From Acetatifactor sp. (GTDB lineage Bacteria; Bacillota; Clostridia; Lachnospirales; Lachnospiraceae), in assembly GCA_024693365.1 (NCBI GenBank), contig JAILLF010000054.1, positions 2,149 to 66,148 of the forward strand: DNA of 64,000 nt, read 5' to 3'. Under the pieces are notes generated by a model. That model ran no database searches. It worked only from the letters and a program-made list of their open reading frames with translations, and was not told the origin of the DNA. This document shows, piece after piece, positions 1 to 64,000 of this stretch. Made by a program: the position numbers and the translations under genes. Numbering within the stretch: the first letter of the stretch is position 1; the number at the start of each line of letters is the position of its first letter.

Positions 1-1111
1 CGTCCAGTATTACGATCGGAATGTCCGCGCCGTAAGAAACATAATTCTGATACACAGGCTCCGTTTCCAGTTGTACCTTTTCGTCATTGACGACCTCATG
101 CGATGCAGGTCTGAGGCCATACAACTCTCCCGCAACGAAATGATCCGCATCTCTGTCCGTCAATAGCCTTGAATCCAAAACGTCTACTGCCAGTCTGCCT
201 TCTTCAAACGATCCGGCGTTTTTCAGCGGAAGAATCGATCCCGAGACCGGACTGTTTCCCGTCGAAACGGCAGGCTCCAGAACCGTACCATTCTCTCCTT
301 CCCGCTCTCTCAACACGGCGATGCGCACCGCCTTATAAAGTCGGTCTGGTTCAGAGACCTCCCCGTCGCCGTCCGCGTCTTCTTCATCTGCGTCCGTCTC
401 ACCATTCCATTTCGTAACGTATCCTTCAACGCAAAGCGAAACGGAAACCGGGCTGTTGGTTCTGAGCCAGGCGGGAAATTCTGCGTAATACCCGTCATCA
501 TTCGTGTCAAACCAAAAAGCGCCTGCCGCGTAGCCATCCCAAAAGGTAACCTGCTCCTCATCCGTCTCCGAATCACTTGCGCTCAGCACGTGTGCCGTTG
601 CCATCAGGGAATCTTCGTCGCCTGCGGCAGCCACGTTGCTGTCCAGCGAATGCTTCAACGCCCCATCGCTCCTTCCGTCAGCGACGTAAAACCGAGGCGT
701 TTCTCCAAGAGCTTTACCCATGTCCGTCGAATCCGGCGTAAAAATAATCGGTACTCCCGTATCGGAAGACGCAGGAAACAGTCGTCCGAATCTGTAATAC
801 TTGTCGATCTCCAGCCCCTCGTCGTTCCAATCCGCGGAGACGATCGGTACGTTTACCGCACCGTTTGTGACAGACAGATATCCTCCTTCCAAATGTCCCG
901 GTGAAATCTGAATGCCTTCCGGTACTCTTACCATCACGTTCATGCTAGTAGACTTAACCTTTTTGTTACTTACAAACCAGGCCAGCGTCAATACGCCGAT
1001 AAGCACGACAAAGAAAGTCGTCAGAAGCAATACGAAATTGTATGCGATTTTTCTTCGCTCCAAAAGCAAGGCGGCGCGATCTTTCTTCTTTTTTTCTTCG
1101 TCTTTCTTCAT
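1..1111 (-). CDS. Hypothetical membrane-anchored/secreted protein, C-terminal part beyond window start; Lys-rich N-terminus plus one TM ending in TLAWF (SipW-type signal-peptide-like)
   Basis: Absent from the ORF track because it has no stop in the window. Hand translation of the minus strand from ATG 1111..1109 gives MKKDEEKKKKDRAALLLERRKIAYNFVLLLTTFFVVLIGVLTLAWFVSNKKVKSTSMNVMVRVPEG... and stays open to position 1. An acidic DADEEDADGDGE stretch follows. Confidence 0.7.
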   Translation of the reverse strand, partial: MKKDEEKKKKDRAALLLERRKIAYNFVLLLTTFFVVLIGVLTLAWFVSNKKVKSTSMNVMVRVPEGIQISPGHLEGGYLSVTNGAVNVPIVSADWNDEGLEIDKYYRFGRLFPASSDTGVPIIFTPDSTDMGKALGETPRFYVADGRSDGALKHSLDSNVAAAGDEDSLMATAHVLSASDSETDEEQVTFWDGYAAGAFWFDTNDDGYYAEFPAWLRTNSPVSVSLCVEGYVTKWNGETDADEEDADGDGEVSEPDRLYKAVRIAVLREREGENGTVLEPAVSTGNSPVSGSILPLKNAGSFEEGRLAVDVLDSRLLTDRDADHFVAGELYGLRPASHEVVNDEKVQLETEPVYQNYVSYGADIPIVILD

Positions 1112-1312
1112 TTCAAACCCCATTCATACCAGTTTCCTGTTTCCCCTTTAATTTATATGGTTCCGTCGCAGATCCAAAAAGTTAGTTTATTCAAATCAGT
1201 TTCCTCAATGGGCGCAATACACCCAATAATGGTTTTCACCAATTTTATCGGCATTTTTGACAAAAAACAATAGTTTTACAACTATAATTTTACACCTTTC
1301 CTTAAATTTTGT

Positions 1313-1364
1313 CAAAAAAAAGCCCGAAAACCCCTCTTGTAAATCGATTCAAGAGATCGTTTTC
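1313..1364 (-). terminator. Probable intrinsic terminator ending the trp operon
   Basis: On the minus strand, an imperfect hairpin gaaaacgatctcttg / caagaggggttttc is followed by gggcTTTTTTTT, about 75 nt downstream of the trpA stop. Confidence 0.5.
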
Positions 1365-1437
1365 AGGCATATTTTATAAAAATTTAAGAATTGAAGTCCG
1401 CGAGCCGTCTTTGCCACGGCTGCCTAGGTGTAATGAT

Positions 1438-2244
1438 CTATGCTTCCTCCACGGCTGCCTTCATGCTCCTTACGTACGCTGCGAGATCGGGAGCGGCATC
1501 CTTTCCCTTTGCGGCAATAATCTTGACGATGGCGCTTCCCACGATGCTGCCGTCAGAGATGGCCGCCATCTTCTTCGCCTGCTCCGGAGTGCTGATGCCA
1601 AAGCCAACGGCACAGGGAACGTCCGTCACCTCACGGATGCTCTGGACGATTGCTGAAATATCCGTCTTAATCTCACTCCGTACGCCGGTTACGCCCATGG
1701 AACTCACGACATAGATAAAGCCCTTGGCCTCCTTCGCAGTCATCTGGATGCGGGCTTCTGAAGTCGGTGCGATCATGGAGATCACGGCAACGCCGTGCGC
1801 ATTTGCAGGCTCATCCATCTCCGCCTTCTCCTCATAGGGAAGGTCCGGAATAATAATGCCGTCAACGCCAAGCTCCTCGCATTTTGCAAAGAACCGGTCA
1901 TATCCGTAGTGGAACACGGGATTGCAGTAGGTCATAAAGCACAGAGGAATCTGGCTCACCTCGCGGATGCGCCGCACGATCTCAAACGCCCCGTCCGTCG
2001 TCATGCCACCCTTCAGCGCCCGGATGTTGGCATCCTGGATCACCACGCCCTCTGCCGTGGGATCAGAGAATGGAACGCCAATTTCGATCAGGTCAGCACC
2101 TGCCTTTTCCATCTCCAGCACAAACTTCACGGTGCTGTCCGCATCGGGATCCCCCGCCGTCAGAAAGGCAATAAATGCTTTCCCGTTATTGTTTTCAAAT
2201 GCTTTGTGAATTTTATTGTTTACAAATCTGTTATCTGCCTGCAT
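1438..2244 (-). CDS. trpA: Tryptophan synthase alpha subunit
   Basis: 268-aa ORF with typical TrpA sequence (FIAFLTAGDPD, EIGVPFSDPTAEG, GFGISTPEQA). Last gene of the trp operon. Confidence 0.95.
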   Translation of the reverse strand: MQADNRFVNNKIHKAFENNNGKAFIAFLTAGDPDADSTVKFVLEMEKAGADLIEIGVPFSDPTAEGVVIQDANIRALKGGMTTDGAFEIVRRIREVSQIPLCFMTYCNPVFHYGYDRFFAKCEELGVDGIIIPDLPYEEKAEMDEPANAHGVAVISMIAPTSEARIQMTAKEAKGFIYVVSSMGVTGVRSEIKTDISAIVQSIREVTDVPCAVGFGISTPEQAKKMAAISDGSIVGSAIVKIIAAKGKDAAPDLAAYVRSMKAAVEEA

Positions 2245-2402
2245 TGTTATCTATTCCTCCATACTACTCTCTATCCGTGGTTTCAATCACGCGCGTCGCT
2301 GATTGTTTGTCGCGGGTTTGTTGTGGTTCTCTCGCCTTTTCATAAGCCGGCGACGCTGCTTATGCCCTCGCGGCTCCTAAGTTTGTCACTCGGTCGTCCT
2401 GC

Positions 2403-3587
2403 TTAGTCATGGATGTCCACGCCGCGATATCTTGCGATTGCCGCCACGTCCTTGTCGCCCCTGCCAGAAATATTGATGATGATGCTCTCGTCCTTGCCAA
2501 AGTCTTTCGCAATCTTTAGGGCGTGTGCCACAGCGTGCGCACTCTCAATGGCGCAGATGATGCCTTCCGTGCGGGCCAGATATTCAAAGGCATCCACGGC
2601 CTCGTCATCGGTCACAGGCACGTACTGGGCGCGTCCAATGTCATGAAGGTAAGCATGCTCCGGTCCAATGCCGGGATAGTCAAGTCCTGCGGAAATTGAA
2701 TATACGGGAGCAATCTGGCCATACTCATCCTGGCAGAAATAAGACTTCATGCCGTGGAAAATGCCAATGCTGCCCGTTGCGATCGTTGCAGCGGTGAGCG
2801 CCGTATCCACGCCCTTGCCGGCAGCTTCGCAGCCGATCAGCTTCACGTCCTTGTCGTCGATGAAGTTGTAGAATGCCCCCATGGCATTGCTGCCGCCGCC
2901 CACACAGGCGATGACTGCTGCCGGAAGCTTGCCCTCTGCCTTCAGGATCTGCTCCTTCATCTCCTTGCTGATCACGCTCTGGAAATCACGAACGATCATG
3001 GGGAAGGGATGAGGTCCCATTACGGAACCGAGGCAGTAATGCGTGTCATTCACGCGGTTTGTCCACTCACGCATTGTTTCATTTACGGCATCCTTCAAGG
3101 TCATCGTGCCGCTGGTCACGGGATGCACCTTCGCGCCAAGAAGCTCCATGCGATATACGTTCAGTGCCTGACGGTCCGTGTCTTCCTTGCCCATGAATAT
3201 CTCGCACTCCATGCCCAGCAGGGCTGCCGCCGTTGCCGTTGCCACGCCGTGCTGACCCGCGCCGGTCTCAGCGATCAGCCTCGTCTTGCCCATCTTCTTT
3301 GCAAGCAGCGCCTGCCCCAAAACATTGTTGATCTTGTGCGAACCCGTATGATTTAAGTCCTCACGCTTCAGATAGATTTTTGCGCCGCCCAGATCCTTCG
3401 TCATCTTGTCCGCATAGTACAACAGCGACGGACGCCCTGCGTATTCATTAAAGAGCTTTTGAAGCTCCGCGTTGAACTCCGGATCCTTCTTGTAATGCTC
3501 ATACGCCTCTTCCAATCTGATCAACTCATTCATCAGCGTCTCTGAAATATACTGACCGCCATGAATTCCATATCTGCCCTTACTCAT
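2403..3587 (-). CDS. trpB: Tryptophan synthase beta subunit (PLP-dependent)
   Basis: 394-aa ORF with the [12 protein letters not shown]-lysine motif and GGGSNAMG. Confidence 0.97.
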
Positions 3588-3684
3588 CTCTTCGTTCCTT
3601 TCTTTTGGGGTTCTTACTTTTGGGGTTCTTTCTTTTTCGTTTCTTTCCAGTTCTTTCTTGCTCTTCTATTCCGGTTCTTTCTTT

Positions 3685-4440
3685 TCAGTTCTTTCCGGCC
3701 TTCCGCGCCGCAGAAACTGCAAGCTTCATTTTCTCAAGATTCTTCACGCCTTCCGTTTCAACGCTGCTGCTCAAATCCACCGCATAGGGCCGCACCTGTT
3801 CGTATGCCTCACCAATGTTTTCCGTGCTAATTCCTCCTGCCAGGAAGAATTCCTTGGGAAGCGTTCCGCCATAGTCCGCCAGCACTTCCGCGAGCACGCT
3901 CCAGTCAAAGGTTTTGCCCGTTCCCGTACCGCTGTCAAAGAGCAAGTAATCTGCTGCCGAATCCAGCCAGGCTTCCACGGCGTATCGATTTATCAATTTC
4001 GCATTTTCTTGATTTCCCGCCTGTATGTCGCTTGATTTCACAGTCTTCGCAACTTCTGCATCTCCCACCTGCACGTCGCTTGATTTCACGACTTTCCCGT
4101 CTTCCTGCTTTATGAATCTCACAACCTTGATCACGGGCTTGCCCGTCGCAGCTTTGACGTAAACAATGTCTTCTTCGCTTTCCTGGCCATGGAGCTGCGC
4201 CACGTCAATAATGCCTTCTTCCAGAAATTGTACGACATGTTCCACTGGCTCATTCACAAAGACGCCCACCGCCGTAATGCCAGGCGCAAGCTCGTTCCTC
4301 AGTTCTCTTGCAATCTCCTTTGTGATGCTCCTTCGAAAACCTGCCGTCAGGATAAATCCCACGTAATCAGGCTTCACCTCATTGGCGTACGCGACGTCCT
4401 CCGGTCTTCTTAAACCGCAAATCTTAATCTTCATCCGCAC
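3685..4440 (-). CDS. trpF: Phosphoribosylanthranilate isomerase carrying a ~40-aa in-frame repeat insertion
   Basis: 251 aa. KICGL start motif and GGTGKTFDW-like SGTGTGKTFDW. Longer than typical TrpF (~200 aa) because of the VKSSD(V/I)Q(V/A)G repeat segment. Confidence 0.9.
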   Translation of the reverse strand: MRMKIKICGLRRPEDVAYANEVKPDYVGFILTAGFRRSITKEIARELRNELAPGITAVGVFVNEPVEHVVQFLEEGIIDVAQLHGQESEEDIVYVKAATGKPVIKVVRFIKQEDGKVVKSSDVQVGDAEVAKTVKSSDIQAGNQENAKLINRYAVEAWLDSAADYLLFDSGTGTGKTFDWSVLAEVLADYGGTLPKEFFLAGGISTENIGEAYEQVRPYAVDLSSSVETEGVKNLEKMKLAVSAARKAGKN

Positions 4441-4545
4441 CTACCGCCTAATTTACCTTTTCCGCCTTCCGGCGGTACCGTCTCGCCATTTACTACTGCC
4501 TGGATCGATTTTTTCGCCTTCCGGCTGTACCGTCCTCGTCTTTTC

Positions 4546-5349
4546 CTACCGCCCAGCCAGTTCGTCCAGCATTTTCTTTTTGTCAGGGCTTCTCATGAAC
4601 GTCTCGCCGATGAGTACCGCATTGACGCCGCCCCGTTCCAGTCTTGCAATGTCTTCACGGGTCTTCATTCCGCTCTCAGAAACAAACAAGCGATCCTTCG
4701 GAACCAGTTCGCGAAGTCTGACGGAATTTTGGATGTCCACCGTGAAATCCTTCAGATTCCTGTTGTTCACGCCGATGATCCTTGCGCCGGAGCGAAGCGC
4801 CATCTCAACCTCCTGCTCATCATGCGTCTCCACCAACGCCGCAAGGCCAAGTTCCTTTGCAAGTCCAAGATATTCGGAAAGCTCCAGGTCAGAAAGCAGG
4901 GCGCAGATGAGAAGCACTGCATTGGCTCCCATTTCCTTGGCCTGATAAAGCATGTAGGCATCCACCGTAAAATCCTTCCGCAGAATCGGGATGTTGATCT
5001 CCCGCCGGATCTCCCGCAGATACTCATCACTTCCCCTGAAGTAAAACGGCTCCGTCAGGATGGACGTGGCGCTTGCCCCCGCCTTCTCATACTCTTTCGC
5101 GATCTCCAAATACGGAAAATCCGGTGCGATCAATCCCTTGGAAGGCGATGCCTTCTTCACCTCACATATGAAGCTCATTCCCTCCTTTGCCAGTGCCTTT
5201 TCAAAAGCACTACCTCCGTAAGTTCCTTCCGCCTTCTCCTTCGCAAGAATTTCCCCGACAACCGCCCGCAGCTCCTGCTCCGGAACGTGCCTTTTCTCCA
5301 CCTGGATTCTCTCTCTCGTTTTCCCTGCTATTTCATCCAATATCGTCAT
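4546..5349 (-). CDS. trpC: Indole-3-glycerol phosphate synthase
   Basis: 267 aa with IAEVKKASPSKG-like ICEVKKASPSKG and a typical TrpC layout. Confidence 0.95.
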   Translation of the reverse strand: MTILDEIAGKTRERIQVEKRHVPEQELRAVVGEILAKEKAEGTYGGSAFEKALAKEGMSFICEVKKASPSKGLIAPDFPYLEIAKEYEKAGASATSILTEPFYFRGSDEYLREIRREINIPILRKDFTVDAYMLYQAKEMGANAVLLICALLSDLELSEYLGLAKELGLAALVETHDEQEVEMALRSGARIIGVNNRNLKDFTVDIQNSVRLRELVPKDRLFVSESGMKTREDIARLERGGVNAVLIGETFMRSPDKKKMLDELAGR

Positions 5350-5529
5350 ATCATTAATCCCTATAATAGCGCTCTCTCGCCTTTATTATCCTTATTTTCC
5401 AGTCCTACTCTTCTGTCCTACTCTTCTGTCCTTATCTTTTCTCTTGTTTTCGTTCTTATTTTTTTCTCTCGTCATTGTTGCCTTGACGATCCATCTCAAA
5501 CCGTAAGCTTTCAACAACCTCGAGGGGGA

Positions 5530-5590
5530 GGGTCAGGTTAGTCCTTCTCAGGCATGTGTGCCAAGCGTGCCTGAAAGGACTATCTGACCC
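5530..5590 (-). other. Long imperfect stem-loop (~22 paired positions) inside the trpGD-trpC spacer
   Basis: gggtcag/ctgaccc, tagtcctt/aaggacta and tcaggca/tgcctga arms surround a 13-nt loop. No U-tract follows on the mRNA strand. Confidence 0.7.
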
Positions 5591-5609
5591 CGCCCCTGAG
5601 TTCCGCATC

Positions 5610-7235
5610 TTACTTATTTGTCAACGTTACAAACTCTTCCATCTTCTTGTATGCATCACCGCTGTCGATCACGCGTGCCGCAAGGGCAACGCCCTCCTTG
5701 AGGGAAGCGGCCTTTCCTGCCACGTAGAGCGCCGCGCCGGCATTCATCAGAACTGCGGTTCTCTTGCCGCCCTGTTCCTCGCCGCGGAGCACTGCCTTTG
5801 TGATCTCTGCATTTTCTGCAGGCGTTCCGCCAAGAAGATCCTTCTGGCCGCAATGGCTAAGTCCCATGTCCTCGGGCGTGATCACGTACTTCTTGAAGGT
5901 GCCGTGATCGATCTCACACACGGCCGTCTCGCCCACCGCCGAAATCTCATCCAGCTTTTCTCTTCCAAATACCACCAGACCCCTTTGGATACCAAGGTTG
6001 GAAAGCACCTTTGCCAGCGGCTCCAGGAGCGCCTCCTCATAAACGCCAAGAACGATCATGGAAGGACATGCGGGATTGGTCAGAGGCCCAAGGATGTTGA
6101 AGATCGTGCGGATTCCGAGTTCTTTGCGGATGGGGCCCACGTACTTCATGGCACTGTGATACTTCTGTGCAAACAGGAAACAGATGCCTGCCTCGTTCAG
6201 AACCTCTATGCTCTTTTCCGGTCCGATCGTGATGTTTGCGCCAAGCGCTTCCAGACAGTCTGCGGCACCGGATTTCGAACTTGCCGCACGGTTGCCGTGC
6301 TTCGTCACGGGCACGCCGGCCGCTGCGATTACCATTGCCGACGTAGTCGAAATGTTGAAGGAATTTGCATTGTCTCCGCCGGTTCCGACAATCTCCAGCG
6401 TAGACTTTTCCGAATGGAGCTTTAGGCTATGATCCCGCATTGCCTCAGCAGAACCGGTGATCTCCTCTATGGTCTCGCCCTTCATGGAAAGTGCGGTGAG
6501 ATATGCACTCTTTTGCACCTCAGACGTATTGCCGTCCATAATCTCATTCATCACGGCCTTCGCCATGTCATAACCAATATTTTCTTTTTTGCTCAGCAGA
6601 ATGATTGCTTTCTTGATCGTGTCTGCAGATGCCTTCTTTTCAGGTGCAGGCTCCGCAGCAGTCGCGGTTCCCTTGCCCAGGAAATTCTCCAGCACGCGGT
6701 TCCCTTCGGGCGTTAAAATGGATTCCGGATGGAACTGCAGGCCATAGACCGGTGCGCTCACGTGCTCCACCGCCATGATCTCACCGTCTGCGGTACGCGC
6801 CGTCACCTTCAGGCAATCAGGCAATGTTTCTGCCTCTGCGGAAAGAGAATGATATCTTCCCACCGTCATCTCATCATGCATGCCCGTAAAGAGCTTGCTG
6901 GAGGTATCGATCTTTGCGACGCTCTGCTTGCCGTGCATCAACTCCTTGGCATAAGTGATCTTACCGCCAAGTGCCTCACAGATGGCCTGATGTCCAAGGC
7001 AGATGCCAAGGATGGGGACCTTTCCGGTAAAGTGTTTCACCACGTCCTCACAGATTCCCGCATCTGCAGGTCTTCCCGGTCCGGGCGACATGATAATGTA
7101 CTCAGGCGCAAGCTTTTCAATCTCCTCTACGGACGCCTCATCGTTTCTGATCACTTTGACGTCCGGCGAAATGGCACCGACCATCTGATATACGTTATAA
7201 GAAAAACTGTCATAGTTATCAATCAATAAAATCAT
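5610..7235 (-). CDS. trpGD: Bifunctional anthranilate synthase component II (glutamine amidotransferase) / anthranilate phosphoribosyltransferase
   Basis: 541 aa. The N-terminal half is TrpG-like (MILLIDNYDSFSYN, GICLGHQ, HPES). The C-terminal half is TrpD-like (GTGGDNANSFNISTTSA, KHGNRAASSKSG). Confidence 0.95.
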   Translation of the reverse strand: MILLIDNYDSFSYNVYQMVGAISPDVKVIRNDEASVEEIEKLAPEYIIMSPGPGRPADAGICEDVVKHFTGKVPILGICLGHQAICEALGGKITYAKELMHGKQSVAKIDTSSKLFTGMHDEMTVGRYHSLSAEAETLPDCLKVTARTADGEIMAVEHVSAPVYGLQFHPESILTPEGNRVLENFLGKGTATAAEPAPEKKASADTIKKAIILLSKKENIGYDMAKAVMNEIMDGNTSEVQKSAYLTALSMKGETIEEITGSAEAMRDHSLKLHSEKSTLEIVGTGGDNANSFNISTTSAMVIAAAGVPVTKHGNRAASSKSGAADCLEALGANITIGPEKSIEVLNEAGICFLFAQKYHSAMKYVGPIRKELGIRTIFNILGPLTNPACPSMIVLGVYEEALLEPLAKVLSNLGIQRGLVVFGREKLDEISAVGETAVCEIDHGTFKKYVITPEDMGLSHCGQKDLLGGTPAENAEITKAVLRGEEQGGKRTAVLMNAGAALYVAGKAASLKEGVALAARVIDSGDAYKKMEEFVTLTNK

Positions 7236-7272
7236 TGCATTTCCTCCCGTCCTGCAAATTCACTATTCTGCG

Positions 7273-8748
7273 TTACTCCATGCCCTCGCTTGCCGCGATG
7301 AGCGCCTCCCTTACGGCCGCTGCCTTTTGCATGCACTCCTGATACTCCTTTTCCGGAACGCTGTCAGCAACAATTCCGGCGCCGACGCGGATAAATACCT
7401 TACCGTTCTTGGCAAAGGCCAGCCGGATGCCAATGCAGGTATCCAGATTTCCCGTGAAGGAAAGGTAACCGATGGCTCCCCCGTATATGCCGCGCTTATT
7501 ATTCTCCAGCTCATTGATGATTTCGCAGGCCCTCAGCTTCGGCGCTCCGGAAAGCGTTCCCGCCGGAAGGATCGCATCTACGCAATCCAGTGCGTCCTTT
7601 CCCTCTGCCAGCTGTCCGCTGACGGTGGAACCAATGTGCATCACGTGGGAGTATCTCTCAATTCCCATGTATTTCTCGACCTGTACCGTTCCCAGCCGGC
7701 TTACCTTACCGACGTCATTTCTTCCAAGGTCAACCAGCATGTTATGCTCTGCCTTTTCTTTTTCATCTGCCAGCAGCTCCTTTTCCAGCGCTGCATCCTC
7801 GGCCGGCGTTGCACCGCGTTTTCTCGTTCCCGCAAGCGGATACGTAAACACCCTGTCGCCTTCCAGCTTTACCAGCGTCTCAGGGCTGGCTCCCGTAAAC
7901 TCTCCGTCCGCGCCGGAGAAATAAAACATATACGGGGAAGGATTATTGGTCCGAAGCACCCTGTATGCATCCAGAAGGCTTCCTTCCACGTCGGCCTCCA
8001 TGCGGTTGGAAAGAACCACCTGGAAAATATCGCCCTCTTTGATGTAATGCTTTCCCTTCTCCACCATCTCGCAGTATTCCGTTTCATCAAACAACGACCG
8101 GAAATCCGACTTCAGCTTCAACCGATCCTCCTTGGCCCTCTCGCCTCCCTCGATCAGCCGCTTCATGCCCTCCAGCTCGATCAGTGCCTTATTGTAATTG
8201 ATCTCCAAGTCATTCGTCTTTACGTTGGTAATGAGAATGATCTTCTGACGGAAATGATCAAACGCGATCACCTTATGGAACAGCATCAGATTCACGTCGG
8301 AAAAGCCCTCTTCATCCTTTGCGTCAAGCTTCAGACTCGGCTCTGCATATTTGATATAATCATATGCGAAGTATCCCACCAGTCCGCCGGTGAAACCAGG
8401 CAGATCAGGCAGCTGCGGGCTTGCGTTATCCTTCATGATCTCACGGATGCATGCCTTCACGTCCTTTGTTTCCCGTTGCGTCGTCAGTGAAGTTTTGATC
8501 GTGGTTACGCCATTTCTGCAAGAAAGCTCCAGAAGCGGATCATATCCCAAAAAAGAATACCTGCTCCAACGCTTTTGAGAATCCGCGCTTTCCAACAAAT
8601 ACACGTGACGGCTGACTCTTTTCAAGATTCGAAGAATCTCGATGGGCGTCTTCGCGTCGCCGTAAATTTCCGTGGAAAGAGGAATCACGCCGTATTCACC
8701 CGTTTCCGCCAGTTTCCTACATTCCTCCAATGTCTGATTCACCTTCAT
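7273..8748 (-). CDS. trpE: Anthranilate synthase component I
   Basis: 491 aa, chorismate-binding family (LESADS, GAIGYLSFTGNLDTCIGIR). Confidence 0.95.
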   Translation of the reverse strand: MKVNQTLEECRKLAETGEYGVIPLSTEIYGDAKTPIEILRILKRVSRHVYLLESADSQKRWSRYSFLGYDPLLELSCRNGVTTIKTSLTTQRETKDVKACIREIMKDNASPQLPDLPGFTGGLVGYFAYDYIKYAEPSLKLDAKDEEGFSDVNLMLFHKVIAFDHFRQKIILITNVKTNDLEINYNKALIELEGMKRLIEGGERAKEDRLKLKSDFRSLFDETEYCEMVEKGKHYIKEGDIFQVVLSNRMEADVEGSLLDAYRVLRTNNPSPYMFYFSGADGEFTGASPETLVKLEGDRVFTYPLAGTRKRGATPAEDAALEKELLADEKEKAEHNMLVDLGRNDVGKVSRLGTVQVEKYMGIERYSHVMHIGSTVSGQLAEGKDALDCVDAILPAGTLSGAPKLRACEIINELENNKRGIYGGAIGYLSFTGNLDTCIGIRLAFAKNGKVFIRVGAGIVADSVPEKEYQECMQKAAAVREALIAASEGME

Positions 8749-8873
8749 GTCAGATACCTCCTTTATTCTTTGCTTGACAAATGCCCTGCTTCGCAGCTTT
8801 TGATTTTATTTCGCGTACGCTCGGGTGAAATCAAATGCCCTGCTTCGCAGGTCGCTTGATTTCCTTCCTCGCT

Positions 8874-8918
8874 ACAAAAAAAGTCCTTGACAATATCTCT
8901 TCGATACTGTCAAGGACG
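8874..8918 (-). terminator. T-box terminator hairpin
   Basis: Minus strand: gtccttgacag...(loop)...ctgtcaaggac followed by TTTTTTT. Confidence 0.85.
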
Positions 8919-9205
8919 GGTAAATTCTTTTCCCGCGGTGCCACCTTGATTCACTCCCCTATGGGTAGTGCCCTTATCGGATACCAACATATCCTGTGCA
9001 ATTTACGCATGCCTTACGTCGCCCCATACTCTGAAGCCCGCTCCCGCGTTCCTCATTTCTAAGCGCCCTCCGTGGTCCATTTAACAGCCTGCATTTCCAA
9101 CCTTTCTCAGCATCCGGTCTCTCTGTAAGCGCACCTACTGTTTTTATCTCCACTTCCTCGGTTTCAAGTCCGCTATTCAATTTTCTAAAGCAATTACGCT
9201 CTTCA
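8874..9205 (-). promoter_or_regulatory. T-box leader (tRNA-Trp-responsive transcription antitermination riboswitch) for the trp operon
   Basis: The minus strand contains the conserved T-box sequence AATCAAGGTGGCACCGCGGGA (plus coordinates ~8932..8952), immediately followed by a terminator hairpin. An AGAGA motif lies in stem I. The candidate specifier is UGG followed by A (plus 9077..9079). Confidence 0.85.
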
Positions 9206-9215
9206 CTTGAAAAGA

Positions 9216-9244
9216 ATCATAACGCTATCGCAAGCAATTGTCAA
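9216..9244 (-). promoter_or_regulatory. SigmaA-type promoter of the trp operon
   Basis: Minus strand TTGACA (9244..9239), 17-nt spacer, TATGAT (9221..9216), just upstream of the T-box leader. Confidence 0.6.
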
Positions 9245-9323
9245 TATGTTTTTTTATATTTCCAATCTTTCCAATCTTTCGAATGATTTCGTTATCCGCC
9301 CCAAAACAGGGTAAAGGAAACTA

Positions 9324-11645
9324 TCATTCGTCAAAATAAAGCTGCACGCGACTCTGAATTACCCTAACTACTTCTTCTAATGTTTTGTCCCCTGTGAAGA
9401 AGGCCTCCGCCTCCTCCAAGATAATGTTTTGAACTTCACCAATTCCCATGTCTACCTTCGCATTCTCCATCAATTCTACGTATTCCTGCAAAAAAGACGT
9501 CCCATCTCCTTTTCCATCTAGCTCAATAAAGTTGTATCCATCCATTAGGAATACTGGTTTCTCAGAAAGATCCGTGTGCTCTTTGACACGGCTTAGCATA
9601 ATGTCTTTACGTAACCAATTAACGGAATAATTCGTTTGACATTTGGGACTTAGCAAATATAACACGATATCTTCAGTGATCAAAGGATTCTTCGTCATAT
9701 TGCTTATCGCCACGCACTTGTTACATATCATTCTGGTTCCTATCGACGGGAAACCAATCGCGTGAAAACGTTCACCCAGCAGACTTCTCTCATGAGAGTA
9801 TTTCAAGAATCCACCACTCACGTAATCAGTTAACCGACTTCCATCGTGAACCCTCTCCAGTTTCTCCTCTGTTTCCAAGAAATATTGACTTTCAATAGGA
9901 TCTCCATATTGCTTGCAAAACGCCAATAATTCTTCGAACTCCTTATTCTCAAAATCACACTTTCCATTTTTTATGTCCAGAAAATGGCTTCCCTCCATGT
10001 GACACAACAGCAAATCAACTAACAATTGGCTCGAGGGAACTGGATATGGCGTGCTTTCAATTCCAATTAGCGCCTTATTCTCTCTGCTGATTTTCGCACA
10101 TAAATCCATCGCATCGCGCAATGACCAAGACACACTCTCACAATTCTGATCTGATATCAAAAGCGTCGCAATCTCCGCTTCATAAGGGATTCCATAAGCA
10201 TGCCCATCTATTTCCCCATATTTTAAAGCCCCTGCAAACAATGTTGTCTTAAGCTCCTCGGAAAGAATTCCATCTATTTGGCGCAAACAGTTTGCCCCCT
10301 GAAGGATTTCCAATTCCTTTCGACGCAAGATTAAAAGATCAGGTCCGTTGCCGTTTCTAATCTCCTCCGCCAGGCGATTCATCGCCAATTCATTTGTTTC
10401 ATTCATCGGCTCCAGCTTTACGTGAATGCCAGGATGCTTTCGCTCATAATCCGAAACACAGTTCGTAACATAATCATCCATGCCCCAGACCATTATTATC
10501 ACTTCTTTTGCGTCAGGCAATACCTTTTCAGACACCAAAAGGCAATCGCTTTCCGTGCCGTCATCCACAAACAAACACGCATCTCCATTTTTGTCAGTTA
10601 TCACCTGTTTTACGTCCGTAAATTTTATGCCATTTAAATTGCATATCTTTAAAACTTCTCCCGTTAATACATTCCATTTGTACAAGGAATCAGTTGTTAC
10701 GTAATAGGCTCTTCCTGACCAATCAACCCAGCAGTTTTGCAAATTCCGCCGTTTCTTTTCAGATAAGTTTTCCCTCTTTCGATCCTTAAGACAAAAGAAT
10801 TGACTCTCCATGTCTGGAAGTGTAATTTCAAAAAAAATAGGAACTCCCGTCACAGATTTTCCGGCAAAACTGGTAATTGTGTTCGCATTTCCATATATTT
10901 CCGAAAGTTTTTGCCCTTCCATGTCAAGAATATATAGCATCTTTCTTCCGTTGTCTACAACATAAACGTTCTCATCAGCATCCAAAATCAATGTTGGCGC
11001 CGTCGTTATTCCTTCCATGTCTTTTTGACAAATCTTTAGCATATCCATTCCTTGGATAATAGATCCTTCCTCAGTCATCTTAATCACGTAAAAATTTTTC
11101 ATTGTCATGTCATCATCATATATTGCAACCGTTAAGACTATTATTCCATCGACAGCGTCTAGCGAATTGACTCTTGCTTTTCCCATATGCAATGCAGTGT
11201 CAATGTTTTCCAATTCTTCCTGAGTTAAATTAGACTCATTTTTACCACTTCCCAGTGCCAACACCAGTTTTCTTTCTTCCAACGAGGTAACGTCAAGAAC
11301 ATGCAGGACATTCTCATACGTGATCTGCCCCTCACCGGCCTTATGATACTCTTGCATACAGTATAACAGTTGGTCGTTTGTCGCATATAATGCCTCGCCC
11401 TTAATCCATTCACCATCCTTAAGTGTACATATGTCTTCCCAATATCTAATTACGTTCCATTCATTGCCTTCTGATCCATTGGACACTTCTTTCCATGTCT
11501 TATCCGACAGATCAATTTCCTTCGGTACTTCGCCGATGTTTTCGACTGAATTTTCAATATCAGCCTCTTTTGAGCATCCTAAAAGCGCTAATAAGGAAAA
11601 TAGCATTACCACAACAAGAAACTGCCTTGCTATAAACTTTTTCAT
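9324..11645 (-). CDS. Large lipoprotein; unknown N-terminal ~400 aa fused to an extracellular solute-binding-protein-like C-terminal domain
   Basis: The start is set at the internal ATG 11645 (MKKFIARQFLVVVMLFSLLALLGC, lipobox LLGC, AAAGGGA SD upstream). The track's longer N-terminus overlaps the upstream gene. The C-terminal half resembles ABC family-1 SBPs (VIIMVWGMDDY..., NGNGPDLLIL). Confidence 0.75.
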   Translation of the reverse strand: MKKFIARQFLVVVMLFSLLALLGCSKEADIENSVENIGEVPKEIDLSDKTWKEVSNGSEGNEWNVIRYWEDICTLKDGEWIKGEALYATNDQLLYCMQEYHKAGEGQITYENVLHVLDVTSLEERKLVLALGSGKNESNLTQEELENIDTALHMGKARVNSLDAVDGIIVLTVAIYDDDMTMKNFYVIKMTEEGSIIQGMDMLKICQKDMEGITTAPTLILDADENVYVVDNGRKMLYILDMEGQKLSEIYGNANTITSFAGKSVTGVPIFFEITLPDMESQFFCLKDRKRENLSEKKRRNLQNCWVDWSGRAYYVTTDSLYKWNVLTGEVLKICNLNGIKFTDVKQVITDKNGDACLFVDDGTESDCLLVSEKVLPDAKEVIIMVWGMDDYVTNCVSDYERKHPGIHVKLEPMNETNELAMNRLAEEIRNGNGPDLLILRRKELEILQGANCLRQIDGILSEELKTTLFAGALKYGEIDGHAYGIPYEAEIATLLISDQNCESVSWSLRDAMDLCAKISRENKALIGIESTPYPVPSSQLLVDLLLCHMEGSHFLDIKNGKCDFENKEFEELLAFCKQYGDPIESQYFLETEEKLERVHDGSRLTDYVSGGFLKYSHERSLLGERFHAIGFPSIGTRMICNKCVAISNMTKNPLITEDIVLYLLSPKCQTNYSVNWLRKDIMLSRVKEHTDLSEKPVFLMDGYNFIELDGKGDGTSFLQEYVELMENAKVDMGIGEVQNIILEEAEAFFTGDKTLEEVVRVIQSRVQLYFDE

Positions 11646-11704
11646 TTTATCCCTTTCACAAACAATGGGGGAAATTACTTTCCCCCATTGAATTAAATAA
11701 CCAA

Positions 11705-12028
11705 TTAAATTCCACATAAGTAATATCTGCTGTAACAATGCACGTTATTATGTATTTCAGAGCACTCTTCTATCGTATCGCAAATATAATAGTTACACCC
11801 GCTGCAGTAATTATAATGATGGCCAGACACATGAGTAATTGCGCATTCAGAAACATAACCATTAGGTTCTCCTACCATATGATGCTCAACCCAGCCATTT
11901 TGCTGGCCATGTGTTTTATATGTACTGTTTGAATAGCATCCAGATGTATATGGACAAGCCATTACATTCTTAGAATACAGCATAAATACTAAAGACATTA
12001 TTAATGCCATCCCCAAAAATCGCCTCAT
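11705..12028 (-). CDS. Small secreted Cys/His-rich protein (107 aa precursor, unknown function)
   Basis: Start at ATG 12028, preceded by GGAGG 8 nt upstream. Signal peptide MRRFLGMALIMSLVFMLYSKNVMA. By hand count the mature part has about 10 Cys and about 9 His. Confidence 0.6.
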   Translation of the reverse strand: MRRFLGMALIMSLVFMLYSKNVMACPYTSGCYSNSTYKTHGQQNGWVEHHMVGEPNGYVSECAITHVSGHHYNYCSGCNYYICDTIEECSEIHNNVHCYSRYYLCGI

Positions 12029-12245
12029 AATTATGACCTCCATTCCTACTCAATTAACAGATTACAAAAAAATAATCTCCCTCGGAATCACCTCTTCTTA
12101 TTACATCTTTATGCACTCATTTTACTCACTCGCAACATCTTTGTCAATATATATTTTGAATTTCGTAGTATTGATTCCATAAATATTGCATGATATTATT
12201 TATTTATATCATTTGTACCAACATTACCTTACGGAGGACGTGCTC

Positions 12246-12659
12246 ATGGCAGGAAAAAACTATTTTATCAGTGGCATAACGGATATGCTGGTTTTATACT
12301 TTCTGAATCAAAAGGATTGCTACGTTTATGAAATCACAAAAGCCGTTTCCGAGCTTTCGGAAGGGAGCCTTAACCTCAATCAAAACACCATTTATACCGC
12401 TGCCTACAAGTTGGAAAAGGAGGGAATGATCAGCGAGTATTCCAAGCTGGTCGGCAGGAAGCGGACGCGCGTCTATTACCATCTGGAAGCCCCGGGCAAA
12501 GAGTATTTGAAAGAATTACTCGCTTCCTATCGCTTGACTTCCGCAAGCATTGACAAGATTTTGGGAAAGGAGATTCGGAATGATGAGCTTGAATCCGCAA
12601 GTCCTGCTGAAGAAGAAATATTTGACTCAGTTGCGTGCCCTGCTCCCAGTCATGCGTAA
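12246..12659 (+). CDS. PadR family transcriptional regulator
   Basis: ATG 12246 with GGAGG 8 nt upstream. Winged-helix signature YVYEITKAV...IYTAAYKLEKEGMISEY...GRKRTRVYYHL. Confidence 0.85.
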   Translation: MAGKNYFISGITDMLVLYFLNQKDCYVYEITKAVSELSEGSLNLNQNTIYTAAYKLEKEGMISEYSKLVGRKRTRVYYHLEAPGKEYLKELLASYRLTSASIDKILGKEIRNDELESASPAEEEIFDSVACPAPSHA

Positions 12660-12996
12660 GGAAGAACGAACGTACCTGCGCCACATGGAAACGACAATTG
12701 ATGAGTTTTTGGACGCAAGTGACTCCTCAGCATTCTCTTGCATGGAAGATTTTTACAGGGAATTTGGCGAACCCCGTGAAGTGATTCAAAATTATTATTC
12801 AGGGATGAACATAGAATCCTTTTGTTCCGTCATTAGCATTCGTCGTTTTCTAAAGCGCATAGGTATTTTCCTTTGTTCGCTAATGCTAGCTGCCACTATC
12901 TTTTGGGGGTACTTATTTTGGCAGGAACACCAATCTTCCATGCGTTCGGAGGCCGTATTTTTCCAGATGACTACCACCTCTTCCTCATCTAAATAA
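12580..12996 (+). CDS. PadR-associated membrane protein (DUF1700-like organisation)
   Basis: ATG 12580 with AAGGAG 7 nt upstream; overlaps the PadR tail by 80 nt. Soluble N-terminal helix region plus a C-terminal TM (IGIFLCSLMLAATIFWGYLFW). Confidence 0.6.
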   Translation: MMSLNPQVLLKKKYLTQLRALLPVMRKEERTYLRHMETTIDEFLDASDSSAFSCMEDFYREFGEPREVIQNYYSGMNIESFCSVISIRRFLKRIGIFLCSLMLAATIFWGYLFWQEHQSSMRSEAVFFQMTTTSSSSK

Positions 12997-13011
12997 CTTA
13001 TAGGAGGTATT

Positions 13012-13488
13012 ATGAGAAAAATATTACTATTCATATTATGTTGCTTCATGTCTGTATTTGTTCTTTCTGTCACTGCTCATGCTTATGAAACCACCACTGA
13101 TATTCAAAAAATAATCATTGGTGGAGAAGAGTATTATCTTATAACCACGGATTCCGTCATCCAAACAGACTCACCTCAGAACACAAATGATTTGCAAACC
13201 AAAACAGAAACCCGTACCTCAACCATACTGGATGCATTGCAAAATCCCTTGTGGTCAATCTCTGTAACCGCCACGTTTATTTATGATGGCACAATGTCTC
13301 AATGCGTTGCCTGTTCCCATCAGACAACCTCCTATGACAGCCACTGGATGACGAAGAGTTCTTCGTGTAGCCACAGCGGCAATTATGCCACGGCATCCGC
13401 GACAGTCACTCAAACCATGCCCCTTGGCACACATGATTATTATGCTTCCGTCACCATATCCTGTACCCCGGCCGGCTTAATTTATTAA
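13012..13488 (+). CDS. Secreted hypothetical protein
   Basis: AGGAGG SD. Signal peptide MRKILLFILCCFMSVFVLSVTAHA. No recognisable domain. Confidence 0.6.
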   Translation: MRKILLFILCCFMSVFVLSVTAHAYETTTDIQKIIIGGEEYYLITTDSVIQTDSPQNTNDLQTKTETRTSTILDALQNPLWSISVTATFIYDGTMSQCVACSHQTTSYDSHWMTKSSSCSHSGNYATASATVTQTMPLGTHDYYASVTISCTPAGLIY

Positions 13489-13566
13489 TACACATACAAA
13501 AGCACCCCCGCAGGCTTTGCACGCCCTGCAAGGTTGCTTTTTTACTAACTTATTTTCATTTTCCCG

Positions 13567-16053
13567 TTATTCTATCCCCTTCAGCGTCTCCACCATGTCC
13601 AGCCTTCGGATCTTCTTCTGGAACAAGAACCCCACCAGCACGGAAATGATCAGGACAAACGCACCGGAAACAAGATATTCGAAGGCGCCTGCGGTCACCT
13701 GATAATCCATGCTGTCTCCGTTGGAATCAAACATAAACTGCAAAAGCTTGGTTCCAAAGGGCGCACCAAGAATGACGCCCAGGATGGAGAGCCAGAGATT
13801 CTGGATGGACAACAGCTTTCTGATCGCCCCCGTCTGAAAACCAAGGACCTTCAGCGTTGCAAATTCCTTTAGTCTCTCATGGAAGGAAAGGTTCCCGCTG
13901 TTGTACAACACGACAATGGGCAGCACCATGGCAAAAATCAGGTACACTCCGAGAACCAGATAAATCATCTGCATCATCACGTCAAAGCTTTCGCGCAGAT
14001 CTGCATTATCATGGACGGCAAGCACGCCCTTGGCACCCTTTAAGTCTGCCCAAAGATCAACCTTTCCCGAATACAAAACCGTTGGCAAATAATTTGCCCC
14101 CATCTTTTCATAGTCCTCGCGAAGCATGGTAAGACCCTGCATGCTGGGGTTGCGGTTGATCAGACCGATCTTCGCCTCATACCATTCATTTTTCTCATAC
14201 AAGTGCCAGTATACCGTATCGCCCACCTTTAAGTCAAAGGCCTCCGCAAGCTTTCTGGTGATTGCGATCGTTCCCGGCGAAAGCTCCGTCAGGTTCTGCT
14301 TTTCATCCGTCAGGCGGAACAGATTCCTGCCCTCCGTGACAATGAGGATCGTCGATTTTCTTTCGGTGGATTTGGCATTTTTCTTCACCGCAACTTCCAC
14401 GGCAGCCGTCTGCACAAGCTCTCCGCCCAACTGATCCCGAAGCTCCTGAGCGCGCTCCACCGTCACGTCGCCGTCAAAATCGATCTGCGTCTTGAAATTC
14501 TGGAGCTTCTCAAAGGTCCAGTCTGATGCATTTCGGATGGTTGTCAGGGAAGAGAAGGCGGCAACCATCAGCATCATTCCGGCAGCCGTCCCAAGCACTC
14601 CCATCACGGCGCGAAGCTTCCCGCGGGATATGTCGCGCAAATTATACTGAACGTTAAAACCAAAACCGTTCCAAAAAGGGAGCCGCTCAAACAAAATCCG
14701 CTTCCCCGCTTTTGGCGGCGCGGGGCGAAGGCTCTCCGCAGGCCGTACGTCCATCACCTTCCGGCAACTCAGATAGGTTGCACCCGTGCAAGCTGCAACG
14801 ATCATAAGGATTACCAGGATAAAGCTTCCGTCCATCTCCACCGTCCAGCCCGGGATGAAATACCACGCGCGGAATACCTGCGCAATAAATTCTCCGAGCA
14901 GGTAGGTTCCAATCCAAAGCCCAACGAGGGCTCCAAGGAGGGAAACAAGAAAGCTGTAGCTCAGGTAATGAACAATGATTGTCCTGCGCCTCATGCCTAG
15001 GGCGCGAAGCGTTCCAATCTGCGTGCGTTGCTGCGAGATCATGCGATTCATGCTTGTCATGATCACAAGAAGCGCGATGGCGATAAACACAACCGGAAAC
15101 GTCACTGCAAACTGATCATGCTGTGCCAGTTCATCCGCCATCACCTTAATCCCTGCCACGTCATTGCGATCACAGAGCACTGCGTAATCACCGCCGAGCG
15201 CATCGGAAATCTCCTGTTCCAGGGATTTGACGTTTTCCACGTCCGTCGTGAAAGGAATCTCCACGTAGGGCAGTGCCTGGCGGAGCTTATCCTCAGGAAT
15301 CTCATCCACCAGCGAAAGCAATTGTTCTTTCGTCAAGCTCTCCCTGGAGATGCCAAACTTTTCCAGTGCTTCCTGTTTTTCCCGGACGTACTGCGAATGC
15401 TCCGCCGCCATCTCCAGCGTCAGATCCCCTTTTTCAATCAGGCTTTTCACGTAATCTCTCGCAGGGAATTCACGATACGCCATATAGATCACGCAGATGT
15501 TTTTCAACACCACGTCCAGATCCTTATCCGCCTTCATGTATTGATATTCTGGCGCCACGATAAGTCCGGCGATCTCCTTCGTAATTTCCATGCCGTTGTA
15601 GGTGAAGGTAAAGGAATCCCCCACCTTTAGGTCCCACGCCTTCGCAAAGCTCTCCGACATCCAGATGGCATTTTCCTTCGAGAGATCGAACTCCGCGCCC
15701 GACACGTAAAAGGGCTTCGACACGATCGCCTCATCCATCAGATAGACCTCCAGCTGCGCCTGGTCATGCTCCTTCGCATTGGCCGTCACGTGCATGCGGC
15801 GCTGTGCATCCTTTACTTCCTTCAAGTTTCTGATCTTTTCCAGCGCTTCCTCGTTAAAGCCTTCGCCGTAAATCCAGCCGTCCGCCATATTGGTGAGCTG
15901 ATACATCTCTGCCTGCCTGCGGTACGCGCTGACGTTGCTTGCCTTCATTGCCGCAAAGAGCATCACGGCAAGCATGGCCAGAATAAAGATGGAGATGAAC
16001 TGACCCAGGTTGTCACGCATCTCTCTTAGCATTTTCCGAAACAGCATTACCAC
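13567..16053 (-). CDS. ABC transporter permease, FtsX/MacB-like (two FtsX modules)
   Basis: 828 aa with repeated 4-TM FtsX-type blocks and large extracytoplasmic loops. Overlaps the upstream ATPase gene. Confidence 0.85.
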   Translation of the reverse strand: MVMLFRKMLREMRDNLGQFISIFILAMLAVMLFAAMKASNVSAYRRQAEMYQLTNMADGWIYGEGFNEEALEKIRNLKEVKDAQRRMHVTANAKEHDQAQLEVYLMDEAIVSKPFYVSGAEFDLSKENAIWMSESFAKAWDLKVGDSFTFTYNGMEITKEIAGLIVAPEYQYMKADKDLDVVLKNICVIYMAYREFPARDYVKSLIEKGDLTLEMAAEHSQYVREKQEALEKFGISRESLTKEQLLSLVDEIPEDKLRQALPYVEIPFTTDVENVKSLEQEISDALGGDYAVLCDRNDVAGIKVMADELAQHDQFAVTFPVVFIAIALLVIMTSMNRMISQQRTQIGTLRALGMRRRTIIVHYLSYSFLVSLLGALVGLWIGTYLLGEFIAQVFRAWYFIPGWTVEMDGSFILVILMIVAACTGATYLSCRKVMDVRPAESLRPAPPKAGKRILFERLPFWNGFGFNVQYNLRDISRGKLRAVMGVLGTAAGMMLMVAAFSSLTTIRNASDWTFEKLQNFKTQIDFDGDVTVERAQELRDQLGGELVQTAAVEVAVKKNAKSTERKSTILIVTEGRNLFRLTDEKQNLTELSPGTIAITRKLAEAFDLKVGDTVYWHLYEKNEWYEAKIGLINRNPSMQGLTMLREDYEKMGANYLPTVLYSGKVDLWADLKGAKGVLAVHDNADLRESFDVMMQMIYLVLGVYLIFAMVLPIVVLYNSGNLSFHERLKEFATLKVLGFQTGAIRKLLSIQNLWLSILGVILGAPFGTKLLQFMFDSNGDSMDYQVTAGAFEYLVSGAFVLIISVLVGFLFQKKIRRLDMVETLKGIE

Positions 16054-16769
16054 TCAACCTCCCTTACGGATGCAGGATTCTCATTCAGCCGGATCTCCCG
16101 CACCTTCCCATTTTTCATGCGGATCACTTTATCCGCACACTTTGCAATGTCCGCATTGTGCGTCACGAGAATAACGGTCTTGTGTTGCTCCCAACAAAGC
16201 TTTTGCAATAACTCCAGCACAATTATGCCAGTCTCGGAGTCCAACGCACCCGTGGGTTCATCTCCCAGAATAATCTTGGGATCCTTCGCCAGGGCCCGGG
16301 CGATGGAGACGCGCTGCTGTTCTCCGCCGGACATCTGGGCGGGAAACTTATTTTTATGCTGCTCAAGACCAACCGCCTTTAACATTTCCACCGGGTCCTT
16401 TGCATTCTTTACAATGTTTTTTACCAATGCCACGTTCTCACAGGCCGTAAGGGACGGCAACAGATTGTAAAACTGGAAGATAAACCCCACCATGTCAGCA
16501 CGATACTTGGAAAGCTGCCTGTCATTCATGGAAGAAACCATCTCTCCCGCAACCTCCACCGTTCCCGACGTCGGCACGTCCATGCCGCCCAGCATGTTCA
16601 GCACCGTCGATTTTCCCGCGCCGGATTGCCCCAGTATCACCACAAACTCTCCCTCATTGATGGTAAAGCTCACATGATCATTCGCCAGCTGCTCACCCTC
16701 TCCCTGCCCGTATTTCTTGATCACGTCCTTGAATTCCACGATCATATTCTGCTTCTCTTGATTTCTCAT
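16047..16769 (-). CDS. ABC transporter ATP-binding protein (MacB/LolD-type)
   Basis: Walker A GQSGAGKST, signature LSGGEQQRV, Walker B ILGDEPTGALD. Start moved to ATG 16769 (GGAAG SD 7 nt upstream). Confidence 0.9.
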   Translation of the reverse strand: MRNQEKQNMIVEFKDVIKKYGQGEGEQLANDHVSFTINEGEFVVILGQSGAGKSTVLNMLGGMDVPTSGTVEVAGEMVSSMNDRQLSKYRADMVGFIFQFYNLLPSLTACENVALVKNIVKNAKDPVEMLKAVGLEQHKNKFPAQMSGGEQQRVSIARALAKDPKIILGDEPTGALDSETGIIVLELLQKLCWEQHKTVILVTHNADIAKCADKVIRMKNGKVREIRLNENPASVREVEW

Positions 16770-16871
16770 GTCGGAACTTCCTTTCTTCTGCTCTTCCAAA
16801 AAGTGGATCAGCAACCCGATTAGTTAGCTGCCGCTTACTTTTCTTCATTGTAATTCCGCCGCTTTGCAAAG

Positions 16872-16966
16872 TCAATTACAAAATTGAGTTTTTCCTCAAT
16901 TTTGTGAAAATTGAATAATTTCTCAATTTTTTGCGGCGTAAATTTTGAACTTTTTCTCAATTTTTA
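16872..16966. promoter_or_regulatory. Candidate TetR operator array in the divergent ABC/TetR intergenic region
   Basis: CTCAATTTT occurs three times (16895, 16922, 16956), each preceded by an inverted AAAATTGA(G)-like half-site (e.g. AAAATTGAG at ~16880). Confidence 0.45.
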
Positions 16967-17085
16967 ACCAAAACCATTGCAAAAGTCCTTGCTTCTGTGT
17001 TTTAATGAACTTGAATACTTCCAGGCAAAAGAAACAAGCTAAGAATCCGAGGTACCCGGACCAAATAACAGGAGTTTAGTAAACC

Positions 17086-17862
17086 ATGACACGGAGTGAA
17101 AAGCAAGAAGCGAAACAGCGTAATGCAACAAAGCAGAGCAACACGGCAAAACAAAACAACACAACCAAACAACGCAACATGGTAAAACAAGGCAGCATGG
17201 CAAAACAAAGCGATACGTCAGAGCAAGCATCTGCAGCCAAGGAACCGAAAGAAACAAAAGCGAAGCGGGAAAAGAAGGTCAATGAGCCGAAGCAAAAGCG
17301 TTCGATCGAGACCAGAAACAAGATCCTGGAAGTGGGATCCATGCTGATGTTGCAGAAGGGCTATCACAACGTGACGACGGACGACGTGGCCAAGGCCGCC
17401 GGACTTTCCACAGGCATTGTCTATCACTACTTCAAGGACAAGAAGGACATTCTCCTTGTCGCGTTAGAGCTTCGCGCAAATGCCATGTTTGAGGGCTTCG
17501 CGGGAAAATATGCCCAGGCCCCGACCGTGGATTTTGAAGTTTTCCTGAATTCCCTCTTCGACTTTCTGATGGACTATCACAAAAAGTTCTGGATCATTCA
17601 CGAGGAGTTGGAATCGCTTTATCACAGCGATGCTGAAATCGCGGCCACGATCGATGATTACTGGCAGAAAACTTACCGCGCCATCACGGAAATCTACGTA
17701 CAAAAAAGCGGCAAGCCGGAGCATGCCGCTGAGAAGGTAAGAATCGCATTAGACCTTATCGAGGATTATTGTCACGCCTGCATGCATCCGATCGTTGAAA
17801 CCTTGGATCAGGATTACCTGCGACAGTCCGTGATCTCCCTCGTCAAAAACCTGTTAACCTAA
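17086..17862 (+). CDS. TetR/AcrR family regulator with a Lys/Gln-rich hexapeptide-repeat N-terminal extension
   Basis: HTH region KILEVGSMLMLQKGYHNVTTDDVAKAAGLSTGIVYHYF, preceded by ~70 aa of low-complexity sequence (KQRNAT KQSNTA KQNNTT KQRNMV KQGSMA KQSDTS). Confidence 0.85.
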   Translation: MTRSEKQEAKQRNATKQSNTAKQNNTTKQRNMVKQGSMAKQSDTSEQASAAKEPKETKAKREKKVNEPKQKRSIETRNKILEVGSMLMLQKGYHNVTTDDVAKAAGLSTGIVYHYFKDKKDILLVALELRANAMFEGFAGKYAQAPTVDFEVFLNSLFDFLMDYHKKFWIIHEELESLYHSDAEIAATIDDYWQKTYRAITEIYVQKSGKPEHAAEKVRIALDLIEDYCHACMHPIVETLDQDYLRQSVISLVKNLLT

Positions 17863-17868
17863 AGCGAA

Positions 17869-17927
17869 AGCCCCGCCGGACGTGCAATGTCATTAAGTTT
17901 ACGCTGCGCATCCGTCGGGGCTTTTTT
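17869..17927. terminator. Bidirectional terminator-like hairpin between convergent genes
   Basis: agccccgccgga ... tccgtcggggct followed by TTTTTT on the plus strand. Confidence 0.55.
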
Positions 17928-17945
17928 ACGTGATTGCATCAAATC

Positions 17946-18689
17946 TTACTGCACAAATCTGGCATTTTTGAGGGTACAGTACATGTACTCTCCTTCCATG
18001 TAGGTGTCAAATACGCCTGCCACGGTAATTTCGGAATTCATTTCGGGATAATCATCCGGGTACTTGTGATCCCCGGCAAGCACAAATTCAATTCCCTGCG
18101 CGCAGCATGCCGTTGCATCCTGAATGATGCAGGCATAATACTCATTGCCCGTATTGGGGTCCTGATAATAACTGAAGGCACCTTTCATCTTGACGTTCTT
18201 ACCAATATAGTCACTGGGCGCCGTCATCATGTTATACACTTCCGAATACACCATGGTGCTCGACAGCGCGGTAAGGTCAACGTCAGGAACAAATTCTTCC
18301 GAAGCACCGTCCCCGGACGAGACAGATGCCTGACCGTTACCGGAAGCTTGCCCGTCGCCAGAAGCCTGGTTGTCACCGGATGAAACATTCGTCTCCGCTG
18401 AGCTTTCCGTCGACGCGTCCTTTGCCATGCCGGAATCTGCAGTTACGTCTGAGTTCTCTGCCGCTTTGCTTTCTGCGCCATCTGCTGCTTTGCTTTCCGA
18501 GCCATCCGCTGCTTTGTCTCCTGAGCCATTACTTTCCGAAGTCATCTGAGCATCCAGAATGTCCTTCACGCTCTTTGTGTTATTACCCGTTCTTTTCGCT
18601 GCTCCCGCATCCTGTCCGCAACCCATGCATGCGGCAATCATTGCCGCGACCGTCACGTATGCCAAGAATCTGCCAATCCTCTTTTTCAT
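17946..18689 (-). CDS. Lipoprotein of unknown function, translationally coupled to the metal ABC permease
   Basis: Lipobox IAACMGC. Low-complexity Ser/Gly/Asp/Ala repeats followed by a ~120-aa Cys-containing domain (ACIIQDATACCAQGIEF). Its ATG overlaps the stop of the upstream gene (ATGA). Confidence 0.7.
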   Translation of the reverse strand: MKKRIGRFLAYVTVAAMIAACMGCGQDAGAAKRTGNNTKSVKDILDAQMTSESNGSGDKAADGSESKAADGAESKAAENSDVTADSGMAKDASTESSAETNVSSGDNQASGDGQASGNGQASVSSGDGASEEFVPDVDLTALSSTMVYSEVYNMMTAPSDYIGKNVKMKGAFSYYQDPNTGNEYYACIIQDATACCAQGIEFVLAGDHKYPDDYPEMNSEITVAGVFDTYMEGEYMYCTLKNARFVQ

Positions 18690-19531
18690 CTTCTGCTTCC
18701 TCCTCTAATCATTCCTACCGCGTAAGCTACCAGAAACGCTCCCACGTCTACTGCCACGATCGTCGAACCTACCGGAGTTCCCTCCAGAACGGAAATGACA
18801 ATGCCCAAAAAGGCACAGCATACCGAGATCACGGCGCTGCAGATTGTCACGGACTTAAAGTCGCCAAACATTCTCATCGCCGAAAGCGCGGGGAAGATCA
18901 CAAGCGCCGAGATCAAAAGGGATCCCACCAGATTCATGGCGAGTACGATGATGACGGCGATGACCGTCGCAATCAAAAGCTGATACGCTTCCACCTTCAT
19001 GCCGGTCGCCTTCGCAAAGTTTTCGTCAAAGGTCACTGCAAAAATTTTATGATAAAACAGGATAAAGATCAAAACTACCACAACGGACAATCCGATGCAG
19101 AGCCATACCTCCTCATTCGTCAACGTCAAAATGGAGGTCGACCCAAACAGGGTGCTGCACACGTCACCCGACAGATTGGAGGACGTGGAATACAGATTCA
19201 TGATCAAATAGCCAAAGGCAAGCGCACCCACGGAAATCATGGCAATGGCCGCGTCTCCCTTGATCTTCGTATTCTGCCCGGTGTGAAGAAGCAAAATGGC
19301 GCTCAGTACCGTGATCGGCAAAATGAGCAACATGTCGTTGGAAAGATTCAAAACGGCAGCAATGGTCATTGCCCCGAAGGCCACGTGAGAAAGACCGTCC
19401 CCGATGAAGGAGAAGCGTTTTAGCACCAGCGTCACGCCGAGGAGTGAGGAGCACAGTGCGATCAGGACGCCTACGATCAAAGCTCTCTGTACGAGAGGCA
19501 TCTGAAAATAAGTGATCAACTTGTCAATCAT
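18686..19531 (-). CDS. znuB: Metal (Zn/Mn) ABC transporter permease, ABC-3 family
   Basis: 281 aa, multi-TM, typical ZnuB/TroCD-like sequence. Overlaps the ATPase gene. Confidence 0.8.
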   Translation of the reverse strand: MIDKLITYFQMPLVQRALIVGVLIALCSSLLGVTLVLKRFSFIGDGLSHVAFGAMTIAAVLNLSNDMLLILPITVLSAILLLHTGQNTKIKGDAAIAMISVGALAFGYLIMNLYSTSSNLSGDVCSTLFGSTSILTLTNEEVWLCIGLSVVVVLIFILFYHKIFAVTFDENFAKATGMKVEAYQLLIATVIAVIIVLAMNLVGSLLISALVIFPALSAMRMFGDFKSVTICSAVISVCCAFLGIVISVLEGTPVGSTIVAVDVGAFLVAYAVGMIRGGSRR

Positions 19532-20273
19532 GGGCTTCTCCTTCCTCCGCGTCCGCGGTCATCTTTTTTGACCTTTGAAGTAAAAACAGCTTTCCCAAGT
19601 CGCTGTTTAGATAGGATTCCCTGGTTCCGAAGAAGGAAGGTGTTCCCACGTGAAGCACGTGACTGCTGTATTGCACGGCAACGTTTACGTCATGCGTGAT
19701 CATAATGATGGCAACGCCTTCCTGATTGAGCTGCTTAATCAGCTCATACATTTCCATCGTTGCCTTGGGATCCAGTCCCGTCACGGGTTCATCCAAAACC
19801 AGAAGCTTTTGCGTGGCGCATAGCGCCCTGGCAAGGAGAACTCTCTGCTGCTGCCCTCCTGACAGTTCCCGGTAGCTGCGCCGTGCAAGCTCCTTGATCC
19901 CCATGCGCTCCATGTTTTGCTCGGCCAATGCATTCTCTTCTTTACTGTAGAAAGGACGGAGCCCATTGCGTCCAAGGAAGCCGGAACGCACGATCTCACG
20001 GACGGATGCAGGAAAATCCTTTTGGATCACGGTCTGCTGTGGCAGATAGCCTATCTCATCGCTTCGAAGGCCATCCTGAAGCAGGATCTCTCCCGCAATG
20101 GGCTTTTGAAGATGCAAAAGCGTCTTCATCAAAGTCGTCTTTCCTGATCCGTTCTCACCCAAAATACAAAGATAATCTCCCTTATTCACCGTAAAATGAA
20201 TGTCCTTTTCAATCGCCTGACCGTCATAACCAACGGCCAAACCTTTTACCGTGATCAAGCTCATCCTTCGCAT
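19524..20273 (-). CDS. znuC: Metal (Zn/Mn) ABC transporter ATP-binding protein
   Basis: Walker A GENGSGKTT, signature LSGGQQQRV, Walker B LLVLDEPVTGLD. Confidence 0.85.
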   Translation of the reverse strand: MRRMSLITVKGLAVGYDGQAIEKDIHFTVNKGDYLCILGENGSGKTTLMKTLLHLQKPIAGEILLQDGLRSDEIGYLPQQTVIQKDFPASVREIVRSGFLGRNGLRPFYSKEENALAEQNMERMGIKELARRSYRELSGGQQQRVLLARALCATQKLLVLDEPVTGLDPKATMEMYELIKQLNQEGVAIIMITHDVNVAVQYSSHVLHVGTPSFFGTRESYLNSDLGKLFLLQRSKKMTADAEEGEAHD

Positions 20274-20315
20274 CCCCGCCTTTCACAAATACTTCCTCAG
20301 AAATCCGATAAAATT

Positions 20316-20987
20316 CTAGCACACGTGCTTTTTACAGTCAATACCGCCAACTGGCAGCCTGTTTAGCTCCTGCAACCTTATGATTCTTGTACATAGCTTT
20401 TCCGCAAGCGCCATATTGTGCGTGATCACCAAAAGGCCAAGATTCCTTTTCTCCGTCTGCCTAAGGAGCACTTTCCATATCTGCGCCTGCGTGATGGCAT
20501 CGAGCATGGTGCTCATCTCATCCGCAATGACAAATTCCGTTTTCGGTCCCAGAATCCGGGCAATGCAAAAGCGCTGCAGTTCACCGCCGGAAAGCTCATT
20601 CGGCCACCTGTTTTGCCATAACTTCTTTTTGATACACAGTTCCTCCAAGAGCTCATCATCCGGCGTCCATCCCTCCGTCAGGGAGTCCTTTAAGCGCCAG
20701 CGCGGATTGAGTGCCTTCTCCGGGTGCTGACAGATCATCTGAACGGGACAATAGCCGCGGGATGGCAAAGGCTTTCCCTTCCACAAGACACTCCCGCCCG
20801 TTGGCCGCTCGTAGCCTGCCAATAATTTGGCCAGAGTGCTTTTTCCATAGCCGGACGGACCGACCAGTCCTATTCTCTCGCCTTCGCAGATCTGAAGATT
20901 CACGTCTTTTAAAATCCAATCACCTGAAGGATAGCGGAAATCCAGATTTCTGCCCTCTAACAGGACTTTTCCCTCCATTTTTCTCAT
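20316..20987 (-). CDS. Nik/Opp/Dpp-family ABC ATP-binding protein (second ATPase)
   Basis: Walker A GPSGYGKST, signature LSGGELQR. Start set at ATG 20987, which overlaps the upstream stop (ATGA) with GGAGG upstream. The longer track N-terminus overlaps the preceding gene. Confidence 0.85.
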   Translation of the reverse strand: MRKMEGKVLLEGRNLDFRYPSGDWILKDVNLQICEGERIGLVGPSGYGKSTLAKLLAGYERPTGGSVLWKGKPLPSRGYCPVQMICQHPEKALNPRWRLKDSLTEGWTPDDELLEELCIKKKLWQNRWPNELSGGELQRFCIARILGPKTEFVIADEMSTMLDAITQAQIWKVLLRQTEKRNLGLLVITHNMALAEKLCTRIIRLQELNRLPVGGIDCKKHVC

Positions 20988-21790
20988 CCCCTCCATTCCT
21001 CTTCCGATGCCGGCACCGTAAAGCCATTCTGTGGCAATGCCGCCCACAATGCCCTTGTATACGGGTGATGAAGCGCCTCTTTCCCTGCCAGGAACTGTTC
21101 CTTCGTACATTGATCGATCGTCATCCCGTCGCGAAATACAACTATGGTATCCGCCGCCTGCAAGGCAACGTCAACGTCATGCGTGATCATCAGCACCCCT
21201 GCTCCCGCATCTGCCAATTCCCTAAAGTTTTTCATGGTCTCCAAGGCATCCTCTTCCCCGAGTCCCGGCGTCGGTTCATCCGCCAGGATCAGTTTTGCCC
21301 CGGAGATCACGGCCGTGGTGACGAGCACGCGCCTTGTCATTCCTCCGGACAGCTGAAACGGATATGCCTTTGCCACTTCTTTTTTCAGATGATATCGCTC
21401 AAAAGCTTTTTCCTGTTGCTCCTTCGTCCCTTTTGTCCCGCGCACCTGTCTTCCCACCTTCATAAGCGGGTCCAGATACGTTACTGACTGCGGGATCATG
21501 ACGATCTCCGTTCCAAGCTTGTTTCTTCTCAATTCATCCGTCACAAGTTCGCCCTGATAACGGATTTCCCCGCTGATGATCGCATTCGATGGCAAAATCC
21601 CCAAAACCGCATGTGCCAAAACGCTCTTGCCGCTGCCGCTCGCGCCAACGACGGCAACCACTTCGCCCTCGTGCAGGGAAACACTTAGTTTTTTTATCAC
21701 CTGCAGGTTTCTTTGACGCAGCCCTGTTTCATACATGCGAAAGCTGACGGCCAAATCCCTGACCTCCAATAACGTCTTCTTCTGATTCAT
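20984..21790 (-). CDS. Nik/Opp/Dpp-family ABC ATP-binding protein (first ATPase)
   Basis: Walker A GASGSGKS, signature LSGGMTRRV, Walker B ILADEPTPGL. Confidence 0.85.
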   Translation of the reverse strand: MNQKKTLLEVRDLAVSFRMYETGLRQRNLQVIKKLSVSLHEGEVVAVVGASGSGKSVLAHAVLGILPSNAIISGEIRYQGELVTDELRRNKLGTEIVMIPQSVTYLDPLMKVGRQVRGTKGTKEQQEKAFERYHLKKEVAKAYPFQLSGGMTRRVLVTTAVISGAKLILADEPTPGLGEEDALETMKNFRELADAGAGVLMITHDVDVALQAADTIVVFRDGMTIDQCTKEQFLAGKEALHHPYTRALWAALPQNGFTVPASEEEWRG

Positions 21791-21802
21791 TTTGTCCTCC
21801 TG

Positions 21803-22654
21803 TCATTCCTGCGCGCTGTATGGATCCATCAGGAGCCGCAGCTGATTTCCCATAAGTTCAAACAGGCATACCACAAACAAAAGGCATGCCCCGGGAAATA
21901 CGGCAAGCCACCAGGTCCCCGTCGTCAAATACTTCATGGCCTCGGACAAAATGATGCCAATCGCCGGCTCCTCAGCGGGAAGCCCAAATCCAAGGAAGGT
22001 AATGGATGCCTCGTGCATGATCGCATGCGGAAACATCAACACCAATCCCACGATAAACTGTGGAAAGACGTGTGGCAACACGTGCCGGACCGCGATCCAT
22101 GCCTTTGATTTTCCAAGCTTTTGCGCAGCAAGCACGTATTGTGAATTCCGAAGCGCCGCAATCTCTGCCTGCACAATCCTTCCCAGCCCGCACCAATGCG
22201 TTAAGATCACGCCCGTGGTCACGCCCTTGATTCCCTTTCCCATCAGGATTGAGATCAAGATCAGCAAGATCAGGTGCGGAACACCCATAAACAAATCCAC
22301 AAACCAGTTGAAAACTGCCGTTGCCTTTTCACCGCAAACGCCGGCAGCCACTCCAAGAAACAGCGCGAGAACGGAGGAGGCCGCAGATGCCAAAAGTCCA
22401 ACAAAAATGCTGGTGGACAAGCCCTTCACGGTACGCATGAACATGTCTCTACCCATCCAGTCCGTTCCAAACAAATGAACTGCGCAGGGTGCCACGTTCT
22501 TGATCTGAAAATTCGTTCCATAGCGGTCTGAATGCATGGCCAGACCCATCACGGTTATGCAGCCAAGAATGGTCATGGTCACAAGAAAAACAAGGATCGT
22601 TCGCGTGCGGCGGTTAAGCCGTAACTTTTTCGTTCTTTTTTGAACGTTTTCCAC
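21803..22654 (-). CDS. Nik/Opp/Dpp-family ABC permease (NikC/OppC-like)
   Basis: BPD-transport-type permease. Start proposed at GTG 22654, preceded by GGAGG 5 nt upstream. Confidence 0.8.
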   Translation of the reverse strand: MENVQKRTKKLRLNRRTRTILVFLVTMTILGCITVMGLAMHSDRYGTNFQIKNVAPCAVHLFGTDWMGRDMFMRTVKGLSTSIFVGLLASAASSVLALFLGVAAGVCGEKATAVFNWFVDLFMGVPHLILLILISILMGKGIKGVTTGVILTHWCGLGRIVQAEIAALRNSQYVLAAQKLGKSKAWIAVRHVLPHVFPQFIVGLVLMFPHAIMHEASITFLGFGLPAEEPAIGIILSEAMKYLTTGTWWLAVFPGACLLFVVCLFELMGNQLRLLMDPYSAQE

Positions 22655-23621
22655 GGTTACCTCCTTCCCTGATCTGCGGATTTGCAACGGCTACCAAAAC
22701 GTTAGCCGCCAGATTTCCGCAAAACACAAAAATCGTTGAGAACAAGGTAATCCCCAAAAACAAAGGAACGTCGCCTTTTAGTGCCGACTGCACGGTTGCA
22801 TTCCCAAGCCCTGGATACGTAAATACCGTTTCCGCCAGGACGGAACCGCCAAAGAGCTCACTGACGGAGCCGAAATGCAGTATAATAAACGGAAGCAAAA
22901 CGTTGCGAAGGCCATGTCGGAAGACAAATCCCCACACGCTCTCCCCCCTCGCCTTGGCAAACAAGGCGTAATCACTCTCCAATACCTGGATCATCTTCTC
23001 CCTGGTCTGTAAAGTGATCTTTGAAATGCCGGTGAAACTCAGCGTCAGCACCGGCAGGGCAAGGTGGCTTAGCCTTTGTCCAAGCGTCGCTTCAGAAACG
23101 CTCATGCCTATGGGAGACGCCAACCCCATGGGAAACAGGCGAAGCCGCACGGAGAACACGATCAAAAGCAACATTCCGATCCAGAAGGATGGCGACGATT
23201 CCAAGAGCAGACAATAAACCTTAATGGCCTTATCCGCCAGGCGTCCCTGATACGTTGCCGCCACAATTCCAAGAAATAATCCGATCAATCCCGAAAGCAC
23301 CCAAGCGCAGCCCATAAGAACGATAGACAGTCCAAACCGCTCTCCGATCACTTCCATCACGTTTTTGCGGTAGATCATGGATACTCCCATGTCACCGTGC
23401 AGGACGTTTTTCGCCCATTTACAATAACGAACGACTGGGGACTCGTTCAGCCCCCAGTATTCCGCGATTTTTTGCTGCTGTTGCTCTGTCACGGCATATT
23501 CTCCGACGTAGGCGCTGACGGCATCGATGGGAGAAATCTCAACCATGGCAAACGTAACTACGCTGACAACCCAAAGCAAGAGCAGCATTCTTAGCGTATT
23601 CTTTATGATAAATTTCCACAT
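22614..23621 (-). CDS. Nik/Opp/Dpp-family ABC permease (NikB/OppB-like)
   Basis: 335 aa, typical OppB/NikB N-terminus (MWKFIIKNTLRMLLLLWVVSVVTFAM) and an EAA-type loop. Confidence 0.85.
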   Translation of the reverse strand: MWKFIIKNTLRMLLLLWVVSVVTFAMVEISPIDAVSAYVGEYAVTEQQQQKIAEYWGLNESPVVRYCKWAKNVLHGDMGVSMIYRKNVMEVIGERFGLSIVLMGCAWVLSGLIGLFLGIVAATYQGRLADKAIKVYCLLLESSPSFWIGMLLLIVFSVRLRLFPMGLASPIGMSVSEATLGQRLSHLALPVLTLSFTGISKITLQTREKMIQVLESDYALFAKARGESVWGFVFRHGLRNVLLPFIILHFGSVSELFGGSVLAETVFTYPGLGNATVQSALKGDVPLFLGITLFSTIFVFCGNLAANVLVAVANPQIREGGNRGKRSKKNEKVTA

Positions 23622-23625
23622 GGCC

Positions 23626-25266
23626 TTATTTCCAACTCCAGTCGCAGAGATTGCTCAGCACTACCTGTCCGTTAGCACAATGCGGCTGGATCGGCTGCTC
23701 ACCAATGTTTAGGCCCTCGCGAACAAAATAACAGTGATCTGCCCTTGCCAGCCAGCAGTCCGGCGCGTCGCCGATCATGCTTGCACCCGTTTCCCCGTCC
23801 CACTGGGCCAGCTTGTAATACTTATAAACGTCCTCCAGCGATTTGGATGCCATGGCAAGACGCATGTACTCATCCACCTTGGGATTCGAATAATGGCCGG
23901 AATTACTCCAACCACATCCGATCGAATTTGTCGAAGTCATCAGATAGAATTCATTAGGCGTATAGTCACCGCGTCCAAAAACGTATGGCGTGGAATAAAA
24001 CTGTTTTTGGATGTCGGAATTCGCCGCGCCCTCCGGATGAATCAAAATGCCCAACTTCTTTGCCTGATCCGCAACGGCCATGGCCATGGATTGCCTGTTG
24101 GAATTTGTGGACGTGTAGAACAACGTAAACTCAGCCTTTACGCCATTCTTCTCCCTGACGCCGTCACCATCGGAATCCTTCCAGCCGGCCTCTTCCAAGA
24201 TTGTCTTTGCGACTTCCGCTCCTGAATTCTTCTCATCCAGCTTTGTTTTTTCATTAAACCAAGGCATGGTGTCGCACATGGAAAAGGAAGGCTTCGCCAG
24301 CCCATTAAACACCTGATCGATCAATGCCTGTCTGTCCAGTCCAACGCTGAGCGCCCTGCGGATCGCGACATCTCCAGTCACGTCATTTCCAATGACTTGT
24401 CCATCCTCCGCCAATTCTCCTTGCTTTAAGAGCGTCGGGAAGATGATTCCATAGTTATCAATGGATTCCACGTTGACCATCCGGTAACCGTCCACCGTTT
24501 GTGTCGCAAGGTTTTGGTTGACGTACGCCAGGTCCGCGTCTCCCCTTTGCACTGCCATAAACGCCGCGTCATCATTCATGAAAAGTAACACGACTCTCTT
24601 TATTTCCGGTTCCTTCCCGTAATAATACTCATTGTATTCCCAGACAGCCTGCTGTCCCTTCTCCCACTGCACCATTTTGTAAGGACCTGATCCGATGGGT
24701 GCCTCCCCATAGTTGTCTGAATAATATGCCTCAGGCACGATACCAACCTTGTAGGTCACGTAAAGGAAGGTGTAATCCGGCTCCTTCATGTGGAACACAA
24801 CCGTCACGTCATCCGTAGCCTCCGCCTTCTCAACGTTGCTTAGGTCCAGGCTCGTCCCATTGTCTCTTACGGCCTCGTAAGTAAACGCCACGTCGCTGGC
24901 AAGCACCTTCGCGCCGTTGGAATAATATGCATCGTCACGGATTTTGATCGTCCAAGTCTTACCGTCATCGCTCACGCTCGCATCCGTGGCAAGATCCATT
25001 TGGATCTCACCGCCGTACGCCTTCGTCAAAGTACTCTGCAGGATGGGATCATAACGCTGACCATATCCCGTGATGGGATTCCATCCGGCGCTCGGTTCCG
25101 AGCTCACTGCCGCGACTACTTCCGTTTTTTTGGCCGCGTTATTCACGGCAACGTTTTTCTCCTTGTTTACGTCGCCATTTCCTGCCTGCGAACAGGCCGT
25201 CAGCGTCGATAAACATAATACCGTCACAAGTAACAAAGCCCATATTCTGTTTTTCACGTAATTCAT
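23626..25266 (-). CDS. ABC substrate-binding lipoprotein, family 5 (NikA/OppA/CntA-like)
   Basis: 546 aa, lipobox LSTLTAC, family-5 SBP architecture. Confidence 0.85.
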   Translation of the reverse strand: MNYVKNRIWALLLVTVLCLSTLTACSQAGNGDVNKEKNVAVNNAAKKTEVVAAVSSEPSAGWNPITGYGQRYDPILQSTLTKAYGGEIQMDLATDASVSDDGKTWTIKIRDDAYYSNGAKVLASDVAFTYEAVRDNGTSLDLSNVEKAEATDDVTVVFHMKEPDYTFLYVTYKVGIVPEAYYSDNYGEAPIGSGPYKMVQWEKGQQAVWEYNEYYYGKEPEIKRVVLLFMNDDAAFMAVQRGDADLAYVNQNLATQTVDGYRMVNVESIDNYGIIFPTLLKQGELAEDGQVIGNDVTGDVAIRRALSVGLDRQALIDQVFNGLAKPSFSMCDTMPWFNEKTKLDEKNSGAEVAKTILEEAGWKDSDGDGVREKNGVKAEFTLFYTSTNSNRQSMAMAVADQAKKLGILIHPEGAANSDIQKQFYSTPYVFGRGDYTPNEFYLMTSTNSIGCGWSNSGHYSNPKVDEYMRLAMASKSLEDVYKYYKLAQWDGETGASMIGDAPDCWLARADHCYFVREGLNIGEQPIQPHCANGQVVLSNLCDWSWK

Positions 25267-25300
25267 TCTCCGTTTCCTTCCAGTGATTTATTTTGCCGTG

Positions 25301-26368
25301 TTATTGAATTGCCTGCTTCAACGTTTCCAAATTGTCCTGCATGATCTTCAGGTAATTGGCACCTTCTTTCACGTCTTTGGAAGTCGTTGCCTGCATGGAA
25401 TCCATCGTCAGGATCTTCTGATCCTTTGCACCGGAATTGGAACGGATGGTCTCTGCAATCTTATGATTTGCGCCTTCAATGGTCATTACGGCCGGCAGCT
25501 CTAATTCATCTAACTTGCCCGCCAAAAATACAACGGTTTCAAAGCTTGCTTCGCTCTCAGCGGAACAACCTGCAAATGCTGCATAATAGTTCAGGCCATA
25601 GTCATCCACGAGATAGCGGAACGGGAATCTGTCACCAAACAAAAGCGTCTTAAACTTTGCATCCTTGACGGCATTCGCATATTCTGCATCCAACGAAGAC
25701 AGCTTCGCCTGATAGCTTGCAAGATTCGCGCGATACTTTTCAGCGTTTGCGCCGTCAAGCTCGCAAAGTGCGTCCGTGATCACGCCACAAAGCACGGAAG
25801 CATTCTTCAGAGAAAGCCATACGTGCTCATCAAATTCTTCTTCATGCTCGTGATCATGGTCATGGTCGTCCCCGTCTTCATGGTCATGGTCGTCCCCGTC
25901 TTCGTGATCATGGTCGTCCCCGTCTTCGTGATCATGCTCATGCTCCATGCCTTCCACGATCTCCTCCGTCTTTACGGCATCACCTAGAGCCTCCAACAGG
26001 TTGATCACCTTCATGTTGGGGTTCTTCGCTTCTTTCAGCACGTCGTCAACCCATCCGTCAGACTCACCGCCCACATAGATAAAAAGATCACAATTCGAAA
26101 TCTTCAAAATGTCATTTACGGTCGGCTGAAAGCTGTGCAGATCCACTCCATTGTCCAAAAGCATGGTAATCTCAGCTTCTCCTGCGTCCCCAACCAGGCT
26201 CTTCACCCAATCATATTCGGGAAAGATCGTAGTTACAATTTCCAGTTTCTTTCCATCTCCAGAAGCCGTTCCTTTTTTCTTGGAATTTCCATCTATGTTA
26301 TCTGCGCATGCAGAAATACAGCTCACCATTAAAATGGCAGCCAAAAAAATAGCAAAAAACTTTTTCAC
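25301..26368 (-). CDS. znuA: Zinc-type metal ABC substrate-binding lipoprotein (ZnuA/AdcA-like) with a His/Asp-rich loop
   Basis: GTG 26368 preceded by GGAGGA. Lipobox SCISAC. Cluster-9 SBP sequence and the loop HEHDHEDGDDHDHEDGDDHDHEDGDDHDHDHEHEEE, encoded by three 24-bp tandem DNA repeats. Confidence 0.85.
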   Translation of the reverse strand: MKKFFAIFLAAILMVSCISACADNIDGNSKKKGTASGDGKKLEIVTTIFPEYDWVKSLVGDAGEAEITMLLDNGVDLHSFQPTVNDILKISNCDLFIYVGGESDGWVDDVLKEAKNPNMKVINLLEALGDAVKTEEIVEGMEHEHDHEDGDDHDHEDGDDHDHEDGDDHDHDHEHEEEFDEHVWLSLKNASVLCGVITDALCELDGANAEKYRANLASYQAKLSSLDAEYANAVKDAKFKTLLFGDRFPFRYLVDDYGLNYYAAFAGCSAESEASFETVVFLAGKLDELELPAVMTIEGANHKIAETIRSNSGAKDQKILTMDSMQATTSKDVKEGANYLKIMQDNLETLKQAIQ

Positions 26369-26439
26369 CTGAGTATCCTCCGTCAATATTAATTTACGTA
26401 ATGGGAAAATTTGTAAGCTTCGCGGGAAGAACTCCCGAA

Positions 26440-26748
26440 TCAAATATTTAGACGAACCTTTCTTGATACAGGCGTAGTAATCCCCATAACGCCGGCAATC
26501 GCTACGACCTTAAAAAGCACCAATCCGGCCAAAAGGGCGAACAGACACTCTCCAAGATTCTCATGCTTCATGTTGGAGACAATACCCTCGCAGATCTCCA
26601 TGCAAAAACAGATCTCACAGTCTTCGCCATGGCAGGCGTGCTGAGCTTCGTGAGCCACAAAAAAGAGCATGAAAACAACGCTACACAGTACCAGCGCCGC
26701 TAGGATGACCGAAAATATTTTCTTTTTCTCTCCGATTCCTGGTCTCAC
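26440..26748 (-). CDS. Small two-TM membrane protein with a Cys/His-rich inter-TM segment
   Basis: Start proposed at GTG 26748 (AGGTGA SD). The track ORF begins at a TTG inside the operator palindrome. Loop HEAQHACHGEDCEICFCMEICEGIVSNMKHENLGEC lies between two hydrophobic helices. Confidence 0.55.
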   Translation of the reverse strand: MRPGIGEKKKIFSVILAALVLCSVVFMLFFVAHEAQHACHGEDCEICFCMEICEGIVSNMKHENLGECLFALLAGLVLFKVVAIAGVMGITTPVSRKVRLNI

Positions 26749-26777
26749 GTTCTCACCTACTTTTTTGAATGAAACAA

Positions 26778-26808
26778 GTTCTAAATGCAATTCATTTGCA
26801 TTTAGAAC
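26778..26808. promoter_or_regulatory. Fur/Zur-family-type operator palindrome
   Basis: GTTCTAAATGCAA-ttcat-TTGCATTTAGAAC: perfect 13-bp arms, AT-rich, with a 10-1-10 core AAATGCAATTcATTTGCATTT. It overlaps the -10 element and the predicted transcription start. Confidence 0.55.
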
Positions 26809-26834
26809 TATATCACTTTCTCAGGATTTGTCAA
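26807..26834 (-). promoter_or_regulatory. Near-consensus sigmaA promoter of the metal-uptake cluster
   Basis: Minus strand TTGACA (26834..26829), 16-nt spacer, TATAGT (26812..26807). Confidence 0.6.
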
Positions 26835-26879
26835 GCGCTTTCCGTTTCCTTTTTGCCAAAATGCAACTTCTTCTCATAG

Positions 26880-28712
26880 CTACGGAATGCTTTCGGACGC
26901 ACAGACGGAACCAAACCCCACCTTCTCGTTTGGATAAATTGTCTCCCCGCGGATGGACTGTGCACTGCCCCGCAAATAGGCCTTGATCTTTTCGCCATAT
27001 AAATAGGGATCCTTTCCTCGAATGATTCCCCATTCCATCAAAAGCGCCGCGCTGCCGCTGACGATCGGCGTGCTGAAGGACGTACCCGTCTGATAGGAAT
27101 AACCGCCAAGGACGTCCGGCGCCAGGATTCCCACGCCGGGCGCCACCAGGTCGGGCTTGGCAATCCCATATCCCACGCGCTCTCCAAGGACGTTTGTCAT
27201 GCCATAGCCCCTGCCTGAAAAATCAGCATAAGCTTCAAAGGCAGGATCATATGCCCCAACCGTGATCACCTTCGAAGCCGATCCCGGAATGGTCAGCGTC
27301 CTCTCTGGAGTTGGCTCCAAAAAGCCGGTTCCCCGGTTTCTGGTCACGGCTGACGGCAGGTAAAAGGAAAAGGCACCCGTGACAATCCTTACGGGTTCCA
27401 AAAGGAAGCGCCAGATTCCCTCCTGCAAAAAGGTTCCCGGCTCCTGCGGCAACAGTTCCAGATAGATCTCCTGCGATGCGGAATAGGGCGTTGGCTCCCC
27501 AAAATATACCAAGATCCTCGCATCCTCCACGCGCAGCGCGTATCCTCCGCCACTGGTGTCTTGGCGCTCCGGCATAAGGCTAGCGGTCGTGCCTCCCGGG
27601 GCGCGCAGCAAGATGCGAAACTGATCACCATAATACTTCCAAAGCTGCACGCTCAAATGCCTTTCAAACCCTGCGATCGCAAGATCGATCATTCTCTTCC
27701 CGGTAAGCTTTCCCGCAACGTGTCCCGAAGAATTCCCCTCATTGCCGCTGCCCACGCAGATCACGCATCTTCCAATCTCCGCCGCGTTGTCGAGGAACCG
27801 TTCCAAGAGCGTACTGCCGTCATGGGCACCGTAGGTGTTCCCAAAGCTTAGGTTAATGACCAGCGGGCGCTCAAGCTCCTGAGCCTTCTTTACGCAATAG
27901 GTCACGGCCCTTAATATCTCCGTCGTCTTCGAGTATCCCGTCAGATCGCCGTTATCTCCTCCCAGCTTTACGATCAAAAGATCTGCTTCCGGTGCCACGC
28001 CCTGATAGGAAGTCGTCCGCGATGCCGCCGCGATCCCGGCAACGGCCGTCCCGTGTCCGGATACGTCGATCGTGGGCATACGTTCCCATCGCTCCGCCTC
28101 CATCGGCAGCGCGAGCGTCTCATTGATCCAATCCGCGTCAAATTCCACGCCCTTAAAAAAGCCCCGCGGCGGGCCGGGGGGCCGTGTTTCACGGAAGCCC
28201 TGAAACTGCCCTGACAACCCTGATTCAACAATGTCCTGCGCTATCCCGTCCGGAGTAATGGTCTGGTCCCAGAAATACAGGATCCTCGTTGTTCCGTCCT
28301 CCTTCCGGAACTCGCTTCTCTGATAGGCAATCCCGCTGTCAATCACCGCGACCAACACGCCTTGCCCACTCAAAAAAGGGTCCCTGGCAGTCACGCCGGC
28401 AATGCAGGCGCGCGCCGAGGGCCCTTCCTGAATAAAATAAAAGTTTTTGGGCTTTTCCACGTATTCAATTTGCGGGTTTGCGCCGGCCGCCTCAACAAGC
28501 GCCTCCGGCACAGTCAAAATGGCATATCCGGCAATTAATGGCTCTACGCGGACCATCCCTGGCAATGCATCCAAACTGCCATTATACTTTACGATCAGCT
28601 CCCACGTCCCGGATGCCGGATCAAACCCCGTGTCCAGATCTTCTGTCCGTTCCCTGACCTCCTGCGGCGTCTCCAGTGCAAGCATTAACTGATTCTCTAT
28701 CTTTTGGGACAT
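26880..28712 (-). CDS. Subtilisin-like S8 serine protease without a signal peptide, Csp-like (germination-protease-like) architecture
   Basis: Catalytic motifs VAVIDSGI (Asp), SGHGTAVAGI (His), GTSFSTPIVSG (Ser). N-terminal prodomain-like region, and a ~330-aa His-to-Ser spacing consistent with an inserted domain. Confidence 0.85.
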   Translation of the reverse strand: MSQKIENQLMLALETPQEVRERTEDLDTGFDPASGTWELIVKYNGSLDALPGMVRVEPLIAGYAILTVPEALVEAAGANPQIEYVEKPKNFYFIQEGPSARACIAGVTARDPFLSGQGVLVAVIDSGIAYQRSEFRKEDGTTRILYFWDQTITPDGIAQDIVESGLSGQFQGFRETRPPGPPRGFFKGVEFDADWINETLALPMEAERWERMPTIDVSGHGTAVAGIAAASRTTSYQGVAPEADLLIVKLGGDNGDLTGYSKTTEILRAVTYCVKKAQELERPLVINLSFGNTYGAHDGSTLLERFLDNAAEIGRCVICVGSGNEGNSSGHVAGKLTGKRMIDLAIAGFERHLSVQLWKYYGDQFRILLRAPGGTTASLMPERQDTSGGGYALRVEDARILVYFGEPTPYSASQEIYLELLPQEPGTFLQEGIWRFLLEPVRIVTGAFSFYLPSAVTRNRGTGFLEPTPERTLTIPGSASKVITVGAYDPAFEAYADFSGRGYGMTNVLGERVGYGIAKPDLVAPGVGILAPDVLGGYSYQTGTSFSTPIVSGSAALLMEWGIIRGKDPYLYGEKIKAYLRGSAQSIRGETIYPNEKVGFGSVCASESIP

Positions 28713-28758
28713 GACGTTCCTCGTTTCGCCATGAAATCCATATATTTTATGCCATTTT

Positions 28759-28947
28759 CTACAATTTATTCTCAGCCCGGGCTTTCTCCGGATCTCCCTC
28801 GAGAAGAATGCATGCCTTTCTTAACATGTCGATCTTTTCCGACTCTCTCAGATCTCCCTTCTCGATCGCGTCATAAACCTTTTCAAACGCCTCCCAGTCC
28901 AGCTTCCATTTTGCCTCCGCAAATAACGTTTTGAATTCACCGTCCAC
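28759..28947 (-). CDS. Small charged helical ORF (62 aa, GTG start), possibly the out-of-frame C-terminus of the upstream gene
   Basis: Overlaps the upstream ORF end by 11 nt in another frame. No SD seen. The sequence looks protein-like (KWKLDWEAFEKVYDAIEKGDLRESEKIDMLRKA). Confidence 0.35.
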   Translation of the reverse strand: MDGEFKTLFAEAKWKLDWEAFEKVYDAIEKGDLRESEKIDMLRKACILLEGDPEKARAENKL

Positions 28948-29527
28948 GATTTCGTAAAGCTTGCTCTGCTGATTTCTTCATTTCCTTTCTGCCCTTGTTG
29001 ATCGTCTCAAAGACCTGAAGGTAATTGTCCAAGACCTTTTCATTGCTGCCATACACCATCTGAAATGCCACTTCCCAGGGCGGGCAGATCACTGCGCGTA
29101 CGTCCGCGCCGCGCAGAATGGCATCATAAATGTCTTTCTTGATATTACGCGTCAAAATCAGACGATACCCGGAGATCCAGATCATGCGGTCGCAATCCGA
29201 AAGCAACGCCTGCAACGCTTCCTTCTTGTCCTGAAAGAGATTCTGAATGCCAAATGCCCGGAGGTCTTCCAGGTATTTTTCGTTTTTATGCTCATGATAG
29301 CTCACAATGATGTCCGCCAGCATGGTAAAAACGGTTACCAACAGTGAAGTAAACAGGGCAAGCAATATGTTAGCCATAACTTCATCCTGCCGAAGCTCCG
29401 GAATCTGATACGCCAAAAGTGACAGGATAAAGATGATCAGCATGATGATCATGATCCAAAACTGCGTCTGAAGTTTATATGCCTTGATCTTGCTCCACAG
29501 AGTGCTCTTTCTATTCATTGCTTCCAA
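28937..29527 (-). CDS. Membrane protein, two N-terminal TM helices plus a cytoplasmic domain of unknown function
   Basis: 196 aa. TM segments FWIMIIMLIIFILSLLAY and ILLALFTSLLVTVFTMLADIIV. Confidence 0.6.
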   Translation of the reverse strand: MEAMNRKSTLWSKIKAYKLQTQFWIMIIMLIIFILSLLAYQIPELRQDEVMANILLALFTSLLVTVFTMLADIIVSYHEHKNEKYLEDLRAFGIQNLFQDKKEALQALLSDCDRMIWISGYRLILTRNIKKDIYDAILRGADVRAVICPPWEVAFQMVYGSNEKVLDNYLQVFETINKGRKEMKKSAEQALRNRGR

Positions 29528-30047
29528 TCTCCTTCAGATAGTATACCGTATCGATTCCGGGACCTCTGTCATCCGGGATCGCCTTGATCAGTTGAAATCC
29601 CATTTTCTTAAGCAATGAGAGGTGGGCGTCGTTGGTCGACCAGGTTCTTGTCGCGACCTTGCGCCCCTTGCTGATCCGGAACAACTCATCGTACATTCTC
29701 CGCGTCAGGCCCTGCTTGCGGCTTTCGGGCTCCACGACAATGGTGGAAATATAATTGCAGGTCACCTCCCTGCCATCGATCAAAAGCACGTGATCGGGAA
29801 TGTACGTAAGAAATCCGTTCACTCTGCCGTCCTTTACCGCAAGGATAAATGCCTGTCGAATCATCTGTTCAAAATAACTGACGGGACCCCGCGCGTCACC
29901 TTTACCCGGCAAAAGCGCCGCCTGCGTTGTCTTTTCACGGGAGGAAAGCGGTGGAATAAACTCTCCGTCGGCGTCTGACAGCAATTTCCATACGTCGTCC
30001 TGATATTTTTTTGTAAGCCTTTTTAGTCTCAGGAATTCCTGCGACAT
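29511..30047 (-). CDS. GNAT family N-acetyltransferase
   Basis: 178 aa. Acetyl-CoA-binding-type motif VVEPESRKQGLTRRMYDEL. Confidence 0.8.
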   Translation of the reverse strand: MSQEFLRLKRLTKKYQDDVWKLLSDADGEFIPPLSSREKTTQAALLPGKGDARGPVSYFEQMIRQAFILAVKDGRVNGFLTYIPDHVLLIDGREVTCNYISTIVVEPESRKQGLTRRMYDELFRISKGRKVATRTWSTNDAHLSLLKKMGFQLIKAIPDDRGPGIDTVYYLKEIGSNE

Positions 30048-30052
30048 AATCT

Positions 30053-32464
30053 TTAGTCCTCCTTTGACTCAATAAAATATAATCTGGCCCCGAAATCCGG
30101 ATAATATCTCACCTGATCATTATAACCCGTCCCGCCGAAGGGTTGCTTCAGATTCACGCCACCGCGCATCAGCACGTCGCCGGAAAGCAAATACCCTTCC
30201 GTCTCCCCGTCCATCTTCACGAATTTTGCCACCACGTTGTGCAGCAGCGAATCCTGTTTTACGTGAATGGGCGCTACGGTGTTGATCAGGTCGCCAAAGC
30301 CTTTTACGTTATACTTGAGTTCTCTGTTGCTGAAATGATAAGTTTTTCCTTCGTCCAATGCCCTCGCGCGAAGGTGCAGGGAGTGCGTGTTTGGAATTGC
30401 AAAGCGCTGCATCAGTGCGATGACCTCCCTGGTTTGGTCCTCTGATACGCAGAACCATTCCTGGAAATTTCCCTCTCCGTCCCGCAGATTGCTGATGCCG
30501 GCAGTCCCTGCTTCGCCAAAGCTTCTTCCGCGGATCCACGTGCCAAACTGGAAAACGCTTCTCCAGGATTTATACAGCTCGATCTGATTCCGGATGGCCT
30601 CCAGATCCTCTTTTTTCATGTCCGCCAGATTGCATTCATAGCCCAGCGCGCCAAAGCATGCCACTGCAAAACGCGTCTCAAGCGGCGTCACTCGAAGCGT
30701 CTGATGGTTTGGACAGGAAGATACGTGCGCGCCGATCACGGACTGAGGATATCCATAGCCGTACCCGTTTTGGATCTCCGCGCGGCACAGCGCATCCGTG
30801 TCATCACTCGCCCAAATCTGCGGGAAGTAACACAAAATACCCAGGTCAAAACGGTTTCCGCCGGATGCGCAGCCCTCAAACAAAATCTCGGGGAAGGCCT
30901 CCGTGAGTTCCTTCATGCAGCGGTATAATCCCATTTGATATCGGTGAACCACCTCGCCCTGCCGTTCCTTTGGAAGTGCCTGCGAATAAGCGTCACTGAA
31001 AACGCGGTTCATGTCCCATTTTACGTAAGAAATACTGGCGTAGGAAAAGACTCTGCTCATCTCGTCAATCATATACTGTTGTACGTCCGGATTACTCAAA
31101 TCCAAGATTCTTTGGTTCCGGCCTTCACTGTGTACCTTTCCCGGCACCTCCAGAACCCATTCCGGATGGGCGCGGTAAAGATCGCTGTCAACGTTGACCA
31201 TCTCCGGCTCCACCCAGATTCCAAAGTCCAGTCCCATGGCATTGATCTTTTTTGCCAGACCCTTCAGGCCGCCCGGAAGCTTCTTTTTATTCTCCGTCCA
31301 ATCGCCCAGCGATGACGTATCGTCGTCCCGCTTTCCAAACCAGCCGTCGTCCAGTACAAAAAGCTCGATCCCGACACTCTTTGCCGTCTCAGCAAGCTTT
31401 AAGAGCTTCGATTCGTTAAAGTCAAAGTAAAATGCCTCCCAGCTGTTGAGCAGAACAGGCCTTTCCTTCTTTTTCCAAGTGCCGCGGACAATATGCTCCC
31501 TGACAAATGCATGCATGTTCTTACTCATGCCGTTTCGCCCCGCGCCGGAAAAGGTCATCACGGCCTCAGGAGCCTCAAAGCGCTCTCCCGGTTCCAAAAT
31601 CCAAGCAAATCCCTGCGGATTGATGCCGGTCGCCACTCTTGTCTTTCCGTAGGGGCTCACCTCCACGACTTCATAATGATTGCCGCTGTAGATCAGGTTA
31701 AACCCGATGCACTCACCGTGATCCTCCCCAGTGGTACGCTTTTCCAGAAAGAAAAAGGGATTGGCCCGGTTTGAGGAAGTTCCCGTCGCGGAGGATAGTA
31801 CGTATTTCCCGCCCGTAAGCGGGATGCGATTTTCATGCATCTCTCTCGTCCATGCGCCGGTAAAGCTCCGTACAATCCAATCATCCTCATCGAGATCCAC
31901 CAGAAGGCTCAAAAGGCGCTCTACCGTCACGGGCGCCTCACCTTCATTCACCAGAACGGCGCTGCGCGTAATGACGTTGCATTCCTCATACGTCCAGTAA
32001 TTGATTTCCAGCTTAAGCCCCTGCCATGCATCCTTTAGCGTAATCTTCAGCCGTTGTACCCGTCCTGTCTCGTCGCAGGATCCGGGGAGCGTCAGGAAAG
32101 GCTCTTTTCCCTCACTGATCTCATGGCTGTCATAGACAAAATCCAGCGTCCTTACGCCATCTTTTCCAATAACCTCCGCCATGGGCTCGCGCACGTCTCC
32201 CTTTCCTGATGCCGAGCATTCCAGCGCGCAATACTCCATCGAGAAGGTTTTGTCCTCCTGATCATAACACAGCGAATTGCCAGGTGCAAACGCCTGTTTT
32301 TCCAAGAGCGCCTCCACCTGGCCCGCCGCAAGCTCTTCCCTGCCAAGAAGCTCGATTCTTTCGCCATAATAAACATGTTCGAGCAGCCCGTTAGGGCGTG
32401 CCCGAAACACGTACGTCGTATCTTTTGTTGACAATTCAAAACATCGATTCCGTTCCCTGATCAT
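30053..32464 (-). CDS. Alpha-galactosidase, GH36
   Basis: Hallmark FVLDDGWFGKRDDDTSSLGDW and KWDMNR motifs. ATG 32464 is preferred over the TTG at 32491 used by the track. Confidence 0.92.
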   Translation of the reverse strand: MIRERNRCFELSTKDTTYVFRARPNGLLEHVYYGERIELLGREELAAGQVEALLEKQAFAPGNSLCYDQEDKTFSMEYCALECSASGKGDVREPMAEVIGKDGVRTLDFVYDSHEISEGKEPFLTLPGSCDETGRVQRLKITLKDAWQGLKLEINYWTYEECNVITRSAVLVNEGEAPVTVERLLSLLVDLDEDDWIVRSFTGAWTREMHENRIPLTGGKYVLSSATGTSSNRANPFFFLEKRTTGEDHGECIGFNLIYSGNHYEVVEVSPYGKTRVATGINPQGFAWILEPGERFEAPEAVMTFSGAGRNGMSKNMHAFVREHIVRGTWKKKERPVLLNSWEAFYFDFNESKLLKLAETAKSVGIELFVLDDGWFGKRDDDTSSLGDWTENKKKLPGGLKGLAKKINAMGLDFGIWVEPEMVNVDSDLYRAHPEWVLEVPGKVHSEGRNQRILDLSNPDVQQYMIDEMSRVFSYASISYVKWDMNRVFSDAYSQALPKERQGEVVHRYQMGLYRCMKELTEAFPEILFEGCASGGNRFDLGILCYFPQIWASDDTDALCRAEIQNGYGYGYPQSVIGAHVSSCPNHQTLRVTPLETRFAVACFGALGYECNLADMKKEDLEAIRNQIELYKSWRSVFQFGTWIRGRSFGEAGTAGISNLRDGEGNFQEWFCVSEDQTREVIALMQRFAIPNTHSLHLRARALDEGKTYHFSNRELKYNVKGFGDLINTVAPIHVKQDSLLHNVVAKFVKMDGETEGYLLSGDVLMRGGVNLKQPFGGTGYNDQVRYYPDFGARLYFIESKED

Positions 32465-32521
32465 GCCTTCTCTCGCTTTCCAATGCTCCAAATGCGGTGA
32501 AATAACCCTTCAAGACAAATA

Positions 32522-33904
32522 TTATTTCTTCAGCTGCTCGGTGATTTCCTGCACCTTCTCTTCCGTCAGGATGAACTTCTTTGCAAACACAACGATTGCA
32601 ATGAAAAGTCCGATCACGGGAAGAATGGTCATGGTCATGCGAAGTCCCATCTTTGCGGAATTTGATACGTCCTTCGCAAAGTCAATCACCTGTTCTGCCT
32701 CCGTCGTCTCTTCATTGGACAAGTGATTCAGCGTCAGGCAAATGGAGGCTGCAAATACTGCGATGCCGGACGCCAGCTTCACAACAAAGGTCTGCATGGA
32801 GAAGATTACGGATTCATCTCTTCTGCCATTCTTTAGTTCACCGTAATCTACCGTATTGGCAAGGAAAACTGTTGTCAGCACCTGCAACACACCATTTGCC
32901 GCAAAGATGAAAAATCCCGGGATAAACAAAATATACACGCTGGACATGTTGATGAACGCAATGGCAAACAGTACCACGTAACCTATGATCGCGCTGGCAA
33001 GCGTGATATAGAAAATCTTGACGTTTGAAAAGAACTTTCGAAGCAAGGGATACGCCACCATCATGGCCAAAATCTGGATGGCGCCGCCAAACATGTTAAA
33101 CAGGGTGTAGCTGTTATACCACTCCGTTCCGCCGAAATCATATTTGAAAAAATAGATGACCAAATTTGACGTCACGTAAATGGAAGTGTTAATCAACACA
33201 ATGGCGATCACGACTACCATGGCCTGGTCATTGCTGACAAGGGCCTTAAACATCTGTCCCACGGAGGGAGATTCCACGTTGACCGTCGATTTTTCCTTGA
33301 CGGCAAAGCAAGTGGCGGCGATAAATACCATAAAGAGAGCGGCGACAATCACCGAAAGCCACAGAAATCCCAAACGCTCATTATTTCCGCCAATGGCATG
33401 CACGATCTTCATCGTAAAGATGGTGACCAGCGCAGAGCCGACGCCGGCACAGGATCTGGCAAGCGTCGTCAGGCCTTCCCTTTCCTTTCCCGACTTTGTG
33501 AAGGCCGGGATCATGGACCAATACGGGATGTCCATCATCGTGTAGGTCACGCCCCAGAGGATATAGGTGACGGCCGCGTAAGCCACGAGCCCCTTGCCAT
33601 CGAGCTTAGGAGGTGCTGAAAACATGAGGACCAGGATCACCGCATTTGTTATGGTGCCAATCATCAGCCAGGGGCGAAACTTTCCCCACTTGGTATTCGT
33701 CTTTGCCACGATCACTCCCATGATGGGATCATTAAAGGCATCAAAGATTCTGGCGACAAGCAAAATCACGCCCATTGCAAAAGCACTCACGCCAAGGACG
33801 TCCTGAAAATAATACAGCACGTAGCTCGCTGAAAGCATGTAGACCATGTCTTTTCCAACGGCGCCCAGACCGTAGGATGCCTTTTCTTTCATCGTTAATC
33901 TCAT
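32522..33904 (-). CDS. Glycoside-pentoside-hexuronide (GPH):cation symporter, MelB-like
   Basis: 460 aa, 12-TM MFS/GPH family (YGLGAVGKDMVY, RIFDAFNDPIMG). Confidence 0.88.
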   Translation of the reverse strand: MRLTMKEKASYGLGAVGKDMVYMLSASYVLYYFQDVLGVSAFAMGVILLVARIFDAFNDPIMGVIVAKTNTKWGKFRPWLMIGTITNAVILVLMFSAPPKLDGKGLVAYAAVTYILWGVTYTMMDIPYWSMIPAFTKSGKEREGLTTLARSCAGVGSALVTIFTMKIVHAIGGNNERLGFLWLSVIVAALFMVFIAATCFAVKEKSTVNVESPSVGQMFKALVSNDQAMVVVIAIVLINTSIYVTSNLVIYFFKYDFGGTEWYNSYTLFNMFGGAIQILAMMVAYPLLRKFFSNVKIFYITLASAIIGYVVLFAIAFINMSSVYILFIPGFFIFAANGVLQVLTTVFLANTVDYGELKNGRRDESVIFSMQTFVVKLASGIAVFAASICLTLNHLSNEETTEAEQVIDFAKDVSNSAKMGLRMTMTILPVIGLFIAIVVFAKKFILTEEKVQEITEQLKK

Positions 33905-33942
33905 TTGATTCCCTCCTTGCTCCTAACCTTCTTCTGCACAAG

Positions 33943-36438
33943 TTATGCCTCGACTTTAAAGTCCAGTTCCAAAGGTTCTGCGCCCTGCGCCTTCACGAGC
34001 AGCTTTCCGCTGCCGCTCTTTCCAAGCGTTCTCACGTAGGTTCCCGTCATGCCGCCTTGAAGCGAAACAACGCTCGGTCCGATCAATTCGATTTCTCCCT
34101 GAACTTCAAAGCTTACGGGATCATTACAAATGCTTAAAAGATTTCCAAACTCATCCTGCATCTGGATGCGAATGGCCGCCGCGTCATAGGTTTGATCCTC
34201 CTTTAGCGCCACGTGATCCACGGTTCCAAAAAGCTTCAAGCCATGCATGGGCTGCTTTTCCACCGTCTTTACCACCTTGCCGTCCTTGATGGCCTCAAAC
34301 CGATATGCCGTGGAGGTTCCTCCCCAGTCACCCACGTACTTGTTGTAAAGCTCCGTCGCGCGTTCCATGGTGATTTGCCTCATGGCAATCAGCCTCGCTG
34401 AAGCAAGCTTTGTCTCCAAGGAAAGATTATTGAGTCCCACTCTGGCCACTTCATTCATGATCTTCTTGACCTCTTTGGCCAGTCTGGGCTTCATGCCCTC
34501 CTTCGTCACCAGCACGTCGCCCACGAAATCATCCACCACCAATGGGCCGTGCGGCAAATAGGGATACGGGGAATCCTCCTTCCGGTACTCCTGCACGAAT
34601 TCGCCATTCTTATACATTTTCACGGAATCCGCATTCGTGAAGAGATAGATCATGCCACGGTTACATCCGGGATGTTCGCCAATATCCATGGACGAACTCG
34701 GCATGAGCGTCGGTACGTCATCCTGCTGACTCTGATAAACTGCTGCCGCAAGCTTTGGATTCCGGAACGCGTCCATCACGCCGTGATAACAGATCCGGTC
34801 GCCGCTTCCAAAGTCCTTATGCGTGTTATAGTCAAACATGCACCAGCCAAAGGATCCGGAAACGTCTTCCTCCTGCGCAACCGCCTCCAAGACGTTTGCG
34901 TGCCGCAGGGCATGCTCCACGCGCCTGTCCTCACAGTCAAAGGCCTTCGTGGGAAACATGTGACCATTGTACTCCGTGATGAGATAAGGCTTTGTCACGT
35001 CCGACGTCACGTTCTTTTTGGGCTCACAGCCCTTATTATTTCCTTCATGCACAAATTCATTGTAGGTATAAACGTCCTCCAGAAGATGACTCTTTTTGAT
35101 GGCGCGGACCCCTCCCGTCTGTCTCGTGGGGTCCAGGCGCTTCGCCTCGGCATTCGTCCTAACGTAAAAATCGTCATCATCCATGGATTCATTAATTCTG
35201 ACGCCCCAAATGATGATGGAAGGGTGATTCCGGTATTGCAGGATCATGTCCCTGACGTTCCTGACCGCCTGCTCTTTCCATTCCTCATCACCGATATGCT
35301 GCCAGCCCGGCATCTCCGTAAATACAAGCAATCCCAGCTCATCACATCTGTCCAGGAAATAATGGCTCTGCGGATAATGTGAGGTTCTCACGGCATTGAC
35401 GCCAAGTTCACGTTTCAATATCTCCGCATCATTTACCTGCAAAGATTTAGGTGCGGCATACCCAATATACGGATAGCTCTGGTGACGATTCAGGCCGCGG
35501 ATCTTGAGCTTTCTTCCATTCAGATAAAAGCCGTCCCTGCGGAACCTTGCGGTTCGGAACCCAAATACGTCAACCCTTTCGTCCAACATCACGTCACCTT
35601 GAAATAACTGCGTTTTCAGCTGATACAGGGCAGGATTCTCCACGTCCCAGAGAACGATCTCTCCCAGCGCTTCCATGCCGTCTGCCGCATAGTCCGTCGC
35701 CCCGTAAATGCCTTCCTCACCGCCAAATCTGCTCGCGCGCTTTGCCGTTTTCTCCAGCTCTGCGTCAGAAGAAAGCTTCTTTTCTCCGAGAAACACGTAT
35801 TCTCCCAGATCTTTTCTCCGAAGGAACTGTTTCACCTGGTACGCAACTGGCCCGGTAAGTCCGCTTTGCCTGGCTGCCGCAAAGCTTGCGGAATTCACCT
35901 TGATGCGGCTCCGGACGCGCCTTCCCGTCATTTGAACCGTAGAGATAAACACGTCCTCCAAAAAAGCTTCCTCATGCAAATCCAGATACACGTCGCGATA
36001 GATTCCGCCAAAGGTCATGTAATCAATTACAAAACCGAAGGGCGGCTCGTTTAACGTCTCCCTGCTGTCCACTTCCACGGCAAGGACGTTATCCTCCCCA
36101 ATCCTTAGCTTTCCCGTCAATTCAACGCTAAACGCAGTGTATCCACAGTGATGCTCCCCAATCTGCTCCCCATTTAGGAACACCCTGCAGGCATGTCCAA
36201 CACCGTCAAAGGTCAGCCTGATGCGCTTTTCCTTCCACTCGGCAGGTGCAAAAAGGATCCGTCTGTAGCCGCTGACCATCTGATAAATGCTCTCATCAAA
36301 ATAGTGTAGCGGCGTCTCCTTACAGGTGTGCGGAAGGCGCACCTCCTTAAGGCTTCCCGCATATTCTTTTTTTGTCAGTTCTACTGAGAACTGCTCCGTA
36401 AATCCCCACCTGTCATCCAGGTAAATCCTTTGTCCCAT
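33943..36438 (-). CDS. Glycoside hydrolase family 2 (beta-galactosidase/beta-glucuronidase-like)
   Basis: 831 aa. NAVRTSHYPQS, NHPSIIIWGVRINES (acid/base region), ITEYNGH (nucleophile region). Confidence 0.85.
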   Translation of the reverse strand: MGQRIYLDDRWGFTEQFSVELTKKEYAGSLKEVRLPHTCKETPLHYFDESIYQMVSGYRRILFAPAEWKEKRIRLTFDGVGHACRVFLNGEQIGEHHCGYTAFSVELTGKLRIGEDNVLAVEVDSRETLNEPPFGFVIDYMTFGGIYRDVYLDLHEEAFLEDVFISTVQMTGRRVRSRIKVNSASFAAARQSGLTGPVAYQVKQFLRRKDLGEYVFLGEKKLSSDAELEKTAKRASRFGGEEGIYGATDYAADGMEALGEIVLWDVENPALYQLKTQLFQGDVMLDERVDVFGFRTARFRRDGFYLNGRKLKIRGLNRHQSYPYIGYAAPKSLQVNDAEILKRELGVNAVRTSHYPQSHYFLDRCDELGLLVFTEMPGWQHIGDEEWKEQAVRNVRDMILQYRNHPSIIIWGVRINESMDDDDFYVRTNAEAKRLDPTRQTGGVRAIKKSHLLEDVYTYNEFVHEGNNKGCEPKKNVTSDVTKPYLITEYNGHMFPTKAFDCEDRRVEHALRHANVLEAVAQEEDVSGSFGWCMFDYNTHKDFGSGDRICYHGVMDAFRNPKLAAAVYQSQQDDVPTLMPSSSMDIGEHPGCNRGMIYLFTNADSVKMYKNGEFVQEYRKEDSPYPYLPHGPLVVDDFVGDVLVTKEGMKPRLAKEVKKIMNEVARVGLNNLSLETKLASARLIAMRQITMERATELYNKYVGDWGGTSTAYRFEAIKDGKVVKTVEKQPMHGLKLFGTVDHVALKEDQTYDAAAIRIQMQDEFGNLLSICNDPVSFEVQGEIELIGPSVVSLQGGMTGTYVRTLGKSGSGKLLVKAQGAEPLELDFKVEA

Positions 36439-36454
36439 GCCTTCCTCCGAAATC

Positions 36455-37021
36455 CTATCTTACTGCAATGCCGTTGACTAAGACGTCAACCACGTGATCC
36501 AGTGCCTCGCCATAGCTCAAATTGTTTACGATCAGAATGTCTCTCTGGAAGAACTGCTCCAGGCTTGCCTCCAACATCATCTTTACAAGGCAAAGAGGCA
36601 CGGGCCTGATCACGCCTTCCTTGATGCCCTTTTCCAGGAGCGTCAGCGTGTTCTCCCATCCGGTCTCAAGTCTTTCCTCCACGCGCTTGTAGGTGCTGGG
36701 ATACTTTTCCTTCAGTTGATAGAGCTTTCTAAGGTCAATGTCGCGATAGCTCTCCGGCATCACGCCCAGGATCTTTCTAATCTTTTCAAGCGTGGTCAGG
36801 GACTTGTCCTTCATCACCTCTTCCTCGCTGACCTTGATCTGGTCAAAGAGATAATCCACCATCTCCAAGAACATCTTTTCCTTGTCGTCAAAGACCTTGT
36901 AGATCGTCTTCTTGCTGATGCTCAGCTGCTTTGCAATGTCATCCATGGTAAACTTAAGGCCTTTTTGATTAAATACCTCCATGGTTCCGTTTAAAATAGT
37001 CTTTCTCAATTCCGTATTCAT
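36455..37021 (-). CDS. TetR family transcriptional regulator, first gene of the sugar locus
   Basis: 188 aa. N-terminal HTH FNQKGLKFTMDDIAKQLSISKKTIYKVF. Confidence 0.88.
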   Translation of the reverse strand: MNTELRKTILNGTMEVFNQKGLKFTMDDIAKQLSISKKTIYKVFDDKEKMFLEMVDYLFDQIKVSEEEVMKDKSLTTLEKIRKILGVMPESYRDIDLRKLYQLKEKYPSTYKRVEERLETGWENTLTLLEKGIKEGVIRPVPLCLVKMMLEASLEQFFQRDILIVNNLSYGEALDHVVDVLVNGIAVR

Positions 37022-37180
37022 GTTGCTTCCTCCTTAGCATGCGCTTTTGATCGGTTTCCCTCTCTAATCTTTCCAGTTTTCCTCTTTTCGGGATTATGTT
37101 TCCCGTATTGCCGTAATTCCTTTTTGTTTCACCTCTCCTTTCGCGGAAACGGTTTATGGTTTATAGGTTTCGTTATTTTT

Positions 37181-37209
37181 ATTATAGCAAAGCAGTTTCC
37201 ATATCGCAA
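37181..37209 (-). promoter_or_regulatory. SigmaA-type promoter for the TetR/GH2 operon
   Basis: Minus strand TTGCGA (37209..37204), 17-nt spacer, TATAAT (37186..37181), flanked by a GGTTTC...GGAAAC inverted repeat. Confidence 0.55.
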
Positions 37210-37253
37210 GAAACCATTTTAACAGTTTTCGTTTCCCCTCTTTGTGTAATTAG

Positions 37254-37293
37254 CACAAAAAAATTAGAGCACGGCCACCGCGTACTCTAATTT
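37254..37293 (-). terminator. Intrinsic terminator after the M18 aminopeptidase gene
   Basis: Minus strand aaattagag-(15 nt)-ctctaattt followed by TTTTTTT. Confidence 0.55.
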
Positions 37294-37318
37294 GCACTAA
37301 ATTATTTTATTTTTTCAA

Positions 37319-38632
37319 TTATTCCGAAAAATATTCTTTCATTACTTTCATCGCCATCAGCGTGTCTTTTGTGCCGCCAGTTTCCACCGCGGAGTGCATG
37401 GCCAGCTGAGGCAGTCCCACGTCGACGCTGGGAATGGATACGTGAGAAGCGGAAATGTTGCCAAGCGTACTTCCGCCCGGGACGTCCGAGTGATTGACGT
37501 AGGTCTGGCAAGGCACGCCGGCGCGTTTGCACAGGCTCCTGAACTTCGCCGCCGTAACGCCGTCCGTCACGTATTTCTGCGCGCAGTTAAACTTCAGCAC
37601 CGGTCCGCCGTTTAAGCAAGGTCTGTTGGTGGGATCCGCTTTTTCCGGGTGATTGGGATGAACCGCATGCGCATTGTCTGCAGAGATCAAATAGCCAGCC
37701 GCAATCCATTCCTTTTGCTTCGCCGCGGACATGCCAAGGCTCTCCCCCACGCGAAGGAACACGTCTTCCAGGAACGTGGAGTCCGCACCCTGATTGGAAC
37801 CGCTCCCCACCTCTTCATTGTCAAAGATGGCACAGACGGTAGCATATGCAGCCGGCTGCGTCTCAGCATGGCTCTCAGTCAGCGCGTAAACACACTGAAG
37901 GTCGTCCAGCTTGGGCGAGAGGATAAACTCTCCGTCAGCGCCAAGGATCCTTCCCTCGTCACGCACGTATAGGAACAGGTCATTTCCAAGGATCTGATCC
38001 GGTTTCACGCCTGCTGCCTTTGCCACGATCTCCATAAACGCGGAAGTGCCCTTACCGTCACTTTTCTTACCCTCGGCTGCCTTTAATGCAAACAGTGGTT
38101 GCAGGTCCGTCTGAGGCTTATACTCCATCCCCTTGTTGACGTCGCGGTTCATGTGAATGGCCAGGTTCGGAATGACCAAAAGATCCCGATCCACATTCAC
38201 CAGCTTTGTTCTGATCTCCCCAGTCTTTTCGTTTTCCATCGCGATCCTGCCTGCCACGGATAATGGTCTGTCCAACCAAGTGGAATGGATCATGCCGCCG
38301 TACTTCTCCACGTTCAGCGTCACGTAAGCGTCAGCGCTTCTCTCCGGATTTTCTTTCACCTTAAACGTCGGTGAATCGCAGTGTGCGGCTGCCACGTGCC
38401 AGCCCTTCACTTTTTCTTTCTTGTCAGGCAGACGGAAGGCGATCAGGGCGGAATCATTTCTGATGACGTAATAACTCTTTCCCCAGGCAAGCTTCCAAGT
38501 CTTTCTTTCATCCAGCTCCGTAAATCCGTGCGCCCGGTAGTTCTCCGCCACCTTTGCGATCACGTGATAACAGCTGGGACAATCCTTGATAAAGCGGAGC
38601 AGCTCCTCCGCGCATTTCATGCTTTCTTTCAT
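37319..38632 (-). CDS. M18 family aminopeptidase
   Basis: 437 aa, typical M18 sequence (AAHCDSPTFKVKENP, FDNEEVGS, GSTLG). Confidence 0.88.
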   Translation of the reverse strand: MKESMKCAEELLRFIKDCPSCYHVIAKVAENYRAHGFTELDERKTWKLAWGKSYYVIRNDSALIAFRLPDKKEKVKGWHVAAAHCDSPTFKVKENPERSADAYVTLNVEKYGGMIHSTWLDRPLSVAGRIAMENEKTGEIRTKLVNVDRDLLVIPNLAIHMNRDVNKGMEYKPQTDLQPLFALKAAEGKKSDGKGTSAFMEIVAKAAGVKPDQILGNDLFLYVRDEGRILGADGEFILSPKLDDLQCVYALTESHAETQPAAYATVCAIFDNEEVGSGSNQGADSTFLEDVFLRVGESLGMSAAKQKEWIAAGYLISADNAHAVHPNHPEKADPTNRPCLNGGPVLKFNCAQKYVTDGVTAAKFRSLCKRAGVPCQTYVNHSDVPGGSTLGNISASHVSIPSVDVGLPQLAMHSAVETGGTKDTLMAMKVMKEYFSE

Positions 38633-38647
38633 GACCTTCTTCCACCT

Positions 38648-39199
38648 TTATTGCTGATATACGATCTTTTTAGCCATCTCGTCTGCGGCTTCTTTCCCGC
38701 AAAAGATTTCCGAGATTGCCAGGGCGAAATCGATGGAAGTGCCCATGCCCCTGGAGGTGATCACGTTGCCGTCGATCTCCACGGGACCTGCCGTCACCTG
38801 CGCACCCTCCAAATGGCTCTCAAAATCAGGATAACTGCACGCCCTGCGTCCCTTTAAGAATCCCCTGTGCCCAAAAATGCTGGGCGCCGCGCAGATTGCC
38901 GCTACGTACTTTCCTGCCTTGTAAAAGGCATCGATCTGCTCCATCAAAGGAGCACACGCCTCAAGGCCCTTAGTTCCCTTGCCGCCTCCCGGAAGAACCA
39001 ACGCGTCATAGGAAGAAAAGTCCACTTCCTCCAGCGCCTTATCCATGCCAACCAGTATTCCGTGAGAGCCAAGCACCTGCTTTTCTCCATATGCGGAAAC
39101 CATCTCCACTTCGATCCCGCATCTGCGGCACACGTCCACTACGGTCAGCGCTTCGATCTCCTCAAAACCTTCTGCAAAGAATATACCGATTTTACTCAT
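38648..39199 (-). CDS. DJ-1/PfpI (ThiJ) family protein
   Basis: 183 aa. Nucleophile elbow AAICAAPS and LVLPGG. Confidence 0.88.
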   Translation of the reverse strand: MSKIGIFFAEGFEEIEALTVVDVCRRCGIEVEMVSAYGEKQVLGSHGILVGMDKALEEVDFSSYDALVLPGGGKGTKGLEACAPLMEQIDAFYKAGKYVAAICAAPSIFGHRGFLKGRRACSYPDFESHLEGAQVTAGPVEIDGNVITSRGMGTSIDFALAISEIFCGKEAADEMAKKIVYQQ

Positions 39200-39233
39200 G
39201 CGTCATCCCACTCCTATTCTTTTATTATTATCA

Positions 39234-40934
39234 TTATGCCTCAAGAAGTCCTTCCTCAGTTCCTCCATGGGGTTCAAGCCACAATGCCGTCAGGACAAAG
39301 AACAAAAAGCTCAGACACTGGTTTACTACGAAGGCGGCAATAATGCCAATCCACACGTGCCCCAGAACAACGGCAAAAACCAAGACGAAAATGTCCGGAA
39401 GCAAGCCAAAATAAACAAACAAAATCTGAATAAACTGTTTGATCGTCAGCGCGGCATTGGCCGGCAGGGATATGTTGATAAACGCTCCCACAAGCGTTGA
39501 ATATACGTCAACGGAAAGAATCGGCAGAATCATGATCAGTGCCACCAAAGGATTTCCGCCCATAACCAGCGCGCCCACCACCAAAGGAAGTGCCAGATCT
39601 GCCATCGTGGAAACAATGCTGGCCAACAGGGAATAAAAGAGCTTCGCCCAGGTGCTCTCAGGGATCATAACAAAATACGACATCTTGACGTCCGTCTCCA
39701 AGGGATTTCCCAGGGAACGGAAAAACACCATGCCCGCCAGAATCGCCACCAGAACCAATACGTTATTGGTCTCAATGGAGAATCTGCAGATCAGGCCAAC
39801 AGCTATCGCGACTATCAAATAGAATTCCATCGTTTTTGTCAAGAAACCAAAATGCGAAAAACGCACGCGATTGTACCAGCTCTTCCAGAAGAAAACATTC
39901 GCTCCGGCGCCATGCTTCATGCCGTCCCTGCAAAGCTTTTCGCTTCTGTCCTTCTTCTTCGTGATTATGCCATTCTGAGATCTGGCTGCCTCCATGAGTG
40001 CAGCGATCTCTTCGGACTTTGCCATGGCATCCTCATAGAAATCAACCTTTAAGCTCCAGATGACGTAAATCATAACCACGGCGCTTACAGCCAATAACAC
40101 TAAGAAAAGGAGCGTGCCCGCAAGATCTGCGTCATAAGCTGCCCTGCAAAAACCTTTCATCCAACCCCAAACAGGGATCCACTGCGTTCCTTTCGCATTA
40201 AAGAAGCTTGCCGCTGCCGGCAAAATCCCAAGCCCGCTACTTTTCTGATACAGGAAAAACGGTCCGACGATCAATGCCAGGCAAACAACAAGTCCGGGAC
40301 GCAGCATTTTCTTGAAGGTCGGGAAAACGTTACCGATCAAATAAAACAGCAGTTGGAATAGGGTCGAGAAAAAGTTGGCAAGGCAAAATGCCACAACCAT
40401 CGCAATTGCCGCCCAGATGCTCATTCCTGCGTTCAAGATCAGATTAGGCAGCTGGAACAACATGTAAAACCCGATCAAAAGCATCTGACCAAGCTGGTTT
40501 GCAATACGGAACATCATGACGGACTGCGGTTTCATCGGTGCTGAAAACAAGAGCGTAACGTCCGCCGGCAAGAAAATTCTGCCTGCATTTTTGTCTGCTC
40601 CCAGCACGGAAAACGCAAGAATCATGGTAAAGACCGCTGCAACGATCAGCTCCAAAAAGTTGCCATATCCGACCTCATCCCGAAGCATGACCTTGAACGC
40701 GGAATCCGGGGATTGCGATTCCTGGGCTTCCTCGCTTTCGACCTGTTGTTCCACCTGTTGCTCCGCTTGTTTCTTTTCTGCCACCTCGGACACGGATGCC
40801 GCAAACACTCCGATGATCGCGCCAAAAACAACGCACACCAAAATAAATACGACTGCCCAGGACTTAAAAATTTTCTTTAACTGATTGAGAAATGAATGAA
40901 CCGCATAATACAAAAACAATCTCATAACGGTCAC
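39234..40934 (-). CDS. Multi-pass membrane protein, putative ABC exporter permease partner
   Basis: 566 aa, many TM helices. Its start overlaps the stop of the upstream ABC ATPase gene (4 nt). Confidence 0.65.
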   Translation of the reverse strand: MTVMRLFLYYAVHSFLNQLKKIFKSWAVVFILVCVVFGAIIGVFAASVSEVAEKKQAEQQVEQQVESEEAQESQSPDSAFKVMLRDEVGYGNFLELIVAAVFTMILAFSVLGADKNAGRIFLPADVTLLFSAPMKPQSVMMFRIANQLGQMLLIGFYMLFQLPNLILNAGMSIWAAIAMVVAFCLANFFSTLFQLLFYLIGNVFPTFKKMLRPGLVVCLALIVGPFFLYQKSSGLGILPAAASFFNAKGTQWIPVWGWMKGFCRAAYDADLAGTLLFLVLLAVSAVVMIYVIWSLKVDFYEDAMAKSEEIAALMEAARSQNGIITKKKDRSEKLCRDGMKHGAGANVFFWKSWYNRVRFSHFGFLTKTMEFYLIVAIAVGLICRFSIETNNVLVLVAILAGMVFFRSLGNPLETDVKMSYFVMIPESTWAKLFYSLLASIVSTMADLALPLVVGALVMGGNPLVALIMILPILSVDVYSTLVGAFINISLPANAALTIKQFIQILFVYFGLLPDIFVLVFAVVLGHVWIGIIAAFVVNQCLSFLFFVLTALWLEPHGGTEEGLLEA

Positions 40935-41710
40935 TCCTTCCCGGCATTTTCTGCTTCCGAATGCTTCATTTCTTCCTGGTCAACACCTTCCGTCACGTCA
41001 AAGAAGAGCTGCTCTAAGGTTTTGCCTTCCTTCTCCAATTCATCCTTGGTAACGTTTGCCTTGATCTGACCGGCCTGCATGATCAGAGCCCTGTCCCAAA
41101 GCATGTCCACGCTGTCAATGATGTGCGTGCTGACAAGAAGCGTCCTGCCCTCTGCCCGCATCTCCTCAAACATCTCCTTCAATTGCTTGATGGCATGAGG
41201 ATCAAGACCGATCATGGGCTCATCCAACAGAATCATCTGTGGCTGCGTCATAAGGCCCATGCAGAGATTCAGCTTCTGCTGCATGCCCTTAGAAAGCTCG
41301 TCGCCAAACTTTTTCTTCTTGTCCGAGAGTTCAAAGCGCTCCAAGAGTGCGTCAGCCTTCTCCTTATAATTTGTCATGCGGTATGCCCTTGCCAGAAACT
41401 CCATGTGCTCGGAAACCGTAAGATTCGGATACAAGGCGGGCATCTCCGGAATGTATCCAAGAATTCTTCTGGCATCAACCGTCTTGTTGGGAAATCCGCC
41501 AACGGTGATCTTTCCGTCATATTTCAAAAAACCAATGATGGATTTCATGAGCGTACTCTTTCCCGCGCCATTCGGTCCAAGCAGAACCGTAACGCTGCCG
41601 GGATCCAAATGAAAATCCACGTCGTTACATGCCAACAGTTTGCCATACTTTTTTGTTACGTGTGATACGTCTAACATAAATTTTTGTCCTTTCGTATTTT
41701 CTTCTTGCAT
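40931..41710 (-). CDS. ABC transporter ATP-binding protein
   Basis: Walker A GPNGAGKST, signature LSKGMQQK, Walker B ILLDEPMIGLD. Confidence 0.9.
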   Translation of the reverse strand: MQEENTKGQKFMLDVSHVTKKYGKLLACNDVDFHLDPGSVTVLLGPNGAGKSTLMKSIIGFLKYDGKITVGGFPNKTVDARRILGYIPEMPALYPNLTVSEHMEFLARAYRMTNYKEKADALLERFELSDKKKKFGDELSKGMQQKLNLCMGLMTQPQMILLDEPMIGLDPHAIKQLKEMFEEMRAEGRTLLVSTHIIDSVDMLWDRALIMQAGQIKANVTKDELEKEGKTLEQLFFDVTEGVDQEEMKHSEAENAGKE

Positions 41711-42067
41711 CCTCCGATGGCCAAGTTATTTCCGGCCTCGCGTAAGTTCCGTCTTACTCATTATATCTTAGGTTACCTTCCGCGAAAAGCGCAGAAACCG
41801 CACTTTACGTCTTCTTTTTGTTCGAATTACGCACGATGCCCCTCCCATCATATAGGTACTATACGTATCATACGCATAAATGCCCCTTGAATGGAAACTT
41901 TGTTGTAAACCGCTTCGTTTTTGTTGTGAATCGCAATTCAAAACAGTTGGAAATAATTTGCTTTTTTACTATTCAACCACAAAATTTTATGCTATACTTT
42001 AAATGGTGGAATGAGAAAATATCTCATCAGTTCATTCTCATTTGTTTAGCAGAAAGGTATTACAAAA

Positions 42068-42562
42068 ATGGAAATAGAACGCAAATTTTTACTAAGAAGA
42101 CTTCCCGACAATTTAGAATCCTATCCCTGTCTTCAGATAGAGCAGGCATATCTGTGTGTCGACCCGGTAGTGCGCGTACGCAAGGAAGATGATCATTACT
42201 ACATGACCTATAAGGGCAAGGGCATGATGACCAGGGAAGAGTTCAATCTCGAACTCACGGAGGATGCGTATTATCACCTTCGCGCGAAGGCGGATGGCAA
42301 CGTCATCTCCAAGAAACGCTACCTGATTCCCCTAAAGAACCCTGGATTTAAGGAAGGCTTTCCGAAGCCTCCCGCTGATTACACGCTGACCATTGAAATT
42401 GACGTCTTTGACGGATATTTCCAGGACCTCATCCTCGCGGAAGTGGAATTCGGCAGCAAGGACGCAGCCGAAGCATTTGTTCCGCCCGACTGGTTCTTCG
42501 AGGACGTCACCTATTGTAAGGAATATCACAATTCCTACATGGCCATGATGCAATTTAATTAA
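42068..42562 (+). CDS. CYTH domain protein (triphosphatase/class IV adenylyl cyclase-like)
   Basis: 164 aa with an N-terminal EIERKFLL (ExExK) motif. Confidence 0.8.
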   Translation: MEIERKFLLRRLPDNLESYPCLQIEQAYLCVDPVVRVRKEDDHYYMTYKGKGMMTREEFNLELTEDAYYHLRAKADGNVISKKRYLIPLKNPGFKEGFPKPPADYTLTIEIDVFDGYFQDLILAEVEFGSKDAAEAFVPPDWFFEDVTYCKEYHNSYMAMMQFN

Positions 42563-42572
42563 CTCATAGTAT

Positions 42573-42614
42573 GGGTCACGGGAAAATGTGTCAGTAGACA
42601 CGGCCCCGTGACCC
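42573..42614. other. GC-rich 10-bp stem-loop between convergent genes (terminator-like, lacks a U-tract)
   Basis: gggtcacggg-(22 nt)-cccgtgaccc. Confidence 0.45.
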
Positions 42615-42657
42615 AAACCAAAAAGTCTTTTGCAAAAGGTTGCAGAAGGCTATTTTT

Positions 42658-43194
42658 TTAGTCTTCTATCGTCCTAAACAGGTTCTGCTTACATTTAACA
42701 CTGTATTTTAGAGTATAAGTAGCAACTCCTTCATTCATAGCTGTCTGTATTTCGTCAATCTCTCTCGTTATGTCTTCAAGATTTCTATACCAGCCAAGGA
42801 ATGTATTTGGCACTCCCCCAAAAGACGAGTTATCCCCATCAGATGCATACAATGCAAAGTGTGGGCTGTTTTTACCACCTTTAAACTGCTGGGACCGCAT
42901 TATTTTAGAAGCATTAATGATTACGCCTTCATTTGGCGAAGTGATTCTGACCGTATCTGAAGATTTTCCTTTCTCTGACCCGACAGTCTCAGTCTTTCTT
43001 TCTCCTACCAACAAACCGTCCAATGAAACATTCAGTTTTTTTGATAAGATCAGAAGCTTATCAACTTCAGGGTACCCTTCCCCAAGCTCCCACTTTGACA
43101 CGGCCTGTCTGCTCACGCCGAGCATTTCCGCCAACCCCTCCTGTGAAAGATGATTCTGCTTTCGAATGGTCTGTATATTTTCTCCAAAACTCAT
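42658..43194 (-). CDS. XRE family HTH regulator with a C-terminal domain of unknown function
   Basis: N-terminal IRKQNHLSQEGLAEMLGVSRQAVSKWELGEGYPEVDKLLILSKKLNVSLDGLL. Confidence 0.85.
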   Translation of the reverse strand: MSFGENIQTIRKQNHLSQEGLAEMLGVSRQAVSKWELGEGYPEVDKLLILSKKLNVSLDGLLVGERKTETVGSEKGKSSDTVRITSPNEGVIINASKIMRSQQFKGGKNSPHFALYASDGDNSSFGGVPNTFLGWYRNLEDITREIDEIQTAMNEGVATYTLKYSVKCKQNLFRTIED

Positions 43195-43268
43195 ATCATC
43201 GACCTCCTTTCAAGAAGGAGCATACTGCTTATATCGTTCAAATACCACCAACTATAGTTTGCGTTTCC

Positions 43269-43283
43269 GCAACTTGAAGTTGC
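43269..43283. promoter_or_regulatory. Perfect 15-bp palindrome upstream of the XRE gene (candidate autoregulatory operator)
   Basis: GCAACTT-G-AAGTTGC, about 75 nt upstream of the XRE start. The loop is too short for a hairpin terminator. Confidence 0.4.
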
Positions 43284-43334
43284 AACTCGCATGAAACTGC
43301 ATTTATTTTCGATAATTTCATAAAAACAGTGCAT

Positions 43335-44876
43335 TTATTGCTCTCTTAATCTTCCGTACGTTCTCGCCAGCTTATGGATCTTCTTCGAAAGCTCTTCCGT
43401 GCAGGCTCCCTGACTCATTCTCCATTTCCAGTTGTCCCCAAGCGTTGAGGGCATGTTGATCCTGGCTTCGTTGCCAAGCTCCAGATAATCCTGCATGGGG
43501 ATGATGGCCGTATCGGCAACGCTGGAGACGGCCGCGCGGATCATCGCCCAAAGGAGTTCATGGTCATCCGTGCAATTCAGATAATCCATCAGGAAAGCAT
43601 TCTGCTCCTTGCTCCTGCCGCGGATCCACCCCAGCGTCGTCTCATTGTCATGCGTTCCGGTATAAACCACGCAATTCTTTTCATAGTTGTGCGGCAAGTA
43701 CATTCCTTCTCCGTCAGGACCTTCGTCAAACGCAAACTGAAGTACCTTCATGCCGGGATATCCCGTCTCCTCCAGGAGTCTGAATACGCCCTCCGTAAGA
43801 AGGCCCAGATCCTCGGCGATGACCTTTCGGTCAGCCAGTTTTCCCCTTCTTCCGGTTCCCTTGTTGCTCTTGTCCGCCATCTTTCGGGTCAGCACCTCAA
43901 AGAGCTCCGCTCCAGGTCCCTTCTCCCAATGACCGCCCGCCGCCGTATCGTCGCCGTAGGGCACAAACCAATATTCGTCAAATCCCCGGAAGTGATCCAG
44001 TCTCACAATATCATACCAATTATAGCAATAATTGATGCGCTGATACCACCACGCATAGTTCGTCACCTTGTGAAATTCCCAGCGATACAAAGGATTTCCC
44101 CAGAGCTGTCCCGTCGCTGAAAAAGCGTCCGGCGGGCACCCCGCCACGCCAATGGGCTTTCCGTCCTCATCCACCTGGAAGAGTTCCGGATGAGCCCACA
44201 CGTCAGCACTGTCCGGCGACACGTAGATCGGAATGTCTCCGACAATCTCAATGCCAGCCCTGTTAGCATACAGCTTCAACGCCTTCCACTGTTTGCTAAA
44301 CTCAAACTGCTGGAATTTGTAGCAGCGAACCTCGTCCGCAAGCTGCCTTTGATACTTTGCCATGACAATGGGTTTGCGAAGCCTGATTCCTTCCTCCCAG
44401 TCCATAAGTCCCGTGCCCGGGAAGGCATCCTTCAACGCCATGAACATACAGTAATCATCCAGCCAGAAAGCATTTTCCTTGAGGAATGCCACGTATTCCT
44501 TGTTCGTCTCCAGTCCTTTTTTCACGGCTCTCTCCCATGCTTTCCGAAGCAACGGGAATCTGCCGTTATAAAGCTTTCCGTAATCCACGTAATTTGGATG
44601 ATCCCCAAAATCAACCTCGTCACATTCCTTCTTGGTCAGAAGACCGTCCTGGATCAACGTCTCCAAGTCAATAAAATAAGGATTTCCCGCAAACGTGGAA
44701 AACGACTGATACGGTGAAGCACCGTAACCAGTCGGTCCAAGTGGCAGGATCTGCCAAAGCTTCTGTCCCGCCTTCTTTAAGAAATCAACAAACTCGTAGC
44801 TCTCCTTTCCAAACGTTCCGATGCCGTACTTGGACGGCAGGCTTGAGATCGGCATTAGTATTCCCTGTCTTCTCAT
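43335..44876 (-). CDS. malQ: 4-alpha-glucanotransferase (amylomaltase, GH77)
   Basis: 513 aa. RRQGILMPISSLPSKYGIGTFG N-terminus and typical GH77 motifs (VRLDHFRGF, GTHDN). Confidence 0.93.
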   Translation of the reverse strand: MRRQGILMPISSLPSKYGIGTFGKESYEFVDFLKKAGQKLWQILPLGPTGYGASPYQSFSTFAGNPYFIDLETLIQDGLLTKKECDEVDFGDHPNYVDYGKLYNGRFPLLRKAWERAVKKGLETNKEYVAFLKENAFWLDDYCMFMALKDAFPGTGLMDWEEGIRLRKPIVMAKYQRQLADEVRCYKFQQFEFSKQWKALKLYANRAGIEIVGDIPIYVSPDSADVWAHPELFQVDEDGKPIGVAGCPPDAFSATGQLWGNPLYRWEFHKVTNYAWWYQRINYCYNWYDIVRLDHFRGFDEYWFVPYGDDTAAGGHWEKGPGAELFEVLTRKMADKSNKGTGRRGKLADRKVIAEDLGLLTEGVFRLLEETGYPGMKVLQFAFDEGPDGEGMYLPHNYEKNCVVYTGTHDNETTLGWIRGRSKEQNAFLMDYLNCTDDHELLWAMIRAAVSSVADTAIIPMQDYLELGNEARINMPSTLGDNWKWRMSQGACTEELSKKIHKLARTYGRLREQ

Positions 44877-44890
44877 AAATGAATTGCCTC

Positions 44891-46516
44891 CTAAACCCGA
44901 TGATTTTTCATTTTTTCTTTATTTTGATACATCAATTGATCCGCACGCTTTGCCGTTGCATTCAGGTCATAATCGATACGGTTGTCATACCTTGCGAAGC
45001 CGCAGGCAATGCCGATCTGAATGTCCTTACTGGCTTTGTTGTACTCTTCTATCGTGGCTTCCATCATCTTCTGCCGCTCAGCGCAGGCAGCCATTCCGCC
45101 CTCAGGGATCAGACAGTAGAATTCATCCCCGCCCATGCGGTAGCAATCGCCAATGACGCCAAAGGTGTTCTTGATAATTTCCGCACTGTCCTTGATATAC
45201 TTATCTCCCATCTCATGGCCCAGATGGTCGTTGCAATATTTCAAATTGTTCAGATCCAAAACCACCACGGAGTAATTCTCCGGACGCACCGCATAGGGAT
45301 CCGTGTCCACGATAAAGGCCGCACGGTTATAGAGTCCGGTGAGCTTGTCATGGTAAGCAAGGTTCTCCATGCTCTGCGCTCCCCTGCCCGCATCAATCAG
45401 CTTTCCGGATTCACGGAATACGGAAATGCCAAGTGCAATGGAATAGAGCAGAAAGCCAACGATGACAAAGGGCGTAATCTTTCTGCCGTCAGTCAGGTAA
45501 TATGAAACAAGGTCGATCGCAACGCCAAGCGTGACCAGCGTCATTCCCAGAAGATTGCTTCGAAGCTTTGCATTCCATCCACTCCTCTTCAATTCGTGCA
45601 CCGCCATGCACAAGATCACGACGATGGCGATCAGAATGGACGCCTGAATCAGAATCAGGATCTGCCTAAAATCTGCCAAACTGAAAAACTGCAAAAACAA
45701 TCCGAGCCCCGTTATGCCCAAGCTAATCCAGCAGGGTACGTACCAGATCTTAAACTCCCGGGTGCTGTACAAGTTCATCATAAACGTCACAAACGGCACC
45801 ACGCACAGCATCATGGCGATAAACGGGATGAGGCTGAACACAGGCAGGCTGTTAAACGGCATTTTCATGAGGGCCGTATCCGACGCGCGCCATATGCCCA
45901 CGAGCGCCGCAAGCCATCCCAAAAGTGCAAGATCCTTATCTACTTCCGAATTCTTGCGGTTGTAGAAAACGTAAATCATCATCGTGCAACCCACTATGAT
46001 AAGCATCAGACTGACTATGACGGTCCCAAGCTCTTTGCGAAGATATTGCTTTACGATCTCTCCCTTTTCTCCCAGATAAAAATCCGGGACGCCAAAGGAC
46101 AGATCCGGATAAACCGGCGTCAGCTTAACGCGGATGTCTTCCCCGTTCAAATCCTCCGTGAGCAAAACGTCATTCCAAACGCACCCTGGCGTCTTCGAGA
46201 TTGCCTTCCTGGAAGAAGGTCCCATGGAATAAATGCATTCCGCGCCATGATACACTTCCACGTTCAGATGAATGGTATAAAAGATTAAGTGACAATACTT
46301 GCCGGTAATGCCGTCCACGTGAAGCATTCCCGACCAGCTGTCATTTCGTATGGTGGTTCCCTTTTGATTGTCCGTACCCTTGACCTGCAGCAGCTCCTGT
46401 CCCGTTTCCGGCAACGCAGGTTCCATGATGACCCTGTATCGGACACAATAATAGATCAAAAGTGCCGTCAAAGCCAAACAAACTGCAATGTAGGTTCTAA
46501 GAACGCCCTTCGTCAT
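44891..46516 (-). CDS. Diguanylate cyclase: N-terminal extracytoplasmic sensor plus 7TM plus GGDEF
   Basis: 541 aa. YRMGGDEFYCLI active-site motif, multiple TM helices in the middle. Confidence 0.88.
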   Translation of the reverse strand: MTKGVLRTYIAVCLALTALLIYYCVRYRVIMEPALPETGQELLQVKGTDNQKGTTIRNDSWSGMLHVDGITGKYCHLIFYTIHLNVEVYHGAECIYSMGPSSRKAISKTPGCVWNDVLLTEDLNGEDIRVKLTPVYPDLSFGVPDFYLGEKGEIVKQYLRKELGTVIVSLMLIIVGCTMMIYVFYNRKNSEVDKDLALLGWLAALVGIWRASDTALMKMPFNSLPVFSLIPFIAMMLCVVPFVTFMMNLYSTREFKIWYVPCWISLGITGLGLFLQFFSLADFRQILILIQASILIAIVVILCMAVHELKRSGWNAKLRSNLLGMTLVTLGVAIDLVSYYLTDGRKITPFVIVGFLLYSIALGISVFRESGKLIDAGRGAQSMENLAYHDKLTGLYNRAAFIVDTDPYAVRPENYSVVVLDLNNLKYCNDHLGHEMGDKYIKDSAEIIKNTFGVIGDCYRMGGDEFYCLIPEGGMAACAERQKMMEATIEEYNKASKDIQIGIACGFARYDNRIDYDLNATAKRADQLMYQNKEKMKNHRV

Positions 46517-46540
46517 AGCCCTTTCTCCCAGTTTACGTTC

Positions 46541-48217
46541 CTAATCATTTGACTGTTGCTGTTTCATGCGGAATTTCTCTTCATACATCATTTTATCTGC
46601 CCTGCGAATGGTTGCGTGCACGTCCGCATCCTCTGCAGGATCATAAATGGCGTAACCACATGCGATTCCCATGTGAATGTCTCTGCTGTTGCGGTTAAAC
46701 TCGTCAACGCGGGCCCGCATTCTTTTTGCACGCTTTGCGCAGCCCTCCATCGTGTCATCCATCAAAATGGCGCCAAATTCATCGCCTCCCAACCGGAAGC
46801 AGCGCCCCCTGTCTCCAAAGCAATCCATGATGATTTTGGCACTCTCCTTAATGTACAGATCACCCTTGTCATGTCCCAGCTCATCGTTACACTTCTTGAG
46901 ATTATTTAAGTCAAAGGCCACCAAAATGCACTTCTTGGGGTCATATTCCTTCCCCCCCAAAAAGTCTGAATATGCAGCACGGTTGAAAAATCCCGTCAAT
47001 GCGTCATGATATGCAAGCTTCTTGTATTGCAGTGCCTGCATTCCAACCTCCATGCCCTTTTTGGATTCGCGGAGACGGTTGTAGATCAGGATCAAAAGGA
47101 AGATCAGGATCAGCAACATGCTCATCGGGAAATTTGTCACTCCCGTCGTTCCCAAATACGTGTACGCATCCAGTGACATCCATATAAGCCCTAATAAGGT
47201 AACAGCCAAGGCTGTCTTTGCATCCTTGTCAAAGCCCTCTTCCTTTGCGTAAACTCCAACCCCGACGATGCAACACAAAATGGTGATCACCATGCAGCCC
47301 TCTGAGATAAATATGGTCTCTCTAAAGTCTGCGACCCCAAAAAACTGTAGCAGAATAATCAAAATGATTCCTGCCAGAGTCACAACGTTTGGAACCTTCC
47401 ACGCCGTACTTTCATAGGTATTTAAGATATCATAGATCAGCTTCTTCATCATCAGAGGAAGAAACATCAAAACGATGAACGGCAAAATAGTAAGGATCGG
47501 GGCCTTACTGGCAAAAAGAGCGATAAAACTACTTTCCAGCACCTTCCAAAAGCCGATCACGATGGTAAACAGGGAATGCGATACGGCAATCGCCACCCGC
47601 TCCTCCTGATTTCTGCCGGCCAGTGCGACAATGATCTGGAAAACGCCGATCAAAATTACGCTTGCGCACAGAATTAAGATGGGCAGATTAGAAAACAAAA
47701 TCCTCTTGATGATCTCATATCCGTTACCAAAAAGCAATTCCGGCAAGGGATTCACGCCTTTGTAGATTGGCTCAACGTCGATGCGGACGTTCTTTCCGTT
47801 GTCAACGTCCTGAAAGACCACTTCGTTATAAACAATTCCCGGACTTTTCGGAAGGACCAGGCCGGGTGCCCTCTCCATCCGGTAGATTTCCTTTCCGTCC
47901 AAATAAACCCTGACGTTCTGATGCTCCGTCATGAAATATAACGTATCATAATCCGCATGCACGTCCTGCAAGCAAAACATCAAGATTGTTTTTTCACCCA
48001 CGGGAGCCTCATAGTCCTGAACGACCGTGTGGGAATAATCCGTAATCTCAACGCAGCCCGTCAGACTTTCCTTCCTCTGAACGGTCAGGCGAAGATTTAA
48101 CAGACCATATAAAAACAAGAACATAAACAGAATGCTCACAAAGCCATAGGCTCGAAATATCGTCTTTCTCATGAGTACGTTTATTCTCCGATTCGCGCTG
48201 CTGGTTACCGTTTCCAT
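46541..48217 (-). CDS. Diguanylate cyclase paralogue: sensor plus 7TM plus GGDEF
   Basis: 558 aa. FRLGGDEFGAIL motif. Same architecture as the downstream neighbour. Confidence 0.88.
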   Translation of the reverse strand: METVTSSANRRINVLMRKTIFRAYGFVSILFMFLFLYGLLNLRLTVQRKESLTGCVEITDYSHTVVQDYEAPVGEKTILMFCLQDVHADYDTLYFMTEHQNVRVYLDGKEIYRMERAPGLVLPKSPGIVYNEVVFQDVDNGKNVRIDVEPIYKGVNPLPELLFGNGYEIIKRILFSNLPILILCASVILIGVFQIIVALAGRNQEERVAIAVSHSLFTIVIGFWKVLESSFIALFASKAPILTILPFIVLMFLPLMMKKLIYDILNTYESTAWKVPNVVTLAGIILIILLQFFGVADFRETIFISEGCMVITILCCIVGVGVYAKEEGFDKDAKTALAVTLLGLIWMSLDAYTYLGTTGVTNFPMSMLLILIFLLILIYNRLRESKKGMEVGMQALQYKKLAYHDALTGFFNRAAYSDFLGGKEYDPKKCILVAFDLNNLKKCNDELGHDKGDLYIKESAKIIMDCFGDRGRCFRLGGDEFGAILMDDTMEGCAKRAKRMRARVDEFNRNSRDIHMGIACGYAIYDPAEDADVHATIRRADKMMYEEKFRMKQQQSND

Positions 48218-48221
48218 TGAG

Positions 48222-48259
48222 AAAATAAAAACACGGGAATTTGCATAAAATCCCGTGTT
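48222..48259 (-). terminator. Intrinsic terminator after the antiporter gene
   Basis: Minus strand aacacggga-(12 nt)-tcccgtgtt followed by TTTATTTTC. Confidence 0.6.
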
Positions 48260-48294
48260 AATTATATCACTTTTTTATTCACTTTTCAATAAAA

Positions 48295-49239
48295 CTATAA
48301 AATATATGCAAAGTATCCCGCGTATGCGAGTAGCATCACTAATCCACCGAGTCTGCCCAGCTTGTGATTCTTTACGACGCACAGGAAAAGTAATACAACC
48401 GTCACAATGGCAACGCAGCTGTCCAACAAGAAGGACTGAGCGTATGTCACCGGAGTGATCAGTGCGGTCGTTCCCGCCACAAAGAGAATGTTAAAGATAT
48501 TGCTTCCAACGATGTTGCCAACGGCAATGTCCGGTTTCTTCTTCAAGGCGGCAGTCACGCTGGTCACCAACTCCGGCAGCGACGTTCCAAATGCCACAAT
48601 GGTAAGACCAATAAAGCGCTCGTCCATGCCAAACATTTTCGCGATTTCCGTCGCAGCATCGATCGTCACGTTACTTCCAAACACGATCATTCCCGCGCCA
48701 ACGATCACCATGCCAAACAAAAACAGTACGGACCTTTTCTTTTCCTCCTTCTTCTCTTCTTCCTGCGGTGCATTTCCTTTCCTTGCCATCACCAAAAGAT
48801 ACAAAAGATACAGAATCATAAGACCCCAAAGGATTCCGCCCTCAAGCCTGTTTACCGCATTGTCCCAAAGGCCTAAGCCTGCAAGGGCAACCGTAACCAA
48901 TATGGTAAACGGGATTTCATACCGCACCGTGGATTTCTGCACCGGTATCGGACAAAGGAGCGAGGTCAGTCCCAGGATCACAAGCACGTTCAAGATATTA
49001 CTGCCCAGCACGTTACCAATCGTGATCGCCGCGCTTCCCTTCATTGCCGCGGAAATGCTGACTGCTGCTTCAGGAAGGGAAGTTCCCATTGCAACGATGG
49101 TAAGCCCGATCACAAGCTGCGGAATGCCAAGCCTGTCCGCGATTGATGCCGCGCCGTCCACAAACCAGTCCGCACCTTTTGTTAAAAGCAGAAAACCCAA
49201 AACCAGCAACAATGCCTGAAACCAAAACGTATTCATCAT
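48295..49239 (-). CDS. Ca2+/Na+ (CaCA family, YrbG-like) cation antiporter
   Basis: Two alpha-repeat regions (GTSLPE twice: AMGTSLPEAAVS and AFGTSLPELVTS). Start set at ATG 49239 after GGAAGGAAAG. Confidence 0.85.
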   Translation of the reverse strand: MMNTFWFQALLLVLGFLLLTKGADWFVDGAASIADRLGIPQLVIGLTIVAMGTSLPEAAVSISAAMKGSAAITIGNVLGSNILNVLVILGLTSLLCPIPVQKSTVRYEIPFTILVTVALAGLGLWDNAVNRLEGGILWGLMILYLLYLLVMARKGNAPQEEEKKEEKKRSVLFLFGMVIVGAGMIVFGSNVTIDAATEIAKMFGMDERFIGLTIVAFGTSLPELVTSVTAALKKKPDIAVGNIVGSNIFNILFVAGTTALITPVTYAQSFLLDSCVAIVTVVLLFLCVVKNHKLGRLGGLVMLLAYAGYFAYIL

Positions 49240-49261
49240 ATGCTTTCCTTCCTTGCAAATA

Positions 49262-49412
49262 ATAAGAAAGACTTTTAGCACTAAAGCGTGCTAAAAGTCT
49301 TGTTCTTCCTCGCCTTATCGATGAAGCGCGCAACCACGACGGGTGCGGCCAACCCATGGCCCAGAGCGTCGGGTTATGTTGATTGCGCGATGATAACTAC
49401 TCCCTCTTAACT
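49262..49412 (-). promoter_or_regulatory. Structured 5' leader with a terminator/attenuator hairpin upstream of the antiporter (unassigned riboswitch-like element)
   Basis: Nested stems cgcgcaa/ttgcgcg, cgacg/cgtcg and ggcca/tggcc. A 13-bp perfect hairpin follows (49269..49300), then UUCUUAUUAUUU, ending about 25 nt before the start codon. Confidence 0.5.
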
Positions 49413-49419
49413 AATTTGT

Positions 49420-49448
49420 AACATAGCATTTTTTGTTAAAATTGTCAA
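49420..49448 (-). promoter_or_regulatory. SigmaA-type promoter of the antiporter leader
   Basis: Minus strand TTGACA (49448..49443), 17-nt spacer, TATGTT (49425..49420). Confidence 0.55.
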
Positions 49449-49460
49449 GATAGTTTTGAC

Positions 49461-50783
49461 CTATTGCTTTGCCCTGGATTCCTCCAAAGATGAAAACAAC
49501 ATCTCAATCAACTCCTTATTCAGAACCACGGACTTTCCAAACGGATTGATCACGACACCGGAGATTTTCGGGTCATGAAGACCGTACGCGAGCACGTCCT
49601 GAATGGAACGGTTCACGCACACGCCTTGCTTCTTTCCCTTCGAGAGCTCCTGTTCATCCGTAAACATCGGAATCCATTCCTTGCCGCTCTGCTCCCGAAC
49701 CACATCGATGACCAGATGCATTTCACGGTTGTAAGTAAGTCCGTCGCCTGCTTTCTCCCTGGCCTTTACGTTGCCCGTTACCTTGTCCCTGATCCCGGAT
49801 TCTTCGTTCTTCTCATTTTCATCGCGCATGGGCGCAAAAGCCTGTCCGTCTTCCAGCATGCGCTGCAAAAGCGTATCGCGAAGGAGCAAGAAATTATCTT
49901 CATTTCCAATCTCATAAAAGGCATCTACCGCTCTCTTGATCCGGCGATTATCATCCGGAGAACTGATCTCCATGACCGGCTCTCTGTCGAGCATCTTATC
50001 GAAGCGCTCCAACACGCGAAGAAGCTTTCTGCTAAGGTACACTTCACCGCGCATGATCATTCCCAGCGGAATGCCGTAAAATGCCTCAGCCATGGAGCCT
50101 GCAATGGCTGCCAGCGTGTCAGTGTCACCACCCAGGGAAACCGCATTCCGGATCACGTCCTCGAAATTCTTGCCCTCCAGGAACGCAATAATCGCTTCCG
50201 GAACGGTATGCATGCAATCTTCCACGTGATGATAGCCCGGCCTGATCTCATCAAGCGTTCTCGAGAGATTATAACCAAACTCCTTTTCCACGTACTTCTT
50301 GATCTCACTCTTTGAGGTCTCATTTCTGGCCAAAAAGATCACGCTCGCCGTTGCCTCGGCACCCTTGATGCCTTCCGGGTGGTCATGCGTCACCCTCGCG
50401 GTTGCCGCCGCCACTTCCCTCGTCCGGTCAACGGTATTGTAAAGCCATCCTGCCGCGCTCACGCGCATTGCGCTGCCATTGCCATAGCTGTGATACGGCT
50501 TGGCAAGCTCGCCAAGGTGAAGCCACTGGTAAAATCTTCCGCCATATCCCGCATCCGGGTATTTGTGCCCCCATTTTTGCATGGACGCGGTCACTTTCTT
50601 CTCAATCTCCTCCACGGAAGCATCAATCCCGGCATCCATTAACGCTTCGCCAACCGCAATGGTCATGACGGTGTCGTCCGTAAAGTAACTCTTCACTGAA
50701 AAGAGCTCAAATTCCTTCGATTTGTTCCCCATGTCAAACTCGAAGGGACTGCCTATGATATCCCCCAAAATCGCCCCGTACAT
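49461..50783 (-). CDS. ADP-ribosylglycohydrolase domain fused to an SseB-like C-terminal domain
   Basis: N-terminus MYGAILGDIIGSPFEF...FTDDTVMT and GGDTDTLAAIAGS are ARH-family hallmarks. The C-terminal ~120 aa (WIPMFTDEQEL...VVINPFGKSVVL) resembles the SseB family. Confidence 0.75.
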   Translation of the reverse strand: MYGAILGDIIGSPFEFDMGNKSKEFELFSVKSYFTDDTVMTIAVGEALMDAGIDASVEEIEKKVTASMQKWGHKYPDAGYGGRFYQWLHLGELAKPYHSYGNGSAMRVSAAGWLYNTVDRTREVAAATARVTHDHPEGIKGAEATASVIFLARNETSKSEIKKYVEKEFGYNLSRTLDEIRPGYHHVEDCMHTVPEAIIAFLEGKNFEDVIRNAVSLGGDTDTLAAIAGSMAEAFYGIPLGMIMRGEVYLSRKLLRVLERFDKMLDREPVMEISSPDDNRRIKRAVDAFYEIGNEDNFLLLRDTLLQRMLEDGQAFAPMRDENEKNEESGIRDKVTGNVKAREKAGDGLTYNREMHLVIDVVREQSGKEWIPMFTDEQELSKGKKQGVCVNRSIQDVLAYGLHDPKISGVVINPFGKSVVLNKELIEMLFSSLEESRAKQ

Positions 50784-50871
50784 TCTACCTCCTCTGACCG
50801 CTTTGAGCCGGTCAACACTCCAAAATTTTACCCCAATTCTCTTTTATTTTACCCACAATGGCATACCCTTG

Positions 50872-52494
50872 TCAACGTGCGTTTTCCATGTCCGCGGTAC
50901 ATTCGGACGCAGTTTGGCCGAATAGTCCCAGATCATACAGATGACCATAATAGTCGGTGTTCAAAACGTTTTTGCAGAAGTCATATTTCTTTCCAACGAG
51001 ATTTTTCACCGTCTTCACGTAATCCTCCGGAAGCTCAGTGTTTTCATCATAGGGTACAAACTTTCCCTTCTTGCAGATTCCCAGATCCGTCTTCCAATTG
51101 CTGCGGTCCAAAATGGCAATCGGCATGGCGTCAGAGAACACGTCCCTGCCCGGCAAAAGCCTGGAATCCCATTCCGTCCCAAAGAGATTCGAGAGCGTCG
51201 GCAACACGTCAATGCTGCCTACGGGATCACTGACAACGATCGGATCATATTCCTCGAGACACCCGCACCAAAGGATTAGGCGATTGTGATCCCTTTGGAA
51301 CACGTTCTCCACCTTTTCGCCGTATAATTCCGAAAGATACTTCATGTTCCCGTAGCCGGCACTGCTGCCGCCGTCAAGCCCGTAAGGATAGTGATCCGCG
51401 CTGATCACGATCACGGTATCGTTTGCAATCCCTTTTTCCTCGAGCCGTGCCACAAGATACGTCAGCGCATCCTCAAAATCCAGGTTTGCCGCCAAATATG
51501 CCTTGATCGGCGTCGATCCCTCCACGTCCGCAACCCGGTCCTTGTGCTTCTTCGCCATGGCATTGCTGTTAAAACCATAATTACTGTGCCCGCTCACGGA
51601 CATGTAATAAATATTAAAATGCTCCTGATCAATATACTCCGGGATCGTTCCCACAAACATGTCGCAGTCGCTCTCCGGCCAGGTCGGTCTGATAAATTTC
51701 TCCATGCCGTTGCCATATGCCATATAGCCTTCGGAATAGCCGAGATTATTGTGAGTCTTGTCCCTGTCGTACATGGTGTAGTTGCCGTTGTGATAAGCCT
51801 TGCCGAAATATCCCAGGCGGTTCAGCTGATTTCCCATGGTAAAATAATTATTTTGCGTTGCCGTCCTCTTCACGGAGCTGCCGCCTAGGACCGGAAAGAA
51901 TCCAAAGATATTCTGGCATTCCCCGCCCGTCGTTCCGGCGCCCGCGGGCTGATAGTAATCCGTGAACTGGATTCCTTTTGTCGCCAGACGGTAAAGCGTC
52001 GGCGTCAAATTCTCATCTATGACCTCTGCCGTAAATGCTTCCGCCGAGATGAAAATCAAATTCTTTCCGGCAAAGAGCCCCGTCATGCCATTCTTTTTCG
52101 AAGGCGTCAGCGAAGCTACGAAGGCATCGATCTGCTTGAAGTTTGCGCCGTCTGACGCTGCCAAGGCATCAAAGTCAATCTCCATCTTACTCTCTTCATC
52201 CAAAACTGTCTTTGACAGCGTGATCATATAATCTGACGGGATGGGCGTTGGCGTCGGCTCCGGGGTTGGTTCGGGCGTCGGTTCCGGCGTCGGAATCGGC
52301 ATATGATCCGGAGTCGTTGTTTCTCCAGGCCCCGCCGTATTGGTCGCCGCCACGGTCTCACTCGTCACCTGCGGCGCGTCTGCCGTCGACCCGTCCGTTT
52401 GTCCCGCATTCTTTTCACAGCCGGAAAACGCAACAAGCAACGCTGCGCCTGCCGCAATTAAAGTAATTCCAACCTTTCCGCTACGACGTTTCAT
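50872..52494 (-). CDS. Sulfatase/LTA-synthase-family (alkaline phosphatase superfamily) lipoprotein with a Pro/Thr/Glu linker
   Basis: Lipobox AFSGC, PTPEPTPEPTPEPTPTP linker, sulfatase-type core (ISADHYPYG). Confidence 0.75.
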   Translation of the reverse strand: MKRRSGKVGITLIAAGAALLVAFSGCEKNAGQTDGSTADAPQVTSETVAATNTAGPGETTTPDHMPIPTPEPTPEPTPEPTPTPIPSDYMITLSKTVLDEESKMEIDFDALAASDGANFKQIDAFVASLTPSKKNGMTGLFAGKNLIFISAEAFTAEVIDENLTPTLYRLATKGIQFTDYYQPAGAGTTGGECQNIFGFFPVLGGSSVKRTATQNNYFTMGNQLNRLGYFGKAYHNGNYTMYDRDKTHNNLGYSEGYMAYGNGMEKFIRPTWPESDCDMFVGTIPEYIDQEHFNIYYMSVSGHSNYGFNSNAMAKKHKDRVADVEGSTPIKAYLAANLDFEDALTYLVARLEEKGIANDTVIVISADHYPYGLDGGSSAGYGNMKYLSELYGEKVENVFQRDHNRLILWCGCLEEYDPIVVSDPVGSIDVLPTLSNLFGTEWDSRLLPGRDVFSDAMPIAILDRSNWKTDLGICKKGKFVPYDENTELPEDYVKTVKNLVGKKYDFCKNVLNTDYYGHLYDLGLFGQTASECTADMENAR

Positions 52495-52509
52495 TTTCCC
52501 GCCCCTCCG

Positions 52510-54696
52510 TCATTCTCCTTTTTCTTCTTGGCAAGCCTGTGTTATTTCCTCGCCCAAATATTTCCGGTTCTCTTCCTCGATGAGTCTTTGGATCCAATCT
52601 TTATCCACCAATTGATCCAGCGCGTCTGCCAATGCGGACTCATCCGCGAACACGTCAAATTCCTGTTGCTTTCGCTCCAACATCATCACCATGCTTTCAT
52701 CCACGGTATTTTCACAGAGCAAGTGATAAACCAATACGTTGCGCACCTGTCCCATGCGATAAACACGTGAGATTGCCTGATTTGTCAGGGAAGGTTTTAT
52801 CTGTGGTTCACAAAAGATAACGACGCTGGCGGACTGCACGTTCAGTCCCGTACCTCCTGCCTGAATCTGACAGATTACGGCACTCCCCGCCGGAGCATGC
52901 GTCAGTCTGTCAATCACGTCCTGCCGCTGCGTGACCTCCGTGCTTCCCGTGATGGTGCCGATGCACCGCTCTCCCAAAAGCGCTTCCACCTTGTCAATTG
53001 TCTCACGGAAGAAGGAATAGATCACCATCTTTCTTCCATCCTCCATCGCATCATGACATATCTCCAGAAGGCGCCGGGCCTTGGAGGACGTCTCCGCGTC
53101 TTCCCATAAAAATGCAACCCGCCGCATGGAATTAAAGCTCTTTGCCTCAACGGCACGTACATATTCCGCGCGATCTTCCGGCGTGAGTTCACACCATTCC
53201 TGCATCTCTTCTATGGGCGGCAGTTCCTCCAGCACCTGTTCCCGCTGCCTGCGCAGATATACCGGCGAAAGCAGTTCCCGGAATTCCGGTGCATGACTCA
53301 TAAAGGCATTCTTCCGCACTTCCTGCACCATGTCGGGGCGAAGGAATTCAATCAATGAACACATCTCTTCCACCTTATTTTCCAAAGGTGTTCCCGTCAT
53401 CATCAGGATTCTGTCCGACTCTTCATTCAGGGCATGCACGTGCTGGGTTCTTTGCGCATCTGGATTTTTTACGTAATGCGCCTCATCGATCACCAGCATG
53501 GCAAGCCGCATTTTTTTATCGATCTCCCAAACGAACTTTCCCATGCTCTCGAAGTTTGTGACTGCCACGCCGCCTTCCTCGCGCCACGCCGCAAACTCCC
53601 TCTCCCATGCACTTCCATGAAGCAGGTATGCTTCCATTTCACTAAATTTCTTAATCTCCCTGCACCAATTGATCAGAACGGACGCAGGACAAACGACCAA
53701 GAATTTTCTCTTCGGGTCTCCGGCGTAAACGTCACACATGGCAGCGATCGCCTGCACGGTTTTCCCAAGTCCCATTTCGTCTCCCAAAAGAACCCTTCTT
53801 TCAAACAAAACGTACTTCGCGCCAAAGAGCTGATAGGATCTGAGATTCCCCTTAAAGCAACTCAATTCGATCGGGGATTCGTCAATGGCTGCTGCCAGCT
53901 GGGCCGGAATGCTGCTGTAAATCAGTGCATTCTCCCGCGCCGACCCGCCATACGTTTCAAGCAACGCATAATAATCCGCACTGGATTCTTCAAAATCTCT
54001 TAAGCAATTCTCCAAAGTCATGTCATGAATCTCATGATATGCGTTTGCCCAGCTTCTTACCTCGTCACAATCTCCTCCGCCCAATAGTCTTTCCAGATCC
54101 TGGGCGGCCTTAGCCGTGCGCTCCTTAGAATCCTTTGCGGCAAAGAACCAGTGAAATCCATTTTTAATTTCAATTCCGGGGAGCACGTAAGTTACGCCCT
54201 GGCGGAATCTTTCTCCCACTTCCTTCACCATCGACCGGACGTGATTGCCCTTACGCAATCTGGAGATTGCCATGAGAAGCTCTGCATTGGGGATTTCACC
54301 CTCCGCCGTTTTCTCAAGCGAAAACCTTACGTGCACGTGCTTCGCCATGCTGTTGACAAATTCCGTAATAACGCTCCGAATGGCCTCCGCCTGTTTTTCT
54401 CCAATGCCATTGACCGCCGTAAGTTCCCAGTCCTTTAATCTGGCAAGCTGAAACAAATTGTCATACCCCGCCTCCCGCAGGGCTGACGTCCGGATGCCAG
54501 ACTTAGAGTTTTTTAACTCGTCCACGGAGATTCCTTCCAATGCCTCTAAGGCCCTTAGTCCGATCAGCCTGGAGCATTCCTCTTCCACTTCTTTTTCCTG
54601 GCGTTTTTGGTCATCACTCATAAACTGAACGTAATCGCTCAGTTCCTTTGCAGACTGCATCAATTGTTTGACGTGGTTAAAATCTAATTTCTTCAT
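52510..54696 (-). CDS. SNF2-family DEAD/DEAH-box helicase with an N-terminal HhH-like region
   Basis: Motif I DEMGLGKT, motif II VIDEAHYVKN, C-terminal helicase motifs (QAISRVYRMGQ). Confidence 0.88.
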   Translation of the reverse strand: MKKLDFNHVKQLMQSAKELSDYVQFMSDDQKRQEKEVEEECSRLIGLRALEALEGISVDELKNSKSGIRTSALREAGYDNLFQLARLKDWELTAVNGIGEKQAEAIRSVITEFVNSMAKHVHVRFSLEKTAEGEIPNAELLMAISRLRKGNHVRSMVKEVGERFRQGVTYVLPGIEIKNGFHWFFAAKDSKERTAKAAQDLERLLGGGDCDEVRSWANAYHEIHDMTLENCLRDFEESSADYYALLETYGGSARENALIYSSIPAQLAAAIDESPIELSCFKGNLRSYQLFGAKYVLFERRVLLGDEMGLGKTVQAIAAMCDVYAGDPKRKFLVVCPASVLINWCREIKKFSEMEAYLLHGSAWEREFAAWREEGGVAVTNFESMGKFVWEIDKKMRLAMLVIDEAHYVKNPDAQRTQHVHALNEESDRILMMTGTPLENKVEEMCSLIEFLRPDMVQEVRKNAFMSHAPEFRELLSPVYLRRQREQVLEELPPIEEMQEWCELTPEDRAEYVRAVEAKSFNSMRRVAFLWEDAETSSKARRLLEICHDAMEDGRKMVIYSFFRETIDKVEALLGERCIGTITGSTEVTQRQDVIDRLTHAPAGSAVICQIQAGGTGLNVQSASVVIFCEPQIKPSLTNQAISRVYRMGQVRNVLVYHLLCENTVDESMVMMLERKQQEFDVFADESALADALDQLVDKDWIQRLIEEENRKYLGEEITQACQEEKGE

Positions 54697-54822
54697 GCCG
54701 CCCTCCGCACCACGTTCATTTTATCATTTTTTGTTATGATTCACAAGGATTTTACCAGCCGTCTTGACGAAAAAGACGCTTTGATCTAAAATAATCTCCG
54801 CGCACTAAATAGGAGATACGTT

Positions 54823-56160
54823 ATGACGGAAGGTTCCATTTCAAAAAAAATACTGCTGTTTGCACTCCCCTTATTTCTCGGGCAGCTCTTACAGCAGTTA
54901 TATAACATTGCAGATTCCATGATCGTAGGAAAATATCTTGGTACGGATGCGCTTGCGGCCGTCACTTCCTCCGGAAGCCTGATCTTTTTGCTCGTCGGAT
55001 TTATCAACGGACTTTTTATGGGTTCCACCGTCATCATCGGCCGCCGGAACGGTGAAAAGGATGAGGCGGGAATCAGCCGCGCGGCGCACACCTCCGTGGC
55101 ATTCGGACTGATTGCCGGACTTGCGCTTACCCTGGCAGGCGTAACGATCACGCCGCTCCTTCTAAAGCTTATGGGGACGCCGGAGAACGTCATGCCAAAT
55201 TCCGTTTTGTACTTCCGCATTTACTTTCTCGGCGGCCTGTCCAACGTAATTTACAACACCTGCTGCGGCATTTTTCAGGCCATGGGAGATTCCAGGCGCC
55301 CCCTGCATTACTTGATTGTCAGCGCCATCACCAACGTCCTGCTGGACCTGTTATTTGTTGCAGTGCTTGGCTTTGGCGTTGGTTCCGCTGCTGCTGCCAC
55401 GGCACTCTCCCAGACGCTGAGCGCATGCCTTGCGTTTACGCGGCTTTTACGCGAAAAGGGCCCGCATCGCATTCATCTTTCGAAGATCAAGATTGATGCC
55501 CCGCTTCTTTCCGCGGAGCTAAAAATCGGTTTTCCCACGGCGATCCAAAACAGCGTGATCGCCATCGCCAACGTGGTTGTACAGTCTAATATCAATGCCT
55601 TTGGCTCCACCGCCATGGCTGGGAGCGGCAGCTATTTCAAGGTGGAGGGCTTTGCCTTCCTGCCCATCATGAGCTTTAGCATGGCTCTCACGACCTTCAC
55701 CTCACAAAACATGGGCGCGCAAAAGTTCGACCGCGCAAAGAAGGGAACACGCTTTGGCATTTTCATGGGCGTTGCCTGCGCGGAGCTGATCGGTCTTTTG
55801 TTCTTCCTGTTTGCGCCGGTCATGATCGGCCTCTTTTCCAAAGAACCTGACGTCATCGCGATCGGCGTTCGCCAAGCCCACGTGGAAACCTTATTTTACT
55901 GTCTGCTCGCACTCTCCCACTGCATGGCCGGGATCCTGCGCGGCGCCGGAAAAACTTCCGTCCCGATGATCATCATGCTGGCCTGCTGGTGTTTGATCCG
56001 CATCACCTACATCACCATCGCGGTGCGCTTTTTCCCAGACATCCGGACAATCTTTATCGCCTACCCGCTGACCTGGTCCCTCAGTTCGATCCTGTTTACC
56101 ATTTACTACGTCAAGGCCGATTGGGTGCACGCCTTTCAGCGAAAGAAAGAAGATCTATAA
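54823..56160 (+). CDS. MATE family efflux transporter
   Basis: 445 aa, 12 TM, typical N-terminus ILLFALPLFLGQLLQQLYNIADSMIVG. Confidence 0.9.
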   Translation: MTEGSISKKILLFALPLFLGQLLQQLYNIADSMIVGKYLGTDALAAVTSSGSLIFLLVGFINGLFMGSTVIIGRRNGEKDEAGISRAAHTSVAFGLIAGLALTLAGVTITPLLLKLMGTPENVMPNSVLYFRIYFLGGLSNVIYNTCCGIFQAMGDSRRPLHYLIVSAITNVLLDLLFVAVLGFGVGSAAAATALSQTLSACLAFTRLLREKGPHRIHLSKIKIDAPLLSAELKIGFPTAIQNSVIAIANVVVQSNINAFGSTAMAGSGSYFKVEGFAFLPIMSFSMALTTFTSQNMGAQKFDRAKKGTRFGIFMGVACAELIGLLFFLFAPVMIGLFSKEPDVIAIGVRQAHVETLFYCLLALSHCMAGILRGAGKTSVPMIIMLACWCLIRITYITIAVRFFPDIRTIFIAYPLTWSLSSILFTIYYVKADWVHAFQRKKEDL

Positions 56161-57036
56161 GATTTCCAGTTTTAGAAGCGCTTCCCTTGCGAGGGAGAAC
56201 GCCTCAAAGCCGGTGAGCTTCTTTCCTTCCTCCACTTGGATGGAGACAGGCTTTCGCTCAAGTCCTGCAAAGCCGTCAAAGTCAAACAAGTGCGGCTCGA
56301 GGGACAAAAATCCATGGAAGCCGTTTGCAAACATACGCGCCAAAATTTCCTTTACGTTACCGTCCCCGCATCCTGCAGGAACAACTTTTCCGCTCCCCCA
56401 AATGGCATCCTTCACGTGGACGTAATCGATATGGGCCTTTAAGAGTTCATACGCCTCCAGCGTATTTTGCCCTGCCTGCACGAAATTAGCAAAGTCAAAA
56501 ATGCCACGGAAATTTGCACATCCAAGCACGTCAAACAATTCCTTACATTCCTTTGCCATTTCTCCATAGATACCTTTTTCATTTTCATGCAAAAGCACCA
56601 CGTCCGCACTCTTTGCAAAGTCCACAAATTTCCCCAGGCGCTCGATCACCTCCTCCTTTACGCCGTCCTTGATCCAAACCTTTCCCTGTCCGTCTGTCTC
56701 TCTCGGCACGTAAAAACTAAACATGCGAATGTTTCTCGTTCCCATCTTATGCGCAATCTCGGTCGCACGCTTGAATTCTTCAAAATGCTTTTCAAACGGA
56801 TCCGTGATGCCAATCTTTCCCAGGGGAGACCCGATTGCTGACAGTGCAATTCCGGCATCATCCAATCTCTTTTTGATCTCCGCCACCTTTGTATCGTCAT
56901 GACAGATCAAGTTGTTTCCGTCGACGCCGCGCATCTCCACAAAGTGCATGTCCAATTTCCTTAAGCTATCAATCTGCACGCCCAGATCCTGATCGATCTC
57001 ATCCGCAAATCCGGTTAATTTCTGATACGTACTCAT
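56155..57036 (-). CDS. Sugar phosphate isomerase/epimerase (xylose isomerase-like TIM barrel)
   Basis: 293 aa, family-typical HENE and LEPH motifs. Confidence 0.8.
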   Translation of the reverse strand: MSTYQKLTGFADEIDQDLGVQIDSLRKLDMHFVEMRGVDGNNLICHDDTKVAEIKKRLDDAGIALSAIGSPLGKIGITDPFEKHFEEFKRATEIAHKMGTRNIRMFSFYVPRETDGQGKVWIKDGVKEEVIERLGKFVDFAKSADVVLLHENEKGIYGEMAKECKELFDVLGCANFRGIFDFANFVQAGQNTLEAYELLKAHIDYVHVKDAIWGSGKVVPAGCGDGNVKEILARMFANGFHGFLSLEPHLFDFDGFAGLERKPVSIQVEEGKKLTGFEAFSLAREALLKLEIL

Positions 57037-57068
57037 AGAATTCCATCCTCACTTTTTCTTTTTTACAC

Positions 57069-58301
57069 TTAATACGTCCCTTTGGTGTCAAAGGTGATGC
57101 CCTTGTCCACCTTCTTCTTCGAAGTTTTTCTGCGCTTGTTCAGTTCTTCCAGGAAGAGATCCTCGTCAAACAACGTCTCTGAATCGTTTTCCGTTGTCCT
57201 AGCCACCAAAGTGTTTTCCGTTGTCCTCGCCGCCGGCGCGTCATCAGAAGGAAGCACCACCGTCTTGCCCAGCCAGGAAGACAGAAACATCGCATTCGAA
57301 AGCGTTAACCCGTTGATGCCTTCCCTACCCTCGGCAACCAATGGCCCGCCGTTCAATATCCTGTCGGTGAATGCCTTCAGAACTCCAACGTGCTGTTCAT
57401 TTTGGCCATCCGTCTCAATCTCGATGCGCTCCATCTCCGGCACGGCAAATCCATTCTCTGCAATCTTACACCAGGTTCTCTCATTTGTTTTTAACCGGTC
57501 AAAGATGAGTTTTCCGTGTTCGCAAACGATCTTTCCCATCTCAAAGGTCAGTTCCAGGCGATTTGTTCCCGGAGCATCGCCCGTCGTCGTCACAAATACG
57601 CCCGTCGCGCCTCCGGCAAATTCCATGTATGCCGTCACGTCATCCTCCACTTCGATGTCATGCCACTTTGCCTCATGGCAAAATGCGCGCACCTTGGTTG
57701 GCATGCCGCAGAGCCACTGCAAAAGATCTAGCTGATGCGGACACTGGTTCAAGAGAACGCCGCCGCCCTCCCCGTCCCAGGTTGCCTTCCACCCTGCGGC
57801 ATCATAATAACTCTGCGTGCGATACCAGTCCGTAATGATCCAGTTCACGCGCTTCATTGCGCCAAGTTCACCGCTTTCCATCATTTCATGCAGCTTTCGG
57901 TATACGCAGTTCGTGCGCTGGTTGAACATGATTGCAAAGACCTTATCGCTCTTTGCCGCAACCTCATTCATCTCGCGCACTTGTTTTGTATAGACTCCAG
58001 CCGGCTTCTCACTGATGGCGTGAACGCCATGCGTCAGCGCATAAATCACAAATTCCGGGTGGAAATAATGCGGAGTCGCGATTAATACGGCGTCCACTTC
58101 GCCTGAGTCGATCAGCTCCCTGCCATCACAAAAACGCTTTACGTCTGCAGGCAATTCCTCCTTTGCCCAGTCCAGCCTGCTTTGGCGCACGTCAGCCACC
58201 GCAGTCAGTCGCATCTTCGGCACCATGCCCTTTACCACGTTCACCGCGTGACCGCTTCCCATGCCGCCAATTCCAATGATTCCAAGCCTTACTTCTTCCA
58301 T
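57069..58301 (-). CDS. Gfo/Idh/MocA family oxidoreductase with a charged C-terminal extension
   Basis: Start moved to ATG 58301 (MEEVRLGIIGIGGMGSGH Rossmann motif). The C-terminal tail has a duplicated ARTTEN segment. Confidence 0.85.
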   Translation of the reverse strand: MEEVRLGIIGIGGMGSGHAVNVVKGMVPKMRLTAVADVRQSRLDWAKEELPADVKRFCDGRELIDSGEVDAVLIATPHYFHPEFVIYALTHGVHAISEKPAGVYTKQVREMNEVAAKSDKVFAIMFNQRTNCVYRKLHEMMESGELGAMKRVNWIITDWYRTQSYYDAAGWKATWDGEGGGVLLNQCPHQLDLLQWLCGMPTKVRAFCHEAKWHDIEVEDDVTAYMEFAGGATGVFVTTTGDAPGTNRLELTFEMGKIVCEHGKLIFDRLKTNERTWCKIAENGFAVPEMERIEIETDGQNEQHVGVLKAFTDRILNGGPLVAEGREGINGLTLSNAMFLSSWLGKTVVLPSDDAPAARTTENTLVARTTENDSETLFDEDLFLEELNKRRKTSKKKVDKGITFDTKGTY

Positions 58302-58359
58302 TTTTCTTTCCCTTTCCCCATGCCTTTCCATAATACTTTTCCATAATACTTTTCCAGCC

Positions 58360-59361
58360 TTATGAGTTCCTCGCAGACTCATAAATCTGCATCACGGTTT
58401 GAAAAACGTTTTCCACGCCCTTTAGGTCATTTTGAAACCTTCCGCCAGTGCGAAGGCTCCTGTAGAAGTCAACGATACAAGCCTTATGCCCGCAACCCCA
58501 GTAATCCTTACCGATTCCTTTTTCCCATTCACGGATATAATGCTTGGGCGGTTCATTCTCTACGTATACCGTCACCTCAGAACCGTTCAACGTGATGCGG
58601 CCTTTCTCACCCTGCAATTCCAGAAGAATCGGTGCGTCAGCTGCATAGCCGGTAGACGCATAAAAGCACCCGCGTTTCTCTCCTCCAAAGGCCATCCATG
58701 CCTCGACAGTGTCCTCCACCTCAATCCTAGACGATAAATGATGATTGGCAATCGTCGCTTTTACGGTCTTGGGTTTTCCCAAGTATCGCAGGAGCAGGTC
58801 CAGCGTGTGTATGGACTGATTGATCAATGCACCTCCGCCTTCCGTCTCTATCTTTCCCTTCCAAGAACTTCCCTCATAATAATCCTTGTCCCGCCGCCAA
58901 GTCACAAACGCCCTGCCGCCAATGATCTTACCAACCTGCTTCTCTGCGACCAGCTGATCCATAAGAATTGTCGACTCGTTATACCTGTTTTGGAAACAAA
59001 ATCCCAGTTTTCCCGGATATCTTTGATTTTCCTCCTGGAGTTTCTGAAACTGCTCTGCCGTAGTGGCACAAGGCTTCTCCATAAATACTGCTTTTCCGTT
59101 TCGAAGAAAACCAATCGCCATGGGCACGTGAAGGTGATGCGGCGTACAGAGGTGAACCACGTCCACGTCTGCACGACAAACCTTTCGCCAGTTATCACAG
59201 ATGAGAACGTCATCAAGGCTTCCCATGGTTTCCGCCAGCTCTCTCGCACGCTCCAGGTCCACGTCGCAAAAAGCCGTCACCCGCACGTCTTCCATTCCGC
59301 CAAGCACCCACGCATGTACCTTTGCAATCCCGCCGCAGCCAATGATTCCAACTTTTTTCAT
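58360..59361 (-). CDS. Gfo/Idh/MocA family oxidoreductase
   Basis: MKKVGIIGCGGIAKVH Rossmann N-terminus, 333 aa. Confidence 0.88.
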   Translation of the reverse strand: MKKVGIIGCGGIAKVHAWVLGGMEDVRVTAFCDVDLERARELAETMGSLDDVLICDNWRKVCRADVDVVHLCTPHHLHVPMAIGFLRNGKAVFMEKPCATTAEQFQKLQEENQRYPGKLGFCFQNRYNESTILMDQLVAEKQVGKIIGGRAFVTWRRDKDYYEGSSWKGKIETEGGGALINQSIHTLDLLLRYLGKPKTVKATIANHHLSSRIEVEDTVEAWMAFGGEKRGCFYASTGYAADAPILLELQGEKGRITLNGSEVTVYVENEPPKHYIREWEKGIGKDYWGCGHKACIVDFYRSLRTGGRFQNDLKGVENVFQTVMQIYESARNS

Positions 59362-59566
59362 GACCGTCCTCCCTTCGCTCAGAAGCTACTTGCACGTCTA
59401 GTTTTCCTTTTATGCCTATTGTAATTCCTCCGCGCATGTTTTAATATATACATATAATACTATTTTTATATACTTTTCCGACTTATAAAAATTCCGCACG
59501 TCGATACAACGGGAAATCTGTCATCACGCATCTCATCTGACAAAAATGGAAGGAGCTGGAGAAATC

Positions 59567-60442
59567 ATGAGCGAAAACAACAAAAAACACGGCGCAAACA
59601 ACGTAAAAAGCGCCGGCATTTCCATGTTCCCCGTGGCACCGCCCTTTGACGTGGCTTATCGTAACGAAAAAGCGCCTTATCCCGTGGGACCTCATTCCCA
59701 TAATGCCGCGGAATTATATTTTACGCTGACGGACCTTCCTGACGTACTGATCAATGACACAGTGTCTGCCGTTCCCGCCGGAACACTTTTGATTCTTCCG
59801 GCCTTTTGCATCCATCAGCTCTATCATGAGACAGGCGTAACATATGAACGCTACGTTCTGAGCATCCATACCAAGTGGTTAAACGGCGTTTTCTGTGAGG
59901 GAGCCACTGCCTTCTCATATTTGGAAAACAGTTCAACTCCCGTCCTGCTCTCTCCAAACCGCACACAAAAAAAAGAGCTCCTTCGTCATTTCAACGAGTT
60001 GCTCTCTCTTTCCGACCAAACCTCACCGCAGGCCATGGTCAAGTTCTTTCAATTTCTTTCCGTCATGCATGGCATGGTAAACGAATCCGTGCCAAACGAC
60101 CCGCCGAAGCTTCCTGTCTCCCCTTCCCAAAGAAGGGTAAATGAAATCATCGCCTATCTCTTGGAGCATCTTGCAGAAAACGTAAAGCTCTCCGATTTGG
60201 CTTCGCATTTTTACTTGCATCCCGACTATCTTGCCAGGCTTTTTAAGAGCCACATGCACGTCTCCATCGGACATTACATAGCCCTCCAAAAGATCAGCGC
60301 AGCTGAGGCCATGCTCCGGGAAGGTCAGACGGTCGCGCAGGTTCAGGAAGCCCTGGGATACTCCAGTTACGCGTATTTTTTCAAATCCTTCCAAAAGATC
60401 ACCGGGATTTCTCCCAGCAAATACCGGGATCAATACCGCTGA
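59567..60442 (+). CDS. AraC family transcriptional regulator (cupin sensor plus HTH)
   Basis: C-terminal AraC HTH (LSDLASHFYLHPDYLARLFK ... GYSSYAYFFKSFQKITGISPSKYR). ATG 59567 follows GGAG. Confidence 0.88.
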   Translation: MSENNKKHGANNVKSAGISMFPVAPPFDVAYRNEKAPYPVGPHSHNAAELYFTLTDLPDVLINDTVSAVPAGTLLILPAFCIHQLYHETGVTYERYVLSIHTKWLNGVFCEGATAFSYLENSSTPVLLSPNRTQKKELLRHFNELLSLSDQTSPQAMVKFFQFLSVMHGMVNESVPNDPPKLPVSPSQRRVNEIIAYLLEHLAENVKLSDLASHFYLHPDYLARLFKSHMHVSIGHYIALQKISAAEAMLREGQTVAQVQEALGYSSYAYFFKSFQKITGISPSKYRDQYR

Positions 60443-60593
60443 TCACGGCATTATTGCGGCTCGATCGCAAGGCAAAGTGACAAGACCAGCAGCGTAATCA
60501 AGTTTACAAGTCTACCTCCGTTTTTTATCCTCATGTCCAAATCCCCCTTCTACCCCCTAACCACTCTTCCATTCCTTAACCGTAAGGACCCAA

Positions 60594-60634
60594 AAGAAAA
60601 AAGCGAAAAGTCATTGAATACAATGATTTTTCGC
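60594..60634 (-). terminator. Intrinsic terminator downstream of tRNA-Leu
   Basis: Minus strand gcgaaaaatcattg-tatt-caatgacttttcgc followed by TTTTTT. Confidence 0.75.
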
Positions 60635-60638
60635 CAGA

Positions 60639-60719
60639 TGCGGGCAACAGGACTTGAACCTGCACGGGGTTACCACCAGAACCTAAATCTGGCGCGTCTG
60701 CCAATTCCGCCATGCCCGC
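60639..60719 (-). tRNA. tRNA-Leu (anticodon UAG), long variable arm, no encoded CCA
   Basis: Hand-folded cloverleaf: acceptor GCGGGCA/UGCCCGC, anticodon stem CCAGA/UCUGG with loop UUUAGGU, T-arm GCAGG-UUCAAGU-CCUGU. 81 nt. Confidence 0.9.
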
Positions 60720-60754
60720 TTATAGTCGCCCTTTTCGCATCAGACGACTTTTAT

Positions 60755-60783
60755 ATTATATCCGCCAACGTCCACGACGTCAA
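60755..60783 (-). promoter_or_regulatory. Consensus sigmaA promoter of tRNA-Leu
   Basis: Minus strand TTGACG (60783..60778), 17-nt spacer, TATAAT (60760..60755), about 35 nt upstream of the mature tRNA 5' end. Confidence 0.7.
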
Positions 60784-60857
60784 GCCTTCCGCCATTCTAG
60801 ATTTTTATAAATACCAACCCGAAGCTTTCAACCACCTTTATCCCGATCGAGTTTCCC

Positions 60858-60953
60858 TGACAAACTGAAAGTTGTAGGGCTCTTTTTCATGACAAACTTG
60901 AAGTTGTAGAGTTCTTTTTCATGACAAACTTGAAGTTGTAGGGCTCTTTTGTC
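60858..60953. repeat. Three tandem 32-bp repeats, each containing a near-palindrome ACAAACTT-G-AAGTTGT
   Basis: TGACAAACT(G/T)(A/G)AAGTTGTAG(G/A)G(C/T)TCTTTT(T/G)(C/T)(A/C) at 60858, 60890 and 60922. Confidence 0.9.
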
Positions 60954-61012
60954 TCAACAGACGAATCTCGTTTCTTCAATTTACGGGTCAAACTTAGCTT
61001 TTTGTCATTCTA

Positions 61013-61595
61013 CCCGTAGACATTTTCATTTTCCTACGGGCCATTTTGCTTCTTTTGCAGTTTTGCCCGTAGTCCTTTCCAACTTCCTACGGGTCAAATT
61101 GCTTCTTTTGCTTTTTTGCCCGTAGCCTTTTCCAGCTTCCTACGGGCCATTTTGCTTCTTTTGCAGTTTTGCCCGTAGTCCTTTCCAACTTCCTACGGGT
61201 CAAATTGCTTCTTTTGCTTTTTTGCCCGTAGCCTTTTCCAGCTTCCTACGGGTCAAATTGCTTCTTTTGTTTTTTTGCCCGTAGCCTTTTCCAGCTTCCT
61301 ACGGGCCATTTTGCTTCTTTTGCTTTTTTGCCCGTAGTCTTTTCCAGCTTCCTACGGGTCATTTTGCTTCTTTTGCTTTTTTGCCCGTAGTCTTTTCCAA
61401 CTTCCTACGGGTCATTTTGCTTCTTTTGCTTTTTTACCCGTAGTCCTTTCCAACTTCCTACGGGCCATTTTGCTTCTTTTGCTTTTTTACCCGTAGTCTT
61501 TTCCGGCTTCCTACGGGCCATTTTGCTTCTATTGCTTTTTTGCCCGTAGTCCTTTCCAACTTCCTACGGGTCAAATTGCTTCTTTTGCTTTTTTG
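61013..61595. repeat. Eleven tandem 53-bp units, each with a 7-bp inverted repeat (CCCGTAG-N14-CTACGGG) plus a 25-nt T-rich (plus strand) / A-rich (minus strand) linker; noncoding; not a CRISPR
   Basis: Unit starts at 61013, 61066, 61119, ... 61543 (exact 53-bp phase), with degenerate partial units at 60981..61012 and 61596..61601. Both the hairpin and the linker are conserved between units. No ORF of 60 aa or more covers the region. Confidence 0.95.
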
Positions 61596-61921
61596 CCCGT
61601 AATTTTATGTTATCCCATGTTTTCTTCGCAATTTTGGATAACCTGTCACGGAGTTTACACTACCCAAGCTGCTTACAAGTCTATTTACTTTCCATACGCT
61701 TAATGCTACTTCACGTTTGTTGCTTTTTTGTTTTACTCAATCGGAGAAAGACAACACATATCCATCTTCGCTCTTACCATGTTGCATTTTAGGCCTCGCG
61801 TTCGTGACAAACTCCATGCATCAGTAATCACCTCGACAAACCCCAATTTATGCACCAGTAGTCATCTCGCCAATATCCGATTTGTATCATTCCTGCAGAA
61901 ACCCTTGAGCGAGAAAAGCAG

Positions 61922-63100
61922 TTATCTTAGTGCCTGTGCAAGATCATTGATAATGTCGTCCACGTTCTCGATGCCGATGGAGATGCGGACGAAGGCCTTC
62001 GTGATGCCCAGTGCCATCTTCGTGTCATCGGGAATGGACTCGTGGGTCTGGGTCCAGGGATAGGTGATCAAGGTCTCGGTGCCGCCAAGGCTCTCCGCAA
62101 ACAGGATCATGTTCACGTTGGAGAGAAGGTTCTGCGCCGTCTCCTCGCTGTCAAGCTCAAAGGAGATCATGCCGCCAAAGCCCGTGCACTGCTTCTTGCT
62201 GATTTCATAGCCCTTATGATTCTCAAAGCCTGCATAATAAACCTTCTTGACCTTGGGCTGGGTCAGAAGCCAGTTGGCAACCTTTCTTGCATTCTCGTCA
62301 TGCTGACGCATGCGGAGGGAAAGGGTCTTTAAACCGCGCAGGATCAGCCAGCAGTCGAAGGGTCCCAGCTGCGCGCCCATGGACTTGATCTGTCCCTGGA
62401 AGAAAGGAATTCTCGCGGGATCCTTAACAACCACGATGCCGGCGATCACGTCATTGTGACCGGTCAAATACTTGGTGCCGCTGTGTACCACAATGTCTGC
62501 CCCAAGATCCAAAGGCTTCTGGAAATAAGGGGTCAGGAAGGTGTTGTCCACGACAAAAATGCAATTGTTTTCCTTCGCGATCTTTGCGATCTCCTGGATG
62601 TCGGCCACCTTCATCATGGGATTGGTGGGCGTCTCAAGGAAGATCATCTTCGTCTCAGGGCGAAGGGCGTTCTTGATATTGTCAAGCTCCGTCATGTCGA
62701 CGTAGGAGAATTCGCAATTGAATTTGCTGAAGATCTCGTCACAGATACGGAAGGTGCCGCCGTAAATGTCATCGCACAGGATCACGTGATCTCCGTTCTC
62801 AAGAAGATTGAACACTGCCATGTTGGCAGCTTGTCCGCTGGTAAAGGCAAAGCCCTCCGCGCCATTCTCCAAGATGGCCATGGTGCGCTCCAGCTCCTGA
62901 CGGGTAGGGTTCTGTACGCGGGAATAGTTATATCCCGTGGAGACTCCAAAGGTTTTGTGGCGGAAGGTCGCCGTCTGAAAGATGGGGAAACTCACGGCTC
63001 CCGTGATGGGTTCACATCCCAACGCTCCGTGTACTACTTTCGAATCAAAATGCAAATTTTCTTTTCTGTCAAATTCGCTGTAAGCACATTCTTCTCTCAT
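61922..63100 (-). CDS. Cys/Met-metabolism PLP-dependent enzyme (cystathionine beta-lyase/gamma-synthase family)
   Basis: Start moved to ATG 63100 (392 aa). Family motifs YSRVQNPT and HSGTKYLTGHNDV (PLP lysine). Confidence 0.88.
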   Translation of the reverse strand: MREECAYSEFDRKENLHFDSKVVHGALGCEPITGAVSFPIFQTATFRHKTFGVSTGYNYSRVQNPTRQELERTMAILENGAEGFAFTSGQAANMAVFNLLENGDHVILCDDIYGGTFRICDEIFSKFNCEFSYVDMTELDNIKNALRPETKMIFLETPTNPMMKVADIQEIAKIAKENNCIFVVDNTFLTPYFQKPLDLGADIVVHSGTKYLTGHNDVIAGIVVVKDPARIPFFQGQIKSMGAQLGPFDCWLILRGLKTLSLRMRQHDENARKVANWLLTQPKVKKVYYAGFENHKGYEISKKQCTGFGGMISFELDSEETAQNLLSNVNMILFAESLGGTETLITYPWTQTHESIPDDTKMALGITKAFVRISIGIENVDDIINDLAQALR

Positions 63101-63173
63101 ACTTTTTCCATCCTTTCTGGATTTTATTCTAATTCCTTCGGCCAACAAACTGCCGTGATTTTTTCTGTTTTCT

Positions 63174-64000
63174 TTATGCTTCCCGCACGCGGCTGATATA
63201 ATCTTCGATCGCCCTGCGCTCCTCTTCCTTGTAAACAAAGCCTAATTTGGCACTTACGTGCTTCGCCGACGTCTCAAACAAGGCAATCATCTCAGCGACT
63301 GCTGCCCAAAGATGCTCATAATCCGCATCGGAATAGGTTTTCCGGAAGTGCTCATACAGGTCGCTTGGAAGATATTTCTTAAAGAACTTCCCTTCTTTGC
63401 CTGCCGACGTCGAAAAATCCGTCTCCGTGCCGACGTACCACTTCAGCATCTGCACCAACATGTCGCGCACGTAGTCGTTAAACTGCTTCATCGCATAGGA
63501 AAGCTCATCCCTTGCGATGCCCTTCGCCACGTTGTTCATGCACCAGTAAAACTCATTACAGCAATCCGAAAACTGCTTTTGCGTGGGCCTCTTTACGTAC
63601 CAGTAAGCCTTCGTTCCCTTGATCACCGGCGCCTTGTCATTCCCCTCGGAATCCCCTTCCTCTTTATTCAAAAGGATGATCGCAGGCTCATCACTTTCCT
63701 GAAAGGGCATTTCCGTAATGCAAAGGTCAATCCGGTTCCCGTCCGGGAACAGCATCAGATAGGCGAAATTCCCGTCGCCGTCCGGAGGGATCAAACTCAT
63801 GCTCTCCGGCTTTTGCATCAGCGCCGGCTTTCCAAACCGCCGCTCAATCCATTCATCATTGTCCCAGTACGGCTTTACGTCCTTCACCTGGAAGACGACG
63901 TCAAAATCCTGATGCGCATCCTTCGGCACGTCCGGATTGGCCCGGGAGCCGGACATCCAAACTGCGCGAATGTTTTCATCCGACTTCGCGATGCCAAGAA
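63174..64000 (-). CDS. Aminoglycoside 6-nucleotidyltransferase ANT(6)/AadK-like, N-terminus beyond window end
   Basis: GSRANPDVPKDAHQDFDVVF and LFPDGNRIDL match the ANT(6) adenylyltransferase family. The frame stays open upstream of the track's Met through position 64000 (...LGIAKSDENIRAVWMSGSRAN). Confidence 0.8.
   Translation of the reverse strand, partial: LGIAKSDENIRAVWMSGSRANPDVPKDAHQDFDVVFQVKDVKPYWDNDEWIERRFGKPALMQKPESMSLIPPDGDGNFAYLMLFPDGNRIDLCITEMPFQESDEPAIILLNKEEGDSEGNDKAPVIKGTKAYWYVKRPTQKQFSDCCNEFYWCMNNVAKGIARDELSYAMKQFNDYVRDMLVQMLKWYVGTETDFSTSAGKEGKFFKKYLPSDLYEHFRKTYSDADYEHLWAAVAEMIALFETSAKHVSAKLGFVYKEEERRAIEDYISRVREA

Follow-up and report, generated by a model that had tools for sequence, protein, structure and literature searches.

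A tandem array of 53-bp hairpin units in rumen Lachnospiraceae as a probable copy of a modular intergenic repeat family

The window, the whole 64,000-nt stretch of DNA analysed here, contains a strictly periodic array of small hairpins in a gene-free region beside a tRNA gene. This raises the question of whether such an array is a dedicated regulatory RNA or a repeat of another kind. A preliminary description compared it to the CsrB/RsmY/RsmZ RNAs, with which it shares several GGA triplets on one strand, some of them in hairpin loops, and A-rich single-stranded tracts in between. The array is probably one copy of a lineage-specific modular intergenic repeat family, consisting of a leader, n 53-nt units, and a trailer. 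As such it resembles the BOX repeats of pneumococci or REP-type repeats more closely than an RNA dedicated to sponging CsrA.

The array and its locus

TRF reports a 53-bp tandem repeat of 11.1 copies at 61013-61601 (90% matches, 0 indels, score 905). On the minus strand each unit runs linker (25 nt), CCCGTAG, loop (14 nt), CTACGGG, and both the loops and the linkers are purine-rich. The two 7-nt arms are invariant in 11/11 units and all differences among units are restricted to 14 loop/linker columns. The unit table and TRF thus bear out the earlier account of eleven CCCGTAG-N14-CTACGGG-N25 units that keep a strict 53-bp phase and differ only by point variants. The alternating subtypes it described are also found, with units 1/3 and 2/4 alternating in the window, and in homologous arrays a 106-bp period receives a higher TRF score than the 53-bp period. 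Searching for the hairpin pattern with up to two mismatches gave 11 matches in the window compared to 0.08 expected from shuffles, and none outside the array in the 64 kb. The folding z-score of the array is -8.3 on the minus strand and -10.4 on the plus strand. GGA triplets, previously put at about 25, number exactly 25 on the minus strand and 0 on the plus strand.

The whole element is slightly longer than its eleven units, spanning 60981-61602, and lies in a noncoding gap at 60443-61921, consistent with the protein-free stretch described before. No credible ORF crosses the array. The features of the locus, in the order in which they are met on the minus strand, are as follows.

61922..63100, minus strand: gene for a MetC/MetY-like PLP enzyme, encoded on the strand of the array and upstream of it (Pfam Cys_Met_Meta_PP, 4e-148; start codon revised from the translation)
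60923..61850, minus strand: ~0.9-kb multi-copy noncoding module containing the array (blastn; L042 sequence)
61603..61655, minus strand: conserved ~50-nt leader GTGACAGGTTATCCAAAATTGCGAAGAAAACATGGGATAACATAAAA, which aligns between the locus 1 copies and locus 2 (L038, L024)
61596..61602, minus strand: lone first 3' arm TTACGGG, the start of the array (read from the sequence)
61013..61595, minus strand: 11 complete 53-bp units (TRF, unit table, pattern search, folding z-scores)
60981..61012, minus strand: trailer, made up of the last linker in a variant form, TAGAATGACAAAAAGCTAAGTTTGA (minus strand), and then a lone 5' arm CCCGTAA
60858..60950, minus strand: 32-bp repeat, 2.9 copies, TGACAAACTTGAAGTTGTAGGGCTCTTTTTCA (plus strand; TRF)
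60755..60783, minus strand: tRNA-Leu promoter TTGACG-17-TATAAT, 11/12, downstream of the array on this strand
60639..60719, minus strand: tRNA-Leu(tag) (ARAGORN; Rfam 55.6 bits)
~60592-60634, minus strand: tRNA-Leu terminator, a hairpin and T-run (read from the sequence)

Within the leader lie an inverted repeat, GTTATCC/GGATAAC, and a weakly scoring promoter-like site (TTGCGA-18-TAAAAT, 61631..61602, 9/12). The -10 of this site is not preserved in L061 and L062 or at locus 2. Between the window array and the tRNA-Leu promoter no terminator was found. In L042, another copy of the module, a weak promoter-like site lies ahead of the array and a 12-bp terminator follows ~500 nt downstream. Arrays likewise open with a lone 3' arm at loci 1, 2, 4, 5, 6, and 7 of the family, and the trailer, ending in AAGTTTnACCCGTAA, is common to L036, L042, and L038 and partial in L069.

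The 0.9-kb module is ~92% identical to copies in L036, L040, L042, L061, and L062, which are found in other gene contexts. Compared to L042, the window copy is missing ~290 bp at 61803 and ~150 bp near 60950. The 32-bp repeat constitutes the second repeat type of the module, with 4.4 copies in L042 and further occurrences in L061 and L072. The wider context is made up of chromosomal housekeeping genes (trp operon, znuABC, GH36, metC). Homology of the MetC-like gene with relatives stops precisely at its stop codon, and synteny breaks exactly at the module, as relatives have metC-dapF whereas the window has metC-module-tRNA-Leu.

Several candidate readings of the locus were tried and rejected. 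Against a coding array, the period of 53 is not divisible by 3. A mini-ORF of 18 codons within the unit (ATG..TGA, with ATGA overlap) is broken in 4/11 window units and missing in paralogues. In-frame stops, in both the window and L036, interrupt a 126-aa ORF read on the leader's pyrimidine strand. No promoter was found within the individual units. Association with tRNA genes was discarded, a tRNA lying within a few kb at only 3/29 related loci.

Distribution, orientation, and copy number of the family

A scan of a genome collection recovered the identical 7-14-7-25 layout on 8 contigs of the MAG RGIG7929 and at 6 loci over 5 contigs of the MAG SRR12081296_bin.90, with diverged arrays in two other Lachnospiraceae MAGs. 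A metagenome scan added 11 more array loci on rumen metagenome contigs. In total, ~12 distinct genomic contexts are known from two closely related Lachnospiraceae MAGs and the rumen contigs, and the hosts form a tight cluster of uncultured rumen Lachnospiraceae with 86-95% mutual DNA identity. Pattern matches in Bacteroidales proved to be unrelated long double hairpins merely containing CCCGTAGG. Viral contigs, phages, and plasmids gave no match to the array, and the family is not described in the literature searched. Outside arrays, no solitary hairpins occur in 420 kb, while the L019 locus is down to a single unit. In L009, a diverged array from another MAG, the arms are retained at a 54-bp period, and the linkers are AT-rich and show no purine bias.

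The arrays are nearly always situated in short spacers separating unrelated housekeeping genes, most of them in 100-400-bp spacers within apparent operons that contain no promoter-like site. The flanking genes are functionally unrelated and include those for GH53, MutS2, an ABC ATPase, MoxR, thymidylate synthase, AddB, PGM, and NadE, among others. Arrays lie 28-80 nt ahead of start codons or 64-70 nt past stop codons, and at locus 3 the upstream methyltransferase ORF terminates within the first degenerate unit. In 11/12 contexts the purine-rich, GGA-bearing strand is the sense strand of the adjacent genes. The orientation, which had been left open, can thereby be assigned in favour of the minus strand. 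The module copy of L040 sits in the opposite orientation after a gene, and the arrays of the window and locus 5 lie upstream of a good promoter and not within an obvious transcript.

Loci 1 and 2 share the leader, giving an A-(B)n-C layout, and also the trailer, which is partly present at locus 5; loci 3, 4, 6, and 7 do not have the shared leader. Unit number across the family ranges from 1.4 to 11 and differs between relatives at locus 3 (3.3 vs. at least 6.4), at locus 6 (1.4 vs. 5.5), and at metC, where L061 carries the module with 5.5 units in the metC-dapF spacer vs. 11 in the window, although copy numbers from short-read assemblies may be collapsed. The copy-number variation among relatives that the preliminary description proposed to look for is thus present. 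In ten contigs that encode an identical MetC-like protein, the metC-dapF spacer is 80 bp long and free of the array. Comparison of filled (L061, window) and empty (L052) metC-dapF alleles shows a 67-bp spacer core that is replaced rather than interrupted, with no terminal inverted repeats or target-site duplication visible. A hypervariable VNTR that is absent from close relatives and silent had been named as one outcome that would speak against a functional RNA; half of this holds, in that unit number varies and the array is missing at this locus in close relatives.

The lineage is in general rich in intergenic tandem repeats that are purine-rich on the sense strand. One of these is a second hairpin family with a 52-bp period and a different stem.

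Constraint, composition, and rival readings

Between paralogous loci the arms are 96% conserved, the loops 59%, and the linkers 55%, a contrast that is inflated by the retrieval of loci with an exact-arm pattern. Across 280 stem cells, 93.9% are paired and one pair never varies, while changes on both sides of the stem are confined to three cells in two pairs. Stem covariation scores 0.059, where shuffles average 0.037 and 5/500 of them reach the observed value. G.U and A.C stem mismatches show no strand asymmetry and therefore assign no strand. Arm conservation with almost no compensatory change exceeds passive drift, which hints at sequence-specific recognition by a putative novel hairpin-recognising factor. 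In a bolder form of this idea, the near-invariant arms (CCCGUAG/CUACGGG) would serve such a protein as its recognition site in this Lachnospiraceae lineage, loop length (14 nt) and period (53 nt) being fixed while loop and linker sequences drift, and the arrays would be multivalent RNA/ssDNA platforms. This proposal is speculative and improbable as it stands. If true, the platforms would bring the protein to numerous operon spacers or, upon expression of long arrays like the 11-mer, titrate it, and would represent a new post-transcriptional layer, with a sponge or platform RNA in Firmicutes that need not serve CsrA.

In GGA and purine content the arrays do not stand apart. In the window array, the number of GGA triplets matches mononucleotide shuffles (z = 1.2), and their density, 4.2 per 100 nt, lies inside the range of ordinary sense-strand spacers of the window (3.1-4.8). 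The GGA z-score lies between -1.9 and +1.7 in 23/24 arrays, and array purine content equals that of ordinary spacers. Changes between paralogues comprise 71% transitions, which is ordinary, and selection for purines was rejected on this basis. Sense-strand spacers in this genome are 60-80% purine, making the array a cautionary case in which GGA counting yields sponge look-alikes.

It appears unlikely that a minus-strand RNA serves, through its hairpins and purine tracts, as a binding partner of CsrA, Hfq, KhpA/B, or some new hairpin-specific RNA-binding protein, which it would titrate in trans or recruit in cis. Such a role would draw on the 25 GGA triplets of the sense strand, the conserved sense orientation, arm conservation well above that of loops and linkers, and the UGGAAAAG core, which is retained in loops at 5/7 paralogous loci. 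The window linkers can further be read as six A-R-N triplets each, and L042 has its promoter-like site and terminator. Against this, GGA sits at the composition expectation and at ordinary spacer density, and the loops of locus 3 (L035, L050, L064, L070) have no GGA at all. The A-R-N pattern is lost in paralogues, and an Hfq (A-R-N)6 linker was rejected as fitting the window units alone. GGA loops of RsmZ and CsrB are 5-8 nt long, unlike the 14-nt loops of the array. Nor does the array appear to be a discrete gene like CsrB, RsmY, or RsmZ: the window has no terminator, the promoter-like site is not conserved, many copies sit within unrelated operons, and the array is variably present, being missing from the metC locus in close relatives. 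Rfam 15 at the gathering threshold matched the tRNA alone, and relaxing to E <= 10 gave only noise, such as RAGATH-8 with 15 bits, where the gathering score is 86.7. Neither csrA nor hfq was found in 669 kb, a fraction of the genome that does not speak for the whole (CsrA tblastn queries from B. subtilis and E. coli). The sponge design put forward earlier is accordingly unsupported. Of the broader claim of an RNA-level function, a constraint at the RNA level remains plausible in view of the sense orientation of the purine strand.

Arm conservation beyond mere pairing would also fit an element acting as DNA, with phased palindromic protein-binding sites or curved DNA functioning upstream of promoters or in nucleoid organisation. 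Half-sites would lie 21 bp apart, with units spaced by 53 bp, or ~5.0 turns. In a wedge-model calculation, summed twist is 5.00-5.04 turns per unit and the predicted curvature of 8/8 paralogous arrays lies above the shuffled-unit means. The window and locus 5 arrays are placed upstream of strong promoters, and L009 maintains the arms at its 54-bp period despite its AT-rich linkers. However, a palindromic duplex site requires neither a fixed orientation nor purine-only loops and linkers, both of which are kept, and most arrays lie in operon spacers lacking a promoter-like site. The curvature excess is weak (shuffle fractions 0.03-0.28) in a model in which any 53-bp tandem repeat is curved, and it is absent from the second family and L009. 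No candidate binding protein is encoded nearby, and this reading is considered doubtful. A mobile hairpin of the REP/RAYT or MITE kind, in which a trans-acting transposase recognises the arms as ssDNA and seeds loci that then expand locally, would account for the ~12 contexts, the conserved arms, the shared leader and trailer, and the single unit left at L019. The GTAG tetranucleotide is typical of REPs, and the arms contain GTAG/CTAC. Yet here GTAG is within the stem and not 5' of it, the units are direct tandem repeats in contrast to the alternating orientation of BIMEs, and solitary hairpins are lacking in 420 kb. With no transposase or RAYT domain in the flanking genes of the loci tested, and neither terminal inverted repeats nor a target duplication in the filled/empty site pair, such mobility seems quite unlikely.

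Reading the plus strand instead, the array would form 11 weak intrinsic terminators or an anti-SD-like RNA, halting or sequestering transcripts from the AraC side. A U-rich tract follows every hairpin on this strand, a terminator scan detects pyrimidine-strand units of locus 5, and the L040 copy has this orientation after a gene. This is nevertheless very unlikely, as the pyrimidine strand is antisense to adjacent genes in 11/12 contexts and a 7-bp stem with a 14-nt loop makes a poor terminator, with only 1/11 window units passing a simple scan. The real tRNA-Leu terminator is also located elsewhere. With its regular direct repeats, each containing a dyad symmetry, and its conserved flank resembling a leader, the array is reminiscent of a degenerate CRISPR array or of a type III toxin-antitoxin (ToxI-like) antitoxin, and ToxI RNAs resemble the arrays in being direct tandem repeats of tens of nucleotides, sense-oriented upstream of a gene. 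The cptIN type III system comes from a Lachnospiraceae. The features tested leave these readings effectively refuted. Within an array the 25-nt 'spacers' are near-identical, no locus is flanked by cas or ToxN/AbiE-like genes, and there is no Rfam CRISPR-DR or ToxI match, in agreement with the earlier view that the array is not a CRISPR. Downstream of the arrays lie tRNA-Leu and diverse housekeeping genes (GH53, MutS2, ABC ATPase, MoxR, thymidylate synthase, and others) rather than a toxN/cptN-like endoribonuclease gene. A sopC-type centromere or iteron, with ~10-12 tandem 40-50-bp repeats that each contain a 7-bp inverted repeat and a period near an integer number of helical turns, is similar in layout. 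The family differs in being chromosomal, multi-locus, strand-asymmetric, and transcription-oriented, with no nearby par/rep genes and no plasmid or phage match. Neighbouring genes and near-identical 'spacers' led to the rejection of the CRISPR, ToxI-like antitoxin, centromere, and iteron candidates alike.

Comparison with BOX and REP repeats and proposed behaviour

In Streptococcus pneumoniae and S. suis, BOX elements have the structure boxA-(boxB)n-boxC with internal units of 45 bp (PMC3049150). The modular repeat family likewise has conserved end modules around tandem units, here 53 bp long, whose number varies, and both are small, noncoding, dispersed intergenic elements in unrelated contexts that are predicted to form RNA hairpins and have no transposase of their own (PMC3049150). 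Copy number varies between strains in both, and BOX elements are co-transcribed with their neighbours, which they are thought to modulate, where co-transcription of the present family is inferred (PMC3049150). BOX-like here refers to a kind of element and not to a homology family; there is no sequence homology. The leader and trailer differ from BOX in showing no terminal inverted repeats, and MITE hallmarks, including target-site duplication, were not seen on comparing the filled and empty metC-dapF sites. Only ~7-12 loci are known compared to >100 for BOX, loci 3, 4, 6, and 7 are devoid of the shared leader, and the arrays are longer, with up to 11 units and almost purely purine loops and linkers.

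The REP/BIME elements of Enterobacteria and Pseudomonas are likewise extragenic palindromes clustered in operon spacers, with a GTAG/CTAC motif, and are known to affect mRNA stability and attenuation in cis. They also break assemblies and mark rearrangements. In contrast to BIMEs, which alternate in orientation, the units described here are strictly direct with a fixed 53-bp period, the stems are short (7 bp), the loops long (14 nt), and no RAYT gene was found at the loci examined.

As members of a modular repeat family, the arrays would be passively co-transcribed within mRNAs or read-through transcripts, as their position and orientation suggest. The transcript would resemble beads on a string, with 7-bp hairpins and unpaired purine tracts between them. 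In the opposite orientation, each hairpin would be followed by a U-tract in the transcript, which may attenuate transcription and be counter-selected, offering a possible reason for the orientation bias. Alternatively, the bias could stem from the direction of replication. Any effect would probably be modest and in cis, on the processing, stability, or translation of the mRNA of neighbouring genes, similar to proposals for BOX, REP, and ERIC elements and without trans-acting titration of CsrA. Arrays may lengthen and shorten through replication slippage or unequal recombination between identical arms, which the 106-bp higher-order units fit. Dispersed copies of the 0.9-kb module may in turn act as recombination substrates, consistent with the synteny break exactly at the module. 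Neither terminal inverted repeats nor a target-site duplication nor a transposase turned up that would account for the dispersal of the family.

For the lineage itself, the conserved arm sequence offers a concrete lead towards a putative hairpin-recognising factor, and copy-number variation could mark strains of these uncultured bacteria. The arrays and the 0.9-kb module terminate many short-read contigs, 12 of the ~29 arrays ending at contig ends. Together with the synteny break, this suggests that they probably cause MAG fragmentation and mis-joins, as well as real rearrangements, in rumen Lachnospiraceae.

Architecture of the 53-bp array

The array lies in a gap (60443-61921) in which no credible ORF was found and which also holds a tRNA-Leu gene, in agreement with its preliminary description as a noncoding array. 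The features of this region are listed below.

60981-61602, minus strand: full element, slightly longer than first described
61013-61601: tandem array detected by TRF (period 53, 11.1 copies, 90% matches, no indels, score 905)
60923-61850: noncoding module of about 0.9 kb around the array
60858-60950: 32-bp repeat, 2.9 copies (TGACAAACTTGAAGTTGTAGGGCTCTTTTTCA), carried by the module, between the array and the tRNA-Leu promoter
60783..60755, minus strand: near-consensus promoter of tRNA-Leu itself
60639-60719, minus strand: tRNA-Leu(tag)
about 60592-60634: hairpin and T-run terminator visible in the sequence
63100: true start of the gene for a 392-aa MetC-like protein

When cut in phase, 11/11 units have the layout CCCGTAG-N14-CTACGGG-N25, which bears out the eleven tandem hairpins in fixed phase originally reported. 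All 14 arm positions are invariant among these units and 14 loop and linker columns hold all of the variation. With up to two mismatches allowed, the hairpin pattern is matched 11 times against 0.08 expected, with no match in the remainder of the 64 kb. On the minus strand the full element starts with a lone 3' arm, TTACGGG, and ends with a variant linker and a lone 5' arm, CCCGTAA. Units 1/3 and 2/4 form two alternating subtypes and a 106-bp period outscores 53 bp in homologous arrays, so the suggested higher-order repeat also holds. Both strands fold far better than shuffled sequences (z = -8.3 and -10.4), and the identity of all arms allows for numerous alternative or nested pairings.

A coding array was rejected as the period of 53 is not a multiple of 3, mini-ORFs are unconserved and the leader ORF is interrupted. 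Where AAAATGA is present (61013-61595, minus strand), a unit contains an 18-codon mini-ORF (MTRRKLEKTTGKKAKEAK) with a stop overlapping the next start (ATGA). Its ATG is missing in 4 of the 11 window units and the ORF is not kept in paralogous arrays, hence it is not coding. Gene context rules out a CRISPR array, as already proposed, along with a ToxI-like antitoxin array and a plasmid centromere.

A dispersed family with conserved arms

A scan of 185,579 species-representative genomes (pattern CCCGTAG-N10-18-CTACGGG-N20-30-CCCGTAG) found the 7-14-7-25 architecture in two Lachnospiraceae MAGs: RGIG7929, from buffalo rumen, with arrays on eight contigs, and SRR12081296_bin.90, with six loci on five contigs. 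Diverged arrays occur in 'Candidatus Pullilachnospira stercoravium' (contig L015) and a third MAG (contig L016). The Lachnospiraceae MAG RGIG8260 (contig L009, 2630-2960) has five to six hairpins, (C)CCGTAG-N14/15-CTACGG(G), with the arms of the window array, a 54-bp period and AT-rich linkers without purine bias, adjoining tRNA-Met. The other ~30 matches are due to chance or, as in Bacteroidales, to long hairpins that do not belong to the family. A stricter two-hairpin pattern gave 11 further loci among metagenome contigs and none among 2.9 million viral contigs. Phage and plasmid collections contained no match to the 1-kb array region, and Rfam gave no family match even at E <= 10. By sequence identity, the window DNA is assigned to this array-bearing lineage, with 61922-63998 being 94.6% identical to RGIG7929 and 52387-60906 being 98.4% identical to metagenome contig L072. 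When grouped by flanking homology, ~7 orthologous loci common to close relatives (loci 1-7) and several larger-module copies make up about 12 genomic contexts. Features on other contigs are as follows.

L042 1380-1560 and L040 3553-3758: 62/63-bp repeat of the shared module, present about three times and containing a long hairpin (TACCTCCCGTGAGGG...)
L051-L060 7180-7260: array-free metC-dapF spacer, compared with window 61803-61922 and L061 1879-2960
L069 7160-7609: second hairpin repeat family, 52-bp period, 8.7 copies, sense-oriented and flanked by addB and a 264-aa gene
L005 5491-5571, L011 4332-4412, L018 4915-4995 and L010 589-647: paired hairpins of Bacteroidales

The last of these are intergenic long hairpins of rumen Bacteroidales MAGs (GCCCGTAGGTCC...GGACCTACGGGC), two per site and about 52 bp apart. 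They have only the CCCGTAGG core in common with the Lachnospiraceae family, were rejected as members, and resemble an unrelated element of REP-like or terminator type.

Arrays at loci 1 and 2 have in common a leader of about 50 nt and a trailer (..AAGTTTnACCCGTAA), the latter found in part at locus 5. As arrays also nearly everywhere open with a 3' arm and close with a 5' arm, the layout is leader-(unit)n-trailer. Module copies ~92% identical to that of the window are present in four other contexts (L036; L040; L042 and L062; L061). The window copy lacks the 62/63-bp repeat, with ~290 bp lost at about 61803. The 32-bp repeat type is also found in L042 (4.4 copies), L061 and L072, and some of its L042 units contain TGTCGAA, resembling a Spo0A box.

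The conserved feature of the family is the arm sequence itself. Identity between paralogous locus consensuses is 96% in arms, 59% in loops and 55% in linkers, a contrast inflated by a discovery pattern that demanded exact arms. Loops and linkers vary among loci yet remain 82-92% purine on one strand. Arm positions are paired in 93.9% of 280 cells, only three of which changed on both sides, and there is no strand asymmetry among G.U and A.C mismatches. The compensatory stem changes sought following the preliminary description are therefore nearly absent, leaving pairing plausible but unproven by covariation.

The closest known analogue is the pneumococcal BOX element, followed by REP/BIME elements. 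In BOX, a noncoding composite (boxA-(boxB)n-boxC) found dispersed, the tandem core varies, RNA hairpins are predicted and co-transcribed genes are affected (PMC3049150). The 53-bp family follows the same dispersed modular logic without shared sequence. Further points of difference are its small number of loci, the strictly direct repetition of its units, and purine-only loops and linkers. The one surprise is the near-invariant arm sequence while loops and linkers drift.

Orientation and candidate roles

Adjacent genes have the purine-rich strand as their sense strand in 11 of 12 contexts, L040 being the exception. Arrays lie 28-80 nt before start codons and 64-70 nt past stop codons. The methyltransferase ORF upstream of locus 3 terminates within the first, degenerate unit and MutS2 begins 44 nt past the last; a simple scan found no promoter-like site there and a sole terminator-like match on the antisense strand. 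Neighbouring genes share nothing (GH53 galactanases, MutS2, ABC ATPase, MoxR, ThiT, response regulator, thymidylate synthase, AddB, PGM, GT2, NadE, histidine kinase). Together, the sense orientation, spacer position and unrelated neighbours point to passive co-transcription with the GGA strand as sense. This would settle the orientation initially left open, with the caveat that replication direction is confounded with gene orientation. As a counter-case, the arrays in the window and at locus 5 lie upstream of a strong promoter, outside any obvious transcript.

A CsrB-like sponge RNA was first proposed from the GGA content. The estimate of about 25 triplets on the minus strand was exact, with none on the plus strand. 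GGA frequency is however at the level expected from composition (window z = 1.2; 23/24 arrays between -1.9 and +1.7), and locus 3 loops contain no GGA. The array (73% purine, 4.2 GGA per 100 nt) resembles other sense-strand spacers of the window, such as those inside the trp operon (60-82% purine, 3.1-4.8 GGA per 100 nt). The leader promoter-like site scores just 9/12 with an unconserved -10, and there is no terminator between the window array and the tRNA-Leu promoter. CsrA of B. subtilis and E. coli had no tblastn match in 669 kb, which is just a fraction of the genome. The sponge reading thus lacks its defining support and is improbable. That a hairpin-specific protein, new to science, uses the arrays as platforms or sponges is improbable, its small chance coming from the near-invariant arms over drifting loops and linkers. 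An element acting at the DNA level, as phased palindromic sites or curved DNA, has some support in the conserved arm sequence and a twist of 5.00-5.04 turns per unit. Predicted curvature exceeds the shuffled-unit mean for 8/8 paralogues (wedge model), but this excess is weak, every 53-bp tandem repeat bends in the model, and strand asymmetry and orientation bias are left unexplained. REP/RAYT-like mobilisation would explain the conserved GTAG-containing arms, but the loci showed neither a transposase nor inverted terminal repeats nor target duplications, and 420 kb contained 0 solitary hairpins outside arrays.

Locus variability and other repeats

At least 23 contigs encode a 392-aa MetC-like protein identical to that of the window. 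In 10/10 contigs examined (L051-L060), RGIG7929 included, dapF follows metC across an 80-bp array-free spacer that contains a terminator-like hairpin. The preliminary description had named a hypervariable VNTR, absent from close relatives and with no expression signal, as an outcome against its own reading, and the array is missing from this spacer in all ten. In contrast, the independent 73-kb metagenome contig L061 carries a module with 5.5 units in that exact spacer. The window, with 11 units, has the order metC, module and array, tRNA-Leu, AraC; tRNA-Leu replaces dapF and synteny breaks exactly at the metC-like stop codon. The tRNA-Leu/32-bp-repeat junction is independently confirmed by L072, which ends inside the module. 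The window hence joins metC-type and tRNA-Leu-type module copies, either by recombination between dispersed copies or by an assembly join across the repeat.

Copy number also differs at two other loci, with 3.3 against at least 6.4 units at locus 3 and 1.4 against 5.5 at locus 6. Contig ends cut 12 of about 29 arrays and short-read collapse may distort these copy numbers, while the presence/absence result is robust.

The remaining window is ordinary chromosome (trp operon, znuABC, Csp germination protease, GH36 enzyme, transporters). A 454-aa Cys-rich lipoprotein gene without a Pfam match is intact in L072 (408-1772), and only its first ~20 codons are kept in the window (60455-60545, reverse strand), which indicates a ~1.27-kb window deletion between the AraC gene and tRNA-Leu. 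Relatives L053-L060, which lack the aadK-like adenylyltransferase gene present in L051, L052 and the window, have a purine-rich 31/47-bp tandem repeat (5112-5263) before their DNA-alkylation-repair gene.

Repetitive spacers rich in purines seem to be typical of the window genome as a whole, and in the lineage intergenic tandem repeats (12-63-bp periods) that are purine-rich on the sense strand are generally abundant. The L069 family has a 10-bp stem (CAGGCAAGTA-N14-TACTTGCCTG) unrelated to CCCGTAG, with a purine-rich linker and the same 14-nt loop, so that only the architecture is alike. The trp-operon spacers at 3588-3684 and 5350-5609 (minus strand) have a sense-strand purine content of 66-82% and include short tandem repeats of 15/24 bp (3598-3698) and 13 bp (5402-5438). 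An 18-bp repeat at 17129-17211 (4.6 copies, CAAAACAAAGCAACACGG) lies within the first 125 nt of a called TetR-family regulator ORF, the Pfam domain of which does not start before residue 80. The ORF has probably been called from too far upstream, and the repeat is probably 5' UTR.
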